DNA of 64,000 bases from assembly GCA_963662465.1 (NCBI GenBank), contig OY759599.1, forward strand, positions 5,696,001 to 5,760,000. Reading direction: 5' to 3'. This document shows, piece after piece, positions 1 through 64,000 of this stretch (positions are counted from its first letter, which is position 1; the number at the start of each line of letters is the position of its first letter). The DNA is from Desulfatiglandales bacterium (GTDB lineage Bacteria > Desulfobacterota > DSM-4660 > Desulfatiglandales > Desulfatiglandaceae). The notes below the pieces were generated by a model. That model saw only the letters and a list, made by a program, of their open reading frames with translations, made no database searches and was not told where the DNA came from. Made by a program: the position numbers and the translations under genes.

Positions 1-903
1 CTCAACGGAAAGATCAAAGGCGCTCCCCAGAATATTTTTTCCCAGAAGCCCCAGATCCTCGGCCTGTTCGATGGCCCGGGTCACCATTTTGACGGCAATG
101 GGATATTCCGCCCTCACATAAACCATGGCCTTTTGCGCCCCCACCGCATGGGCACAAATCATGATCCCTTCCAACACCTGGTGGGGATTGCTTTCCAGAA
201 TGGTGCGGTCCATATAGGCCCCGGGATCTCCCTCGTCGGCATTGCAGATAACGGTTTTTTCCGATCCTTCCGATCTTGCCGCCAGTTCCCATTTAAGCCC
301 CGTGGGAAAACCCGCCCCGCCGCGGCCCCGCAAACCAGCCGCCTTGATTTCCCCAATGATCGCTTCAGGGGATAATGCAAGGGTCTTGACCAGAGCGCCA
401 TACCCCCCATGGGCCACGTAATCCTGAATCTCTTCGGGATCCACCCGCCCGCATTTTTCCATGACCCGCCGTGTTTCCATGCTGAACCGCGGAAAATCCC
501 AAACCTGGGGGATCATATCGTTTTCCACCATGGCGCCCATGAGGTATTCAAAGAGGGGGTCCCCATTTTCGAGATAAGATTTCACCAGCATTCGGGCTTT
601 TCCAGGAGTGACCCGGTGATACAGAATCGCGGGGAAACCGGGATTTTCAATGATCACCACCGGTTCCGCATAGCAGTGTCCGATGCAGCCCACGGGATGG
701 ATGCGAGCCTCGATGTTCCGTTCCGCCAGGACCTCCAGGAAGGCGGCACGGGTCTCCAGGGCCCCTGAGGCAATGCCGCAGGTAGCCATGCCGATGTGAA
801 TGACGGGGGTTGAAGCATCCTCCAGCGCTTCCCGATATTTCAGGGCTTTTTCGCGGATGGGGGCAAAGGCGTGTTCCGGATTCGCTCTATTGATGGGATC
901 CAT
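1..903 (-). CDS. nuoF: NuoF/HydB-like NADH-binding flavoprotein subunit with N-terminal thioredoxin-like [2Fe-2S] domain (runs off window start)
   Basis: Not in the ORF track; translated by hand from ATG at 903: MDPINRANP...GMATCGIASGA...GCIGHCYAEP...GLRGRGGAGFPTGLKW...CNADEGDPGAYMDRTILESNPHQVLEG. These are NuoF signature motifs. The start overlaps the nuoE-like stop. Confidence 0.93.
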   Translation of the reverse strand, partial: MDPINRANPEHAFAPIREKALKYREALEDASTPVIHIGMATCGIASGALETRAAFLEVLAERNIEARIHPVGCIGHCYAEPVVIIENPGFPAILYHRVTPGKARMLVKSYLENGDPLFEYLMGAMVENDMIPQVWDFPRFSMETRRVMEKCGRVDPEEIQDYVAHGGYGALVKTLALSPEAIIGEIKAAGLRGRGGAGFPTGLKWELAARSEGSEKTVICNADEGDPGAYMDRTILESNPHQVLEGIMICAHAVGAQKAMVYVRAEYPIAVKMVTRAIEQAEDLGLLGKNILGSAFDLSVE

Positions 904-1420
904 TTGCCTGCTTTTCTCGCTCCTTTTTTTCCTTTTCGATTTGAAATCCCAGAATAAGCCCTTCCACCTTGCTGGGCGCCACATGGCCATAGGCCGTTTC
1001 ATCCACAATGACCACCGGCGCCAGAGCGCAGCACCCCACACAGGCCACCCGTTCAATGCTGAATTCCCGGTCCGGGGTGGTTTCCCCATGGCCGATGCCC
1101 AGTTTTCGCTCAAAGTTCTCGAGAATGATATCGCCGCCCCGCACGTGGCAGGCCGTGCCCAGGCACACCTTCATGTGATGTTTTCCCGGCGGGTGAAACC
1201 GGAACTGGTTGTAGAAAGTCGCCACCCCATATACTTCGCACACGGCCAGTTCCAGGGCATCGGCCACCATTTGAAGCGCCTCGGTCGACAGAAAGGCGTG
1301 CCGTTCCTGGATCATCTGAAGCATGGGGATCAGGTTTTTCCGGTCCTTTTCAAACCCTTGAAGCAAGACCGCGATATCCTCCAGCATGGCCGCTTCTTGA
1401 GCGCGAATATCGTCATCCAC
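887..1420 (-). CDS. nuoE: NuoE/HydC-like [2Fe-2S] subunit
   Basis: Motifs VYGVATFYNQF, CLGTACHVRG and CVGCCALAPV. Start placed at GTG 1420 behind an AAGGAGA RBS; the track extension to 1534 overlaps the upstream gene. Confidence 0.92.
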   Translation of the reverse strand: MDDDIRAQEAAMLEDIAVLLQGFEKDRKNLIPMLQMIQERHAFLSTEALQMVADALELAVCEVYGVATFYNQFRFHPPGKHHMKVCLGTACHVRGGDIILENFERKLGIGHGETTPDREFSIERVACVGCCALAPVVIVDETAYGHVAPSKVEGLILGFQIEKEKKEREKQANGSHQ

Positions 1421-1445
1421 AAGGATCTCCTTGAATGGTTTGCAT

Positions 1446-1913
1446 TTAAATCTTTTCCATGGCGCCCAACGCCCCTCGGATTCGGTCCCGAAGCAGAAAA
1501 CAGAGACTTTCAAGAAGGCTGAATCCCAGGTCATGATTGTCGGTCATCATTTCTCTCAATTCCGCACCCTTGATGTACACCACCGTGGTGGATTTCCGGC
1601 AAACGGCCGAACTCATGAGATTGTGGGGCTGGCCCAGCAGCGTCGACCAACACCCCATGGCCCGCCCTTTTCCCAGAATGCCGATCACGGCGTTTCCCTT
1701 GCGTGTTCTCAGATCTATGGATCGTTCAAGGGACACATGGCCTTCGGCGATGACGTAAAGGTACTCTCCAAAATCCCCTTGAGAGAAAACATAGTCCCCA
1801 GGTTCATAATTTCGCACCCGGCAAAGGCCGACGATGCTATCAATGTAGGATTTTCCCAATTCCTTGAAAAACTCACAGCCCTCCAGAATTTGGGCAATTT
1901 CACTGCGATCCAT
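1446..1913 (-). CDS. Stand-alone cyclic nucleotide-binding (cNMP/Crp-type) domain protein
   Basis: 155 aa. YEPGDYVFSQGDFGEYLYVIAEGHV is a typical cNMP-domain beta-roll; no C-terminal HTH is present. Confidence 0.85.
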   Translation of the reverse strand: MDRSEIAQILEGCEFFKELGKSYIDSIVGLCRVRNYEPGDYVFSQGDFGEYLYVIAEGHVSLERSIDLRTRKGNAVIGILGKGRAMGCWSTLLGQPHNLMSSAVCRKSTTVVYIKGAELREMMTDNHDLGFSLLESLCFLLRDRIRGALGAMEKI

Positions 1914-1940
1914 AGGGTTATCTCCTTAATTTTCCGGTTC

Positions 1941-3809
1941 TCAGTAATCCACCGAAGGAAAAAGCCTGCTATCCGTGTGGGGCAGAAAAAGGGCAGCGAT
2001 ATACTCATCGGTAAAGGGCAGATGGGTAGACAACTCGATGTTGGTCATGGACCTTGAAATATTCATACAGGTTTCAAAAGCGCTTTCCGAGAGAAGACAG
2101 GCCCGAGCGCCCGTCAGCGAGCTGTTGCCGATGAATTTTATTTTTTCCAATGGAATATCGGGGAGAAGGCCGATGGCCACCGACTTTGGAATATTGAGAA
2201 AACTACCGAACCCCCCCGCCACATACAGGGTGTCGAGCATGTCAAATCCAAGCCCGATATAATCGATGAGGGATTTAATGGCCGCAAACACCGCACCCTT
2301 GCTCTTGATGAGGTTGTCGATATCCGACTCGGTAATGACCACGGCCGCGCCGGTTTCGGTTTCATGGGCATGAGCAATGATGTATTCGGGAATGCCGTCC
2401 TCAAAATCCAGCCGGGCGTCTTCCCGCTTCCGGTGAAATTTACCGTCCTGACCAATAATTTTATTTCTGACCAACTCATAAATGCAGTCGATGAGTCCGG
2501 AACCGCAGATCCCTCGAGGCTTTTTGCCGCCGATGACCTCGTAATGGAGTTCACCGTCTTTGATTTCCACCTTTTCAATGGCGCCGTCCGTGGCGCGCAT
2601 ACCGCAGCGGGTCCCCCCCCCTTCAAAGGCGGGACCCGCCGAAGCGGAGCAGCACACCAGCCAGTCTTTATTGCCGATGGCAATTTCACCGTTGGTGCCG
2701 ATGTCGATGAGGCACTTGACCTCTTCATACTCCGATATGCCGCTGGCCAGAACCCCCGCAACAATGTCGCCCCCCACATAGGAGGCCACGCAGGGCATGG
2801 TTTCCAGTATGCCCCGGGGGTTGATGCGAATGCCGATCTCAGAGGCCCGAATCTGGGGAAATTCATCGGCGGTGGGCACATAGGGGGCCAGCCGAATGGA
2901 ACAGGGGTTCAACCCCAGGAGCAGATGGCTCATGGTGGTATTGCCCGCCGCCACAATGACGTCAATCTCTTCACGGGAAATGTTGTTTTTTTCAACCAGT
3001 TTTGAGATCAGAGTGTTGATATTTTTAACCACGGCCTGTTGAACCGGGTCCAGGCCCCCTTTGCCGCAGGCAAATATCACTCGGGAAATCACATCTTCTC
3101 CAAAGCTGGCCTGTTTATTGTGACACCCTTCCACACTCAGCACCGCGCCGGTATTCAAGTCCAGCAACTGGGCTACCACCGTTGTGGTGCCCACATCCAC
3201 GGCCAGGCCGTAATGGGACTTTGCCGTGTCAAAAGGGTCAATTCGCAGGATGCGGTAATTCTCACCATGTTTAGCCACTGTCAACGTTACTTTCCAATCG
3301 TTTTCACGCAGTTTACTGGAAAGGGTCTGCAAACAATCCAGGGGAATATCAAAGGTATGCCATCCCATCTGTTTTCGCAGTTCCCTGGATATCCGTTCTA
3401 CATCGGGCACATTGTCTTCCACGGTGGGCGGTGAAAGCGCCATGAAAATCTTTTTGACCAGCGGGTTAAGTTCAATTTCCGCGGTTTGGCTTTCCCCCCC
3501 CGTCATGATTTTGCTCGCATCCACACGGGATTCCGGTGGAATGACGATCTCCAGATCATCATGGATCTCCGTCTGGCAGGCAAGGACATACCCTTTCATC
3601 AGTTCATCCTGTGAGAAAAAACCCTTTGCATGTTCCTCGGCATCGGCACGGCCTTTTGTCACTTGAACACGACATTTGCCGCAGACCCCTTCACCACCGC
3701 AAAGATTGGTAATAAACACATCGGCTTGCTGAGCCGCTTCCGCAATGGTTGCGCCGTCCGTCACTTCAACGGACTGATCCGCGGGCAAAAAGTGAATGGT
3801 ATAGGTCAT
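1941..3809 (-). CDS. RACo/AcsV-type ATP-dependent reductive activator of corrinoid proteins (2Fe-2S + ASKHA domains)
   Basis: N-terminal CGGEGVCGKC...LACQ ferredoxin. ASKHA motifs DVGTTTV, DIGTNGE, SAGPAFEG, GICGSG and AGGFG. Confidence 0.92.
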   Translation of the reverse strand: MTYTIHFLPADQSVEVTDGATIAEAAQQADVFITNLCGGEGVCGKCRVQVTKGRADAEEHAKGFFSQDELMKGYVLACQTEIHDDLEIVIPPESRVDASKIMTGGESQTAEIELNPLVKKIFMALSPPTVEDNVPDVERISRELRKQMGWHTFDIPLDCLQTLSSKLRENDWKVTLTVAKHGENYRILRIDPFDTAKSHYGLAVDVGTTTVVAQLLDLNTGAVLSVEGCHNKQASFGEDVISRVIFACGKGGLDPVQQAVVKNINTLISKLVEKNNISREEIDVIVAAGNTTMSHLLLGLNPCSIRLAPYVPTADEFPQIRASEIGIRINPRGILETMPCVASYVGGDIVAGVLASGISEYEEVKCLIDIGTNGEIAIGNKDWLVCCSASAGPAFEGGGTRCGMRATDGAIEKVEIKDGELHYEVIGGKKPRGICGSGLIDCIYELVRNKIIGQDGKFHRKREDARLDFEDGIPEYIIAHAHETETGAAVVITESDIDNLIKSKGAVFAAIKSLIDYIGLGFDMLDTLYVAGGFGSFLNIPKSVAIGLLPDIPLEKIKFIGNSSLTGARACLLSESAFETCMNISRSMTNIELSTHLPFTDEYIAALFLPHTDSRLFPSVDY

Positions 3810-4001
3810 GGAGTTCTCCGGTATTGTAGGCAGTTAAGGATTATATTTTAAATAATGTGCCCCTTTATATACAACAAACAAACCTTGAATGTGAAGAAAA
3901 AACAGGTATTCATTCTTCCCCCATTCCCCGTGACCTGTTTTTCAGTTAAAACCGTTATCAAATCTCCAAGGCCTGAGACCGGCAAAATTTACCGGAACCG
4001 G

Positions 4002-4030
4002 TTGACAAGAAAATCAGGTCCACGTATGGT
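4002..4030 (+). promoter_or_regulatory. Putative sigma70 promoter of mscK-like gene
   Basis: TTGACA (4002-4007), 17-nt spacer, TATGGT (4025-4030). Confidence 0.55.
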
Positions 4031-4095
4031 TCTCAAAGCGGTAAGCCGTAATTTTGAGTTTTAGGGTTTGGGTTTCAAGTTTTTGAGGAGAAAAT

Positions 4096-7000
4096 ATGTC
4101 AATGTTTTGCTTTTCTTTCCATGGAAATCGACAAAAGACGAGAATTTTGTTCGTGCTTTTGATGCTTATGCTTTTTTTCCTGACTGGAAATCCGGCGGAG
4201 TGTGGTCCAGCCGAAGCCCCGAGCCATAAAAAAACGGTTTCGGACCCCGGAGATGCGGTTCCGGAACTTACGGTGGAGGCCTTGAAAGAACGGATTCGAA
4301 TTGCCAATCAAGCGCCAATGTCCCCTGAATCCAAACAACGGATTATTTCTTTTTACCAGAAGGCCATTGATTCGCTGAAGCGCCGTGAAAAAGCCCTTGA
4401 GGACATGTCTCAATATGCCCAGGCCCTGGAAGATCTGCCCCAACCGGCTGACCTGCCGAAAGGGAAAATAAAGCCGGTTCGAGCCGCCGCCGTGGAAGAG
4501 CGGGCCAAGGCCATGGCCCTGGGGGAGATCGAGGGAGAAATAGCCAACTTGCAGATTCAACTGGCCGAAGCACAAACCCAGCTTGAACTGAAACAGGCGA
4601 AGTTGCAAGACGTCCTCAAACAACCGAACCAATTACGACAGGGTATCGCGCAATATGAATATTCCCTGGCTGAACTGCAAGCGAAACTGGCCCGCCCCAA
4701 ACCCAACGATGAATCGCCGCGCCTCATCCGCGCCAGACGCACCAGCCTTCGGGCCCAGCAGGCGGCCCTGGAAGCCCAATTGAAAGCAGCGGACCGGGAA
4801 GTCGCTCTGGCCCAAAGGGAGTTGGTGGTTACCCAGAACCAGCAGGCCCTGATTTCCCGGAAAGTCAATCGCCTGGAAGCCCTGATCAAAACCTGGGAAT
4901 CCGTCCGGGAACGCCGACAGGGCGACCTGGCCTACATTGAATTCCGGCAGGCCCAGGAGTCTCTCAGGGAGATGGGAGCGAACGATTGGCCCAAGGAGGG
5001 CGATTTCCTGCGAAAAATGGGGGACGGGAATCTAGATCTATCCAAAACCCTTATTGACCTGGATACCCGGGAACAGGAGGCGGAAAAAACCGCCAAATTA
5101 CTGGAAATCCGCGCCAACCAGACCCAAAAGGACTTTGAACTGACCCAAAGGCGCATCACCATGATGGGCCTGACCCGCAGAGCGGGTCTGTGGCTTCAGT
5201 CCCGGCGGGAAACCCTCCGGAAAAGCCGGGCGGATACCAAGGTGGCGCTCCAGCGTCGAAATGAAATTCTTCGGGTCAATCTGGCCAACGACGAATTGAT
5301 TCAGGAACGTCAAGATTACCTGGTACTGAAAAACAACATTTACGAGCAGCTGGACAAGCTGGAATCCTCCCTGACGCCCAAACAAAATGAAGCGCTGAAC
5401 ATGCAGGCCTTTCTGCTACTGGAAAGCCGACGAAAACTGCTGGAAGAAACCGGTGGGTCCTACAACAATTATCTGAAGCAACTCAACGCTCAGGAGATCG
5501 CCCAGAAAAAAATTGACCATCTATCCGGGGAATACAGGGATTTTATCAACCAGCGCCTGTTGTGGACCCAGAGCGCCGATCTCATCTCCCTTTCCGATGT
5601 AAAAGGTTCCGAACCAGTACTCCGATGGATGATCGATCCCGCCAACTGGGGAAAATTTCTGGGAGATCTGGGCCTGTCCATGGGAAGCCAGCCGGCCGTA
5701 TGGGGCCTTCTGGCGCTGGGCCTTCTGGTACTCATGCTGTTCAGACCCCGGATCACGCGCAACATCATGGCTCATGAAGGAAAAGCATCAACGGACGGCA
5801 TGGCGGGAACCCTGGCCCTCATCTCCTTGAAGCTCATCAAAACCGCGGGCATTCCTTTTGTTCTATATCTGGCGGCGCTCCATCTGTGGACCCTTCCCAT
5901 GGGAAATTACTTCACCCGGTCCGTGTGTGCGGGGCTTGCCATAACCCTGGAAGCCTATATCTTTCTCAGGTTTCTGGTGCAGCTTTGCAAAGAGAACGGC
6001 ATGGGGCAAACGTATTTTTCATGGGACCGACCGGTTTGCGCCATGCTGGTCCGCTCGGCCAGGACCCTTCTGGTCCTTTCCCTCCCGGCGCTGTTTTTTG
6101 TGGTGATGATACAGAACGGTCCTCAGGCCCAGGGGTTCCGCGGTTCATTGGGGCGAATCCTGTTTCTCTTTTCAATGATTCCGGTACTCCTGGTTTTCTG
6201 GCGAGCCCTTCGCAAATCCGGCCCCCTGGCACAAACCATTCGCCGGGGACGTCCCGACGGGTGGCTTGCCAAATATCTTCCCCTCTGGTCCGCTATTATC
6301 CTTCTCTGTCCCGTGGCCCTTATGATTTTGCCCATCGTGGGGTATTATTTCACCGCCTTTGAACTGGGATCGAGTCTCGCTGAAACAGGTTGGCTGATAC
6401 TGGTTCTGGTGATCGCGGATGCGCTTATGCGGCGGGGATTGCGGTTGGCCCAGATAAAGCTTGCCCTGAAAAAAGCCGAAATTGCACGGGAAGAAGCCGC
6501 CAGAAAAGCCCTGGAATCGGGGGATGATCCGGAAGAAAGCATTCAAGCAAAACCCATGGCCTCGGCATCAACCCTGGAGATGGAAGAAATCAACGAGCAG
6601 ACATCCCTGCTCATCCGTTCAGTGGTCATAGTGGCCGGTCTGGTGGGGGCCTGGCTCATCTGGGAGGATGTATTCCCCGCCTTCCGTTTTTTGGAAAACG
6701 TGCTACTCTGGAGCCGCGAGGTGGGTGTTGACAAAGCCGGAACCCCCATTATGGAATCCATTACCCTGCTCAACCTCATCACGGCCCTTCTTATTTTTAC
6801 CGGTACTTATATCGCCGTCAAGACGGGCACGGCCCTTCTGGAAATTCTCATGGCCAGGAGTTCCAACATTGATGCCGGCAGCCAACAATCCTTCGGCCTC
6901 ATTGGACAGTATGCCATTTTCATGGTGGGTCTGTTTGCGGGACTAAACGCCTTGGGCATCGGCTGGAAACAGTTTCAGTGGCTGGCCGCGGCCATGACCG

Positions 7001-7605
7001 TAGGGTTGAGTTTCGGACTCAAGGATATCTTTGCCAATTTCGTATCGGGCATCATCATTTTATTTGAACGGCCCATCCGCTTGGGAGATACAGTCACGGT
7101 GGCAGGCGCCACGGGCAATGTTTCCCGTATCCGCATCCGTTCCACCACCATCACAGATTGGGATCGCCGGGAGTTGATTGTCCCCAACCAGGCCTTTCTT
7201 TCCGAGAAGATCACCAACTGGTCCTTGTCGGACCGGATCAGGCGCGTGGTCATCGATGTGGGCATCGGTTACGGTTCGGACGCTAAAAAAGCCGATGCAT
7301 TGTTGCTGAAGATTGCCGGAGAAAACAAGCTGGTCTTGGACAACCCGGGCCCCAGTGTATATTTTGAAGGCTTTGGCGCCGACTCCCTGGATTTCAAGCT
7401 GCGGGTTTTTGTGTTGCTTTCAGATGCCATTAAAGTGCAGAACCAGATTCGACACGAAATCAATCAGATCTTCCAGGAAGAAGGCATCGAGATCCCCTTT
7501 GCCCAGCGGGACAACCATCTGGATACGAGCGGCGGCCCCCTGGATATTCGCCTGGTGAATGATCGCGTAGGGGCGGCTCCCCGTGGCCGCCCTGATAACG
7601 GGTAA
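4096..7605 (+). CDS. mscK: Large MscS-family mechanosensitive channel (MscK/KefA-like)
   Basis: Signal peptide, long coiled-coil periplasmic region and multiple TM helices. C-terminal MscS core: GLSFGLKDIFANFVSGIIILFERPIRLGD...IVPNQAF...IEIPFAQRD. Confidence 0.88.
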   Translation: MSMFCFSFHGNRQKTRILFVLLMLMLFFLTGNPAECGPAEAPSHKKTVSDPGDAVPELTVEALKERIRIANQAPMSPESKQRIISFYQKAIDSLKRREKALEDMSQYAQALEDLPQPADLPKGKIKPVRAAAVEERAKAMALGEIEGEIANLQIQLAEAQTQLELKQAKLQDVLKQPNQLRQGIAQYEYSLAELQAKLARPKPNDESPRLIRARRTSLRAQQAALEAQLKAADREVALAQRELVVTQNQQALISRKVNRLEALIKTWESVRERRQGDLAYIEFRQAQESLREMGANDWPKEGDFLRKMGDGNLDLSKTLIDLDTREQEAEKTAKLLEIRANQTQKDFELTQRRITMMGLTRRAGLWLQSRRETLRKSRADTKVALQRRNEILRVNLANDELIQERQDYLVLKNNIYEQLDKLESSLTPKQNEALNMQAFLLLESRRKLLEETGGSYNNYLKQLNAQEIAQKKIDHLSGEYRDFINQRLLWTQSADLISLSDVKGSEPVLRWMIDPANWGKFLGDLGLSMGSQPAVWGLLALGLLVLMLFRPRITRNIMAHEGKASTDGMAGTLALISLKLIKTAGIPFVLYLAALHLWTLPMGNYFTRSVCAGLAITLEAYIFLRFLVQLCKENGMGQTYFSWDRPVCAMLVRSARTLLVLSLPALFFVVMIQNGPQAQGFRGSLGRILFLFSMIPVLLVFWRALRKSGPLAQTIRRGRPDGWLAKYLPLWSAIILLCPVALMILPIVGYYFTAFELGSSLAETGWLILVLVIADALMRRGLRLAQIKLALKKAEIAREEAARKALESGDDPEESIQAKPMASASTLEMEEINEQTSLLIRSVVIVAGLVGAWLIWEDVFPAFRFLENVLLWSREVGVDKAGTPIMESITLLNLITALLIFTGTYIAVKTGTALLEILMARSSNIDAGSQQSFGLIGQYAIFMVGLFAGLNALGIGWKQFQWLAAAMTVGLSFGLKDIFANFVSGIIILFERPIRLGDTVTVAGATGNVSRIRIRSTTITDWDRRELIVPNQAFLSEKITNWSLSDRIRRVVIDVGIGYGSDAKKADALLLKIAGENKLVLDNPGPSVYFEGFGADSLDFKLRVFVLLSDAIKVQNQIRHEINQIFQEEGIEIPFAQRDNHLDTSGGPLDIRLVNDRVGAAPRGRPDNG

Positions 7606-7640
7606 ACGGATAAATAGGCAACCACGGGGGTTGCCCCTAC
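7567..7640. repeat. Convergent pair of GTAG-type REP palindromes overlapping the mscK 3' end
   Basis: GTAGGGGCGGCTCCCCGTGGCCGCCC (7567-7592) and, on the minus strand, GTAGGGGCAACCCCCGTGGTTGCC (7617-7640). Confidence 0.8.
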
Positions 7641-7660
7641 ATTATTTCGGGTATTTTAAC

Positions 7661-8323
7661 ATGAAAAACATATGGATCATCGGGGTCGGTCGTTTCGGGC
7701 GCATGGCGGCGGATCGGTTAACCGGAAAAACCAAAAACCTATCCCTTGTGATGGTGGACCCCGAAGAAGAAAAACTTCATGCAGCCCAAGGTCCGGGAAG
7801 AACCCTCGTCAAGGCCGATGGCGTCGGCTACCTCTTTGAGCATCTTCGGCCTGAAGGGGAACCGCTTCCCGACTGGATCATTCCAGCGGTGCCGGTTCAT
7901 CTGGCGGCGGAGTGGCAATTACTGAGACAGGGTCCTGAAAAACTGCAGCGGATTCCCGTTCCCGCTGAAGTTGACCCCCTTCTGCCCCATCCCCTGCGGG
8001 GTGAAAACGGGGATGTCTATGTGAGCCATGCGGATTTTCTCTGCCCGGACAATTGCCCGGAACCCCGCGATATCTGCACCTTCACCGGGAAACCGCGAAA
8101 ACAGAATATGTTTGAGGTTTTAACCGAAATCCCGTTTCCCCCATGGGAAAATCTGGTGATCCGCAGCCATCAACTGGGGCCCGGCATCGGCGGGTATCGG
8201 CCCCAACAGCTTTTTGACCTGGCGGCCCAGGTTGAAAAAACCCATGGTCCCATCCTGTTGAGTACGGCCTGCCGCTGCCACGGGGTTATGACGGGCCTTC
8301 AAACCGGTTCCGGGTCCGCCTGA
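7661..8323 (+). CDS. TrkA-N-like Rossmann-fold protein with Cys/His-rich C-terminus, function unknown
   Basis: ATG at 7661 gives MKNIWIIGVGRFG (GxGxxG motif). Later motifs are SHADFLCPDNCPEPRDIC and STACRCHGV. Confidence 0.7.
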   Translation: MKNIWIIGVGRFGRMAADRLTGKTKNLSLVMVDPEEEKLHAAQGPGRTLVKADGVGYLFEHLRPEGEPLPDWIIPAVPVHLAAEWQLLRQGPEKLQRIPVPAEVDPLLPHPLRGENGDVYVSHADFLCPDNCPEPRDICTFTGKPRKQNMFEVLTEIPFPPWENLVIRSHQLGPGIGGYRPQQLFDLAAQVEKTHGPILLSTACRCHGVMTGLQTGSGSA

Positions 8324-8499
8324 AATTACGCTGAAAGCACTCTTTGCCGCAATGGCGGTCACCACACTCCGCGGGACAGATGAACCCGTTGACTAAAATT
8401 GACTTGGGGACCATATTTGCATCCTTCTATCTTCAACATGCAACAATTGCAAATAGATTCGTGTACTGTTTGTAAAACTGATATTTTCAGGGGGAAAAC

Positions 8500-8838
8500 A
8501 TGTCTCATACTAAGCATCATTCACGTGATGAAGACTATCTTCGAGGCAGCGACAGTCTGCCTGCGGTAAACGGTGGGTATATAACCGTTTATTTAGAAGA
8601 TGCTGAACTTTACATTGCCAGCGTTCCATCCTTCAATTTGATGGCGGAAAAACATCGCGATAGCGTCGTTGAAAATACAGAAGAATTTATGGATAAAGAT
8701 GAGAATGAATATGTAATAAATATATGGTCTTCGAATGTTGGCGTGGATTGGGATTTAGAAATCTATCCCAAAGATGAAAAAGCTCGTTTCGCCTTGCTCA
8801 AAAGAATCAGAATTGAATATGAATCCAATCCATATTAG
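8500..8838 (+). CDS. Hypothetical acidic protein in AT-rich islet
   Basis: 112-aa ORF with a GGGGG RBS-like run upstream; clearly AT-richer than the flanking genes. Confidence 0.55.
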   Translation: MSHTKHHSRDEDYLRGSDSLPAVNGGYITVYLEDAELYIASVPSFNLMAEKHRDSVVENTEEFMDKDENEYVINIWSSNVGVDWDLEIYPKDEKARFALLKRIRIEYESNPY

Positions 8839-8846
8839 GTGAACAT

Positions 8847-9092
8847 ATGAGCAATACCATATATTTTGAGGAATATACGCAGAACATAAAGCTGATAAGA
8901 GATTCTGAAAAAACGGATTACACGCTAAAGCTATTTTTCGCAAACGTTATTACGCTAATGGAAGTATATTTATCGAAAGCTCTTGTTTCAACAGTTCATG
9001 GCAATAGAGATCTGATTATAAAAGTTAATGTCATTGACGTCGTAACTGCTTTTTTGTCTGACATTGATGCAAAATTGTGGAGTTGGTTCTAA
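8847..9092 (+). pseudogene. Short or truncated hypothetical protein, possibly a HEPN-family fragment
   Basis: 81 aa, AGGTG RBS. LFFANVITLMEVYLS resembles the N-terminal helix of some HEPN domains (from memory), but the ORF ends before any RxxxxH motif. Confidence 0.35.
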
Positions 9093-9148
9093 TTTCGCCC
9101 ACGGTTAGAAGGGGTTCAATACAAAAAAGTGATGCAAGCAGATATAAA

Positions 9149-9232
9149 GGGCGGACACATAGGTCCACCCCTACGAGCATATCGTGAATCAAAAGATGGG
9201 GGATGGGTAGAGGCAGACTTGTGCGTCTGCCC
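9149..9232. repeat. Divergent pair of GTAG-type REP palindromes
   Basis: Minus strand GTAGGGGTGGACCTATGTGTCCGCCC (9149-9174); plus strand GTAGAGGCAGACTTGTGCGTCTGCCC (9207-9232). Confidence 0.75.
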
Positions 9233-9272
9233 GGTTCGATCCAGTGAGTTTAGTCTTTGGTCCCCCCATGCG

Positions 9273-12200
9273 TTAATCGTTCCAAAGCGTTTCCATGAGG
9301 GGCTCATAAAGCTTTTCGGCCAAGATTTCGAAACGGCCGTTTTCAGCCTGCCAAAGGGCGTCAAAATCCGGGTAACATCGTTTTAAATAGACCCCGTCCC
9401 TGTACCCCAGTTCTCCGGGAAAATGGTAGCCATCCCCCTCATAGGCTTTTCGGGCGGCCTCCCATGCCTTTTGCGGGGCGTCTTCGCCTTTGTTGGAAAT
9501 CAACGTTTTCAGATAAGTCAGGGCTGTTTTTGCCGTCACGGGAAGGGGTTGTGAAAGCCCATGCCACCAGGTCGTTATCATCTCGGCCAGCCATTCACCA
9601 GCCTTTCCCTGATCCAGGGGGGGCAATTGCGCCAGACCATCCGGCGCCACCAGGATACTGGTGAGCGTCAATCCCCCGGCACATCCCGCCAGGTGTTTGA
9701 CCCAGAGGCCCACCAGGCTATCCGGGCGTGAAACCCTGTTTTTAGCATCCAGGATATCTTTGGGATAAAATTCCCAGCGGGCATACTCGGCAGCCGTTGT
9801 TGCGGCGGATGTTCCAGGGCTCGCCCCCCGTAAACCGTCCAGCCAGTCTTCCAGCATTTCGCAGTCGCACCCTTCGATGCCAATGGGAATACCAATTTCC
9901 AAAGGGGAACAGGGATGGAGATAACGCGCCGCCAGACCGTGATAATGTTCCAGCATGCGAAGGACCGGTTCCGTGAGTTTTTCCGCTGACAATTGCCCGA
10001 AACCGCCCGGCGGCAATTCTCCGGTGCGCTGTAGCCGCCGGGCTGCCCGGTGAACAGCTTCGGCACTTTCGGATGCGCGGACCGCCAGACCAGCGTTCAA
10101 TAATATGTTCCCAAGGTTAAAGGGCGCGAGCCCATCCAGGGCAAAGGGTTCCCGGTTGTGGGAAACGACGCCGGTGTCGTCAAAGTAAACGTTCAGTCGC
10201 TCATTAAAAAAGCCTTTTACCGGATTTTTCAAAAACCGGATCAATGGGGTCAACGCCAGACGGCTCTCCACACGGGCCGGTGAAAGGCTGCCCTGATCCG
10301 GCGTGTGATCTCGCGATGCCAACATTTCCCGCCATTCCCGGGCATATGTGAACAAATCCCGGGGGCCACCGGGCAGAAAATAGGCCTTGCTAAAGGGCTG
10401 CAGGGGGTGCGGGCAAGTCAGCTGATCCAGCAGATCCCGAGTGTCGCCCGTCGCATTCCCGCCCGGGGGGATATCCTCAACCTCCCAGCCGCCCGCCAGA
10501 TAATCTCGCAACTGAGACACCAGCACCGAAGGCATCCGCTCACTGTTGTCCGTCACATTACGTGCGATGTAACTGATATAGAGTTTTTCGCGTGCCGACA
10601 GCAGCGCCTCCAGAAACAGGTATCGGTCGTCTTCCCGGTAGGAACGGTCTCCCGGTCGGTAACGACCGGAAGCGGCCATCAAATCGAAATCCATTGGATG
10701 AATGCTGCGGGGGTATTCTCCATCGTTCATCCCCAGAAGACAGACTACTTTAAAGGGAATGGCCCGCATGGGCATGAGGGTGCAGAAATTGACCATGCCC
10801 GCCAGAAAACGCTGTGACAGGCTCCCATCCTTCATGGCGCCCAGCACAACATCGCGCACCACCGGCAGGGTCAGGGGGGCTTCCAGTCCGGCATCAGTAC
10901 AGGCCCTTTCCCAGGCTTCCAGGACCGTGTCCAGAAGGCGCCGAGTCAGTTGATCGTCGCGGGTGGTAGGCAGAAAAAAATCGGTCATTAAGGCCGCCAT
11001 ACGCGCAATCCAGTCCTTTGGGGGAGCGGGTTTGCCGAGGGTCTGCCGGTATTTTTCCAAACGATCAAGGATCGTGTGCAAAGAGCCCACAAGAGCGGCT
11101 TCCAGCCCTCCCACTTCGTCATAGGGTTCAATGTCCCGCCAGGGTTCGCCCGACCCCACGGCATATCCCAGCAACATGCGTTTCAAACCGAAGGCCCAGG
11201 TGTTTTGCCCAAAGCCGGGCGGTAAATCAAAGACCGTCCGTTGCCGTTCATCGAGCCCCCAGCGGATGCCCGCGCCGTCGATCCACCGTTGTAATTGGCG
11301 CACATCATTTTCCCCAAGGCCGAAGCGGTCGCGAAAAGCGGGCGCTTGCAGGAAATCCAGCAGATCACTTTGCGTCATGCGCGAGCCAGGCAGTTGGAGC
11401 AGCTTCTCCAAGGCCTGCAGCATGGGAAGACCGGCCCGGTCCGGCCTGTCGGCGATGGTGAAGGGAATAAACCGTGAATCCTGCCGAGGGACATTTCCGA
11501 AAACGGATTCGATATGCGGCGTGTAGGCATTCACGTCAGGGGCCATGACGATAAGGTCTTTGGGCTTTAGCCCTTTGTTTCGGTTGAAGAGGTCCAGCAG
11601 TTGGTCCCGCAGAATTTCCACTTCCCGTTGACGGCTGTAGGCCAGCTGAAAGCTGATGGAGCGATCATTAGGGGATATTTTCGCTTTGTTTTGGCCGACG
11701 CCGGGCAGCGGCTCTAATTCAAGGATCGCCTGCTGGACCTGCTGCAACAAAGACGCCTTGAGATCTTCCGTCACAAAATCGTTAAAAAGATCAATTTGGG
11801 CAAAGCTGTTCCGGTACGACTCGGGCTGATCATATCCATACAACAGACCGATATAGTCCCGTCCCTGTTTTCCCCAGGAGGCCAGCAACGGATTGACATG
11901 CTGGTGCAGAGATTCCGGACTCATGTCTTTTAGAATGGGGCCTTTGCCGGCATGGCGCGCCTGTTCGATGCGCAGCAGGTCTCGGTCTTCAATGATGTCG
12001 GCCCAGTAATACCGGCAGGGGTTGTGAACAAAAAAAAGAACCTGGCTGTGTCGGGAGAGGGCATGCAATGCTTCCAGGGCCTGTTTCGGCAGGGTGCTGA
12101 TGCCGAAAACCATCACGCGGCGGGGCAGGGAACCCGGCCGTTTTGAAAGGACGCGGGCAGATGCCAGAAAGCGTCGATGTAAACTGGAACGGCTGGTATC

Positions 12201-12809
12201 TCTTTCAGATGCGGGGACATCGGACTGGATCCGGCGCCACAATTCCGCCTGCCAGCCTTGCCCCGGCGGCAGGGGGTCCGGTTTTCCATAAACAGTTTGA
12301 AGCTGGTCCCGGCCGAGGGTCCAATCCTCCAGCCAGTCGGCCCTGTACACTTGATACTGGTCATACAGGTCCGCCAGGCGGCAGGCCAACTGGTATTGTT
12401 TGCGCAAATCAGGATCATCGGACAAAAATCGGGCAAGGGGCGAAAAACCGTTTTCCGCGGGTAACAGGGGCAGCAACCGCATCAACCGCCATTTCAGCCG
12501 CTCTTTGTCATAGGGGGATTCCAACGGAATAGCATTGTCTCCCAGAACCGCCCGATAGGCCTTCCATAGAAAGCGCGCGGGCAGCTCGAAAGACACGGCC
12601 GCACTGATGCCGCACCCCTCATTTTCAGCCAGCGCCAGCTTGAGCCATTGGGCCATGCCGTTGCTCTGTACAATAAACGTTTCGTTTTCAAGGGGCGCAA
12701 GGGGATGTTTGCAGACCCATGAAACGGCAATTTTTCGCAAATCTTCCATACGATTGGAATGGATGACGGTAAAGCCGGGCGGCAATTCCGTTTCTTTTCG
12801 ATCAATCAT
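9273..12809 (-). CDS. recC: Exodeoxyribonuclease V gamma subunit
   Basis: 1178 aa. Motifs HSNRMEDL, IVQSNGMAQWL, DLYDQYQVYRADW, NPLLASWGKQGRDY, CTLMPMRAIPFKVVCLLGMNDGEYPR and EDDRYLFLEALLSAREKLYISY. Confidence 0.96.
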   Translation of the reverse strand: MIDRKETELPPGFTVIHSNRMEDLRKIAVSWVCKHPLAPLENETFIVQSNGMAQWLKLALAENEGCGISAAVSFELPARFLWKAYRAVLGDNAIPLESPYDKERLKWRLMRLLPLLPAENGFSPLARFLSDDPDLRKQYQLACRLADLYDQYQVYRADWLEDWTLGRDQLQTVYGKPDPLPPGQGWQAELWRRIQSDVPASERDTSRSSLHRRFLASARVLSKRPGSLPRRVMVFGISTLPKQALEALHALSRHSQVLFFVHNPCRYYWADIIEDRDLLRIEQARHAGKGPILKDMSPESLHQHVNPLLASWGKQGRDYIGLLYGYDQPESYRNSFAQIDLFNDFVTEDLKASLLQQVQQAILELEPLPGVGQNKAKISPNDRSISFQLAYSRQREVEILRDQLLDLFNRNKGLKPKDLIVMAPDVNAYTPHIESVFGNVPRQDSRFIPFTIADRPDRAGLPMLQALEKLLQLPGSRMTQSDLLDFLQAPAFRDRFGLGENDVRQLQRWIDGAGIRWGLDERQRTVFDLPPGFGQNTWAFGLKRMLLGYAVGSGEPWRDIEPYDEVGGLEAALVGSLHTILDRLEKYRQTLGKPAPPKDWIARMAALMTDFFLPTTRDDQLTRRLLDTVLEAWERACTDAGLEAPLTLPVVRDVVLGAMKDGSLSQRFLAGMVNFCTLMPMRAIPFKVVCLLGMNDGEYPRSIHPMDFDLMAASGRYRPGDRSYREDDRYLFLEALLSAREKLYISYIARNVTDNSERMPSVLVSQLRDYLAGGWEVEDIPPGGNATGDTRDLLDQLTCPHPLQPFSKAYFLPGGPRDLFTYAREWREMLASRDHTPDQGSLSPARVESRLALTPLIRFLKNPVKGFFNERLNVYFDDTGVVSHNREPFALDGLAPFNLGNILLNAGLAVRASESAEAVHRAARRLQRTGELPPGGFGQLSAEKLTEPVLRMLEHYHGLAARYLHPCSPLEIGIPIGIEGCDCEMLEDWLDGLRGASPGTSAATTAAEYARWEFYPKDILDAKNRVSRPDSLVGLWVKHLAGCAGGLTLTSILVAPDGLAQLPPLDQGKAGEWLAEMITTWWHGLSQPLPVTAKTALTYLKTLISNKGEDAPQKAWEAARKAYEGDGYHFPGELGYRDGVYLKRCYPDFDALWQAENGRFEILAEKLYEPLMETLWND

Positions 12810-12999
12810 GGCGGGGATTTTCTCCCAGTGGGTTTTGTGGGAACCATTTTGCCTCGTCTGAATTTCTAAAACCGTGACGGCTTACTTTCAGATTATTTAT
12901 GCTTTTATGCTCAAAAAGGGAAAGAAAAAGTTGTGAAATTCATAAAACATTTTCCGTAAGCATTCAGGACCTGCCCCCTTAACCGACTCAGAATTCAGA

Positions 13000-13028
13000 T
13001 TGACAACACACCAGCGAAAACATACGCT
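13000..13028 (+). promoter_or_regulatory. Putative sigma70 promoter of mscS-family gene
   Basis: TTGACA (13000-13005), 17-nt spacer, TACGCT (13023-13028). Confidence 0.5.
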
Positions 13029-13099
13029 CATGTACATGCTTTTTCTGGAAGATATCCGGGAGGGGTATGTGTAAAAGCGGAGATACCCTGGAGTAAAGA

Positions 13100-14248
13100 A
13101 TGGACCAATGGAAAACATTCTGGGCCATTGTTGTGGATGTGTGGGAACATGGTCTTTACGGCATCGATATCGGACGGATTACCGTGGCCGTCTTCATTGT
13201 TCTCGGATTTCTAATCATTCGGCGTTTGTTTTCCCGAATTGTCGTTCAGAGGATCAGTCTGCTCACTCAAAAGACATCGACGCCTTTGGATGACAAGGCC
13301 CTGGCGGTTCTTCAAAAGCCTGCCGGTTTCATCCCTGTTGTGCTGGGGGTCTATTTTGCAACGGACTATCTCAATCTTTCGGGGGACCTGGAAATCTTTG
13401 CGGACCGGTCGATCCGTTCCCTCATCGTGTTTGTCATCTTCTGGAGCCTGGTCAGACTGCTCCAACCCCTGTCGGTATTGTTGCGGGGCCTGGAAAAGAT
13501 TTTATCCACGCCCATGGTGGATTGGCTCATCAAGACCGTCAACATTGCCTTCATCTTCATCGGCGGCGCCACAATTCTGGAGATCTGGGGAATCAGGATC
13601 GGTCCCATCATCGCGGGCTTCGGGCTCTTCGGGGTGGCCGTGGCGCTGGGGGCGCAGGATCTTTTCAAGAACCTCATCTCGGGAATCCTCGTCATCGGGG
13701 AGAAGCGGTTCCATCCCGGGGATTGGATTCGGGTTGACGGCGTGGTGGAGGGAACCGTGGAAACCATCGGGTTTCGGTCCACCGTGGTGCGCCGATTCGA
13801 CAAGGCCCCGGTCTTCGTGCCCAATTCCAAACTGGCGGACAATTCAGCCATCAATTTCTCCGCCATGACCCACCGGCGAATTTATTGGGTCATCGGGGTG
13901 GAATATCGAACCACCATCGACCAGCTCCGAACCATCCGGGACCAAATCGAAGCTTATATCCTTGAATCCGAAGCATTCGCCCATCCCCCCGAAGTTCCCA
14001 CCTTCGTTCGCATCGACCGTTTCGCAGATTCCGCCATCAACATCATGCTCTACTGCTTTACTCACACTACGGTCTGGGGAGAGTGGCTCGAACAGAAGGA
14101 ACAGCTTGCCTACCGGGTCAAGGAAATCGTCGAAGGCGCCGGGACGGGATTTGCCTTCCCCAGCCAATCCGTGTACGTGGAAGCGCTTCCGAACGACGGG
14201 CCTGAGGTCTTTGTGCCACCCGAAGAGATCAAGAAGGTTTTTTCATAG
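13100..14248 (+). CDS. MscS-family mechanosensitive channel (YnaI-like)
   Basis: GVAVALGAQDLFKNLISG, GTVETIGFRST, VPNSKL and FAFPSQ; several N-terminal TM helices. Confidence 0.9.
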   Translation: MDQWKTFWAIVVDVWEHGLYGIDIGRITVAVFIVLGFLIIRRLFSRIVVQRISLLTQKTSTPLDDKALAVLQKPAGFIPVVLGVYFATDYLNLSGDLEIFADRSIRSLIVFVIFWSLVRLLQPLSVLLRGLEKILSTPMVDWLIKTVNIAFIFIGGATILEIWGIRIGPIIAGFGLFGVAVALGAQDLFKNLISGILVIGEKRFHPGDWIRVDGVVEGTVETIGFRSTVVRRFDKAPVFVPNSKLADNSAINFSAMTHRRIYWVIGVEYRTTIDQLRTIRDQIEAYILESEAFAHPPEVPTFVRIDRFADSAINIMLYCFTHTTVWGEWLEQKEQLAYRVKEIVEGAGTGFAFPSQSVYVEALPNDGPEVFVPPEEIKKVFS

Positions 14249-14345
14249 CGTTATAACTCAGCACCAGATAAGACATTTTCGCGAAAAGGGCTCTATCTTC
14301 AACAATCGCTGAACCCATACGACCGGACAGGCGTGATGCCCTTTC

Positions 14346-15317
14346 TTATGCAAACACCTGTAAATCCGCAAAACACTTGAGCCCACAGAGGGACCGAGTG
14401 TTTTTCACCGCGGCAATAACCGCCCTTTCCATGACCCGCGCCGCCAGAAAACCCACCACGCTGAGGTCTGCCAAAATGGTCCCGGTTGACATGGCAAAGA
14501 TGGTGTCGCCGTCATACATGGTGTGGGCCGGTCGAATGCTGCGAGCATAACCGTTTTGCGCCATGGAGGCCAGCTTGGTGGCTTCCGTTTTGGTGAATCG
14601 GGCGTTGGTGGCAATCACCCCAATGGTGGTATTGCCGCTGAAAACATTCTTTGGGTTGGAAAATGCCTTGAGCATAATGGCTTCCGTGTCCTCGATGGTT
14701 TGCAGGTCTTCCGACAGAGGACCAGCCAACCGCTCACCCGTTTCAGGGTCTATGACATGCCCCAAGCAGTTCACCGCAACGAGGGCGCCCACCTTCAGCG
14801 TTCCCTCCTGAAGGGCATAACTTCCCAGGCCCCCCTTCATGGCCCGCGCCATCCCATGAATTTTTCCCACGCAGGCACCGGCACCGGCCCCCACATTGCC
14901 CTGGTTCAACTGGCGGGTTTCGGCGTTTATACAGGCCTGGTATCCCATTTCCTTGCCGGGCCGAATTCTGTGATCCCCTAAGGCCAAGTCAAACAGTGCG
15001 GCCCCGCACACAACGGGCACCCGGGTCACCTGCACGTCAAAACCGATCTCCCTTTCCTCCAGGTACTGCATGACACCGGCAGCCGCGTCAAGACCGAAGG
15101 CGCTTCCCCCGGCCAGAAGAACGGCGTGCGCCTGCTGCACCAGATTGACCGGGTTCAACAGATCCGTCTCCCGGGTTCCCGGAGCCCCACCCCGCACATC
15201 CACACCCACGGCAGCGCCCTCTTTGCTGATCACGACGGTAACGCCGGTGGGACCCGTCAGGTTCTGGGCATGACCCACTTGCAGGCCTTCAATTTTTGTG
15301 AATTGGATTTCTTTCAT
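14346..15317 (-). CDS. P1/S58 family peptidase (DmpA-like)
   Basis: VGHAQ...TGVTV, DVRGGAPGTRETDLL, GGSAFGL, NTTIGVIAT and PAHTMYDGDTIF. Start placed at ATG 15317; the track extension overlaps the divergent promoter. Confidence 0.88.
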   Translation of the reverse strand: MKEIQFTKIEGLQVGHAQNLTGPTGVTVVISKEGAAVGVDVRGGAPGTRETDLLNPVNLVQQAHAVLLAGGSAFGLDAAAGVMQYLEEREIGFDVQVTRVPVVCGAALFDLALGDHRIRPGKEMGYQACINAETRQLNQGNVGAGAGACVGKIHGMARAMKGGLGSYALQEGTLKVGALVAVNCLGHVIDPETGERLAGPLSEDLQTIEDTEAIMLKAFSNPKNVFSGNTTIGVIATNARFTKTEATKLASMAQNGYARSIRPAHTMYDGDTIFAMSTGTILADLSVVGFLAARVMERAVIAAVKNTRSLCGLKCFADLQVFA

Positions 15318-15403
15318 GGCTGTTGGATATATCATGCCGAGAGCCTGTTGATCAAGAGAATTGCCCTCACTTAGGGTTGCCCTTGTGACATTTCGGCTCA
15401 CTG

Positions 15404-15412
15404 TGCTACAAT
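15404..15412 (+). promoter_or_regulatory. Putative extended -10 promoter of the AsmA/DUF1318/CHAT operon
   Basis: TGcTACAAT at 15404-15412, with GTGACA about 16 nt upstream of the -10 box. Confidence 0.45.
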
Positions 15413-15430
15413 GCTTCCAAAAACGACAGG

Positions 15431-18400
15431 GTGCTTATGTTTCATCGAATCCTCAAATGGGTATTGTGGCTGACGGGCCTGCTGCTCACGATGCTGATCC
15501 TCGTGGCGGCAGGACTCTTTTTTACGCCGAACATGGTTTCCACGGACTGGTTTCGCCACCAGTTTGAAACCCGGGCCTCCAATGCACTTAAGCGGCAGGT
15601 CACCGTCAAGGAACTTCAATGGACCTGGAAAGAGGGGATCAAGATAGAAGGGCTTGAAGCGATCGATGCCCCCGAATATGCCCAAGCGCCCATCCTGTCC
15701 ATTGACTATATCCTTTTTTCATTTGATTTCCAACCGACCCGCAAACGCCTGTTCATCGATCTGGAAGTGGATGGCCTGAGGGCACATCTCATTCGAGAAA
15801 AAGACGGTCGCACCAACCTGGCGGCATGGCTGTCCCAGCTTAAACAGCCTCGGGAAACCACGGAACCCGCCCACAACGAACCAAGTAAAAAGAAGCCAAC
15901 CCCCTTTATCCTGCCCGGAGATCTTGAAGCGAAAGTCCAATTGAGCCATGCCCATATCCGGGTGGATGATCGGATGGAAAACCGGTCCCTCCATATTCAG
16001 GATGGGACGTTCAAGCTGGAAATCCCTTCGCTCCTTTCAAAACCCGTGACCCTTGTCCTCAGTTCCCGGCAGGAGATAGATGGAAAGATACTGCCGCCCC
16101 TGGCATTGACCGTTCATGTGAATCAACTGGTGAATGAAACCCATACCCTAAATCCGCAAACCGCCATAATTCAAGTCAACGGTGAATTTCCAGGGCTCAA
16201 GGTGGCCGTAAAAGGTTCACTGGCGCAAAGAGGCCTGGAAGGCAAGGTGGCGATTGATTTCATTCCCCTGGTAAAAACGGTACAGGCCTTTTTGCCGAAT
16301 ATCATTCCTCAACTTTCCGGCCGGGTTTTGCTTCAGGCAAAGGCCCGGTCTGAAAAGGAGAATGCCATCGCTTTTGACATGGTTCTTTCCGGCGAGGACA
16401 TCCTGGCCGCAGGCGGACCATTGAAAGAGAAACAGGTGGGCCCCCTTTCCTTCAATATCAGCCAGAAGGGAAGCGCCGACCTCGATGATAAAGCAGTAAC
16501 CCTTGCCGGCGGTGAAATCCGGTTCATGGAACACTGCGGTCTATTTTGGGAAGGCCGCATAAAAATGGAGGAGAAAGCAGGCGCGGATGTGAACCTGACC
16601 CTGCGCAGGGTGAATTTCGATTTAAATGAAATTCAACGCCTGGCCAAAAGGTTCATCCCCAAAGACATTCATGTGACGGGGTTAAACAATGCAGGTCGCC
16701 CCGATTTTGCTATCAATGAAATTCACCTGGTCGGCATGCTGCCTAAAGGAGAGGCACGGTTGTCCATAAAAGATCTGGACGTGAACATCTCAAGTCTGGA
16801 TCTGGCGCTTTCGGAAAGAACGCTGAAAGTCAAGGATTTGACGCTTCAAATTCCGGAAACGACGGTTCAACTAAAAAAACTGTTTCCCCAGGTACTGGAA
16901 ATGCGCGCTGAACTGGGCGTAAAAAAGGTTGGCCTATCGGGAAAACAATCCTTTTTCCTCGAAGATGGCTTGACCCTGAAAGGGCATATGAAAGAGGTAC
17001 GGCTCAACCAGCGCAATCCTCTCATGCTGGATGTGGGGGGGCTGGAAGCGGACATTCAATCGGGAGACCTTCTAACGCTTCACCTGATGGGCGCGGCTGT
17101 GGATTCCGGCATAAAAGAATTTCAAATGGAGGGGCGCCTTGGGGTAGATCTCAAGCAAGTCATGGATCTGACTCCCGCCGCCTTGAAGCCGAAAGGGGAC
17201 TTCACCGGCCGCGTGGAAACGGAATGGCGCCTTCAAGGTCGACGGCCGGACGCAACAGAACTGGCAGGATTAACCGACAACGGACTCCCCCTTGAAAAAC
17301 GGCTGCAACAGATGGCCTTTCTGGAAAAACTGAATCTCAAAACACAGTTTATCAATATGGGGATAACACTCCCCCTGAAATCCGGAGAAACCCTGTCGGT
17401 CCTGAGTATCCACTCCCCAAGCCCTTTTGAGATCAGTCTCCTTGACGGCATGAAATCGGTCTTATTTGAGGGAAAAATCAACCTTGATAAAATCCAGGCC
17501 CTTCCCGCCCTGGGGAAGCTGAAGCCCCCCCAGTCCGCCGTTTTCTCAGTAAAAGGGGTGGGGCGGGATCTCAACTCCCTGGAGTTGTGGGAAACCTTTA
17601 CCGTGACCCCCCTGGCCATGGAACAGACCCTTGAACTGTCTCTGAACAAACTGAATCGCCTGCTGAGAAAAAAAGAGAAACCGGACCTTACCGCCATTTT
17701 AAAGCTTATGGAAGCGAAAATCCAAGCCGGCGTATCGATCAACTCTGGTCCCGGATTGGCCCCCTTCAGCAAAGGGCTCACCCTTAAAGGGCCTCTAAAG
17801 GGGCGTCTGGAACTGGAATTACGAGGTGGAAAAACAATTTCGGCCCAAACCTTCCTTGAAAGTGAAGGTCTGAACGTAACACTGGGGCCGAAGTTTACCC
17901 TCAACAATTTAAAAACCCATCTTCAACTGGAGAAAACTTACGACCTGGCCTTTGGACCCCCGATCGTTTCACGGGAAAACACAAAAGCCCTCTCCCGAAC
18001 GGTGCTTCAGCCCGGAATCACGTCAAGGCCTGACCTTGGATTCAACAATTCCCTTTCCCAACGGTTGGTGGAGGACCTTCGAGGTCGACTGTCCCGAAAA
18101 CCCTCCCTGTCCTTTGATTCCGCATGGCTTGCATCGGGGCCCTTTCCCATGGAAATCAACAATGCCCAACTGCAGATGCGGCTAAACCCATCCCTCCCTT
18201 CCGTGGACTATTTTCAGATGGATATCATGGGGGGAACCCTGTTGGGGGAACTGGGGATTTATGAGCGCAATGATCTTTATTTCCTCCACATGGACGGGGC
18301 TTTTTCCGGTCTGGATGTAGAGACAAGGCATGTGGAGACAAGGCATGCCTTGTCTCTACGGGGGCGGGATTCCGAGGACCTCCCGAATCAAAAGGCGGGG

Positions 18401-18853
18401 GGTGAAGACACCCGAATTTCGGGCCAGCTGTCCCTGGAAATGCCCATGGACCCCAATACCCGGACCGTGATGAACAACGTGGACGCGGTGTTTCGCCTCA
18501 CCCACATAGGACCCCGAACCCTGGAACGGCTCCTTTATGCCATGGACCCCCATGAAAACAACGAAAGCATTGTAAAACAACGGGCCCTGCTGAGAAAGGG
18601 GACGCCCCGGTGGATCGAGGTGGCCATTCGGCATGGGAATCTGTCGCTGACCGGAGATGTGACGGTGGGCGGTTCAACGATACATCTGCCCCCCATCAAA
18701 CGGTTGAACGTGACGGCCCTTCCCATTCAAAAACGAATTCAAAACCTGGCCAATACCATGGTTCCCCTGGTAAAGGGCCTGAAAATCCTTTCCGCGGACA
18801 CGCTTCGGGTGGATCAGGGCGGCGGCATAGATTTTACGGAGGCATCTCAATGA
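15431..18853 (+). CDS. AsmA/YdbH-like intermembrane bridge protein (putative lipid-transfer protein)
   Basis: Single N-terminal TM anchor followed by an AsmA-like start (FETRASNALKRQVTVKELQWTW...) and ~1100 aa of alternating-hydrophobic beta-strand pattern. Lies directly upstream of a DUF1318 gene, as ydbH does relative to ydbL. The start may be ATG 15437. Confidence 0.72.
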   Translation: MLMFHRILKWVLWLTGLLLTMLILVAAGLFFTPNMVSTDWFRHQFETRASNALKRQVTVKELQWTWKEGIKIEGLEAIDAPEYAQAPILSIDYILFSFDFQPTRKRLFIDLEVDGLRAHLIREKDGRTNLAAWLSQLKQPRETTEPAHNEPSKKKPTPFILPGDLEAKVQLSHAHIRVDDRMENRSLHIQDGTFKLEIPSLLSKPVTLVLSSRQEIDGKILPPLALTVHVNQLVNETHTLNPQTAIIQVNGEFPGLKVAVKGSLAQRGLEGKVAIDFIPLVKTVQAFLPNIIPQLSGRVLLQAKARSEKENAIAFDMVLSGEDILAAGGPLKEKQVGPLSFNISQKGSADLDDKAVTLAGGEIRFMEHCGLFWEGRIKMEEKAGADVNLTLRRVNFDLNEIQRLAKRFIPKDIHVTGLNNAGRPDFAINEIHLVGMLPKGEARLSIKDLDVNISSLDLALSERTLKVKDLTLQIPETTVQLKKLFPQVLEMRAELGVKKVGLSGKQSFFLEDGLTLKGHMKEVRLNQRNPLMLDVGGLEADIQSGDLLTLHLMGAAVDSGIKEFQMEGRLGVDLKQVMDLTPAALKPKGDFTGRVETEWRLQGRRPDATELAGLTDNGLPLEKRLQQMAFLEKLNLKTQFINMGITLPLKSGETLSVLSIHSPSPFEISLLDGMKSVLFEGKINLDKIQALPALGKLKPPQSAVFSVKGVGRDLNSLELWETFTVTPLAMEQTLELSLNKLNRLLRKKEKPDLTAILKLMEAKIQAGVSINSGPGLAPFSKGLTLKGPLKGRLELELRGGKTISAQTFLESEGLNVTLGPKFTLNNLKTHLQLEKTYDLAFGPPIVSRENTKALSRTVLQPGITSRPDLGFNNSLSQRLVEDLRGRLSRKPSLSFDSAWLASGPFPMEINNAQLQMRLNPSLPSVDYFQMDIMGGTLLGELGIYERNDLYFLHMDGAFSGLDVETRHVETRHALSLRGRDSEDLPNQKAGGEDTRISGQLSLEMPMDPNTRTVMNNVDAVFRLTHIGPRTLERLLYAMDPHENNESIVKQRALLRKGTPRWIEVAIRHGNLSLTGDVTVGGSTIHLPPIKRLNVTALPIQKRIQNLANTMVPLVKGLKILSADTLRVDQGGGIDFTEASQ
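18317..18359. repeat. REP palindrome with 15-bp tandem duplication inside the AsmA-like CDS
   Basis: GTAGAGACAAGGCAT-GTGGAGACAAGGCATGCCTTGTCTCTAC. It matches the intergenic REP at 36750-36777 and encodes VETRHVETRHALSL. Confidence 0.88.
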
Positions 18854-19452
18854 AAAAGCGCACATTCTTAAAGGCTCTGTTTCTGATCACAATCCTGTGG
18901 ACCCTGGTCGGCTGTACCCTGGCCAAAGTGGACGTCAATGTGGTCAGCGAGCGAACGGCCCTGGAAAATCAGGTTTTGGGTTCCTACAACGCCCTTTCCG
19001 ATGATGTCCTTCTGGTGGCCTCGGTCAGGGGCGTGGACCCTTCCGGCAAAATCAAAACGCCGCCTCGAAAAAGCCGTGAATATCAAAATGCCGTGGAAGC
19101 CATGGAGACCCTGGCGTTTCATGGGGATGATGTGGACGCCTTTAAGCGCCTGGGGTGGGTGGGGGAAAACAACCTTGGGTTGCTGACCCCCTTTCCCATG
19201 AACAAGGAAAAAGCACCCGATGATCTTCAGGCATTTGCGGCCCGGTATCCCCAGGGGGAGTTCGTCTCGGTGGTGGAGCAGGTGAACCGTGCCCGGGAAG
19301 TGGTCATGATGCGGGTAGTGGAAACCAATGCGGATTTTACCGAAAAAGACCTGCCCCGGATCAAAGGGGTATTTGCCAAACTCAACCGTGAAAATGCGCT
19401 GCCCGGTGAGCGGGTGCAGGAGGAGGACGGGTCGTGGACGATGATGCCTTGA
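18850..19452 (+). CDS. DUF1318 (YdbL-like) lipoprotein
   Basis: ATGA overlap with the upstream stop. MKKRTFLKALFLITILWTLVGC carries a lipobox. DUF1318-like motifs FKRLGWVGENNLGLL, VNRAR and ALPGERVQEEDGSW. Confidence 0.8.
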   Translation: MKKRTFLKALFLITILWTLVGCTLAKVDVNVVSERTALENQVLGSYNALSDDVLLVASVRGVDPSGKIKTPPRKSREYQNAVEAMETLAFHGDDVDAFKRLGWVGENNLGLLTPFPMNKEKAPDDLQAFAARYPQGEFVSVVEQVNRAREVVMMRVVETNADFTEKDLPRIKGVFAKLNRENALPGERVQEEDGSWTMMP

Positions 19453-22400
19453 GGGCGGAGGTCAGAGGTCAGAGGCCAGAAACCAGAGGTCAGAGGACAG
19501 AGGTCAGAGATCCGACTTCCGACCTCCGACTTCTGACTTCCGTCATGGTGGTTATGGCGGTTTTGCTTTCGTGTGCGGGACCCAAAACCGTTGGGCCGGT
19601 TGAAAAAACATCGGAGGCGGTTGATTCGGTGGTTTTTGCCCAAAGGGAGAAAGATCGAAAAGCGCCGCTGCGCCTACCCGTGAACCTGCCCGTTCAAGTG
19701 AGCTTCGAGGCGGATCCCGTGCGGTATGGTGCATTGTCGGGAGACGGAAATACCCTGGCCTATGTTCTGGAGAATCAGAGCGGATCATCCCTTTGGATCC
19801 GACCGAGAGATTTCACCCTTGGGACTCTCCCTCAAAAACGGCTTGAGGGCATGGGTAGAATTTCGGCGCCGGCTTTGTCGCGGGACGGTTCAAGCATCGT
19901 TTTTGTGGCCACGGATCATGATGCCAAGGGCGATATCTTTTTGCTTTCAACCCAAGGGGGATCAGACCCCAAACGACTTACCGGAAGAGACACGGCGGAC
20001 GGGGCGCCTACTTTTTCACCGGACGGCAACCGCATCTATTACCACCGGTTGTTAACGGAAGAAATCTTACCCCACCTGGCCTATATGGATTTGAGCGCCG
20101 GCGCCAAAGGCCCTGAAACCCTTCGAGAGGGGGCCTTTCCTTCCATCTCCCCGGATGGTGAGCGTCTGGCCTTTGTGTCCTTTGAAAAGGATTCCGGCGG
20201 CGACATCCAGGTTCTTGACCTGAAAACCGGGAAAGTGACGCCGGTCACCGCCGGTTCTCCGCAGGATCTGTATCCCACCTGGTCCTTGAATGGAAAATGG
20301 ATCTATTTTTCCCGCTTTGACCTGGATACCAATAAAGACAACGCCGTCATTTGGCGGGCTGCCCCTGATGATGCCGGTCTTTGGGCCTACCCCCTCACAT
20401 CGGAAACCTTTTCCGCCTACCAGCCCATGGCCACGTCATCGGAGTTGCTGTTTCTGTCAAACCGGAACGGCACGGCAAATCTCTGGCGGCTCCCTTCGGG
20501 AGGAGAAATTCCCATCGGCGAAGACGCACCAATCCAGATGGAACGGGCCCGAATCCTGGCCGCCCAAATACCTCAAAAGGATGCCCTGGCCCTATTGGCC
20601 TATTATAAGGTGCTGGAAGACTTCAGTCGGGAGATACACTACGGCGGAAAAACCCTTTATGAGATCGGTAAGCTTTACCAGCGCATGGGGCGAGAGAAGC
20701 AGGCGGTTCAAACCTATGAACGACTGATGAAAGATTTCGGAAACGCCTATCCCGAAAAAGCCCTGGCCGCCATTCGGCTGACGGAGATTCAGGCGGAGAA
20801 TGCCTGGAAAGCGGCGCCCACTGATTTTAAGCGAAAACAGATCCTGTTGAATGCTCAAAATCGCATCCAGGCGCTTTTGAAAACCGGAATCCCTTCACCA
20901 TCGGACACTGATGCTCTGGATTCGGCGCGCATCCGGGCAAGGGGGTTGATGGTTCAAGCCCAATTGCTGGAGGAATTGGACCCAAACCCCGATTCCCTTG
21001 GAAACGCCATTGCGCTTCTGGACCAGGTTGCCGGCATGAAGAATGTGGCATCTGATTTGAGGGCGGAAGCCATATTTCAAAAGGCGCGGATCAACAGCCG
21101 TATGGGGCAGGCCCAGGCGGTAATACCCGCCTACCTTTCCATCGTCACAACATACCCCGATACCCCATGGGCCGACGCCGCGGTAGAGCGGATCATCGAC
21201 AATTTCTTGTCGGATTCTTCTGGAAATACGGTGGAAACCCGGATTCAAGCCCTGGCCCGGCTGGCGGAAACCCATCAAGAATCAGTCCCCAAACTGGCCA
21301 TGGGCGCCTTTAACCGCATGGGAGATGAAGCCTTTGCGGCGGGGGACCGGCAGCAAGCCAAACGATGGTACCGGGAAGTCCTGAACCGGTATGCGATGTC
21401 AACCGGCTCTCCCACAAAAGAGAACCTGCCCCCCACACAGGTGGCAGCAGCCCGGCTGGCCCTGGCTGAAATCCTATACCGGGAAGAGCTCTTCCGCCAA
21501 GCCCTGGATCTCTACGAAACGGAAATGGCCCATCGACCCTATGAAGACCGACTCTATACCCTTGCCCGGGCCGCCTATATCCAAAAATCCCTGGCAGCAG
21601 CCGATTTTCTGTTCAATTTGGGCGAAATTCCGGCGGCCCGCAAACGCTATGGGGATCTCATTCGAGAAAATCCTGACCTTGTTCAGGCCCATCGCGGGTA
21701 TATCAAATGCGCGGCCGCCATGAAACAGATCGACCCTTGTCTGGAACGCTACCGGGCGCAGCTGAAAACAGATCCCGAAAATCCAATCCTCCTCTATGCC
21801 GCGGGCCTCTGCCTCACCTACCGGGAAGGGAAAAAAGCCCATGCCGATGCACGTACGCTCATCACAAAAGCCATTTTGAAACAGGGGCAGACCGCTTACT
21901 TCCACCAGACCCTGGGATACCTCTTCGAGGTATCGGAAACGGTTTATGGTGAACCGGGAGGACTTGAAAAAGCCCTTTTGAGCTATCAGAAGGCCTATTT
22001 TTTAAACAACCCCGAACAAGACCCCCAAAACAGCGCCAACCTGGCCCTCAATCTGGGGAACATCCATTTTCTCCTGGGCCAGTATGGCAGAGCCCTGACA
22101 CGGTACCAGGAGCGGCTTGAATCAAAGGCGCCCTTTGATCATGAGGATACGGAAATCCTCTTTTACCGCCGGTTGGGGGGAGCCGCCTTTCAGATGAATG
22201 ACCCGGCCGTATCCATCGACGCCTACACCCGGGCACTCCAGCTCATCGATGACCGCATCGACCCCGGACGTCCGTCGGAACTCATGGGAAAACTAAATAC
22301 GTTCATTTTCGACCGGATACTGACCCCGGCCTTGAAGCGCTCGAAAAATGCCAAAGATATTGAGGCCATGACCCAACGCCAGCGCCGTATCCATAAAGCG

Positions 22401-25400
22401 TTATTCCATGCCACCGGCCAACCCCATAACGCCCCGCCTGATCCGAGATGGGAATCCTACCGGAAAACCATGGAAACCATCATGGCCGAACAGGAAAAAC
22501 TGATCGGGGACATCGCCCCCCTGATCACCGAAAAAAGGGACGAAACCCCGCAAACGCTTTCTTTCATGCTGACTCGGGCCCGAGACGCCCTTCAATTTCC
22601 GAACCGGATGATTGAACTCAAGGCTGAAATACTGGACCGGCTGGGACTGGCCTGCCAGGAGGCGGGCAAATGGGAAGAAGCGACCGACGCCTTTGAAAAG
22701 GCCTTTCAACTGAACCAGGGCCTGGGCCGGTTAAAGAACCTGGCCGCCAACCGGCGATCCGTGGCCTACAATACCTATATGGCGGCAGGGGATCGATCAG
22801 GAAAGGAAAAAGAGCGTTTGCTCAAAGACGCGCTCAAGCAATTTGAAGAGATGCAAGGCCTGTTGGATCAGTACGGGGTGGTGGACCCGAGCGAAAAAAA
22901 GGCGGGGAGTACATCTCGGGCAGGGGATGGGGAGAGTGCGCTGCTGAAGGTTTCCCTGGATCTGGCCCTGGATAAAACCACCGGTTCCGAGGCTGTTTAC
23001 GGGTTCAGCCCCACCCAGGAAAAACGCCTGGCCCAGGCCTTTATTTCCCGTATTGAAACGGAACTGGGCATGCTGGAAAAGGCCCAAACAGCCATTGATG
23101 GACAACTCCTGCCCTATCACCAGGCAAAGACCGTCAGGGATCAGGATCTCTACGGCGTTTCCCTTCTTTCTCATCGGGACGGGCAGCTGCGGTTTGCACT
23201 GCAGGAACCCAAAAAAGCCTTTTCATCTTTTCAGCGTTCCGCACAACTGGCCTTGAAACTCAAGAACCCGGCGAGCGCCGCCATGAACCTGGAGAACATG
23301 GCTTGGGCCATGGGTAGAATCTCCACCCGGGATCCTGATTATCCATCTCTGAGAGCCGGGCTCGCCACTCTTGATCGAGAGACCATCAGGTTGCTGGAAC
23401 GGGCCCAAGGGGTCCTGGACCCATTGACCCTTCCCCACTATCACAACCGGATGGGGGCTTTGGCGCTGAAACCGGTTTCAATAGACGAAGGGTTGTCCCC
23501 TGAAGGAGCGGCCAGGGACATGATGCTTCTTTCGCGGGCCGGCGCCCATTTTACCCTGGGCCTTACCGCATTGAAAAAAACCGAGGGAAAACGGGGAAAA
23601 TCCGACCGAAAGGCACTGGCACTGGCAGCAGCCCTTCAGTTAAACATGGCCCATGTGGCTCTCGATTTTGATGAAAGAGAAACCGCGAAAGCCCACGCAA
23701 AAAGCGCCCTGGAAATTGCCGGAAGGGGCCTGCTCCCCCAATATGAATGGCGCGCGCTGGTCATCCTGGGGGATCTTACCGCGGCGCTGAAATCCCTTTC
23801 ATCGGCGCCACTGGCAGATGCCGGTTGCGCTCCCGGCGAAATCCGGACCGCCTTTGCCCCTATGGTGCTTTCACTGATTCAAAAGGAAAAGGCGGAAGAC
23901 GCGTTGAATTTGCTTGAGCGGTTATCGGAACTGGAGCGGTTTCACCGCATGGCCCCCATGGTGAGTGCCCAGGTTTCACCTTCGGAACAGGCTCGCCTGC
24001 TAGAGATCTTTCCCCGGCTCATGACCCTTTTGCGCCTCAGGGAACAACTGAAAGGGGCTGAAGAGGAGGAAAAACCCCACCTAGCGGAGCGGATCCGGCA
24101 GGAGCGGACCCTTCTGGATGAAGATTCAGGCAAAAAAGAAAATACGGTTAAATTGCCGGCCCTGCTCACCCGATCGGAAACTCTGCGGGAACAATTGGTG
24201 TTGTTGCTGGGTTTGGCCTGTGAAATTGAGCGGGTGGCAACCCTGGCTGTTGTCAATTCTTCTGAAGAGAGTGATAACCCACAAAAGACGCTATACCGGG
24301 AACTGATGACCCTGTACCCTCAAATATGGAAGGAAATTAAGCGGGTTTCGGCAAGGGAAGGCACCCCCGGCGTGGCGGCCCTTTTCGGCCCGGACCCCGT
24401 GGAGGCCATCGATCTCATGGAAAACCTGCCCAAGGGGGGGCATGCCGTACGGCTCTTTGAAAAAGACTCTTCCGGAAAGGGTTGGACGGTCTTTGTGGTA
24501 ACAGAAGATGATATTTCCGTAGAGACAACGACCTTGTCTCTACAGCCCCCCCCATCCACCCTCCTCATTTACGAAGACCCGTGGGTATTGCCTTCCGGAC
24601 AATGCCCCGTGGCCCTCAGCGCCACCCATCTGGTTCGATCGGTGGCAAATCGAAAACCCTTTAAACGCCGGATGGTGGAACTGGCAGGCCCTTACAAACT
24701 CCCTTCGGATTTTGATGTGACCCTGTTGCCCGCATCAGCGGATCAGGAGGCGATTTCAGAAGCCCTGCCCGGGGCACAGGGGCTTTTGCTGGGCGGTCCT
24801 GTTTATACGGCTAACTCGGTTCCCACAAGACCGGGAGAGGTTCCCGTATACCAGCCGGCCATGGGGCTGGACCAAGGCCGAACCCTTCCCCTGCTAACCC
24901 TCTTCGACCGGCTTTCAGATGTTTCCCTGGCCATGCTCCCCCGGGCTGACGCCGAAGAAACCTACATGTTGGGGCACCTCTTTTCCCTGATGGGGGTTCC
25001 CACCCTGCTGCTGCCCCGCAACCCTTCAAACCCTTCTCCGGTGGTACCCCTTTTTTTTGAAGCCTATGGCAAAAATCCGGTCTACAACGCCCTGATGACG
25101 GCCCTCAAAAAAACAGAAGGTCGGAGGACACTCTGGGTTAACCTGGGGTACTGGGGCATGACCGAGGCGGAGGCCCTGATTCTGGCCGAACGTCGGTTCA
25201 AGGAATATGTTCAAAAGGGCATTTCGGCGTTTAAGAAAAAAGAGCCCGTTTATGCCCTGGTTCTTTTTGAAAAAGCGCTGATGGTGGCCCGGCAGGTTCA
25301 AGTGCTTTCGCGCTATGAACCCCAACTTCTGGTGTATGCCCGTGAAAGCGCCTATGCCGGCGGCCGTTACGAAAGTGCGGTTCAACATGCCCGGGATCTA

Positions 25401-28046
25401 GTCAAATTCTGGGCCCGAAAGAAGCCCGATTCCAAGGATCAGGCGGAGGCCCTGGTGAAACTCGGATTGGTTCTGGCCCGCATAGAACAATACGACCGGT
25501 CTATTGCCGCCCTGGAAGAAGGGACCGAGATCATGGCCAATCTGGAACTGGCGGATTTACAGGTGGCGGCCTTAAATGACCTGGGGGTGGTCCTGGAAAA
25601 CGCCACCCATTACAACCGGGCCCTGACGCAGTTTCAAACCGCGGCGGATCTCAGCCGAAACCCGGACAAAAAGGGGGCACTGGCCCGACAGCACATGCGC
25701 ATGGGTCGGGTTTATGACCTCAGACTGAGCCAATATCCAAAGGCAAAAATCCACTACCTGAAAGCTTGCGCCCTTTATGAAACCCTGAACGACACCGAAA
25801 ACATGGCCCAGGCCCTCCTGGATGCCGGTCGATGTGACCGGCTGCTGGGGAATTTCAAAGAGGCCGAAAACCAGTATGAAAAAGCCCTGGCGCTTCTTGA
25901 CAAAGGAAAAGAAGGGTTGAACGCCGAAAATCAAATCATGGCGGGCATCCTAATGGAACAGACCAATAACCACTGGTTTCAAGCCCGTTACCAGGATGCC
26001 TGGAAGGGGCAACGGCAGGTTCACGAAATGGCCGTGAAAAATCGGTGGACACTGGAAGAGGTCAACAGCCTGAACACCGCCGGTCTGATCTGGTGGACCC
26101 TGGGAAATCACCCTTCGGCCCTGCGCCAATTGGAAGAAGCCCTGGCCCTGGCCAAAACCCTTCACGTCAGAAGAGATGAAGTCGCCGCCACCCTCAACAA
26201 TATGGGGCTGGTATATCGGGACGCAGGCGATTACGAAAAGGCCCTGGCGGCCCTGGAACAGGCCCTTGCCATCGACCGCAACATCAACTCCAAATGGGCC
26301 ATTGCCTATGATCTTAAGAACCTGGGGTTAACCCGACTGGCCATGGGAGAAGCGGAAAAAGCCCTTCCCCTGTTTCAGGAAGCACTGGAACTCGCCCGAC
26401 AAATCGGAAACCGCATTAATCAGGCCAAGATCCTGGTGGCATACGGCGAGGCCCTGATGACCCTGGATCGGTCTGAAGAGGCCAACGCCCGGTTCACTCA
26501 AGCCCTTGATCTTTCCCGCCAAATGGCCCTTCGCGAAGTGGAGTGGCGGGCCCTTTTCGGGTTGGGCCAACTTCAGCTCAAAGAGGGAAAGAAAGCCGAA
26601 GCCAGGGTGTTGCTGGAATCCGCCGTGAAAGTGATTGAAGGCATGCGGGCCGAGATCAAGCTGGATCAGCTGAAGGATGGGTTTATCAATAATAAAATGG
26701 CCGTCTATGAAACCCTGGTGGGTCTGTTGGTGGATATGGGGCATAATTCAGAGGCGTTTTACGTTGCGGAACGCTCCAGGGCCCGGAACCTCATCGATCT
26801 TTTGGGCAACCAGCGGCTCACCCTCCATGGGGCCGTCAATCAGGATCGCTATGATACGGAAAAGCGTCTCAAAACTCAGATGGCCGAGTATGAAACCCTG
26901 ATGGCCCAGGCCGCGGACGCAAATGAAAAAGCCGTTTATCAAAAGGCATTGGATCAAACCCGGGACAAGCACCGGGATCTCATGCTGGAAATTCAGCTCA
27001 AAAACCCCGAACTGGCTTCCATCCTGTCGGTGGATCCCCTGACCCTTTCACAGGTGCAAAAGTTCCTGAAACCGGAAACCGCCATCCTGGCCTACTATGT
27101 TCTTCCCGATGAAATACTCTGCTGGTTCATCACCCGCGACGGGATGGAACTTTTTAAAACCCCTCTGGGCCGCAAAACCCTGGCCCAAAAGGTTCTGGAC
27201 TATCGGCGCACCCTTCAAAACCTGGAGCCTCCCGAGGCCGAGGCCGGGGAACTCTACACATGGCTGCTTGCCCCCTTGAAAGACCGGTTGAAAACCGTCA
27301 AAACCATTGGGGTCGTGCCCCACCATATCCTTCATCATCTATCCTTTGCCACCCTGTTTGACGGAAAACAATACCTGGTGGACCGTTTTCCCCTGTTCTC
27401 CATCCCCAGCGCAAGCGTGCTTCGCCATACCCAGCAGACCCTGCCGCCGGAGAAAAACACAAAGGTTCTGGCCGTGGGCAACCCGGATCTAAACAATCCG
27501 GCCCTCGCCCTTCCCTTTGCGGAAAAAGAGGTGTCTACCATCGGGTGGAACTTCCCCCATGTAACCGTACTCACGGGAAATAAGGCGACGGAGGGGTGGG
27601 TGGTCCGCAACATATCGGATTTCGGCATCATTCACCTGGCTTCTCATGGGACGTTCGATCCCGTCAACCCGCTTTTTTCCGCCATCAAACTGGCGCAAGA
27701 CGGTCAGGACGACGGCGATCTTCGGGCTTCCGAGGTGTTCGGCCTCGATATCCGGGCAAACCTCGTGATGCTGAGCGCCTGCCAGACGGGCCTGGGCAAA
27801 ATCACCAGCGGCGATGATGTGATCGGCATGAACCGGGCCTTTCTCTATGCAGGCACCAACGCCGTCATGAGCAGCCTGTGGCGGGTGAGCGATATCTCAA
27901 CAGCCCTTCTGGTGAAGCAATTTTACAGGGAATACCAAAACCGGCCCAAGGCCGAAAGCCTGAACAGGGCCATGCGCCATGTGAAAAACCGATACCCCCA
28001 CCCTGGTTACTGGGGGGCCTTCGTGCTGGTGGGGGACTATCGGTGA
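19434..28046 (+). CDS. Giant predicted lipoprotein: PD40/TolB-like beta-propeller + TPR arrays + degenerate CHAT-like domain + TPR + active CHAT (caspase-like) protease
   Basis: GTG start after GGAGGAGG. Lipobox-like VMAVLLSC. PD40 repeats PALSRDG, PTFSPDG, PSISPDG and PTWSLNG. Many TPRs. CHAT motifs AERSRAR, IIHLASHG, LVMLSACQTG, SSLWRVSD and HPGYWGAF. Confidence 0.9.
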   Translation: MDDDALRAEVRGQRPETRGQRTEVRDPTSDLRLLTSVMVVMAVLLSCAGPKTVGPVEKTSEAVDSVVFAQREKDRKAPLRLPVNLPVQVSFEADPVRYGALSGDGNTLAYVLENQSGSSLWIRPRDFTLGTLPQKRLEGMGRISAPALSRDGSSIVFVATDHDAKGDIFLLSTQGGSDPKRLTGRDTADGAPTFSPDGNRIYYHRLLTEEILPHLAYMDLSAGAKGPETLREGAFPSISPDGERLAFVSFEKDSGGDIQVLDLKTGKVTPVTAGSPQDLYPTWSLNGKWIYFSRFDLDTNKDNAVIWRAAPDDAGLWAYPLTSETFSAYQPMATSSELLFLSNRNGTANLWRLPSGGEIPIGEDAPIQMERARILAAQIPQKDALALLAYYKVLEDFSREIHYGGKTLYEIGKLYQRMGREKQAVQTYERLMKDFGNAYPEKALAAIRLTEIQAENAWKAAPTDFKRKQILLNAQNRIQALLKTGIPSPSDTDALDSARIRARGLMVQAQLLEELDPNPDSLGNAIALLDQVAGMKNVASDLRAEAIFQKARINSRMGQAQAVIPAYLSIVTTYPDTPWADAAVERIIDNFLSDSSGNTVETRIQALARLAETHQESVPKLAMGAFNRMGDEAFAAGDRQQAKRWYREVLNRYAMSTGSPTKENLPPTQVAAARLALAEILYREELFRQALDLYETEMAHRPYEDRLYTLARAAYIQKSLAAADFLFNLGEIPAARKRYGDLIRENPDLVQAHRGYIKCAAAMKQIDPCLERYRAQLKTDPENPILLYAAGLCLTYREGKKAHADARTLITKAILKQGQTAYFHQTLGYLFEVSETVYGEPGGLEKALLSYQKAYFLNNPEQDPQNSANLALNLGNIHFLLGQYGRALTRYQERLESKAPFDHEDTEILFYRRLGGAAFQMNDPAVSIDAYTRALQLIDDRIDPGRPSELMGKLNTFIFDRILTPALKRSKNAKDIEAMTQRQRRIHKALFHATGQPHNAPPDPRWESYRKTMETIMAEQEKLIGDIAPLITEKRDETPQTLSFMLTRARDALQFPNRMIELKAEILDRLGLACQEAGKWEEATDAFEKAFQLNQGLGRLKNLAANRRSVAYNTYMAAGDRSGKEKERLLKDALKQFEEMQGLLDQYGVVDPSEKKAGSTSRAGDGESALLKVSLDLALDKTTGSEAVYGFSPTQEKRLAQAFISRIETELGMLEKAQTAIDGQLLPYHQAKTVRDQDLYGVSLLSHRDGQLRFALQEPKKAFSSFQRSAQLALKLKNPASAAMNLENMAWAMGRISTRDPDYPSLRAGLATLDRETIRLLERAQGVLDPLTLPHYHNRMGALALKPVSIDEGLSPEGAARDMMLLSRAGAHFTLGLTALKKTEGKRGKSDRKALALAAALQLNMAHVALDFDERETAKAHAKSALEIAGRGLLPQYEWRALVILGDLTAALKSLSSAPLADAGCAPGEIRTAFAPMVLSLIQKEKAEDALNLLERLSELERFHRMAPMVSAQVSPSEQARLLEIFPRLMTLLRLREQLKGAEEEEKPHLAERIRQERTLLDEDSGKKENTVKLPALLTRSETLREQLVLLLGLACEIERVATLAVVNSSEESDNPQKTLYRELMTLYPQIWKEIKRVSAREGTPGVAALFGPDPVEAIDLMENLPKGGHAVRLFEKDSSGKGWTVFVVTEDDISVETTTLSLQPPPSTLLIYEDPWVLPSGQCPVALSATHLVRSVANRKPFKRRMVELAGPYKLPSDFDVTLLPASADQEAISEALPGAQGLLLGGPVYTANSVPTRPGEVPVYQPAMGLDQGRTLPLLTLFDRLSDVSLAMLPRADAEETYMLGHLFSLMGVPTLLLPRNPSNPSPVVPLFFEAYGKNPVYNALMTALKKTEGRRTLWVNLGYWGMTEAEALILAERRFKEYVQKGISAFKKKEPVYALVLFEKALMVARQVQVLSRYEPQLLVYARESAYAGGRYESAVQHARDLVKFWARKKPDSKDQAEALVKLGLVLARIEQYDRSIAALEEGTEIMANLELADLQVAALNDLGVVLENATHYNRALTQFQTAADLSRNPDKKGALARQHMRMGRVYDLRLSQYPKAKIHYLKACALYETLNDTENMAQALLDAGRCDRLLGNFKEAENQYEKALALLDKGKEGLNAENQIMAGILMEQTNNHWFQARYQDAWKGQRQVHEMAVKNRWTLEEVNSLNTAGLIWWTLGNHPSALRQLEEALALAKTLHVRRDEVAATLNNMGLVYRDAGDYEKALAALEQALAIDRNINSKWAIAYDLKNLGLTRLAMGEAEKALPLFQEALELARQIGNRINQAKILVAYGEALMTLDRSEEANARFTQALDLSRQMALREVEWRALFGLGQLQLKEGKKAEARVLLESAVKVIEGMRAEIKLDQLKDGFINNKMAVYETLVGLLVDMGHNSEAFYVAERSRARNLIDLLGNQRLTLHGAVNQDRYDTEKRLKTQMAEYETLMAQAADANEKAVYQKALDQTRDKHRDLMLEIQLKNPELASILSVDPLTLSQVQKFLKPETAILAYYVLPDEILCWFITRDGMELFKTPLGRKTLAQKVLDYRRTLQNLEPPEAEAGELYTWLLAPLKDRLKTVKTIGVVPHHILHHLSFATLFDGKQYLVDRFPLFSIPSASVLRHTQQTLPPEKNTKVLAVGNPDLNNPALALPFAEKEVSTIGWNFPHVTVLTGNKATEGWVVRNISDFGIIHLASHGTFDPVNPLFSAIKLAQDGQDDGDLRASEVFGLDIRANLVMLSACQTGLGKITSGDDVIGMNRAFLYAGTNAVMSSLWRVSDISTALLVKQFYREYQNRPKAESLNRAMRHVKNRYPHPGYWGAFVLVGDYR
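19457..19541. repeat. Heptamer tandem repeat followed by its inverted copies
   Basis: About 7 (AGAGGTC)-like units followed by about 4 (TCCGACT/TCCGACC/TCTGACT) units. It can fold into a long hairpin and lies in the 5' end of the CHAT gene. Confidence 0.85.
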
Positions 28047-28229
28047 GGCATTGATCATCGTTCCGGTCACCCGGCAATAAATTGCCGACCTATTTTCTGT
28101 TGCCCCGATCTTTACAACCTGTAAAAAGCGCTGACATGTTTGTTGCGCCCATTTTCTGCTTTCCAGCCTTTTCATTCAAATAAATTCTATTATTACAACA
28201 ACATAAAGATCTCTAACCTCAACTTTCCA

Positions 28230-28245
28230 TTGGCATGAACATTGC
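28230..28245 (+). promoter_or_regulatory. Sigma54 (-24/-12) promoter of the kinase-DASS cluster
   Basis: TTGGCATGAACATTGC: GG and GC are separated by exactly 10 nt. An AT-rich stretch and TGT...ACA dyads lie upstream (~28110-28140). Confidence 0.7.
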
Positions 28246-28283
28246 CTTAAGGGTTTTGGTAACTCACAACGGAAGGGAATGCC

Positions 28284-29978
28284 ATGAAAAAACCAAACTA
28301 CGTAAATTTAAGGCGCTCCATACTGACCAGCATGATTCTCATTCCGCTGGTCACGCTGGTCCTGATTCTGGGTTTCGGCTACTATTTTTTTATCACATCG
28401 CTGGAATCCACCACCATTGAAACAGTTAAACGCATCGTCTCGGACCACCGGCACATGATTGATTCGTTTCTCATGAACCGCAAGGCAAACCTGGACTTTG
28501 TCCTCAGTTCCTACCGGCTTGAAGCGTTGGCGGATCCAAAGGAACTGGAAGAAATTCTTTCCCATTTGCAGAAGGAGTCAAGTGCCTTCGTGGACCTTGG
28601 TGTTTTTAATGCCGACGGAATTCACATCAACTACCAGGGACCCTACAAACTGGCGGGAAGAGATTACGCACAGTCTCCCTGGTTTAAAGAGGTCATGCAA
28701 AAGGGACAATACATCAGCGACGTCTTTCTGGGCTACCGGCGCATACCCCATTTCATCATCGCCCTGAAAAGGGAGGCGGAAGGAAAAATCTGGGTGATTC
28801 GTTCCACCATTGATACACACATTTTTAATGATCTAGTGGAAAAGGTGCGCATTGGAAAAACCGGTGAAGCCTATCTCCTGAACATGGACGGTATCTTCCA
28901 GACCGAGCGTCGTTCAGGCGGCAATCTCATGGAGAAAGATTCTGAAATTATTTCCAAACCACCCCTTCATGACGGTATCAAAGCATCAATCGAAAAAGAT
29001 GCCAAGGGTGATTCCTACCTCTATGCCACCACCTGGCTCAAGGAAAAAAACTGGTTGCTGGTGGTCCGACAGGCCAAGGAAGATGCGTTTAAAGCTCTTT
29101 ACACCGCCAGTTACGTGATAGCCCTCATTACGATTATCGGCGGCGCCGCCATTATCGGTCTTGCCCTGATCCTGACCACCCGCATTATCAGGCGCATGGA
29201 ATGGATGGATGAGGAAAAAGAACAGCTGAACGGGCAATTGATCCGGGCCAGCCGGTTAGCGGAACTGGGGGAGATGGCCACCGGCTTTGCCCATGAAATC
29301 AACAACCCCCTCCAAATCATGAAAAGCGAAAAAGCCCTCGTAGACGTTCTGCTGGAGGAGGTGAAGGAAAAATGCGAACCGGCGTCTTCACCTACCCTTT
29401 CGGAGCTGGAAGATTCCATTGGCCAGATCGATCTTCAAATCAATCGTTGCGCTCAGATTACCCAGTCCATTTTGAAATTCGGACGTCAGAGCGAACCGGT
29501 TTTTCAAAAGGTGACCTTGCAGGATTTCATTCCGGAAGTGACGTCAATGGTGAAAAATAAAGCCAATGTGCATGGTATTTCCCTGAGCCTCACAATCGAT
29601 GTGGATACGCCTGCCGTCCACGGGGACCCGGGGCAACTTCAGCAGGTCCTGCTGAATTTATACAACAACGCCATGGACGCCATTCTTTCAAGGCATGGGG
29701 TCGAGGGGGGGGAACTGGCGGTGGGCGCCGGCGTCAGGGAAGACGGCAAGGTGGCCATTTTTGTACGGGACAACGGCAGCGGCATCAGTATTGAAAACCG
29801 GAAAAAGATTTTCAGTCCGTTTTTTACCACCAAGCCGGTGGGAAAGGGAACGGGTCTGGGTCTTTCCGTATGTTACGGCATTATTGACAAGATGGGCGGG
29901 TTTATTGAAATGGACAGTGAAAAGGGGGTTGGCACAACCTTCACCATTGTCCTTCCGTCATCAAAAGGGGGGAAGTAA
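28284..29978 (+). CDS. Cache-domain sensor histidine kinase
   Basis: Two TM helices around a periplasmic Cache-like domain. H-box AHEINNPL, N-box [14 protein letters not shown] and [15 protein letters not shown]. Confidence 0.93.
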
Positions 29979-30428
29979 ATGGAAGTCATGAAAATGATGT
30001 TGGTTGACGATGAGGAGCGGTTTCTCTCCACCACGAAGAAACTGCTGTCGAAAAAAGGATTTGAGGTCATAACCGCGGCCAGTGGACCCGAAGCTTTGGA
30101 TATATTGAGAGCGCAAAATATTCATGTGGTCATCCTGGACGTAAAGATGCCGGGGATGGACGGCATCGAAACACTCAAAGCCATCAAACGAACATATCCG
30201 CTGGTTGAAGTGATTATGCTGACGGGACATGCCACCGTGGAATCGGCCGTTGACGGTTTGAAATCAGGGGCCACGGATTACCTGATGAAGCCGACGGATA
30301 TCGGCGATATCATTTCAAAGGCTACGGAAGCGTTTGAAAAACGACAAAGGATTGAAGACCGAATTCGGGTGGCCCAAGCGCGAAAGATCATGAAAACGCC
30401 AAGGGAAATCCTGAGGGAGACCACCTGA
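29979..30428 (+). CDS. Single-domain response regulator (receiver)
   Basis: LVDDE, ILDVKMPGMDG, MLTGHA and DYLMKP. Confidence 0.92.
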   Translation: MEVMKMMLVDDEERFLSTTKKLLSKKGFEVITAASGPEALDILRAQNIHVVILDVKMPGMDGIETLKAIKRTYPLVEVIMLTGHATVESAVDGLKSGATDYLMKPTDIGDIISKATEAFEKRQRIEDRIRVAQARKIMKTPREILRETT

Positions 30429-30451
30429 GTCTTATTTAGGGGGAGGAGCAA

Positions 30452-31360
30452 ATGGGAAAAAAAATACGTGTTCTGATGGTGGATGACGAAGAACAGTTTC
30501 GCTCCACCACAAGCAAAATTCTCACCCGGAGAGGGTATGAAACCACCGTTGCGGAAAGCGGTGAAGCGGCCATTCAGATTCTCAAAAAATCAAGCCAGGA
30601 TGTCATTGTGTTGGATGTGAAGATGCCCGGCATGGACGGTCATGACGCCTTGCGCAAGATTAAGCAAATCGATCCGAATGTTCAGGTGATTATGCTCACC
30701 GGACACGGGACCATGGATTCCGCAAAAAAGTCCCTCAAGGACGAGGCCTTTGATTATCTCAACAAACCCTGCGACATGGACCTGCTGGCGTCCAAAATTG
30801 ATGATGCCGTCAATGCCGTGAGCAAAGGGAAAAGAGAGGAAAAGAAAGCCGGGGATATCATGATCCCCCTTCAGGAATACACCACCATCCAGGCGGGCAA
30901 CACCGTCAAAGAAGGGATTGTCGCTTTAAAACAATCCTTTGAAAACGCTGTTTCCACCAGCCGAATCATGGAAACCGGGCATCGTTCCATTCTGGTCTTT
31001 GACGCGCGGGAAAACCTGGTGGGCATCCTGAGCATTCTGGACCTTATCCGTGCCGCACGACCGGCCTACCTGTCAGCGCCCAAACCCTCCATGGCGGACA
31101 GCATGCAGTACTCCACCATGTTCTGGAGCGGACTTTTCACCACCCAGACCAAAGCCTTGATCTCCAAACGGATTGAAGACGTCATGTCCGATGCGCCCAT
31201 CAGCGTCGATGAGGAAACCAATCTCATGGAAGTGGCCAATCTCCTGTATACGGAAAAGAGTCGGAGAATGGCGGTCACGCGAAAAGGGACTGTGGTAGGG
31301 GTTGTACGGGAGCAGGAATTGTTTTTCGAAATGGCCCGAATCCTGATGGAATCCGAATAG
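30452..31360 (+). CDS. Response regulator receiver fused to a CBS-domain pair
   Basis: N-terminal REC (VDDEE, LDVKMPG, LTGHG, KP). C-terminal CBS repeats (KAGDIMIP...LVGILS; IEDVMS...VVGVVRE). Confidence 0.88.
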   Translation: MGKKIRVLMVDDEEQFRSTTSKILTRRGYETTVAESGEAAIQILKKSSQDVIVLDVKMPGMDGHDALRKIKQIDPNVQVIMLTGHGTMDSAKKSLKDEAFDYLNKPCDMDLLASKIDDAVNAVSKGKREEKKAGDIMIPLQEYTTIQAGNTVKEGIVALKQSFENAVSTSRIMETGHRSILVFDARENLVGILSILDLIRAARPAYLSAPKPSMADSMQYSTMFWSGLFTTQTKALISKRIEDVMSDAPISVDEETNLMEVANLLYTEKSRRMAVTRKGTVVGVVREQELFFEMARILMESE

Positions 31361-31383
31361 AAAAATAGAAGCGAGGTGGAAAC

Positions 31384-33234
31384 ATGACAAAAGAAAAGCA
31401 AAAAGCCACCGGTTATGACAAATATGTAAACTGGAAACTCTTTTTCATTCCAGTCGTGTTGTTTTTTGCCATTCTGGTGTTGCCGACCCCCTACGGCATG
31501 AAGGATGTGGGGACGGAAGTCAAAGTGGGACCCCAGGCCGTGATCAATCTGATCACCACGGAACTGTTTGCCAAAAAGAACTGGGAGGCGTCCCAATGGG
31601 AACTGCTGACGGCACAGATTATGGAACAGAATATGTGTATGGGCGCCCTTTCAAAGAAACGATTTCTGAAAAGAGATCTCAAGTGGTGTAAAAAATACAA
31701 AATTCAGGCGGACGTCGAGAACATGAAAAAAGCAAACGCCTTTATAGCGGAAACCGTGGATGATACAGCTTTTGCCGATCTCATGAACCGGGCGGTAACG
31801 CTTCGAAAGGAAGGTCTGGTTTATGAAAACCTGACCGAAAAAGAGCGAAAGGCCGCGGACACGGGCGCATGGAACATCAAAGTGGCCGTTGCCATGATGG
31901 TGTTTGTGGTCTTCTGTTTCATGACCGAATGTATTCCCCTGCCGGGCGTGGCCTTCTGCATCGGCCTGATTCTGGTATTTACCGGCGTGGTGACCCGAAA
32001 AGAGGTGGCCATGCTCTACTGGGATGATGCCTGCTGGTTTATCATGGGCAGTCTCATGTTTGCCGCCGCCTTCGTCAAAACGGGGGTGGACAAGCGTATG
32101 TGTCTCATGATGTTTAAAAAGCTGGCGGCCCCCAGCACCCGGTGGGTTACCCTCATCTTTTTTATCATCATTACGCCATTGGCCGCTTTTATTTCCGACC
32201 ATGCCCTGGCCGCCATGTTCCTGCCCATCGGTATGCTGCTCTACCAGAACAGCCTCACCGACGAGATTCCCGAAGACAAGGAACTGGCCAAAATGCTCAT
32301 GATCGCCATTGCCATGGCCTGCAACATCGGGGGTCCGGGTGCGCCGTCAGGCGGCGCGCGTAACGTCATCATGATGACCTACTTAAACGATATGTTCGGT
32401 TTCGACATCGGCTACTTTCAGTGGGTGACTTATTGCTTTCCATTTCTCCTGCTGATGATTCCGGTGACCTGGTTCACGGTGAACTGGCGGTTCAAACCGC
32501 GCATCACCTCCCTGGCGCCGGCCATGAATCACCTGAAGAACGAGATCGGACGCATGGGGGGCTGGAACCGGAAACAAATATGGGCGCTGATCATCTTTGT
32601 GATCATGGTCTACGGCTGGTTCACGGAAAAGGCGTTTTTCGATTTGGGCATTTACCCGGTCCGCCTTGGGATCGGCGTTATCGCGGTGGCAGGGGCCGTA
32701 GCCTATCTCCTGGCGGGCGTCGTCAACTGGCGGGATTACCAAGAACGGGTGGACTGGGGCGTGGTGTGGCTCTATGCCGGCGCCATCATTTTCGGGCGAA
32801 CCCTTGACGCCACCGGCGCCGCCTACTGGATGGCCCGATCGGTCATTGACGGCCTGGCGCCCCTGGGAATGGACTCTGGGATAGCCCTGATGGCCACCTC
32901 AAACGGATTGACGGCCATACTTACCAACCTCATGGCGGATGGACCGGCCGCCGCGGCCGTGGGTCCCATCGCCCTCAATATGGCGGGTCTGGTTCACCCG
33001 GGCACCACTTTTCTGCCCTTCATGGCCATGAGTACGGCCATCGCCAGTTCCTTTGCCTATTGCCTGATCATCGGCACGCCGCCCAATGCCATTGTGTACG
33101 CCAGCGGGTATCTGGAACCCAAGGATTATCTCAGGGTGGGCGTTCCCATGTGGTTCTTTGCAAACATTCTCATTGTTCTTCTGACAGCCCTATACTGGAG
33201 CTTGAGGGGGTTTGGGGGATTGCCGGGGTTCTAA
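31384..33234 (+). CDS. DASS/SLC13 family sodium-coupled anion symporter (candidate sulfate or dicarboxylate transporter)
   Basis: 616 aa, polytopic. Motifs TECIPLP, AFISDHA, PSGGARN, VDWGVVWLYAG and GTPPNAIVY. Confidence 0.88.
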   Translation: MTKEKQKATGYDKYVNWKLFFIPVVLFFAILVLPTPYGMKDVGTEVKVGPQAVINLITTELFAKKNWEASQWELLTAQIMEQNMCMGALSKKRFLKRDLKWCKKYKIQADVENMKKANAFIAETVDDTAFADLMNRAVTLRKEGLVYENLTEKERKAADTGAWNIKVAVAMMVFVVFCFMTECIPLPGVAFCIGLILVFTGVVTRKEVAMLYWDDACWFIMGSLMFAAAFVKTGVDKRMCLMMFKKLAAPSTRWVTLIFFIIITPLAAFISDHALAAMFLPIGMLLYQNSLTDEIPEDKELAKMLMIAIAMACNIGGPGAPSGGARNVIMMTYLNDMFGFDIGYFQWVTYCFPFLLLMIPVTWFTVNWRFKPRITSLAPAMNHLKNEIGRMGGWNRKQIWALIIFVIMVYGWFTEKAFFDLGIYPVRLGIGVIAVAGAVAYLLAGVVNWRDYQERVDWGVVWLYAGAIIFGRTLDATGAAYWMARSVIDGLAPLGMDSGIALMATSNGLTAILTNLMADGPAAAAVGPIALNMAGLVHPGTTFLPFMAMSTAIASSFAYCLIIGTPPNAIVYASGYLEPKDYLRVGVPMWFFANILIVLLTALYWSLRGFGGLPGF

Positions 33235-33242
33235 AAAAGTTA

Positions 33243-33272
33243 TTAGCTGTTAGCCGTTAGCTAACAGCTAAC
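33243..33272. repeat. Short heptamer inverted repeat (hairpin) next to an RBS
   Basis: TTAGCTG TTAGCCG TTAG / CTAACAG CTAAC, immediately before AAGAGGAG. Confidence 0.6.
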
Positions 33273-33286
33273 AAGAGGAGTACACT

Positions 33287-33439
33287 ATGAAAGAGAGCAA
33301 TGCGGGTATCACCAAAAAAAAACTGTTTGTCCATGCCGGAGGCGTGACCCGGTTCGACAAGCAAACGGAACGGCGTATTTTTTTCATCCTGACCCTGATC
33401 ATGCTGGTTTGGGGAATCGTAACAAAAATCGGGTTCTAA
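33287..33439 (+). CDS. Small 50-aa single-TM membrane protein
   Basis: Below the ORF-track cutoff. AAGAGGAG RBS; MKESNAGITKKKLFVHAGGVTRFDKQTERRIFFILTLIMLVWGIVTKIGF; it fills the gap in the operon. Confidence 0.7.
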   Translation: MKESNAGITKKKLFVHAGGVTRFDKQTERRIFFILTLIMLVWGIVTKIGF

Positions 33440-33470
33440 GGTATCCGATAGAATAAGGAAAAAGTGGACC

Positions 33471-34040
33471 ATGGAATTAGAAGCCTGTAATCAAAGAGAA
33501 GACCGGATTGAATCGGAGAACACCTGGAAATTTTCTTTAATGTTTTATTTTCAGACACTCACCCGACTTTTGAGTTCGTCGGGGAGATTCTTTACCGAAC
33601 TTCCGGATAATGTATCCATGAGACCGGCCCTGGGGTGCCTGCTGATTTCCAGTCTCTTTTTCGTGGGCGCCGATCTGACCCAGCCCCATGACCGCCCCCT
33701 GTTAATGGCCATTATAGGATTCACCAATGCCCTGGTCATGTGTTTTATTTCCGCGGCTGTGGGTTTTGGCGCCATGACCATGACCCTGGGGCGGCGCGTC
33801 TCTTTTCAAAAGTTCTTTTCCGTTTATGCCTTTGCCGCAAGCGTTACCCTGCTGGCCGCCTGGATACCCTTGTTTGTATGGCTTACGGAACCCTGGAAAT
33901 GGGTGCTGATTGCCGTTGGGTTAGTTAAGGGGTGTGGATTACGCTGGTTTCAAGCCGTTATGGTGATCGGCATTTCCATTTTTGTTCTGGTTCTGTTTTT
34001 CTGGTCACTCGGCCCCGTTATCGTGTATATCCGGGGCTAA
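33471..34040 (+). CDS. YIP1-family membrane protein
   Basis: LLSSSGRFFTEL followed by about 5 TM helices; SFQKFFSVYAFA is a YIP1-like pattern. Confidence 0.72.
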   Translation: MELEACNQREDRIESENTWKFSLMFYFQTLTRLLSSSGRFFTELPDNVSMRPALGCLLISSLFFVGADLTQPHDRPLLMAIIGFTNALVMCFISAAVGFGAMTMTLGRRVSFQKFFSVYAFAASVTLLAAWIPLFVWLTEPWKWVLIAVGLVKGCGLRWFQAVMVIGISIFVLVLFFWSLGPVIVYIRG

Positions 34041-34069
34041 AGTGAAAATAAGATAAGGAGGAATTCATC

Positions 34070-34747
34070 ATGTTAGTCAAAAACTGGATGAGTAAAACAG
34101 TGATCACCGCAGACATCAACGACAGTATGCAGGATGCCGTGAAGCTGTTGAAGCAGAATAACATCTCCATGCTGCCGGTGATGAAAAACGGCAAACTCGT
34201 GGGTATCGTGACGGATCGGGACCTGAAAAGGGCCTCCGCATCCGATGCCACCACCCTTGAAGTGCATGAACTTCTTTTTTTGATATCAAAGATCAAGGTC
34301 AAGGAGATCATGACGGAAAATCCTGTGAGTATCCCCATTGATTTTACCGTGGAGGAAGCCGCCGAGGTTCTCCTGGAGAAAAACATTTCCGGCGCGCCGG
34401 TGGTGGATAAGACAGGCAAAGTCGTCGGAACCATCACCAAGGGGGATATGTTCCGGGTGCTGATCGCCCTGACGGGTGTGGGGAAGCGGGGCATACAGTT
34501 TGCCTTCGAGGTGGAGGATCGCCCGGGCTCCATTCAAGAACTGACCGACGTGATACGGCATTATGGCGGCCGCATGGTCAGCATTCTAAGTACCTACGAA
34601 CACGTTCGAAAAGGCTATCGAAAGGTGTTTATCCGCATGTATGGGGTCGATAGGGACAAGCTCCCCCAACTGGAAAAAGATCTGGGAGAAAAGGCGAAAT
34701 ATCTCTATCTGGTGGATCATCGTGAAAACCGGCGGGAAATTTTTTAG
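34070..34747 (+). CDS. CBS + ACT domain protein (AcuB-like)
   Basis: MLVKNWMSK...LVGIVTDRDLK...VKEIMT CBS pair; ACT motif EDRPGSIQELTDVI; AAGGAGG RBS. Confidence 0.88.
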   Translation: MLVKNWMSKTVITADINDSMQDAVKLLKQNNISMLPVMKNGKLVGIVTDRDLKRASASDATTLEVHELLFLISKIKVKEIMTENPVSIPIDFTVEEAAEVLLEKNISGAPVVDKTGKVVGTITKGDMFRVLIALTGVGKRGIQFAFEVEDRPGSIQELTDVIRHYGGRMVSILSTYEHVRKGYRKVFIRMYGVDRDKLPQLEKDLGEKAKYLYLVDHRENRREIF

Positions 34748-34842
34748 GGTGTTTGGACAATTCCCCTGCTTTTTTTAGGGAATGGGTCTGTTATTTCGGG
34801 CTCATCCCTGAAGCAGGGAATCTTCCTGTTGGGGGGTGTCCT

Positions 34843-35244
34843 TTGGAAAAGGGAAATGAATTTACCATTCTGATTGCCGATAGAAACCCCCATGTCAGGG
34901 CGTTTTTACAGCGTGAAATGATGGCTGAAGGCTATCGGGTCTACCTGGCAAAAAACGGCCGGGAGGTGTTGGAGTGGATCTATCATCACGGGCCTCTGGA
35001 CCTGGTTGTTCTCGACGTGGATTTGCCGGATGCCGACGAGATAGCCTTGCTGGAAAACCTCAACGATCGAATACCCCTGTTGCCCGTGGTGGTGCATGCG
35101 TTTCCCACGGATTTTTGCCCTCACGCCACGTCTCTGAATAAGGTTTCCTTTGTGGAAAAGCGCGGCAACAGTATTGAACCCCTCAAGAAAACCGTATCCG
35201 CTTTACTGAAAAATATGCACTATGAAGAAAAGGAGCAGACTTAA
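34843..35244 (+). CDS. Atypical single-domain receiver protein
   Basis: ILIADRNPHVR...LDLVVLDVDLPD...LPVVVHA...FVEK. Start uncertain (TTG 34843, or 34753 as in the track). Confidence 0.7.
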   Translation: MEKGNEFTILIADRNPHVRAFLQREMMAEGYRVYLAKNGREVLEWIYHHGPLDLVVLDVDLPDADEIALLENLNDRIPLLPVVVHAFPTDFCPHATSLNKVSFVEKRGNSIEPLKKTVSALLKNMHYEEKEQT

Positions 35245-36645
35245 ATGAAAATAAAATGGTTATTGTGGATTTTAATGCTGTTGGTCCTGTGTTTGGGTAT
35301 CTCTCATACGGCATTTTCGGCCGTTGACAATGAAGAACTGCTTAAAAAGCTCAATAACCTGACGAGTACCCTGCAAAAGCAGCAACAGGAAATTGAGAAT
35401 TTGAAAAGGGCACTCCGGGAACAACAAAAGAGTACGGAGCAAGTGGGAGAAGCACAGAAAAAAATGATTGAGACGGCAGTCAAAACCGAAACCGAAAAAA
35501 CAGAAAAATCCTGGACCGCTCGCCTACCCAAATGGACCCGGAAAATCAAGCTGTCGGGGGACCTGCGACTTCGCTATGAAAGGCTCTGGGATCGCGAAAT
35601 GTTGAATGCAAATGGAACCCCGGGAAAACAGGATCCCCGAGACCGAGGGAGAATCAGGGTAAGGCTTTTTCTGGATGCACCCATTACCGATGAAATCAGC
35701 ACCCATGTTATGGTCACCACCAATATGTCAACGCATCAGGAGGCGACCACCACCAACGTCACCTTTGGGGAAGACTTCAACGACAAGGGAATATATCTGG
35801 CCAGAGCCTACGCCGAATATGCGCCTAACTGGTTGAAAGGCCTAAAGTTGGGAGGTGGCAAGTTTAAAAAGAATTTCGTCCAGACCGACATCATGTGGGA
35901 TACGGACGTAAACCCGGATGGCGCGTATGAATTATACCGCTATACAGGCTCGGACATCATTCAGCCGTTCGTTTATCTGGGGCAGATGGTACTCAATGAA
36001 AACAATCGCACCCCGGATGCCATGCTCTATTTGCAGCAGGCCGGTTTTGACTGGAACGCGGGTCCGGTGAAGGTGCTTTTGGCAGGCAGTTACTATAGCT
36101 GGAGCAACCTGAATGGGACTAAATGGATGTATTCGGGAGATTACAACAGTGGTGGGGGCAATTCCTTTGTGGTGGACCCAGCCACGGGCGATACCCAATT
36201 CGAATATGGCTATAAGCTCTGGGAAGCCATCAGTTATATTCGCTTCAATGCCGGGCCTTATCCCGCTGAAATTTATCTGGATTATGTATACAACGCGGCC
36301 GACGGAGTGCCCAACAATGAGAATAAAGCCTACAATTTCTCTTTCAAAATTGGAAACGAATGGAAAAAAGGCGCCTACTCCTTCTATTATAAATACGCTT
36401 ACATTGAACAGAATGCCGTTCTGGGCTCTCTGAACGACCAGGATTTTTATGGGGCAAACCGGAAAGGCCACAAGGTGGCCGTTCATTTCTGGCCCTGGAG
36501 TTCAGTACTCTTGAGAGCTGCATTTTTCTACACCGGTCCGGTCAGCGACTGGAAAACCGCGGCGGAAGGGAATCCCCTTTGGAATACGGACCGCTACCGG
36601 GAACACGAAGATCGACTTCAGGTGGATTTTATCTTCAAGTTTTAA
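35245..36645 (+). CDS. Putative outer-membrane porin
   Basis: Signal peptide, coiled coil, KLSGDLRLRYE, WDTDVNPDG and a C-terminal LQVDFIFKF beta-signal. Confidence 0.82.
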   Translation: MKIKWLLWILMLLVLCLGISHTAFSAVDNEELLKKLNNLTSTLQKQQQEIENLKRALREQQKSTEQVGEAQKKMIETAVKTETEKTEKSWTARLPKWTRKIKLSGDLRLRYERLWDREMLNANGTPGKQDPRDRGRIRVRLFLDAPITDEISTHVMVTTNMSTHQEATTTNVTFGEDFNDKGIYLARAYAEYAPNWLKGLKLGGGKFKKNFVQTDIMWDTDVNPDGAYELYRYTGSDIIQPFVYLGQMVLNENNRTPDAMLYLQQAGFDWNAGPVKVLLAGSYYSWSNLNGTKWMYSGDYNSGGGNSFVVDPATGDTQFEYGYKLWEAISYIRFNAGPYPAEIYLDYVYNAADGVPNNENKAYNFSFKIGNEWKKGAYSFYYKYAYIEQNAVLGSLNDQDFYGANRKGHKVAVHFWPWSSVLLRAAFFYTGPVSDWKTAAEGNPLWNTDRYREHEDRLQVDFIFKF

Positions 36646-36657
36646 CGTATACCCCTT

Positions 36658-36680
36658 ATTCCTACGCTCTGCGTGGGAAC
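36658..36680. repeat. REP-like hairpin, TTCCCAC...GTGGGAA family
   Basis: ATTCCTACGCTCTGCGTGGGAAC just after the porin stop; a related copy lies at 45749-45778. Confidence 0.6.
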
Positions 36681-36749
36681 GGATTGAAATAAACAGCTCT
36701 GAATTTTATCGACCGATAAAACAAAAAAATCGACATCCTTTATTTTCAG

Positions 36750-36777
36750 GTAGAGACAAGGCATGCCTTGTCTCTAC
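36750..36777. repeat. Perfect 28-bp REP palindrome
   Basis: GTAGAGACAAGGCATGCCTTGTCTCTAC. Confidence 0.88.
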
Positions 36778-36834
36778 AGATTTGGGGACACCTTTTATTG
36801 ATATCGCAGTTTCATGCTAAAACATATACATAAA

Positions 36835-36956
36835 GGCTCATCGTGGATTTGCGTGAGATTTGGCTTCTGAGCCGATTGTAGGTGCGACTTTAGTCGCACC
36901 TACAGCCCGAACCAAAACAACCCAAAGCGCGATTTCACGTTAATCCGCAATGAACC
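36835..36956. mobile_element. 122-bp MITE with 25-bp imperfect TIRs and 8-bp target-site duplication, carrying a REP palindrome
   Basis: Left TIR GGCTCATCGTGGATTTGCGTGAGAT versus right TIR (reverse complement) GGTTCATTGCGGATTAACGTGAAAT, 19/25 match. TACATAAA flanks both sides (36827-36834, 36957-36964). Internal palindrome TGTAGGTGCGACT-TT-AGTCGCACCTACA at 36877-36904. Confidence 0.8.
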
Positions 36957-37056
36957 TACATAAATAAGGGATCTCATTATGACAGCAGAATTAACACAAA
37001 CAAAAGGCTGATCTTGACATTTACGAGATCTGTTTGCCAATGAATCTGGAGGACTC

Positions 37057-37390
37057 CTTACTTATTTTTTGAGTATATTTCCGAAATTAAGTGGGGTGTC
37101 TTAGAATCGAACGAATTTGTTACAGTTATTATTTTTTTTTAATTATATAAAATTAATCATAATAATAAAGAATTTAAAGTTTGTTTAAAAATAAAATAAC
37201 CACTTGATTTTATAAACTATATTTTCTTAACTTGGCTATAAAACAGTAATCTGCTTCTTTCAGAAAACAGTTTTTAGTATTACCTTTTTTGATTTTTTGA
37301 CAAAGTTTGATATGAAATAAACAGCTATAAATTTTATCGGTAGTCTCAAGCCAGGATAAAATGTTTGGGCTTGGTCCTAACTTCGTCCAC
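37057..37390. repeat. AT-rich non-coding direct repeat, copy A1
   Basis: Aligns by eye with 40107-40420 from CTTACTTATTTTTTGAGTATATTT to GGCTTGGTYCTAACTTCGKCCAC. A partial third copy lies at ~36687-36727. Confidence 0.88.
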
Positions 37391-37397
37391 TCGCACC

Positions 37398-37563
37398 TCG
37401 CGACTGAATTGGCAAGCCTCTGATGCAGAGCCCTGTAAAAGCGTAAATCATATTATTCCTGTTGCTTATTCATATTATGTCATGCCCTTTCAGGGCTCAA
37501 CGATTCTCGCAACCTGTTCCCAGGGCGTTGCCCTGGGCTAGTATGTCACGGCCCTTTAGGCCT
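37398..37563 (-). repeat. Composite REP-like element B1 (GCCCTGAAAGGGC / CCCAGGGCAACGCCCTGGG family)
   Basis: Its reverse complement aligns with 40500-40665; a shorter copy lies at 38385-38428. Confidence 0.82.
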
Positions 37564-37673
37564 GATCAATCTCCGTGTAATCGAACATAGCCCCTATCTT
37601 CCTTCGTCCTTCATTAAAATTGGAAAAACGATTTATCAAGAAAGTATAAATTTGTATGAAGGAAACCCATAAT

Positions 37674-38281
37674 TCATTGAAAAACCGTAAACCGGCAACT
37701 GTGAACGCTTACCAATTGCCGAACTATATCCTTTGCCCTGATGGAAGCCCGATAGATCTCCTTCAAAGATTCGCTTGCGGGATTTGAATCGGGAACGTCA
37801 TCAAATACCAGTTCAGCATTTCCGAGAATAATGGCCAAGATATTATTGAAATCATGGGCAATCCCCCCGGCCAGGGTCCCGATGGCTTCCATTTTCTGGG
37901 ACTGCTGGAGCTGGGATTGAAGTCTTACTTTTTCTTCTTCCGCCCGCTTGCGCTCGGTGATGTCACGACAAATGCACATCATCGCAGGCCGGCCATCCCA
38001 GATGACCTTCTGCGCACTCACTTCAGTCGGCAGGTGATCTCCGGATATTGCCACCCGGGCGGTATGAGGGCCATTGTGTCCCGAGCTATCTCTTCAAATG
38101 AGACCCCGGGTCTTTCAATAAGTTTGGAGATGGCATAAAGACAGCTCAGGTCTTTGACACGCTCAGCCAGGACATGGGCCTGTTTTCTCATCTCCAGATC
38201 CAGGCGCTTTAACTCGGTGAAATCACGGATCGATGCAAAAACGGATACGGTGCGCCTCTTCAATATCCGGCGAGGGTCCAT
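37674..38281 (-). pseudogene. Fragmented PAS/GAF histidine kinase remnant
   Basis: Two out-of-frame pieces. One reads ERVKDLSCLYAISKL...IPPGWQYPEITC; the other reads RDITERKRAEEE...QKMEAIGTLAGGIAHDFNNIL...RAKDIVRQL and ends before any HATPase domain. Confidence 0.82.
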
Positions 38282-38384
38282 TGTCGTTCCAATCCGCCCC
38301 CGCAGCTAACAGGGCCTCTGCGCGGCGTCGGAGGGTCTATTTCGCATCATCCATCTTGTACTCAATCCTCACATCTCTTATCTC

Positions 38385-38428
38385 AGCCCTGAAAGGGCGT
38401 GACATATTAGCCCAGAGCAACGCTCTGG
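38385..38428 (+). repeat. Short copy of REP-like element B
   Basis: AGCCCTGAAAGGGCGTGACATATTAGCCCAGAGCAACGCTCTGG. Confidence 0.72.
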
Positions 38429-38477
38429 ATATTATGGACCTACGGTGAAAATTTGCACCATTGCCTGAACAATGTTG

Positions 38478-39947
38478 TCAAGTCCCCGTTCTCCATTCCG
38501 AGCGTTGCACTGGAAGAGAAAGGGTCAGCACCAGATGCTCCCGTTCCTGAACCAGACTCAACAGCCCGCCCATCTGTTTCAAAATTCGGAAGGAGAGGGG
38601 AAGGCCCATATTTTCATCCGAATCCTCCAGGGGCATGAAATAATGAACCGGGTCCTTTAATCCGGCCCGGGAAACAGGGGCTTTGAGTTCCAGGTGGAGA
38701 TGGGCGTCACTCTCAAAAGTTTTCAAATGGATCGTACCGCCTTCCGGCATCCGGGCCGCCGTATTGCGAAGCAGTTGGGTAATGACCCTTTCCAACACGT
38801 TTTGATCGGTGTACAGGTCGGAAAGATCCGCTCCCACTTCCACTTGAAAACCTACCCCCGCTTCTTTCATGTCGGTTGCCAGTTCAGCCACGACCTTCTT
38901 CACAAGGGTGTTGATGGAAGCGGGCGCCCGGGTGAGTTTCACGGGTTGGAGATAGACCATAATTTTGGCCAGGATTTCCTCCAGCCGCTTGACTTCGCGG
39001 ACAATGATGTCGCCTTCCCGCAGTTGCGGATGGGATTTCCGCAGGCGTCGGGCAAACCCGCCGATGGCCACCAGCGGGTTTCTGATCTCATGGGCTACCT
39101 CACCCAGCACGGCCCCCAGAATTTCGATCTTTTCTTTCTGCACCGCGGATTGCTCCAAAATCACCCGGTCGGTGATGTCCACCGCCAGACCCTGAATCAG
39201 GTTCGGCGACCCCATGTTCCCAACCGTGGGCAGGGGGATGGATTTGATCATGGCGTGAATCAGATGGTCGGTCCTGTGCCTGAGCCGGCATTCCACGGAA
39301 AAATGGGATGTGGCGGATCGGAAAGCCGATAAAAAAGCGTTTTTAACCCGGTTCAGATCCTCGGGGTGAATTCGCGCAAGAAACCAGTCCGGTTCCCCAA
39401 GGGCCTCCTCGGGGGTATATCCCAGCATGGACTTCGAGGCCTGGTTGACAAACGCCAGCTGAAAATCACCGCGCACCACTACGATCAGGGACGGCAGGTT
39501 CTGGACCAGGCGGAAATACCGCTGCTCGTTCACGCGAACCTGCTCCCGGAGCTCCCGACGCTCTGAAAACCGCTTCAGACACCACTTGAGGTCATGTCTT
39601 TCAATGGGTTTTTGAAGATAGTCGCAGGCCCCCACCCGAAGGGCCTGGATGGCATTTTCAACATTACCGAAGCCGGTGACAAAGACGATCTCCAGGTTTT
39701 CATCCTGCTTTTTGAGAAGGGCGGCCAGATCCAAGCCGCTCATTTCCGGCAATTGAATGTCCACGAAGGCCAGCGCAAACCGTTCTTTTTCCGCTATCCG
39801 CAGGGCCTTGCGAGGATGATCGCAGACCAGGGCTTTAAAGCCCTCCCGTTCCAGCAGCACCGCCATAAGGTGGCCTATGGCAGGGTCGTCGTCCACCACC
39901 AAAATCTTATTGCTTTTGTTTTGCGGATTTCTGATTTCCGATTGCAT
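38478..39947 (-). CDS. Receiver-PAS-HisKA signalling protein with degenerate HATPase domain
   Basis: REC (VVDDD, VDIQLPEMSG, VTGFG, KP), PAS (RIHPED) and H-box VAHEIRNPL. The C-terminus lacks recognisable DxGxG/GxGL boxes. Confidence 0.85.
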   Translation of the reverse strand: MQSEIRNPQNKSNKILVVDDDPAIGHLMAVLLEREGFKALVCDHPRKALRIAEKERFALAFVDIQLPEMSGLDLAALLKKQDENLEIVFVTGFGNVENAIQALRVGACDYLQKPIERHDLKWCLKRFSERRELREQVRVNEQRYFRLVQNLPSLIVVVRGDFQLAFVNQASKSMLGYTPEEALGEPDWFLARIHPEDLNRVKNAFLSAFRSATSHFSVECRLRHRTDHLIHAMIKSIPLPTVGNMGSPNLIQGLAVDITDRVILEQSAVQKEKIEILGAVLGEVAHEIRNPLVAIGGFARRLRKSHPQLREGDIIVREVKRLEEILAKIMVYLQPVKLTRAPASINTLVKKVVAELATDMKEAGVGFQVEVGADLSDLYTDQNVLERVITQLLRNTAARMPEGGTIHLKTFESDAHLHLELKAPVSRAGLKDPVHYFMPLEDSDENMGLPLSFRILKQMGGLLSLVQEREHLVLTLSLPVQRSEWRTGT

Positions 39948-40106
39948 GTGATGCTCCTAACCGTCTTAAAGGTTTCGAGCTGTGCGGTCAGCCGTTTTTT
40001 ATCGGGTACACGGGAAGGGTCACACCTGAGTAGGGTTTAATTGATCAAGATCTTGCCAGAAAAAGAAAGAAAGGGCAATAGAATCTTTGTGTAAATATGG
40101 GAACAT

Positions 40107-40420
40107 CTTACTTATTTTTTGAGTATATTTTCGGAATTAAGCAGAGCAAAATTCGAATTTGTTACAACTGTTATTTTTTTCAATTATAAAAAATTAATCA
40201 TAATAATAAAGAAGTGAAAGTTTGTTTAAAAGTCAAATAACCAACTGATTTTGTAAATTATATTTTCGGAATTCGGTTATAAAACAATAACCTGGTTCTT
40301 TCAGAAAACAGCTTTCAGCATCATCTTTTTTGGTTTTTTGACAAAGTTTGACATAAAATAAACAGCTCTAAATTTTATCGACTAATAAAACGCAAAAGGC
40401 TTGGTTCTAACTTCGGCCAC
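40107..40420. repeat. AT-rich non-coding direct repeat, copy A2
   Basis: Direct, diverged copy of 37057-37390. Confidence 0.88.
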
Positions 40421-40499
40421 ACTTTATAGGGAGGAATGAAAAATATTCAATTTGAAAAAGTGCGGGATATTTCAAATCGCCGGGGGGCTGATATATCCC

Positions 40500-40665
40500 A
40501 GGCCTGAAGAGCCGTGACATACCAGCCCAGGGCAACGCCCTAGGAACAAGTTGTGAGGATCATTGACCCCTGTAAGGTCTTGACATTATACAAATAAGCT
40601 ATAGCCTAGCGTCTTATGTACCGCCTTTTCAGGGCTGGATCAGAAAGGTATCAATTCAGTCGCGA
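40500..40665 (+). repeat. Composite REP-like element B2, inverted relative to B1
   Basis: AGGCCTGAAGAGCCGTGACATACCAGCCCAGGGCAACGCCCTAGG...AATTCAGTCGCGA matches the reverse complement of 37398-37563. Confidence 0.82.
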
Positions 40666-40801
40666 AGCACTAATTGATCAGAGCTGCAATAACCAAATTC
40701 AAGTTCCAATTAAATGTGATGTTCCCCAATCGTCTTAAAAGTTTTGAGCCGTGCGGTTAACTCTCAAATTCCCGTTGGCAACAGGGACCAAATGATCCCA
40801 T

Positions 40802-42457
40802 TTATGCCCCGCCCCTTTCCTTAAGTACCGATGCCAACCGCGGCACCACCTGCTTTTTGCGGCTCATGACCCCCGGCAGGGACAGCAGGCCGGCATCATC
40901 AACCGACACATTGAAGGCAAGGGCCGCCAGAGCCAGCCCTTTTTCACTATTGGTCAATAAGAGACTCCGTTCCTCTAGAATATCGGTCAGCACCAGTACG
41001 GCCATGGACAACCCGGATTCCTTTGTCGCTTTCCGGAGTTCATACCGCAATGCTTCCACCGACGGCATGGATTTTTCGATCTCCGTCAGCTCGGTCTGGC
41101 CGATACCGATCTCGTGACCCCCGAATCGATAGATTTTCCAGTCGTGATGTACCCACCAGCGGGGTGGCGGCGGGGGCGTGGGGAGGCGTGCGCGAAACAG
41201 GGCACGGGCCAGCTTTCCCATATCCTCTCCGGCCTTTTCCGCCAGCCATCGGGCGGCCTTTTTATCCCGCTCCGTTGTGGTGGGAGAACGAAATTCCACA
41301 GTATCGCTCAAAATGGCCCCCAGCATGGCCCCGGCCATGGGGATAGAAAGCGGTGTATGATGCCGCCGGTAGAGTTCAGCAATCAGGGTGCAGGTACATC
41401 CCAGGGGTTCCACCAGCATTTGAAGGGGCGCCAGGGTTCGCAGACCCCCGAGGTTGTGATGGTCAATAATAGCCAGGATTTCACTTTCCAAAATCCCCGC
41501 GGCCGCCTGGTCCGGATGGTTGTGGTCCGTGAGAATCACGCGCCTGCGGTGCTGTCCCGCCAGGTGACGCCGCAGCAGAAGACCTTTCAGCATCCCATTC
41601 TTGTCCACCGCCGGCACGGCGGCCAGGCGATGTTGGCGAATCCGGTCAAACCCATCCGTCAACAGGTCTTCCTCGCGAACCATTGGGGGTTTTGGGTCCA
41701 TGGCGCAGGTCAACGGAAGGCTCTGCTGAATAAGCTGCGCCACGGCAAAAGCGGCTTTCCGGGTACGGAGAATCACCACCCCACTGGATTCAGCTTTTGT
41801 CAGAGCGTCATGAGAGATGGGGGCGTCGTCGGTCGCCACGAGACAGCCCGCTCCAGCGCATATGGCGGCATATTGAACATCCGGTTGATTCCCCACAATC
41901 ACCAGGTCGCCCAGGTCCACCCGCTTGGGCACATGACTTTTGGAAAAAGTGGCAATGCACACACGGCCGCGAACCACCACGGAATCCCGGCCGGCAACCA
42001 GCTCCGCTTCAAGAGTGCGGCGCAACAGGGCAAGGGGAAGTTCCACCCGCCTGGGCAACTGTAACTCAGCCAGATACCGGTCCGCCAGTTTCTCATGGGC
42101 CAGCAATCCGGTCAATCGACCTTCAGAATTCACCACCGGCAAGGCGCCCAGTCCATTAGCCTGCATGAGCAACCCCCCTTCCCGCAGGGTTTGATCGGTA
42201 CGAAGCGTGGGCGCATCGATTACCATGGCATCCCCCACCCGCAGATAGACATCCTCGATGGTTCGGGGAGCCGGCAGCGCCAGGTGATCCAGCAGCCAGG
42301 CCGTTTCCCGGTTCAGTTCATCCAGGTGACAGGCAACCGTCTTTTCTCCGGTCTGCCAGGCATAAAAAGCGGCATAGGCCATGGCGGAACAGACCGCGTC
42401 CGTATCCGGGTCATGGTGCCCCACTACCAATACTTCGTCAATCATGGACGGTATCAT
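40802..42457 (-). CDS. ppaC: Family II Mn-dependent inorganic pyrophosphatase with CBS-DRTGG insert
   Basis: GHHDPDTDAVCS, CBS and DRTGG-like insert, LTDHN, IIDHH, ILSDTVEFRSPTTT and MSRKKQVVP. Confidence 0.9.
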   Translation of the reverse strand: MIPSMIDEVLVVGHHDPDTDAVCSAMAYAAFYAWQTGEKTVACHLDELNRETAWLLDHLALPAPRTIEDVYLRVGDAMVIDAPTLRTDQTLREGGLLMQANGLGALPVVNSEGRLTGLLAHEKLADRYLAELQLPRRVELPLALLRRTLEAELVAGRDSVVVRGRVCIATFSKSHVPKRVDLGDLVIVGNQPDVQYAAICAGAGCLVATDDAPISHDALTKAESSGVVILRTRKAAFAVAQLIQQSLPLTCAMDPKPPMVREEDLLTDGFDRIRQHRLAAVPAVDKNGMLKGLLLRRHLAGQHRRRVILTDHNHPDQAAAGILESEILAIIDHHNLGGLRTLAPLQMLVEPLGCTCTLIAELYRRHHTPLSIPMAGAMLGAILSDTVEFRSPTTTERDKKAARWLAEKAGEDMGKLARALFRARLPTPPPPPRWWVHHDWKIYRFGGHEIGIGQTELTEIEKSMPSVEALRYELRKATKESGLSMAVLVLTDILEERSLLLTNSEKGLALAALAFNVSVDDAGLLSLPGVMSRKKQVVPRLASVLKERGGA

Positions 42458-42489
42458 TCGGTTTCCTTCAAAGGGGATTGGGTTACGGT

Positions 42490-43035
42490 TCAGCCGCCGT
42501 AATCGTGATCATCGGGCAATGCGGCATTGTCTTCACAATCAAGGAGCGGATCATCGGGATCCGGCTTGCTATGGTATGCCAACCGAATAATACTTCCCTT
42601 TGGAGGAACGCAGGACAAGCGTGCTTCGAAGTGAGATGGGCGATGTTTTCGAGCCCCAGGGGTCTTGGGCAGGATTTTGGGGATATAGGGGGCATTGGTC
42701 TGGTTAATGACCGCCCCGGAAGGCGAAACCACGGCCACATCCACATGACCCATGCCGGAAAACGCGGTGTTGCGGCGCCGCACTTCCCCCGCAATCAACA
42801 GTTCATCGCCTTCCTGTTTTGCTGTGATATTCGACAGAAGCACCCGTGAAGAGGGGATGGGTTCGACAAACAGGTTCCCCATAGGGGCAAGGGAAGAGTA
42901 CCGTGATGCGCATCCTGCCATACTGACGCCGACGGCAAGCCAGAGCAGCAACGGAAAAAGTGGGCATTTTCCGCCAATCGCGGGTACAATCCTGTGTAAC
43001 GATGTTTTTCTAAAGTGTAAAATAGGCTTTTTCAA
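42490..43035 (-). CDS. Hypothetical lipoprotein
   Basis: TTG 43035 after a GAGGAG RBS. Hydrophobic stretch ending in the lipobox-like SMAGC, then a globular domain with GHVDVAV. Confidence 0.55.
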   Translation of the reverse strand: MKKPILHFRKTSLHRIVPAIGGKCPLFPLLLWLAVGVSMAGCASRYSSLAPMGNLFVEPIPSSRVLLSNITAKQEGDELLIAGEVRRRNTAFSGMGHVDVAVVSPSGAVINQTNAPYIPKILPKTPGARKHRPSHFEARLSCVPPKGSIIRLAYHSKPDPDDPLLDCEDNAALPDDHDYGG

Positions 43036-43208
43036 GGCTTGCTCCTCTTTTTCCGGTGTGTCCGCTGGGAACGATATTAAAGAAAAATGATCAGTTGCTT
43101 TTCCATATGAAAAAAAATATAAAAAAATACCCCTGTGCGTCAAGGGAAAAGGTTCCCTGCGCAGACCTGGCGAAATCAATCCCTCGGTTCATAGCTAAGG
43201 AGAAAACC

Positions 43209-44009
43209 GTGCCATTTGAAATGATTAACGGACGAAAGCTTTATTATGAAACCCATGGTGAAGGTGAACCCATTGTTCTGCTTCACCACGGCTTTGGCTG
43301 CACCAAAATCTGGAAGGAAATTTTTCCATCATTGGTAAAAGCGGGTCACCGGGTTTTAATGTTCGATCGAAGAGGATACGGACGTTCCGAGGGGGGGGCC
43401 GATTTTCCGGACTTTTTTGTGAGCGAAGCATTTCGAAAAGAGAATGTGAACGACATGCTGCTGCTCCTGGATCGCCTGGGATTTGATGCTTTCCATCTGG
43501 TGGGGCAATGCGAGGGAGGCGTTATTGCCCTTGATTTTACGGCCCGATACCCGGAAAAGGTCAAAACCATCGCCATTTCAAGCACCCTCTGCTACAGCGT
43601 GGAGACGATTCCCGAAAGAAACAAGGTGGATTTCCCCAAACCCTTTAATGAACTGGACCCGGCTCTCCAAAAAAAGCTCATGGACTGGCATGGCGAGGAT
43701 TATGCAGCATCCTTTTTCAATCAATTTCGTTATGCCGGCGGCGCCTATGGAACGGGCATTTTTGACATCCGGCCCCTGTTGCCTGCGGTCAAATGTCCGG
43801 CCCTGGTACTCTATCCCGACCGCAGCAAGCTTTTTGACGTAGAACAGGGTGTCGCCTTTTACCGACATCTGCCGGCGGGCGAACTTTCGGTGCTTCCCAT
43901 GTGCGGGCATAATACCTACGAACATCAGCCCGAAGAATATGTGCATGTACTTTTGGGGTTTTTAGCGCGACACGGGATGAAACGCGCAAAACCCATTGAA
44001 AAACCGTAA
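43209..44009 (+). CDS. Alpha/beta-fold hydrolase with Cys at the nucleophile position
   Basis: GTG 43209 after AAGGAG. LLHHGFG, FDRRGYGRS, GQCEGG nucleophile elbow and C-terminal CGHNTYEHQPE. Confidence 0.85.
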   Translation: MPFEMINGRKLYYETHGEGEPIVLLHHGFGCTKIWKEIFPSLVKAGHRVLMFDRRGYGRSEGGADFPDFFVSEAFRKENVNDMLLLLDRLGFDAFHLVGQCEGGVIALDFTARYPEKVKTIAISSTLCYSVETIPERNKVDFPKPFNELDPALQKKLMDWHGEDYAASFFNQFRYAGGAYGTGIFDIRPLLPAVKCPALVLYPDRSKLFDVEQGVAFYRHLPAGELSVLPMCGHNTYEHQPEEYVHVLLGFLARHGMKRAKPIEKP

Positions 44010-44038
44010 ACCGGTTTATAAAAAAAGGAGATTTTCAA

Positions 44039-44731
44039 ATGAATATGACATCGGAAGTGGAGGGGATGGTCTGTGTGGCCAAGGGACCGAAAAACGGTCC
44101 GGCGCCCATTCCCGAGGAAGGCAAATGGGTTCAAGCCAAACAAATTAATGACATTTCGGGTTTGACCCATGGGGTCGGCTGGTGCGCCCCCCAGCAGGGG
44201 GCCAGCAAACTGACCCTGAATGTGAAAAACGGCATTATCGAAGAGGCACTGGTGGAAACCCTCGGGTGTACGGGCATGACGCACTCCGCCGCCATGGCCG
44301 CGGAAATCCTTCCGGGAAAAACCATCTTGGAGGCCCTTAATACGGACCTGGTGTGCGACGCCATCAACGTGGCCATGCGGGAACTCTTTCTACAGATCGT
44401 TTACGGTCGGACCCAAACCGCCTTTTCCGAAGGGGGGCTTCCCATCGGCGCCGGGCTGGAAGATCTGGGAAAAGGGTTTCGAAGCGTCGTCGGCACCATG
44501 TACGGCACGAATGCCAAGGGAGCCCGATACCTCGAAATGGCGGAAGGATACGTCAAAAGAATCGCGCTCGATGAAAACCAGGAGATCATCGGATATGAAT
44601 TTGTTCAACTGGGTATCATGATGGACCTCATTGAAAAGGGTATGGATGCGAATGATGCCCTTAAAAAGGCCACAGGAACCTACGGCCGGTTTCAGGACGC
44701 CGTCACAACCATCAATCCGAGACACCAATAA
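44039..44731 (+). CDS. NifU/IscU-like protein partnered with GGGtGRT protein
   Basis: GWCAPQQG...KLTLNVKNGIIEEALVETLGCTGMTHSAAMA...DLVCDAIN: three IscU-like spaced cysteines. Confidence 0.8.
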   Translation: MNMTSEVEGMVCVAKGPKNGPAPIPEEGKWVQAKQINDISGLTHGVGWCAPQQGASKLTLNVKNGIIEEALVETLGCTGMTHSAAMAAEILPGKTILEALNTDLVCDAINVAMRELFLQIVYGRTQTAFSEGGLPIGAGLEDLGKGFRSVVGTMYGTNAKGARYLEMAEGYVKRIALDENQEIIGYEFVQLGIMMDLIEKGMDANDALKKATGTYGRFQDAVTTINPRHQ

Positions 44732-44743
44732 GGGGATCAATCA

Positions 44744-45742
44744 ATGGCACTTTTTGAAGGATATGACAGACGCATCAAACAAGTCTCCTCTGCCCTGGAA
44801 CAATACGGCATTGCCTCCCTGGAAGAGGCCGAGACCATCTGCAAGGAAAAAGGGTTGAATATATACGAAATCGTGAGGGATGTTCAACCCATCTGCTTTG
44901 AAAACGCCTGCTGGGCCTATCTGGTGGGAGCGGCTATCGCCATCAAGAAAGGACAGACCGGGGCTTCGGATATCGCGGAAACCCTTGGGATTGGATTGCA
45001 AGCCTTTTGCATTCCCGGTTCCGTCGCGGACGACCGGAAGGTGGGTCTCGGGCACGGCAACCTGGCCGCCATGCTGCTGAAAGAAGAAACCCATTGTTTT
45101 GCCTTCGTGGCGGGACATGAGTCCTTTGCCGCAGCCGAAGGGGCCATCGGCCTGGCCAAATCCGCCAACAAAGCCCGCAAAGATCCCTTAAGGGTCATTT
45201 TGAACGGCCTGGGGAAAGATGCGGCCCACATCATCTCGCGTATCAACGGGTTTACCCATGTGATCACAAAATTCGATTATAAAACCGGCATTTTGGAAAT
45301 CGTCAAGGAGACCCCCTATTCAAAGGGGGACCGGGCCAGGGTGAAGTGCTACGGCGCCGACGACGTGCGGGAAGGGGTGGCCATCAACCACCACGAAGGG
45401 GTGGATGTGTCCATTACGGGAAATTCCACCAACCCCACCCGTTTTCAGCACCCGGTGGCCGGCACCTACAAGAAAGAATGTCAATTGAAAGGGAAAAAGT
45501 ATTTTTCCGTGGCCTCCGGCGGCGGTACGGGAAGGACCCTTCATCCCGACAACATGGCCGCCGGCCCCGCTTCCTACGGCATGACCGACACCATGGGAAG
45601 GATGCATTCGGACGCCCAGTTTGCCGGCTCCTCGTCGGTTCCCGCCCATGTGGAAATGATGGGGTTCATCGGCATGGGAAACAACCCCATGGTGGGGGCT
45701 TCAGTTGCCGTGGCCGTGGCTGTGGAACAGGCCATGAAATAA
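44744..45742 (+). CDS. GGGtGRT family protein, function unknown
   Basis: Literal ASGGGTGRTLHPDN motif, plus GHESFAAAEGAI and HSDAQFAGSSSVPAHVEMMG. Confidence 0.92.
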   Translation: MALFEGYDRRIKQVSSALEQYGIASLEEAETICKEKGLNIYEIVRDVQPICFENACWAYLVGAAIAIKKGQTGASDIAETLGIGLQAFCIPGSVADDRKVGLGHGNLAAMLLKEETHCFAFVAGHESFAAAEGAIGLAKSANKARKDPLRVILNGLGKDAAHIISRINGFTHVITKFDYKTGILEIVKETPYSKGDRARVKCYGADDVREGVAINHHEGVDVSITGNSTNPTRFQHPVAGTYKKECQLKGKKYFSVASGGGTGRTLHPDNMAAGPASYGMTDTMGRMHSDAQFAGSSSVPAHVEMMGFIGMGNNPMVGASVAVAVAVEQAMK

Positions 45743-45748
45743 AGTTTT

Positions 45749-45778
45749 CCCGTTCCCACACCGGCGCGTGGGAACGGG
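45749..45778. repeat. REP-like hairpin after GGGtGRT gene
   Basis: CCCGTTCCCAC-ACCGGCGC-GTGGGAACGGG. Confidence 0.65.
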
Positions 45779-45806
45779 CGCAGATTCCCAGCATAGGAAC
45801 GAAAGA

Positions 45807-46658
45807 ATGGAAAACAGCATCTATCAAATCAAAACCATGACCCGGGAACAGGTGGATCTGGCCGTCGACTGGGCCGCCGACGAGGCGTGGAATCCGGGGC
45901 TTCATGATGGGGATTCATTTTATGCCGCCGACCCCGAGGGATTTTTCATGGGATTCCTGGACGGGGAACCTGTCGCCTCTATTTCCGCGGTTCGCTACGG
46001 TGAAACCTTCGGGTTTATCGGCTTTTTCATGGTGAAATCAAAATACCGGGGCAGGGGCTATGGATTTGAGATCGGGCAGCGGGCACTGGTGCACCTGAGA
46101 GGACGCCTGATTGGCCTGGATGGCGTTGTGGCACAGCAGGAAAATTATAAAAAAGCGGGCTTCACCCTGGCCTGTCGAAACATTCGCTACCAGGGCATTG
46201 GGGTTGGCAAACAGATTGACTATCCAGAAATCGTCTCGTTATCGAGCATCCCCCTTGGAGAAATCCATGCCTGTGATCGAAGGTTCTTTCCCGATGAAAG
46301 GGATGTTTTTGTGAAAAGCTGGATCAACCAACCCGGCAGCCGGGCCCTCGGCATTTGTCGTAAAGGAAATTTGGCGGGCTACGGGGTACTTCGCCCCTGC
46401 CAATCAGGTTACAAAATCGGCCCCCTCTTTGCACCGGATGCCGGATCGGCAAAAGCCCTCTTTACGGTTCTTTCGGGCCATGCTGAAAAAGGCGCCCCGA
46501 TTTATCTGGATGTTCCCGAGATCAATCCATCGGCCGTGGCGCTTGCCGAGGAAAACCGCATGGCGGCGGTTTTTGAAACAGCCCGTATGTATAACGGCAA
46601 ACCACCCCGGCTTCCGGTAAACGAGATCTTCGGGGTTACAACCTTTGAATTGGGTTAA
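45807..46658 (+). CDS. Tandem-domain GNAT family N-acetyltransferase (YitH-like)
   Basis: WAADEAWNPG, acetyl-CoA motif YRGRGYG, KIGPLFA and FETARMY. Confidence 0.85.
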   Translation: MENSIYQIKTMTREQVDLAVDWAADEAWNPGLHDGDSFYAADPEGFFMGFLDGEPVASISAVRYGETFGFIGFFMVKSKYRGRGYGFEIGQRALVHLRGRLIGLDGVVAQQENYKKAGFTLACRNIRYQGIGVGKQIDYPEIVSLSSIPLGEIHACDRRFFPDERDVFVKSWINQPGSRALGICRKGNLAGYGVLRPCQSGYKIGPLFAPDAGSAKALFTVLSGHAEKGAPIYLDVPEINPSAVALAEENRMAAVFETARMYNGKPPRLPVNEIFGVTTFELG

Positions 46659-46702
46659 AGTTCCGGAATCCGAACCCGCAATAGTCGGGTTATCCGTTGG
46701 TT

Positions 46703-47950
46703 TCACCTGGCGGCGCCCTTAAATCCCTGAATGCTGCGTATCCGTTCCAGGACCGGCGGATGACTGTAAGACAAAAAAACCTTGAGAGGATGAGGGGTCA
46801 GGTTGGAGAGGTTGTCCACGCTAAGCTTTTTGAGGGCCGCAATCATGGACTGGGGCCGCTTGTAGGTCCTGACCGCGTAGGCATCGGCTTCGTATTCATG
46901 CCCGCGGGACAGCATGTTGCCAAAAATAGACAGAACCATCTCAATGGGGGTATAAAGAAAGCCAAAAAAGAACAGGCTGGCGTAAATGGAGATATGATCC
47001 ATTCGAAAAGCCTCAAACAGGGCAGGGTTGTTCATGAAGATGGACAAAATATAAAACATGAGTCCCATGGAAAAAATGGAAATCAGGATGGACTTCAGGA
47101 TGTGCTTCTTTTTGTAATGCCCCATTTCGTGAGCCAGAATTGAAACCAGTTCCTCCTTGGTATGCTTTGAAATGAGGGTGTCAAACAGCACAATCCGCCT
47201 GAAACGGCCAAAACCCGTAAAAAAAGCATTGGACTTGGTGGAGCGCTTGGACCCGTCCATGGTATAGATCCCTTTCATTTTGAATCCCTGCTTTTTAGCG
47301 TAGTCCTCAATGGCCTCCTTCAACTCTCCCTGTTCCAGGGGAATGAATTTATTGAAAATGGGCATGATCACCACGGGTGCGATGAACATCAGAAAGACTT
47401 GAATGACCGTGAGCGCCGCCCAGCAATAAAACCATGCCAGAGGGCCGGTTTGTTCAAAAAACCACAAAATGGCTGAAAACACGGGGGCGCCGATGACAAC
47501 GGCCAGCAACCATCCCTTAAGGATGTCGGTCACAAAGGTTTTTGGCGTCGTCTTGTTAAACCCATATTTTCCCTCGATGACAAAAGTGCCGTAGATGGAA
47601 AAGGGAAGGCTCAAGATCTGCGACCCGAACAGGAGGATCGCGGCAAAAATGAGCCCCGTGGCAATAGGCCCCCATTCCAGACTTCGCGCCCACAGGTCCA
47701 CCCGGTTAAATCCCCCCAACAGAATAAAAGCAATGATCGCGGGTGTCGCGATGGAACCGGTGATCAATCCAAATTGGGTGTTTTCCTTGAGATATTCCTG
47801 TGATTTTTTGTACTTTTCCGCATCATAATAGCCGGAGAAAGCTTCGGGTAATTGTGTTTTAAGATGCTTGACATTTAGGATATCCACAATCATCCCAAGT
47901 ACATAATCCCCCACGAGGATAACCAGAATAATAATCAGGAACGCATTCAT
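46703..47950 (-). CDS. M48 family zinc metallopeptidase (STE24-like)
   Basis: Multi-TM; DGSKRSTKSNAFFTG, HEMGH, EYEADAY and YSHPP. Confidence 0.93.
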   Translation of the reverse strand: MNAFLIIILVILVGDYVLGMIVDILNVKHLKTQLPEAFSGYYDAEKYKKSQEYLKENTQFGLITGSIATPAIIAFILLGGFNRVDLWARSLEWGPIATGLIFAAILLFGSQILSLPFSIYGTFVIEGKYGFNKTTPKTFVTDILKGWLLAVVIGAPVFSAILWFFEQTGPLAWFYCWAALTVIQVFLMFIAPVVIMPIFNKFIPLEQGELKEAIEDYAKKQGFKMKGIYTMDGSKRSTKSNAFFTGFGRFRRIVLFDTLISKHTKEELVSILAHEMGHYKKKHILKSILISIFSMGLMFYILSIFMNNPALFEAFRMDHISIYASLFFFGFLYTPIEMVLSIFGNMLSRGHEYEADAYAVRTYKRPQSMIAALKKLSVDNLSNLTPHPLKVFLSYSHPPVLERIRSIQGFKGAAR

Positions 47951-47974
47951 GAACGACTCTCCCAGCCCTTTTTC

Positions 47975-48361
47975 TTACAGGCTTCCTTCACTGCAGGTGG
48001 TGTCGAATCCGCCCCTTGTGTTGTAAATGGTGGTGATTTTTAACCGGCTCGTTTTTAAAATCCGGCTCAAATCATCATATATCCGTTTGGTGACCCCCTC
48101 CTGAAAAAGGCCCACATTTTTAAAACTGACCACATAATATTTTAAGGATTTCAGTTCGATGCATAAGCCCCCTTTCGGATAATATTCAATGATCAATCGC
48201 CCCACATCGGGGAGGCCGCTGAAGGGGCAGCAGGCGATGAATTCCCGGGTTTCGGTTTTGATGTATTGATGAGGACTGTCAAACGCAAAGGTCTCCAGAA
48301 AATCGGTTCTGATGTTGTCGGGACTTTCCCACTGGAAAATCTTTCCTTCCGCCTCGATCAT
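47975..48361 (-). CDS. queF: NADPH-dependent preQ0 reductase (preQ1 synthase), short type
   Basis: CPFSGLPD (catalytic Cys/Asp), QueF motif ELKSLKYY and NTRGG. ATG 48361 after AAGGAG. Confidence 0.85.
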
Positions 48362-48414
48362 ATGGCTAAATCTCCTTTTTCGGATGCACGGGCAAGGCAT
48401 CCGGTTTTTTCAAT

Positions 48415-48441
48415 GGACAGACACATGGGTCTGCCCCCTTC
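48415..48441. repeat. Degenerate GTAG-type REP
   Basis: Minus strand GAAGGGGGCAGACCCATGTGTCTGTCC, similar to the 9149/9207 copies. Confidence 0.55.
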
Positions 48442-48623
48442 GTATAAGGGCACGCCCGCTATCCATACCCTATCCTCATGGAAAAGCCAATGCGAATTAG
48501 CAGAAAAAAAACCTTGAATTGTTTTTAAAAGCATGTCATAAGCAAATTTCAATCTAACGAATTCTAAAGATTCTAAAGGAATTTAGCGGCGTGTCTTCTT
48601 TTCGTAGCCAGCGAACCATCGGT

Positions 48624-48710
48624 ATGTTTCACATGTTAAACGAGGCGGCAGCATTAATCGCGGCAGCCGCGGACGTGCCCGTGGCTCTGGGAGAGGCGTC
48701 GATGGCATAA
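48624..48710 (+). CDS. Putative alanine-rich leader peptide
   Basis: MFHMLNEAAALIAAAADVPVALGEASMA* has 10 Ala in 28 codons (alternative start at 48633). It lies directly before attenuator hairpins and an AlaA-like gene; its RBS is weak. Confidence 0.68.
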   Translation: MFHMLNEAAALIAAAADVPVALGEASMA

Positions 48711-48730
48711 ACCATCAACAAAACCAACCA

Positions 48731-48792
48731 GGGCCGCGGGCGTTTTCGCGGCCGTTTTTTTGAGGGGCTGCTTGAATTTGCAGCCCCTTTTT
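48731..48792 (+). terminator. Tandem attenuator/terminator hairpins in the aminotransferase leader
   Basis: GGCCGCGGG-CGTT-TTCGCGGCC-G-T7, then AGGGGCTGC-TTGAATTT-GCAGCCCCT-TTTT. Confidence 0.75.
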
Positions 48793-48831
48793 CGTGGATA
48801 CAAGGGATTTTTAAAGAGGGAGGGAAAACTT

Positions 48832-50142
48832 ATGCGAACCGAGATTGTTCACATCGGCGCCAGCGAATTGACCTATGAAATCAGAGAGATCATGCAGGTG
48901 GTGGAAAAATTGACGGACATGGGTCTTAAGGTCACCCTGGAGAACATCGGGGACCCCGTGGCCAAGGGTGAAAGAATTCCCAAATGGTTAAAAGGGATTA
49001 TCGCGGATCTGGCCATGGAAGACGACTCCTACGCTTACAGTGCTACCTTGGGCGTATTGGAAACGCGGGAGTATCTGGCGGCCAAAACCAACCGTAAAAA
49101 CGGGGTCCATGTGGACCGGAAAGATATCCTTTTTTTTAATGGTCTCGGGGATGCCATCACCAAGGTGTACGGCTTCCTGCGCCGTACCGCCAGGGTCATT
49201 ACCCCGACACCCACCTACACGACCCATTCGTCCTCGGAAGCCGCCCATGCGGGGCTCCCCCCCGTGTGCTATCCACTCAATCCCCGGAATCAGTGGTATC
49301 CGGACGTGGTGGAATTGCGGCGGCGGGTCAAATACAATCCCGCCGTGTCCGCCATCCTGATCATCAATCCGGACAACCCCACGGGAATGGTCTACCCGGA
49401 GAACATCCTGGCGGAAATCGTTTCCATTGCCCGAGATTTCGATCTGTTTATCATCGCGGACGAAATTTACCAGAATCTCATTTATAACGGCCATCAAAGC
49501 AAATCTCTGTCCGAAGTGATCGGAGATGTGCCGGGCATTTCCATGAAAGGCATTTCAAAGGAGGTTCCCTGGCCGGGAGGTCGTTGCGGATGGATGGAAG
49601 TCTACAATGCGGACAAGGACCCCATGTTTGCCGACTACATCAAAAGCATCGTCAATGCGAAAATGGTGGAGGTCTGTTCCACGACACTCCCGCAAAAGGC
49701 CATCCCCAGGATTTTTGAACATCCCGCCTACGCGGACCATCTCGTGAAACGCCGCGGGCGCTATGAACATTTTTCAGAAATTGCTTATGAAAAACTGAAA
49801 GGCATCCCCGGCATTATGGTCAACCGGACCAATGGCGCTTTCTATATGACCGTGGTTTTCGAAGAAGGGAGGATAAACCAACACCAGACCCTGCCCATTG
49901 CCGATGTCAAAGTTCGGGAACTGATCGAAAATTTAACCACCACCGGTAAAAAGATGCAGCCGGACAAGCGCTTTGTCTATTACCTGCTGGGGGCAACGGG
50001 TATTTGCTTGGTTCCACTGACCTCTTTCAGTTCTGATTTGCAGGGATTTCGGATAACCCTGCTGGAAACCGACGAAGCCAAATTTACCAAAACCTTTGAT
50101 ATCCTTTCGGAGAACATCAAACGATATCTGGCATCGGAATAA
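48832..50142 (+). CDS. PLP-dependent class I aminotransferase, AlaA-like (alanine transaminase)
   Basis: YEIRE...ENIGDP, WYPD, IINPDNPTG, ADEIY and GISK...PGGRCGW parallel E. coli AlaA motifs (YDIRG, NIGNP, WFPD, INPNNPTG). ATG 48832 after a GAGGGAGG RBS. Confidence 0.85.
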   Translation: MRTEIVHIGASELTYEIREIMQVVEKLTDMGLKVTLENIGDPVAKGERIPKWLKGIIADLAMEDDSYAYSATLGVLETREYLAAKTNRKNGVHVDRKDILFFNGLGDAITKVYGFLRRTARVITPTPTYTTHSSSEAAHAGLPPVCYPLNPRNQWYPDVVELRRRVKYNPAVSAILIINPDNPTGMVYPENILAEIVSIARDFDLFIIADEIYQNLIYNGHQSKSLSEVIGDVPGISMKGISKEVPWPGGRCGWMEVYNADKDPMFADYIKSIVNAKMVEVCSTTLPQKAIPRIFEHPAYADHLVKRRGRYEHFSEIAYEKLKGIPGIMVNRTNGAFYMTVVFEEGRINQHQTLPIADVKVRELIENLTTTGKKMQPDKRFVYYLLGATGICLVPLTSFSSDLQGFRITLLETDEAKFTKTFDILSENIKRYLASE

Positions 50143-50157
50143 TGCCCAAGGACACCA

Positions 50158-50697
50158 TCAGGGCACGTAGAGGATGACCAGCAGCTCGGCATCCACTTCG
50201 CCGGGGTTGGAAAGATGATGATCAACGTTGGCATTAAAACGATAGGACTCTTTTTGACTCAGGCGGTGTTTTTCCTTGTCCACGAGAAGCGTGACTTCTC
50301 CTGAAACCACATACACAAACTCCTCGCCCTCATGCTGATAGCCGACCCCTTCGTGTTCTGTTCTGGGGGGAATGGTCACGGAAAAAGCCATCAAGTGCTT
50401 ATCGGCTTCGGCCGGTGTGAGGGTTCTGTATGAATAGGCCTGGGTCCGTTTGGCGGCTTCCTTCAGGCGTCTTTCGGGCGAATCATCCATCAAGAGGAAC
50501 GCCCCGGCATCAAGGTTCATGGTTTTGGCGATCTGGAGCAGAAGGGCAACAGGGGGTTCCACCTGCCCATTCTCAACCCATTCCAGATACTCGTCCGAGC
50601 AACCCACCCGGCCGGCCAGTTCGGATAGGTCAATGCCTCTTTCCTGACGCGCCGTTTTAATCCGCCCTCCCACGGGCATGATATCTTCGTTTGTCAT
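50158..50697 (-). CDS. XRE-family HTH + cupin transcriptional regulator
   Basis: GGRIKTARQERGIDLSELA HTH; cupin motif HEGEEFVYVVSG. Confidence 0.9.
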   Translation of the reverse strand: MTNEDIMPVGGRIKTARQERGIDLSELAGRVGCSDEYLEWVENGQVEPPVALLLQIAKTMNLDAGAFLLMDDSPERRLKEAAKRTQAYSYRTLTPAEADKHLMAFSVTIPPRTEHEGVGYQHEGEEFVYVVSGEVTLLVDKEKHRLSQKESYRFNANVDHHLSNPGEVDAELLVILYVP

Positions 50698-50716
50698 TTC
50701 CTGATATCCTTATCTA

Positions 50717-50745
50717 GTGCCTGAACGAAAACCTTGTTCAGGCAC
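50717..50745. terminator. Inverted repeat downstream of glgB (possible terminator or repeat remnant)
   Basis: GTGCCTGAAC-N9-GTTCAGGCAC. Confidence 0.4.
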
Positions 50746-50785
50746 GGTTTTAAGTTTTAAGTAAAAAAACGAAACCATATCATCG

Positions 50786-52858
50786 CTACCGCTCTTCATT
50801 TCCAGAATTATAGGGCCCAGGTTCTTCGGTGTCAATGGCCTTTGCAAGCACCAGCACCGTGCGCGTGGGAAGATAGAGGCTCAAAGCGTGCCTGTTTTCC
50901 CCCGTTGTTTCGAAAGCGGTAAAATGCCGCTGACCCCGGCGCAACCGGCCGTGACCGCCGTATTCCAGTGCGTCGCTATCCATGATCATCCGATATTCGC
51001 CCGGGGCCATTTCAATGGGATAATCCTTATGGGAACAGGTGGGATGAAAATTGAAGACAAACACCAGCCCGCCCCGCTCAAATGCCAGGACCTTGTGATC
51101 GGAATGTTCGAGCAAAAGGTGTGGCCCCGTCGAACCCAGAAGACGGAAAGCCTTGGCCAGCGCAATCATATGACGATCAAATCGCCCCAAAACCCCATAT
51201 CTCAAATCCGGATTGTCCACGAGGCCCCATTGCCGTCTGGCATGTTCGTAGGACCACCCATTTCCCTCCCGGGGAAAATCAATCCAATCCGGATGTCCGA
51301 ACTCATTGCCCATGAAATTGAGATAACCGTTACCGGCGGTCACAAGCGTAATGAATCTCAGCAACTTGTGAAGGGCCATTCCCCTGTCCACAACCAGGCT
51401 ATCGCCGCCCACCTGCATGTGGTCATAAAGGGCCGATCCCATAAGCCGCAATATCAGGGTCTTATCCCCCACCAGGGCCTGATCATGACTCTCGGCATAA
51501 CCGATGGTTTTTTCATCCATCCTTCGATTGGTCAACTCGTACCACATCTCTCCCAGGGGCCAGTCTTCATCCAGCCGTTCTTTCAGGATTTTGATCCAGA
51601 AATCCGGGACGCCCATGGCCAGTCGATAATCAAATCCCATACCGCCCGCTTCCCTGGGCGCGGCCAGGCCCGGCATGCCGCTGATATCCTCGGCGATGGT
51701 GACGGCACTGGGTCGGATATTATGAATCAGTTCATTAGCCAGGGTCAGATAGGTGAGGGCGTCCTCGTCCACGGCGTCGTTAAAATAATCGGCATAGGAG
51801 ATGAAGGCTTTTCCCAACCCATGATGACGGTAAAGCATACTGGTAATGCCGTCAAAACGGAACCCGTCAAAATGATATTCATCCAGCCAGAATCGGCAGT
51901 TGGAAAGGAGAAAGTGGATCACCTGGGGTTTCGCGTAATTAAAACAGCGGGACCCCCAGGCCTCATGGGTTCCCCGCGCCCCTTCATGAAAATACTGGTA
52001 CGATGTTCCGTCGAAACGACTCAACCCCTCCACTTCATTAGCCACTGCATGGGAATGAACCAGGTCCATAATCACGGACAGACCTAAATCATGGGCGTGG
52101 TCAATCAGGGCCTTCAGGTCTTCCGGAGAACCAAATCGGGATGATGCGGCAAAAAAGCTGGAGACATGATAGCCGAAGGAAGCATAATAGGGATGCTCCT
52201 GAATGCCCATCAGTTGCAGGGCATTATATCCCGCCTCAACAACCCTCGGCAGGATGTACTCGGTAAATTCACGATATGAGCCGACTTTTTTTTCTTCCTG
52301 GGCCATGCCCACATGGGCCTCATAGATAAAAACAGGCCCCGGAGCGGGAACAAAATCATTGGCCGCCCACCGGTAGGATTCAGGTGGAAACCACACCTGG
52401 GCATTGAAGATGAGGGACTCCGGATCCTGCACCACCCGCCTGGCATAGGCGGGAATACGGTCCCCTTCCCCGCCTTTCCAGTGCATGCGAAGCCTGTAAT
52501 GCATTTTGTGAACAAGAATTTCAGCCGGAAACCTAATTTCCCAAACGCCTTCTTGATCAATTCTTTCAAGTTCGAAGGTCTTTGTTTCCCGCCAATCCGT
52601 CATGTCGCCCACAAAAAAGAGAGCCGTTGCATTGGGCGCCCATTCCCGAAAGACCCAGTGGTCCCCGCGAAAATGAAGCCCGAAGAATTCGTGACCCGAT
52701 GCAAAATCCCCCAGACCGATCTTTCCCCCCCGGGTCAGGCGGAGAGCTGCCAGATCCACATGCCGCATTCGCGTCTGAATAATTTCCTCGTAAGGCCGCA
52801 GATACGGATCATTCCGCAATTCGCAATCCGCAATTCGCAATGTCTTTTTTTCAGTCAT
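50786..52858 (-). CDS. glgB: 1,4-alpha-glucan branching enzyme (GH13_8, eukaryote/Bacteroidota-like)
   Basis: FREWAPNA, YEAHVGM, DGFRFDGITSMLY, AEDISGMPG, YAESHDQALVGDKT and NFMGNEFGHPDWIDFPR. Confidence 0.93.
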   Translation of the reverse strand: MTEKKTLRIADCELRNDPYLRPYEEIIQTRMRHVDLAALRLTRGGKIGLGDFASGHEFFGLHFRGDHWVFREWAPNATALFFVGDMTDWRETKTFELERIDQEGVWEIRFPAEILVHKMHYRLRMHWKGGEGDRIPAYARRVVQDPESLIFNAQVWFPPESYRWAANDFVPAPGPVFIYEAHVGMAQEEKKVGSYREFTEYILPRVVEAGYNALQLMGIQEHPYYASFGYHVSSFFAASSRFGSPEDLKALIDHAHDLGLSVIMDLVHSHAVANEVEGLSRFDGTSYQYFHEGARGTHEAWGSRCFNYAKPQVIHFLLSNCRFWLDEYHFDGFRFDGITSMLYRHHGLGKAFISYADYFNDAVDEDALTYLTLANELIHNIRPSAVTIAEDISGMPGLAAPREAGGMGFDYRLAMGVPDFWIKILKERLDEDWPLGEMWYELTNRRMDEKTIGYAESHDQALVGDKTLILRLMGSALYDHMQVGGDSLVVDRGMALHKLLRFITLVTAGNGYLNFMGNEFGHPDWIDFPREGNGWSYEHARRQWGLVDNPDLRYGVLGRFDRHMIALAKAFRLLGSTGPHLLLEHSDHKVLAFERGGLVFVFNFHPTCSHKDYPIEMAPGEYRMIMDSDALEYGGHGRLRRGQRHFTAFETTGENRHALSLYLPTRTVLVLAKAIDTEEPGPYNSGNEER
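52813..52840. repeat. Heptamer tandem repeat within the glgB 5' end
   Basis: TCCGCAA TTCGCAA TCCGCAA TTCGCAA; encodes LRIADCELR on the minus strand. Confidence 0.7.
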
Positions 52859-54365
52859 TGATCAAGGGCCGCTCCAGCATCCGTTCGTAAAGATCCATAT
52901 ACCGGCGCGCGGTAACGGAATGATTAAAGGTGGCCATACCCTCTCTCATCACCCGGGCGATTTCCCTGTTTTTCACATCCCCGGGGAGATTATGGAACGA
53001 AACCGCCTGGTCAATGGCCCACGACAAACCGTTGGGGTCGAAGGTCTCAAACAAAAAACCGTTTCCCGTTCCACGATCCACATTCATGTGAACCACGGTG
53101 TCGTGAATGCCGCCCGTATCATGGGCAACCGGCAGGGATCCGTAAATGGGGCCGATCATCTGGGGAAGACCACACGGTTCAAACAATGACGGCATCAGCA
53201 CAAAATCAGACGCGCCATAGGCCAGACGGGAAAGCGTTTCATCAAAATCGCAAATGGCCACCCGGTCCGGCAGATGATGATGCCAGCTGATCTCACGAAA
53301 AATATTTTTAGACTCACCGTCCGCCACAAATACGATCTGCAAGTGTCGATCCCAGTACCGATTCACCACATCATACAAAATATGGGCCAGGAGCCCACAG
53401 CCTTTTTGAACCGTGTCCAACCGCGACGGCCAGAAAAAGAGGGGGGCATCATCGTCCTCAAAAAGTCCCAGGGCCCTCTGGAGCGCCCTTTTGTTTTCCC
53501 TCTTCCCCACCCCATGGGTGTTTGCATCATATTTGCAGTTTAATCTTCTGTCCAGTTTGGGATCGAAGGTCGGATCCGGGGCATTGGTAATCCCCGCGGC
53601 GCATCCTGCTTCATATTTGGCGGTCAGTTCTTTTCGAAGGGATTCTTTGACAAAATCATGCTGTCCGCCGACAATTTCAGCCAAAAATGTCTCGCTCACG
53701 GTGTTGACAAAATGCGCGGCAAAAACACCGCTCGCCAGAAAATCCACCTGATTATGTCGACGCACCTGCTCGTAATCGGAAGGGTAACCATCATAGAAAA
53801 GGTGTTTCCAGAAAGATGCCGCATCAATACCCTGATCTTCAATGTAATGCATCGGACGCTGTAGGGTATGGATGTTGTGAATGGTAAAAAGACAGGGTAT
53901 TTCCTGCTGCCTGGCCATGGCTGGAATCAGGCCGGTCATCCAGTCGTTGCAGTGAATCAGGTCAGGTTGCACTCGCGGAACAATGTTGTTGATCACTTCC
54001 CGTTGAAACGCCAGCGAAATTTTTGCGTTTTCATCCCCGTAATCGGAATATACCCGGTTCAGATAAAAAAAAGCGCGGTCTTCGGCCAGGTGAATTCGTT
54101 CAGCGGGCATTTTCCGCCGAATGGCATCCAGCTTCTTGATTTGAAGAGGCGCAATGCCGGCGCCGAACATACTTCGATAATCGGGCAACGCCACGTGAAT
54201 ATCGGCCCCCTCTTCAAACAGAGCGCTGATAAGGGTGGCTGAGACATCGGCGAGTCCCCCCGCCTTGGCCGAAAGATTATCCGCAATATCCCCCATCCCC
54301 TTGGGGAGGTACGTCACTTCAGGTGTAACCAGGAGAATGGTGGGGTTGGCCTGAAACGTACTCAT
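52851..54365 (-). CDS. glgA: Glycogen/starch synthase (GT5)
   Basis: KAGGLADV, IHCNDW, FTIHN, SRL..QKG and MPSLFEPCGLPQM. ATG 54365 after AAGGAG. Confidence 0.88.
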   Translation of the reverse strand: MSTFQANPTILLVTPEVTYLPKGMGDIADNLSAKAGGLADVSATLISALFEEGADIHVALPDYRSMFGAGIAPLQIKKLDAIRRKMPAERIHLAEDRAFFYLNRVYSDYGDENAKISLAFQREVINNIVPRVQPDLIHCNDWMTGLIPAMARQQEIPCLFTIHNIHTLQRPMHYIEDQGIDAASFWKHLFYDGYPSDYEQVRRHNQVDFLASGVFAAHFVNTVSETFLAEIVGGQHDFVKESLRKELTAKYEAGCAAGITNAPDPTFDPKLDRRLNCKYDANTHGVGKRENKRALQRALGLFEDDDAPLFFWPSRLDTVQKGCGLLAHILYDVVNRYWDRHLQIVFVADGESKNIFREISWHHHLPDRVAICDFDETLSRLAYGASDFVLMPSLFEPCGLPQMIGPIYGSLPVAHDTGGIHDTVVHMNVDRGTGNGFLFETFDPNGLSWAIDQAVSFHNLPGDVKNREIARVMREGMATFNHSVTARRYMDLYERMLERPLIND

Positions 54366-54369
54366 AAGC

Positions 54370-56946
54370 CTATGGCTCCTTTTCAAACCGTGCCCAGGTG
54401 GTAAAGCCGGGCGTATTTTTGATGAGATCATCGCCTTGGGGCGTTACCCGGGCCGAAAAACCATATTGGCCCGACGACTGGCAGGTTAAATCACAGGTGT
54501 ACAGGTATGACCCATTGCCTTTGTTTTCTCTCACCGTCATCAATTCGGTGCGACTTTCTGAAATATGGTCAAGGGATTGAACGCTTCCATGATAGAGTTC
54601 CACATGGACCTCATCGGGGGTCAACTCCCCAAGATGCACCAGGGCTGTAACGGGAAACACGTCCCCCACACGGATGGGATTGGTACTAGTCCTCTCGCAC
54701 ACGGGCGGTGAAATTACAATATCGCCCCATTTGGAACGATACCGCTCACGAAGGTCCGCCATTTTTTGTGCCCCCGCCGCATTCTGATCCAACAGCTCGC
54801 CATATCTCCGGGAGGCCCTGGCATAGAATCTTTTCTCATACTCTTCCACCATCCGAAGGCTTGAAAAATCGGACAAAATCATTTTCATGGATGCCTTCAT
54901 CATCTTGACCCACCGAAAGGGCACCGAACCGCCCTCTCTGTCGTAAAAACATGGAATCACTTCGTTTTCCAAGACGTTGTAGAGGGCATGGCTGTCCACC
55001 AGATCCGTATCGGAATGTTCTTCATAATCCTCGCCCTTTCCGATGGCCCAGCCGGTCTCCTTTGTGTATCCTTCGCACCACCAGCCGTCCAGAATGCTCA
55101 CATTCAAAACACCGTTTACCGCCGCTTTCATGCCGGACGTACCGCAGGCCTCAAAGGGCCGCCTCGGCGTATTCAGCCAGATATCGGCCCCCTGGACCAG
55201 GAGCCTGGCAATATGAATGTCATAGTCTTCCAAAAAAACAATTTTACGGCGTAACCGCTCATCGGATGCATGCTTGAAGATGTGTCGAATGATCGCTTTA
55301 CCCTCTTCATCCATGGGATGCGCCTTTCCCGCATAAATAATCTGTACCGGACGGTTCTTGTTGTCGAGAATTTCGCTCAGGCGATCCAGATCACGAAGGA
55401 AAAGATTGGCCCGTTTGTAGGTGGCAAAACGGCGGGCAAAGGCAATGGTCAACACATCCTCGTCCAAAACCGTTTCAGCCGCTTCCACCACATTCCTCGG
55501 CGCATTTCTCCGCTCACACTGTTTTTTGAGCAAAACCCTGCAATTCTCAATCAAACGATTTCGGTATCGTTTGTGCGCTTCCCATAGATCCACATCACTA
55601 ATGCCGTCAATTTCATTCAAGCTCTGCCCCTTCCAAGAATAGCGGTGCCAGTTCATCCCCAGTCGCTCTTGAAAAAGCATGGCGTTGTCCCGGGATATGA
55701 AAGAAGGAATATGGATGCCGTTTGTGACATGCCCGATGGGGATCTCCGCTTCGGGCCGTTCGGGCCAGACATTCCGCCACATGCGTCTCGCTACCTGACC
55801 ATGGAGTTCGCTGACGCCATTCATGTACTGGCTCATCCGCAAGCCCAAAATAAACATGGAGAGCTTGCTCTCTTTCCCAGCCCCTTCGTGCTGTCCCCAG
55901 AACAGAATTTCATCCGTGGAAACGCCCAATCGTGCCTCAAATTGATGCAGATAGGGTCTGACCATCTCCGGTGCAAACTCATCATGTCCCGCGGGAACCG
56001 GCGTGTGGGTGGTAAAGACCGTGGTGCGGGGAATAATTTCCCTGGCCGTTCGAAGGTCAACGCCTGAAACCTCCCTCATCTGCGCCAGCCGTTCCAGGGA
56101 GGAAAATACCGGATGCCCCTCATTCATATGAAAAGCCCTGGGTCGAATCCCCATGGCCTTCAAGGCCTGAACGCCGCCGATTCCCAGCAGAATCTCCTGG
56201 GCAAGGCGAACCGATGAGTCCGCGACATACAGCCTGGCGGTAATATCCCGAATATGGGGGGGATTCTCGCGCAAATTGGTGTCCAGCAGATAAAGGGGAA
56301 TGCGGCCCACGGAAACTTTCCAGACCACGGCCCGGATATCCTCCGTCGGCCCGGGAATCGTGATGAGTATTTCATGACCCTGTTCATCACGAATTTTTTC
56401 CAGGGGAAGATGGTACAGATCCGTGTCGAGATACTCCTCAAGCTGCCACCCGTCCTTGTTGATGCGCTGATGAAAGTATCCCTGCCGATAAAAAAGGCCT
56501 ACCCCCACAAGGGGTAAATTCAGGACGGAAGCCGCCTTGAGGTGGTCGCCGGCGAGAATCCCCAGCCCCCCCGCAAAAATGGGAATGGTTTCGTGAATGC
56601 CGAACTCCATGGAAAAGTAGGCAATATCGCCTTCCCGTTCATATGCCGCTCCGGGTTCAGCTGTAAATGGCGTTTTTACCCTTGTCTCAAAAAGCGCCTT
56701 TACGCGGGCCTGGTGGTCCAGAAATCCGGGATCCGTTGCCAGGGCCTCGAGTCGTCTTTGCGGTACATTGGCCAGGAGTAGAACCGGATTCCGGCCGGAA
56801 TTTTCCCAGAGCTCCCAACCGATGCGGCGAAACAACTCTTTGGCATCCTGCTCCCAGCTCCACCAGTAATTTCGGGACAGGGTCTCAAGAAAAGAAAGGG
56901 GCTCGGGAATATTCGGCAACACCTGAAAAGTTTCAAAATGGTCCAT
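54370..56946 (-). CDS. glgP: Alpha-glucan (glycogen) phosphorylase
   Basis: YFSMEFG, GGLGILAGDHLK, HMNEGH, ARRFATYKRA and the PLP-Lys motif EACGTSGMK. Confidence 0.95.
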   Translation of the reverse strand: MDHFETFQVLPNIPEPLSFLETLSRNYWWSWEQDAKELFRRIGWELWENSGRNPVLLLANVPQRRLEALATDPGFLDHQARVKALFETRVKTPFTAEPGAAYEREGDIAYFSMEFGIHETIPIFAGGLGILAGDHLKAASVLNLPLVGVGLFYRQGYFHQRINKDGWQLEEYLDTDLYHLPLEKIRDEQGHEILITIPGPTEDIRAVVWKVSVGRIPLYLLDTNLRENPPHIRDITARLYVADSSVRLAQEILLGIGGVQALKAMGIRPRAFHMNEGHPVFSSLERLAQMREVSGVDLRTAREIIPRTTVFTTHTPVPAGHDEFAPEMVRPYLHQFEARLGVSTDEILFWGQHEGAGKESKLSMFILGLRMSQYMNGVSELHGQVARRMWRNVWPERPEAEIPIGHVTNGIHIPSFISRDNAMLFQERLGMNWHRYSWKGQSLNEIDGISDVDLWEAHKRYRNRLIENCRVLLKKQCERRNAPRNVVEAAETVLDEDVLTIAFARRFATYKRANLFLRDLDRLSEILDNKNRPVQIIYAGKAHPMDEEGKAIIRHIFKHASDERLRRKIVFLEDYDIHIARLLVQGADIWLNTPRRPFEACGTSGMKAAVNGVLNVSILDGWWCEGYTKETGWAIGKGEDYEEHSDTDLVDSHALYNVLENEVIPCFYDREGGSVPFRWVKMMKASMKMILSDFSSLRMVEEYEKRFYARASRRYGELLDQNAAGAQKMADLRERYRSKWGDIVISPPVCERTSTNPIRVGDVFPVTALVHLGELTPDEVHVELYHGSVQSLDHISESRTELMTVRENKGNGSYLYTCDLTCQSSGQYGFSARVTPQGDDLIKNTPGFTTWARFEKEP

Positions 56947-56986
56947 CTCTGTTTTACCTCATAAAAGGTTTTTTTTAATAAAGGAA

Positions 56987-59900
56987 TTACCGTTCCAGTT
57001 TTTTCCACACACGCAGCAATTCGCTGACGCCCCATGCCTGAGCGTCGCAGCCCCGTTGCACATGGGGAAAATCCCCATCCACAATTTCGGGAACCTGCCC
57101 CAGGCAGCCGCTGTTGATGAGCCCGATACTGCTGGAAAGCCATGACAGGGCTGTTTCCCGGGACGCGTCACCATAGGTTTCGGCCCATGCCTCGCAAAAG
57201 GAGGGAAAGGGCCATGTCCAGGCCGTGCCATTATGATATGCCGGCTTTCGACGGGTATCTTCATCACCCGCGTAAGTCCCCCAGTAAGGTCGGCTCGGAT
57301 CATTTAAAAGTTTGCCGGCGTGAACAACGGGAATGGGATAATTTACAGGACGATCGGCAAGGCTTCTGATGGCCCCCGGAACCAGGAGTTCTTCACAGGC
57401 CCTCAAGACTTGCCGGCAGAGGGTCGGGTCGCAAACGGCGCCCAGGGTAATGGTCAGTAATTGATTGGGCCTCAGGGCGTCATCCGGGGTTGCCGCCCTT
57501 GCGGGTACTCCCGGCGCCGCGTGAAGACAATCAGACAAATACCCCCCATCCACCCAAAACAGCTCCGAAATGGACTTGGAAACCCGGTTCGCCAAAGCCT
57601 GCCAGTCATGTTCCCCTTTTTCGCCATCTATCTCAAACAGGATTCTCAGGGCACGATACCAGAGGGCCTGAATCTCAATGGGATAACCCTCCCGGGGCGT
57701 TCCTGTTGGAAAATTGGTGTCCATCCAGGTAAAATGCGCGGGGCTGAAGATCAGTCCTGATTCAGGGTCCATTCGAACACCGTTTTGTGTGCCCCGAATC
57801 ATAAAACCACCGATGGATCGTAACACCTCACCGATGGTGCGTCCGCCTGCCTTGGCTTCCAGGAACGTATCACCGTCTTTTTCCAACAGATCGCCGCATG
57901 CCGTAAAAAACCAGAGGGCCGCGTCGGACGTATCCCGGTTCCCGGCATCCTCGCCATGAATCATGTTGGGCAGGGTGCCGTCTTTTTCAAATCGTCCAAA
58001 TTGCGTCAATACGGCCCTTGCATCCTCTGTTTTTCCCGCCGCCACAAGGCCCCTGACAAAAATCAGGGAATCCCGCCCCCAATCCAGAAACCATGGGTAT
58101 CCGGCAATGACCGTCTTCATGTCCCCACGCTTGACCACATAGTGATCGAGTGCCTCATGAAGAGATTGCGCCAATGATATGGGCTTTCTCCGGCCGACAA
58201 ATTCTTTCAAAACATCATGGTCGACCCGGTTTTCCTCCCAACAATCGGAATCGCCGTCATTTGAAACCCGCGCCATCAATTCAACCCATTGACCCCCTTC
58301 AAGAAATGAGGAAAAATAGCCCGGACTGAACAGGTCCGAATCCGGATCAAACCCCCGTTCCCCATCCATAATATGATGCACCATATATTGCCATTCCGAC
58401 GCCGGCTCAAAAATCCCCTTTGAGATGCAAACCGCAAGTTTTTGTTGGGGTCCGTTGGGCGAAAACCAAAAACCGTTTTTCCCGGACATGAGGGATACGG
58501 ACGCTGGAAAATGGGCGCCCGACCCCAAATAAGCCTTGGTGGATTCATGAAAGCTTCGCCACTCAACATCCGGCCTCAAAATAACCTCAACAGCCCTGTC
58601 ATCGGGAAGCCGCCCTTCCTCTTCTCCGGCGGATTCCCGATAAACAATCATTCGAATCTCATTTTTCTGAGCCGTCATTTCAAGGGACACACGGAGAAGC
58701 ACATGTCGTCCCTGACCGGTGGGGGTTCTAAAACGCCAGCATCCCCTGGAATGGCCGTCAAAACAAAAGGATTCAATGCTGGGGTCAAGCATGTCCTGGG
58801 AATGCCCCTGAAACTTCACCCAACCCCGACAACGGGTCAAAACAATCAATCGATCTTCAGGACAATTTGGATCCACGTTGGCGGCCAACAGGGCGTCATA
58901 ACGGCTGGGAAGCTGACCCCACCGGATGGGAGCGTGGATCATGGCGCCCCGGCCGTTTGTGCCCAGGAAAAGCAGGGGGCCGGAAGGCCACATGGCACGA
59001 TCAAGGCTCATTTCGACCAGCGCTTTTTCGGAGGGACACAGAAAAAGCAACGGGGCTGCGGCATGTCGGGTTTTTCCGGGACTGTAAACCGTTAGTTCAA
59101 GGGTTCGGGCCGTATGCTTCAAAGGCGTGGGTTGGGGCCTGAACAAAACGCAAAAGCGGCCGTCGTCCAGATTCAGAGATGTTTCCCAGGCCAGCACACG
59201 AGTGTTTTTCGGATCGACAATACGCGCCCGAAAAGCCGTATGGGATTCCACCAGCAGAAAATGACCCGGGGGAATCATGACCTCCCGGCGCTCGTCCGTG
59301 GGCCACATCCATCGAATAACCCGAGACGCATCACTTTGTGGGTTCAGTTGGCGGCAGAAATCCTCAGTATCCCGGGAAAATCGGGCAACCCATGCATCGA
59401 TGTCGAAGTCATTCAGATCCGAATTTTCATGATAATATAAATACGCATCCAGAACCTTGGCGCGTAATGCCTGTCGTTTGATTCTTTCAGGAATAGCAAA
59501 AGGCGGGTAGGCGCCCGGGTCGAGCAGTTCCATGTCCTTCTCAGTGGGTGTAAGACAAAAAACCCGGCCGGGTTTCAGCACAACACTATTGCCTCCATCC
59601 GTCCGGTTGATGGGCACTTTTTGGCCACTCAACAGATCCGTCAAGATCTCCCCCTGCCAGGGAATTTCTTCGGAATGCCAGGTAACGGATGTTTCCCTTT
59701 CATCGTCAAGATTTACCGCCACCAGAAGCCACTTTTCGGTCGGGTAATGATACCGCAGCATCACCACATAATTGCCCTGCTTGTGCTGTATCATTTTAAG
59801 CCGGGTTTGGTCATGAAATGCGGGATGTTTTTTCAGAAGAAGATTCAGCCGCGCAATAAAAGAAACCTGATTTCTTTCGGCCCCCCAGTTAAGCGAGGGG

Positions 59901-61309
59901 GCGCCATGTACATTAATCTTTTCAGTAGCATACCATTCCACCCCATTGGCAAAACCAAAGGCGCCATTTTGGGAAAAAAGTGCGCACAGGGCCGTTCGCA
60001 TGCGCGCCCAGGTCTCGGACCGGGCTGCTAATCGAAGATTGTCATGAGTTTCGGAAAAATGGACCGTCAGACCCTCGGAACTGGAAATCTCCATGGCTTC
60101 CGGAAGATAGTGTTCGATTTGTTCACGACTGAAATTCTGGAACAGTTCCGAATAGGCCCAGTTGAAGTTGGCGTGATTTAAAAGATCCCGGGTAACGGAA
60201 ATCTTTCCGCCAAGACCTTCATTGAAAAAAATCGTATCCGGATACTGTTCCCGTACCGCGGCAATAATGTATTGCCAGGCTGCCGCCGGAATCATGTAAC
60301 CCGCGTCGCACCTGAACCCATCCACCCCTCGGTGGCACCAGGTGAGAAAAACCTCTGCCATATATTTCCAAAGATCTTTTTGGGTGTAATCCAGTTTGGT
60401 GAGGTCTTCCCACTTGACGCCCCAGGCCCCGGGCACCTGTATCGCCCCGTCTTGATCGCGAACAAGCCACGACGGATGCTTTTCATGAAGCCGTGCGGCC
60501 CATCCCGTGTGATTGATGGCAATGTCGATCAGCAACAGGGCGTTTCGCTCATGAACCGCATCCACCAGTTCAATGAATTGTTCCAGGGGTGTTGCTCTGG
60601 GGTCAAATTCAGCCAATGCCGGATCAACCGACAAAAACCCCAGCGCCGCATACGGACTTCCGAACTGGCCCATCCGTCCATAGGTGGTGGGGGTGGGATG
60701 AACCGGAAGCAGCTGAATCACCCTGCATCCCAGCTCTGAAATAATAAAATCCAATTTTCCGATAAGGTCTCGAAAGGTTCCGGACGGTGGTATGACCGTA
60801 TAGCCGGTCTTATCCAGCATTTCCATGGCTTCGCCCATGGCGGGGGTGGGCGTTGCCCGGCCGGCGATATTGGGACCGAACTGACGTACAAAGGCATTGT
60901 AAATAATATTGGCGCAGCAGGTATTTGCGGGAGCAACATTTACAACCGCGTTCAATCCGGGAGGCCAGAGGGGGGTCGTTTCGCCTTCACTCAGAAAATA
61001 ACATTTGGCTTCAAAATGCCCCACCTCGCAAAGGGGTAACCGAACGCGAAACGCCAGGGATGAAACCCTTTGCATGGGAATGTCAAACCAGTCTTTTTCC
61101 AGGCGCGGTTTATCGCACCGCACTTCATCGATAATCTCGGTCCTGGTGATGGACGCATGGCCTAGATTGGTCCGAATATAGGCGGTTCCCGGCAGTTCCC
61201 GGGAAAGGGACAGGGTGAAAACCAGGGCATCCCCCCTGAAATGCAGTTGTTTTGTTCCAGGCGCCGGTTTCTGGTCCAATTGAAGTTCATGGTCCATGAT
61301 GGTTCCCAT
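56987..61309 (-). CDS. Large bifunctional-type glycogen debranching enzyme (GH13 domain + amylo-alpha-1,6-glucosidase domain)
   Basis: N-terminal GH13 motifs LLPVHP, GSPYA, INHT, DGFRCDAG and ETHDN. C-terminal GDE_C motifs AGYPWFLDWGRD, TWMD, YHNGTAW and AQAWGVSE. Confidence 0.88.
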   Translation of the reverse strand: MGTIMDHELQLDQKPAPGTKQLHFRGDALVFTLSLSRELPGTAYIRTNLGHASITRTEIIDEVRCDKPRLEKDWFDIPMQRVSSLAFRVRLPLCEVGHFEAKCYFLSEGETTPLWPPGLNAVVNVAPANTCCANIIYNAFVRQFGPNIAGRATPTPAMGEAMEMLDKTGYTVIPPSGTFRDLIGKLDFIISELGCRVIQLLPVHPTPTTYGRMGQFGSPYAALGFLSVDPALAEFDPRATPLEQFIELVDAVHERNALLLIDIAINHTGWAARLHEKHPSWLVRDQDGAIQVPGAWGVKWEDLTKLDYTQKDLWKYMAEVFLTWCHRGVDGFRCDAGYMIPAAAWQYIIAAVREQYPDTIFFNEGLGGKISVTRDLLNHANFNWAYSELFQNFSREQIEHYLPEAMEISSSEGLTVHFSETHDNLRLAARSETWARMRTALCALFSQNGAFGFANGVEWYATEKINVHGAPSLNWGAERNQVSFIARLNLLLKKHPAFHDQTRLKMIQHKQGNYVVMLRYHYPTEKWLLVAVNLDDERETSVTWHSEEIPWQGEILTDLLSGQKVPINRTDGGNSVVLKPGRVFCLTPTEKDMELLDPGAYPPFAIPERIKRQALRAKVLDAYLYYHENSDLNDFDIDAWVARFSRDTEDFCRQLNPQSDASRVIRWMWPTDERREVMIPPGHFLLVESHTAFRARIVDPKNTRVLAWETSLNLDDGRFCVLFRPQPTPLKHTARTLELTVYSPGKTRHAAAPLLFLCPSEKALVEMSLDRAMWPSGPLLFLGTNGRGAMIHAPIRWGQLPSRYDALLAANVDPNCPEDRLIVLTRCRGWVKFQGHSQDMLDPSIESFCFDGHSRGCWRFRTPTGQGRHVLLRVSLEMTAQKNEIRMIVYRESAGEEEGRLPDDRAVEVILRPDVEWRSFHESTKAYLGSGAHFPASVSLMSGKNGFWFSPNGPQQKLAVCISKGIFEPASEWQYMVHHIMDGERGFDPDSDLFSPGYFSSFLEGGQWVELMARVSNDGDSDCWEENRVDHDVLKEFVGRRKPISLAQSLHEALDHYVVKRGDMKTVIAGYPWFLDWGRDSLIFVRGLVAAGKTEDARAVLTQFGRFEKDGTLPNMIHGEDAGNRDTSDAALWFFTACGDLLEKDGDTFLEAKAGGRTIGEVLRSIGGFMIRGTQNGVRMDPESGLIFSPAHFTWMDTNFPTGTPREGYPIEIQALWYRALRILFEIDGEKGEHDWQALANRVSKSISELFWVDGGYLSDCLHAAPGVPARAATPDDALRPNQLLTITLGAVCDPTLCRQVLRACEELLVPGAIRSLADRPVNYPIPVVHAGKLLNDPSRPYWGTYAGDEDTRRKPAYHNGTAWTWPFPSFCEAWAETYGDASRETALSWLSSSIGLINSGCLGQVPEIVDGDFPHVQRGCDAQAWGVSELLRVWKKLER

Positions 61310-61387
61310 CTTTCTGAGTCTTTAATATTCGAAAACACTGCTGCAAAACCAATATTGTGTCAAGAAAAAAACAGCGTTTTCCGAACG

Positions 61388-62236
61388 TTACCCGGCTAAA
61401 ACGGCCTTTAAAATATTGTCATAAGCGATATTTATACCGAGATCCGCATCTTTCATCAGTTCTTCAAGATCTCCCGCGTCCCCCGCAACGACCATTTTCC
61501 CGTCAGCGGGAATTTGCCCCAGTAACGGCACTCCCATATCCTCGGCCATTTTTTTCCCACCGCCCTGTCCAAACAGCGGTACTTGTTGACCGCAGTGAGG
61601 ACAAAGCTGTCCGCTCATATTTTCAATCACTCCCAATATTTTCATTTCCACCTGACGGCAAAAATTGATGGACTTTCTGACATCCGCCAAGCTGAGTTCC
61701 TGGGGTGTGGTCACAATGAGGGCTTCGGCATCAGGAATGGTCTGGGCTACGGTCAGGGGTTCATCACCGGTTCCGGGAGGAGAATCCACCACTAGAAAGT
61801 CCAGGTCCCCCCACTCAATATCCGAGATAAACTGCCGAATGGCGCTGATTTTCATGGGGCCCCGCCAGATCACGGCCATATCCTTTTCACCCATCATCAT
61901 TTCAATGCTTACAATACTGAGTTGTTCCGAAAAAGCATAGGGCTTAACAACCCCTTCCTCGCTCATATCGAAACCACTCTGTATATTCATGAGTTTTGCC
62001 ACGCTGGGACCATGCAGATCCACATCCAGCAGTCCCACTTTTTTTCCCTTTTTGCTTAAGAGAATGGCCAGATAGCTGGCCACGGTACTCTTGCCGACCC
62101 CCCCTTTTCCACTCATCACGAGGATTTTTCGACCTACATGAGCCAAACGGTCCTCAATCATTTTATCTTGCAGTTTACGCTCAAAGTCACCGGGCGTCAT
62201 CTTTTCTTGTTGGGTTTCCAAAATATTTTTCCTCAA
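61388..62236 (-). CDS. Mrp/NBP35 (ApbC) Fe-S cluster carrier ATPase
   Basis: SGKGGVGKST, DVDLHGPS, VIWRGPMK, DSPPGTGDE and ENMS..CPHC. Start uncertain (62236, 62221 or 62200). Confidence 0.9.
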   Translation of the reverse strand: MRKNILETQQEKMTPGDFERKLQDKMIEDRLAHVGRKILVMSGKGGVGKSTVASYLAILLSKKGKKVGLLDVDLHGPSVAKLMNIQSGFDMSEEGVVKPYAFSEQLSIVSIEMMMGEKDMAVIWRGPMKISAIRQFISDIEWGDLDFLVVDSPPGTGDEPLTVAQTIPDAEALIVTTPQELSLADVRKSINFCRQVEMKILGVIENMSGQLCPHCGQQVPLFGQGGGKKMAEDMGVPLLGQIPADGKMVVAGDAGDLEELMKDADLGINIAYDNILKAVLAG

Positions 62237-62272
62237 AAAAAAAGAGACCCCCCATTTTACTGGAAGAGTCCC
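62235..62272 (-). terminator. Putative intrinsic terminator after acsE
   Basis: Minus strand GGGACTCTTCCA-GTAAAA-TGGGGGGTCTC followed by a long T run. Confidence 0.5.
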
Positions 62273-62298
62273 TTTTGGGGTTTCAATCTAAATTTTAT

Positions 62299-63189
62299 TT
62301 ACAGTTCAAGCCAAGAGTCGGAATAGAGGGACTGGCCCAGAATTACCCTGGCCGTTTTAACATAGTCCTGCAATTCCTTTGACAGCGCGCCCATGTCAAT
62401 CTGTTCCTCATCCATTACCTTATGAATGGCTTCCACCACGTCCGGTCTTTTTCCCCGGGCAATGGCGGTCAACTGATCATCATAGGCATCGGAAATCACG
62501 GAATACATCCCCTTCCGCTCCAGCATCACCATATAAGTCTGGTTGAGAATGGGACGCAGATGGTCCGGGGGACCATTGGAAATATTGGAAAGACCGCAGG
62601 TGGATTTCACGCCGGGAAACATCTCCCCCACCATTTCCTGATAAGCCATGAGGCTCATGAGTTGGGGCTGCTGAATATTGACGGGCGTCACAATGCCGTC
62701 CACAAAGATGTCCTCGTTGGGAACGCCCGCTTCATTAGCAGCGTACAGCAGTTCAGCCGACAGGGCCATGCGCTCATTTTCATCCCTGGGAAGACCATCC
62801 GGCCCCCACATAAGAGCGATCATGTTGGCTTTATATTTCACCGCAAGCGGAATCATCTTCTCATAACGCTCGGGTCTGCACATGATGGAATTGATAATGG
62901 CTTTCCCCTTACACGTTGCCAGCCCCGCCTCCATGGCATCGACATTGGACGTATCAAGACAAAGGGGAATCTCGGTTCCAATCGCGTCCTGAACCGTATT
63001 GACAACAAACTCCATCAACTCCGGGCCGCCTTTTCTGGCGGGTCCAAGGTTGATGTCGATCCAGTCCATGGCTTTTTCCTTCTGGCGTTTGGCTTCCGCG
63101 GCAATGGGACCCGGGTCCTTTTCCTTAAACGCCCTGCCAATAATCGTGTTGATTACATTTAAATTTTCACCAATCAAGAACATGGGCAC
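62299..63189 (-). CDS. acsE: Methyltetrahydrofolate:corrinoid/Fe-S protein methyltransferase
   Basis: Pterin-binding barrel: IGENLN, DINLGP, LCLDTSN, INSI and CGLSNISNG. Lies downstream of acsC. Confidence 0.9.
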   Translation of the reverse strand: MPMFLIGENLNVINTIIGRAFKEKDPGPIAAEAKRQKEKAMDWIDINLGPARKGGPELMEFVVNTVQDAIGTEIPLCLDTSNVDAMEAGLATCKGKAIINSIMCRPERYEKMIPLAVKYKANMIALMWGPDGLPRDENERMALSAELLYAANEAGVPNEDIFVDGIVTPVNIQQPQLMSLMAYQEMVGEMFPGVKSTCGLSNISNGPPDHLRPILNQTYMVMLERKGMYSVISDAYDDQLTAIARGKRPDVVEAIHKVMDEEQIDMGALSKELQDYVKTARVILGQSLYSDSWLEL

Positions 63190-63286
63190 ACTCCCTTTTT
63201 TTTCTAAATGGTCACGACAATAAATCTGTTGTGTCCCTGGCGCCAGTCGGGCCAGGGCACAACAAACTCAAAAACCGCCTAGTTTT

Positions 63287-64000
63287 TTACTGCATATCCT
63301 TCAAGAACTTGGGAATAAGAGAGGCGTCTCTTGGCCCGATCTTGACGTCCCAATCCGGAAGATCCTCTTCCATTTCCCCACTGATGGCCGCAGCGTAGCC
63401 CGGAATAATAATTTCCTTATGGGCAACCTTGTCGGCAATGCCGCACTTCTTGACAAACACGGCCACGGCATCGCCCGAGAATTTACCCGCCGCCCAGGCG
63501 GTCATCACGGACAAACCTTCCGTATCCATAACCAGCAGCCAGCTGGGAATCCGGCTTCCTTCGATCTCGCCGCTGACAATAAAGTAAGTCAGCGAAAAAT
63601 TGGTGGTAATCAATATTGGTGAATTTTCATCGGGCGTACCAATCTCATAGATACCCTCGGTCACGGTCATTGGGCGTTGCGGGTCGGTAAAAATGTTGAG
63701 GCGCTCAAGAAGGAGAGGAAATAGACTCTCACCCTCAAAGTCGGAAAGCACCACAATGCCCGCGTATTTGGCGATCAGCAGGGACGAGATAAGGGTTTCC
63801 ACGGCCAGGTTGTCCGCCATTTCACAGGGAAAGGTGATGGTGGGAAAACCCAAAAGTTTATTGGCCGCCTTAAGGGGCGCCCTTCGAATCACCACCTGAT
63901 CCTGGAACAGCGCTTTGATTTCCCGTGCGCCGGAATCAAGTACCAGGTCTTTCAAGCCCATGCCCGTCAATTTTTCACTGAGGGCAAGGAGATCGTCCAT
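63287..64000 (-). CDS. acsC: Corrinoid Fe-S protein large (gamma) subunit of ACS/CODH complex, 5' part outside window
   Basis: RLNIFTDPQRP, TTNFSLTYFIVSGEIE, GLSVMTAWAAGKF, IIIPGY and GPRDAS. Confidence 0.93.
   Translation of the reverse strand: MDDLLALSEKLTGMGLKDLVLDSGAREIKALFQDQVVIRRAPLKAANKLLGFPTITFPCEMADNLAVETLISSLLIAKYAGIVVLSDFEGESLFPLLLERLNIFTDPQRPMTVTEGIYEIGTPDENSPILITTNFSLTYFIVSGEIEGSRIPSWLLVMDTEGLSVMTAWAAGKFSGDAVAVFVKKCGIADKVAHKEIIIPGYAAAISGEMEEDLPDWDVKIGPRDASLIPKFLKDMQ

Follow-up and report, generated by a model that had tools for sequence, protein, structure and literature searches.

What does a giant CHAT-domain protein do when it is encoded together with an AsmA-like protein and a YdbL-like lipoprotein? 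The question is raised by three genes (A, B, and C; Table 1) in the window, the stretch of 64,000 nucleotides analyzed here. For the regulation of lipid flow through AsmA-like bridges, the E. coli work points, in its accessible sections, only to YdbL levels and general turnover by DegP. The trio provides a specific candidate for such a regulator, together with a predicted interface and a bond that might be cut. If the reading favored below is true, an extracytoplasmic CHAT protease would gain a defined partner, and the locus would place an intermembrane lipid bridge under signal control, with the protease as a switch for outer-membrane lipid supply.

The earlier note on this DNA had claimed three overlapping genes, and all three open reading frames were confirmed on the forward strand, together with the ATGA overlap of A and B at 18850-18853 and the 19-nt overlap of B and C at 19434-19452. 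The likelier start of gene A is the ATG at 15437, and the database protein has 1138 residues. The GTG start of C is preceded by GGAGG, and close relatives have retained a corresponding start. A DNA run covers positions 14500-27620 with zero differences; it is probably the source sample and so is not independent. In one metatranscriptome, B and C were covered by short contigs of related sequence (share 0.07), which is no evidence of expression. Rfam gave no match across 14000-29000, and the flanking genes for a peptidase S58, MscS, and a sensor kinase did not recur among the 25 largest neighbor clusters.

Table 1. Features of the trio locus (positions in the window)
Feature	Position	Strand	Description
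Gene A	15431..18853	+	AsmA-superfamily bridge-like protein; N-terminal membrane helix, then nearly unbroken beta-strands; ORF of 1140 aa
Gene B	18850..19452	+	Lipoprotein: YnbE-like strand-helix module, linker, YdbL/DUF1318 domain
Ser58-Val59-Arg60 of B	19021..19029	+	Motif conserved in the linker; possible cut site or pseudo-substrate
Helix of B, residues 83-94	19096..19131	+	Invariant Phe90, Asp93, and Asp94; predicted docking surface for CHAT
Gene C	19434..28046	+	Exported 2870-aa propeller-TPR-pseudoCHAT-TPR-CHAT protein
Signal region of C	19434..19574	+	Ends at Cys47, lipobox-like here (LLSC); lengthened by palindromic repeat element 19451-19544
PD40/TolB-like propeller of C	19671..20528	+	About residues 80-365
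Degenerate internal TPR-end and CHAT copy of C	23661..25163	+	About residues 1410-1910; no catalytic His/Cys
CHAT protease domain of C	27240..28037	+	His2738 (27645-27647), Cys2783 (27780-27782); predicted B-binding surface 2694-2705 and 2820-2853

Searches with B yielded at least 107 confirmed loci in GTDB genomes and 201 in metagenomes, and the best 80 of each were kept. The listed loci include members of Desulfobacteraceae, Desulfobacterales, Deferrisomatales, Nitrospirales, Nitrospinota, and Magnetococcales. The earlier note had made its reading depend on whether the order of AsmA-like, DUF1318, and PD40-TPR-CHAT genes is shared by other genomes, and the order was kept: among the best 80 of at least 107 genome loci, A lies directly upstream of B in 70 of the 74 with room on the contig and C follows B immediately in 74 of 77, while among the best 80 of 201 metagenome loci the counts were 69/69 and 60/62. 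These loci are kin, with duplicates included, and co-occurrence in unbiased genome samples is the stronger evidence. Full-length B and giant C were found in the identical 8 of 301 genomes of the own-phylum sample and the identical 4 of 201 genomes of a second-phylum sample. In the own phylum, both thresholds were placed at a visible gap: B was called at E values of 4e-57 or lower (next match, 7.5e-13), and giant C at more than 2590 residues and at least 787 bits, against at most 546 bits for other CHAT proteins.

Among the five genomes scanned for A, two (G059 and G098) have B and C on separate contigs amid unrelated genes, with A present in both; co-inheritance therefore outlasts synteny. The three genes very probably form one functional unit. 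The B profile matched 339 representatives at E 1e-10, and its Atlas clusters are commonest in Thermodesulfobacteriota, Spirochaetota, and Planctomycetota. The distribution of B and C is patchy (8/301).

Gene A had been described as encoding an inner-membrane-anchored, beta-rich AsmA-like protein, and structure prediction agreed with this description and did not go against the beta-groove fold on which the note had staked its reading. In the model (94 sequences; pLDDT 83), the N-terminal hydrophobic helix is followed by about 60 strands, and the nearly all-beta chain is predicted to form a long curved beta-sheet. The Pfam matches were N-terminal: DUF748 with an E value of 1e-12 and 47.4 bits, below the cut-off of 50, and weak YhdP/AsmA matches, likewise under their cut-offs. 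The top Foldseek match was LPD-3 (9cap; E 1.5e-6, probability 0.99), and an N-terminal fragment of Vps13 matched with probability 1.0. With TM-scores to these bridge-like lipid transfer proteins of only 0.10-0.13 over the query, and with scores for unrelated beta-rich proteins as well, the match is evidence of a long curved sheet and not of belonging to the family. A second structure search returned only ApoB and porin half-barrels. The name YdbH, also used in the earlier note, was not supported: A belongs to the AsmA superfamily, but alignment of its profile with the single E. coli YdbH sequence gave an hhalign probability of 1%, and no YdbH-specific family matched either. A is AsmA-like, and YdbH orthology is not demonstrable.

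Gene B proved to be the DUF1318 lipoprotein that had been proposed. DUF1318 spans residues 94-197, over the Pfam cut-off, and occurs in 81/81 B proteins; the lipidation cysteine, Cys22, is likewise invariant (81/81), with a YdbL part fused behind it in every case. This part matched E. coli YdbL (PDB 28oj) by profile (E 0.01) and by Foldseek (E 3e-4; TM 0.87 over the target). The N-terminal module has a cysteine, a strand, and a helix, arranged as in E. coli YnbE, which the accessible text of bioRxiv 10.64898/2026.03.16.712125 describes as a strand followed by a helix; no sequence homology between this module and E. coli YnbE was detectable. B looks like a YnbE-YdbL fusion, the YnbE part being recognized from architecture and the YdbL part by fold.

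The linker carries a conserved motif, S[VIM]R, which occurs in the region of Ser58-Val59-Arg60 in 81/81 B proteins (2.8 in shuffles). Among the best 80 of 201 metagenome loci it was scored in 75, and the remaining 5 were missed by the anchor of the script. Of 150 distant representatives listed at 50% clustering, 137 span this part of the linker, and 127 of these keep Arg60. The following residue is G, A, S, or T in 120 of these 127, and a variable gapped segment comes next, a pattern compatible with a cut site; the residue is Tyr in 22 of the 81 B proteins. The 10 exceptions lacking the Arg require about 5 losses on a quick, poorly resolved tree of 124 rows, and one of them is a member of the Zixiibacteriota. 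In the model of B, residues 26-59 have a pLDDT below 50, as a disordered linker would, and residues 61-69 form a small hairpin, so the motif could instead be structural. A scan of viral sequences found no match, and a search among longer proteins (up to 2000 residues) matched close kin only.

Related fusions show a different linker. As controls we used the 54 weaker DUF1318 matches of the own-phylum sample, of which 52 yielded a protein and 46 were comparable lipoprotein fusions; 45 of the 46 come from genomes that lack C. The control fusions have no Arg motif at the position of the B linker, and A-x-A-[QEADG] stands just before the YdbL domain in 41/46 (shuffles, 4.3; maximum, 9) versus 1/81 in the B clade. 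The pattern was written after the first 20 controls had been viewed, and it holds in 22 of the 26 later ones. A-x-A is the signal peptidase I motif. Its retention suggests that such fusions are normally split, although the motif may be only a relic of the former signal peptide of YdbL. Large genes lie upstream of the control fusions, and 1 of 8 tested matched AsmA-family models.

Protein C was said to have 2870 residues with PD40, TPR arrays, and a CHAT domain bearing both catalytic residues. Pfam identified PD40, TPR, and CHAT (PF12770; E 5e-61, 207 bits against a cut-off of 24), and the codons of His2738 and Cys2783 lie exactly at 27645 and 27780. The His-Cys dyad is intact in 86/86 complete CHAT domains of the clade, and domain and dyad together make C a candidate protease. 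Against the NCBIfam Csx29 model, C scored 42.8 bits with a cut-off of 300, which places it outside Csx29. When a CHAT profile of C was compared with solved structures, DdvA was the best match (8rot; E 0.0013), and Csx29- and separase-type matches followed at E 0.004 to 0.08; a PDB search with the single CHAT sequence found nothing, and matches to TPR-containing profiles were swamped by TPRs.

The earlier note would have been contradicted by a cytoplasmic C. Among C homologs, a hydrophobic signal core is present in 72/72 scored N-termini, which argues for export. The lipobox-like signal that it had described exists here (LLSC, Cys47) and in close kin, but it is clade-restricted, and only 6/72 homologs match the pattern. 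Judged from these N-termini, export of C looks general and lipidation local. The odd, Arg-rich N-terminus of C stems from the palindromic repeat element, which has 96 blastn hits in the genome. A single internal hydrophobic window, at residues 1588-1607 (Kyte-Doolittle 1.87), falls within a stretch whose homologous counterpart in the C-terminal copy is a helical insertion, and it is therefore not read as a transmembrane helix, in line with the claim that C has no internal one.

Taken whole, the internal module of C aligned with the C-terminal module by hhalign (probability 98.2%, E 3e-14); the CHAT core of the internal copy alone gave no significant alignment. By this comparison C holds a second, apparently dead CHAT copy, with neither His nor Cys at the catalytic positions. 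A comparison of 52 C sequences revealed no conserved S-x-R-G site for self-cleavage.

We then turn to the link of C to the bridge genes, which the earlier note had postulated and which a predicted complex supports. The complex of C 2340-2870 with B 23-200 scored 0.71 (runs of 0.74, 0.70, and 0.71), and the best of three controls scored 0.00. The score mark is reached by 116/157 solved complexes and 2/215 mismatched pairs, counts that serve only as a rough guide here, where our own alignments were used. The runs agreed in at least 57% of contacts, with a partner pLDDT of at least 77. In the prediction, B helix 83-93 and residues 132-137 pack on C 2694-2705 and 2820-2853, beside the active site. 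Two residues of this C surface distinguish the clade, Lys2828 (86/86 versus 2/21 other CHATs) and Trp2705 (83/86 versus 0/21), as do Phe90, Asp93, and Asp94 of B (each 81/81 versus 0, 2, and 2 among the control fusions); kin share residues in any case. On average the predicted interface is no more conserved (0.68) than the domain outside it (0.70), and it contains only 2 of the 17 clade-specific positions. Arg60 of B falls outside the confident interface residues. PDB searches found no comparable complex, the distant matches being free YdbL, DdvA, and Csx29. On the strength of the predicted complex, direct contact between C and B is likely.

The specificity of the CHAT domain was considered next. 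In separase, the Asp that binds the P1 Arg (D2151) corresponds to K670 of a Craspase TPR-CHAT, according to the accessible part of PMC9729208. By an indirect mapping through a weak HMM alignment (E 0.07), this position is Ala2824 of C, where the 86 clade members have A (71), S (13), or G (2). The Arg-binding Asp appears to be replaced by Ala, and the mapping gives no sign of Arg recognition of the separase type. In many clan CD proteases, acidic S1 residues allow cleavage after Arg (PMC4357240, accessible sections), and Glu2697, Glu2699, and Asp2820 of C lie near the mapped S1 position, yet they are general CHAT residues. Craspases are described as not cutting after Arg in the accessible sections of PMC11506125. 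Ala2824 is itself a predicted contact of Phe90 of B, so the acidic helix of B could, speculatively, complete or block the pocket.

Two further members usually lie downstream of C: D, an exported SH3 protein, and E, an M48 peptidase. D follows C in 36/45 genome loci with room (best 80 of at least 107) and in 17/27 metagenome loci with room (best 80 of 201). In this genome the D-E pair is found at G000:C1:5416574-5418060, 300 kb from the trio. D carries S-[IVM]-R in 41/41 proteins, with an S-I-R-G pattern as in the B linker. In G059, whose marker-based completeness is 100%, A, C, and a B with SVR are all present; no SH3 partner was found in it, and no such M48 peptidase at E 1e-10. An R-G-L-type motif also occurs in SH3 relatives, 4/5 of whose genomes have no CHAT match and 3/5 also no peptidase C14. 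The idea that the SH3 R-G motif is a general CHAT site was weakened by those four genomes, and only S-[IVM]-R is clade-specific. The SH3 and M48 members had been missed by the earlier note, as had the fused architecture and linker motif of B and the dead CHAT copy of C.

The closest known arrangement is the YdbH-YnbE-YdbL system of E. coli. In both, an AsmA-superfamily gene is followed by a strand-then-helix module and a YdbL fold (28oj), and proteolytic control of the YdbL subunit, by DegP, has precedent there. The accessible text of PMC11126948 and of bioRxiv 10.64898/2026.03.16.712125 reports that YdbL levels tune bridge formation, that excess YdbL blocks the bridge, and that free YdbL is degraded by DegP in vitro; such a control point is therefore plausible. 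In contrast to E. coli, where YdbL is separate and soluble, the YnbE-like and YdbL parts are here one lipoprotein, A has no detectable homology to YdbH, and a 2870-residue CHAT protease predicted to dock on the YdbL part is co-encoded. We infer that the trio may work like YdbH-YnbE-YdbL; this likeness falls short of establishing membership, and lipid transport is suggested by analogy.

The earlier note had also set C against characterized TPR-CHAT proteases, such as Csx29 and HetF, which it placed in the cytoplasm; this does not hold for all of them, since Myxococcus DdvA has a periplasmic TPR-CHAT (PMC11506125, accessible sections). Like C, DdvA of Myxococcus xanthus is an extracytoplasmic TPR-CHAT protein with a His-Cys dyad. 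However, according to the accessible text of the same paper, DdvA crosses the membrane once and carries its anti-sigma domain in the cytoplasm, and its signal and cleavage are still unproven, whereas the signal-like N-terminus of C leads directly into the propeller, and C contains a second, dead CHAT and lacks a sigma partner. The Craspase Csx29/TPR-CHAT and separase share with C a TPR scaffold and a CHAT domain and, probably, allosteric activation and one specific substrate, but they are cytoplasmic; C has no CRISPR context, and the separase P1-Arg Asp is apparently not kept. The literature covered, to which most subscription papers did not belong, contained no description of the trio combination. 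The A-B-C locus is a real, conserved, undescribed variant. What is new is the B fusion with its near-invariant S-V-R linker, the predicted CHAT-B docking, and the dead CHAT copy; a periplasmic TPR-CHAT was already known from DdvA.

As the best reading of these results, held tentatively and short of an even chance, we propose that C docks on B and cuts after Arg60, thereby gating assembly of the bridge; C may gate the bridge or mature it. A, anchored in the inner membrane, would span the periplasm as a beta-groove, its fold being predicted and its role in lipid transport suggested by the AsmA family. The lipid-anchored strand-helix module of B would cap the bridge at the outer membrane like YnbE, as its architecture suggests, and this cap would be tethered to the chaperone part, whose YdbL fold was recognized. 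The active CHAT of C is predicted to dock on the YdbL-side helix of B, and a cut after Arg60 would free the chaperone from the cap, so that the bridge is licensed or remodeled. The propeller, TPR arrays, and dead CHAT copy may restrain the protease until a signal arrives, and D, with its S-I-R-G pattern, is perhaps a second substrate acting with its M48 partner. The regulated cut at Arg60 would do what the A-x-A site may do constitutively in other fusions. In a wider and rather doubtful form of this proposal, YnbE-YdbL fusions are polyproteins that need splitting, at a constitutive signal-peptidase-type site in most lineages and here at an Arg site cut by an allosterically gated caspase-like protease, with the SH3/M48 branch as a second output. 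Several observations speak against cleavage at Arg60: its position outside the confident interface, the seeming Ala in place of the separase-type Asp, the Tyr after Arg60 in 22/81 B proteins, and the R-G-L SH3 relatives in CHAT-less genomes.

Direct contact of C with B is also part of a reading that we consider somewhat unlikely, in which B is not a substrate but a securin-like inhibitor or cofactor, with Arg60 as a pseudo-substrate or the acidic helix completing the pocket. The state of the bridge would then control C as a protease whose target is the SH3 protein, A, or some outside protein, and C would be only a scaffold in some lineages. The B helix is indeed predicted on the helices flanking the active site, Ala2824 included, and C has a dead internal CHAT copy; moreover, the accessible sections of the cited papers report that the gingipain prodomain puts an inhibitory Arg into S1 (PMC4357240) and propose that the CHAT site of DdvA is completed in trans (PMC11506125). 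This reading leaves the signal-peptidase-like site at the same linker of related fusions unexplained, however, and the small residue after the Arg with the variable segment beyond suits a cut site. It is improbable that, conversely, the bridge serves C, with A and B carrying or displaying C, lipidated or not, at the outer membrane or on the surface of the cell. The predicted C-B binding and the lipobox on C here and in close kin would fit, and an AsmA-like protein is reported to aid surface transport of lipoproteins (PMC12802150, accessible text); yet most C homologs have no lipobox (6/72 match), the predicted contact is at the catalytic domain and not at the N-terminus of C, and no secretion-system genes recur in the neighborhood of the trio loci.

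Two other readings assign a larger role to the downstream genes. C could be a stress or phage sensor in a periplasmic cascade with the SH3 and M48 proteins, which the bridge triggers or which acts on the bridge, in the manner of CHAT defense signaling of the DdvA or CRISPR-linked type. Characterized TPR-CHAT proteins act in defense, the distribution is patchy, and SH3 and M48 genes commonly follow C in the genome loci (the 36/45 given above), but we regard such a cascade as quite improbable: no sigma/anti-sigma, CRISPR/Cas, or effector gene recurs among the neighbors of the trio loci, C has no credible transmembrane helix, and the SH3-M48 pair lies at a distance here and was not found in G059. 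Alternatively, the M48 zinc peptidase, and not CHAT, might cut the Arg-Gly motifs of B and the SH3 protein, with C as an adaptor. SH3-M48 pairs with the R-G-L motif do occur in CHAT-less genomes; this is nevertheless very improbable, as G059 combines B carrying SVR with C in a genome in which no such M48 was found at E 1e-10, and the dyad of C is invariant in 86/86 domains.

Among the weaker DUF1318 matches of the own-phylum sample, we found a second type of YnbE-like/YdbL fusion lipoprotein, and a signal-peptidase-like A-x-A motif was recognized in the sequence inside the linker of 41 of the 46 fusions. It is possible that each is a one-gene polyprotein yielding a lipoprotein and a soluble chaperone. 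Both fusion types, the A-x-A type and that of the module's own DUF1318 lipoprotein, were present in one sampled genome, G161.

Features of the window and of comparison loci (L, relatives or own genome)
Feature	Location	Remark
AsmA-like gene	window 15431-18853	
Palindromic repeat element	window 19451-19544	units of 7/14 nt; in frame within the coding signal region of the CHAT gene
Upstream RecC-like gene, MscS channel, divergent peptidase S58	window 9273-15401	
Downstream sensor kinase, response regulators, transporter, CBS-domain proteins, porin-like gene	window 28284-36645	by sequence appearance
Second-type fusion lipoproteins	L112-L131, L133-L166 (e.g. L112:5935-6504)	widespread
SH3-M48 fusion gene, 3' of the CHAT gene, and separate SH3 and M48 pair	L100:12223-13455 and L102:9430-10837 (G076)	
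Displaced SH3-M48 pair	L092:8575-10061	own genome
Second exported TPR-CHAT (771 aa) and nearby 1310-aa protein	L093:9922-12237 and 15590-19522	own genome
CHASE2 adenylate/guanylate cyclase, SH3 protein with R-G-L motif, M48 peptidase, FadL/PorV-like barrel gene	L167:4700-9585, L168, L170, L172	

Most homologs of the AsmA-like protein have about 1220 residues; the protein itself, at 1140, is some 85 residues shorter, a short form common to a few database relatives, and its match to the LIC_11026 family was weak (E 1e-4), far under the cut-off. The repeat element in the CHAT gene had 96 blastn matches in the genome. In relatives, differing expansions occupy this position.

The SH3 and M48 genes of the Magnetococcales (L074, L083 and L088) were located upstream of the AsmA-like gene, and at L088 the CHAT gene was farther away, on the opposite strand. 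Besides its fusion gene, genome G076 has a separate SH3 and M48 pair elsewhere. The displaced pair of the own genome lies beside two ORFs which we take to resemble Rpn-type transposases; a large protein with Ig-like repeats also adjoins it.

Upstream of the module, the RecC-like gene, the MscS gene and the peptidase S58 gene did not recur alongside the three-gene module. The downstream genes look ordinary and seem unlinked to it.

The cyclase, SH3, M48 and barrel cluster recurs without CHAT; for the cyclase and barrel genes, the comparison with family libraries covered the L167 copies. The 771-aa TPR-CHAT protein is without the Trp and Lys residues predicted to dock the DUF1318 lipoprotein, and the 1310-aa protein nearby looks similar to a two-partner-secretion exoprotein.
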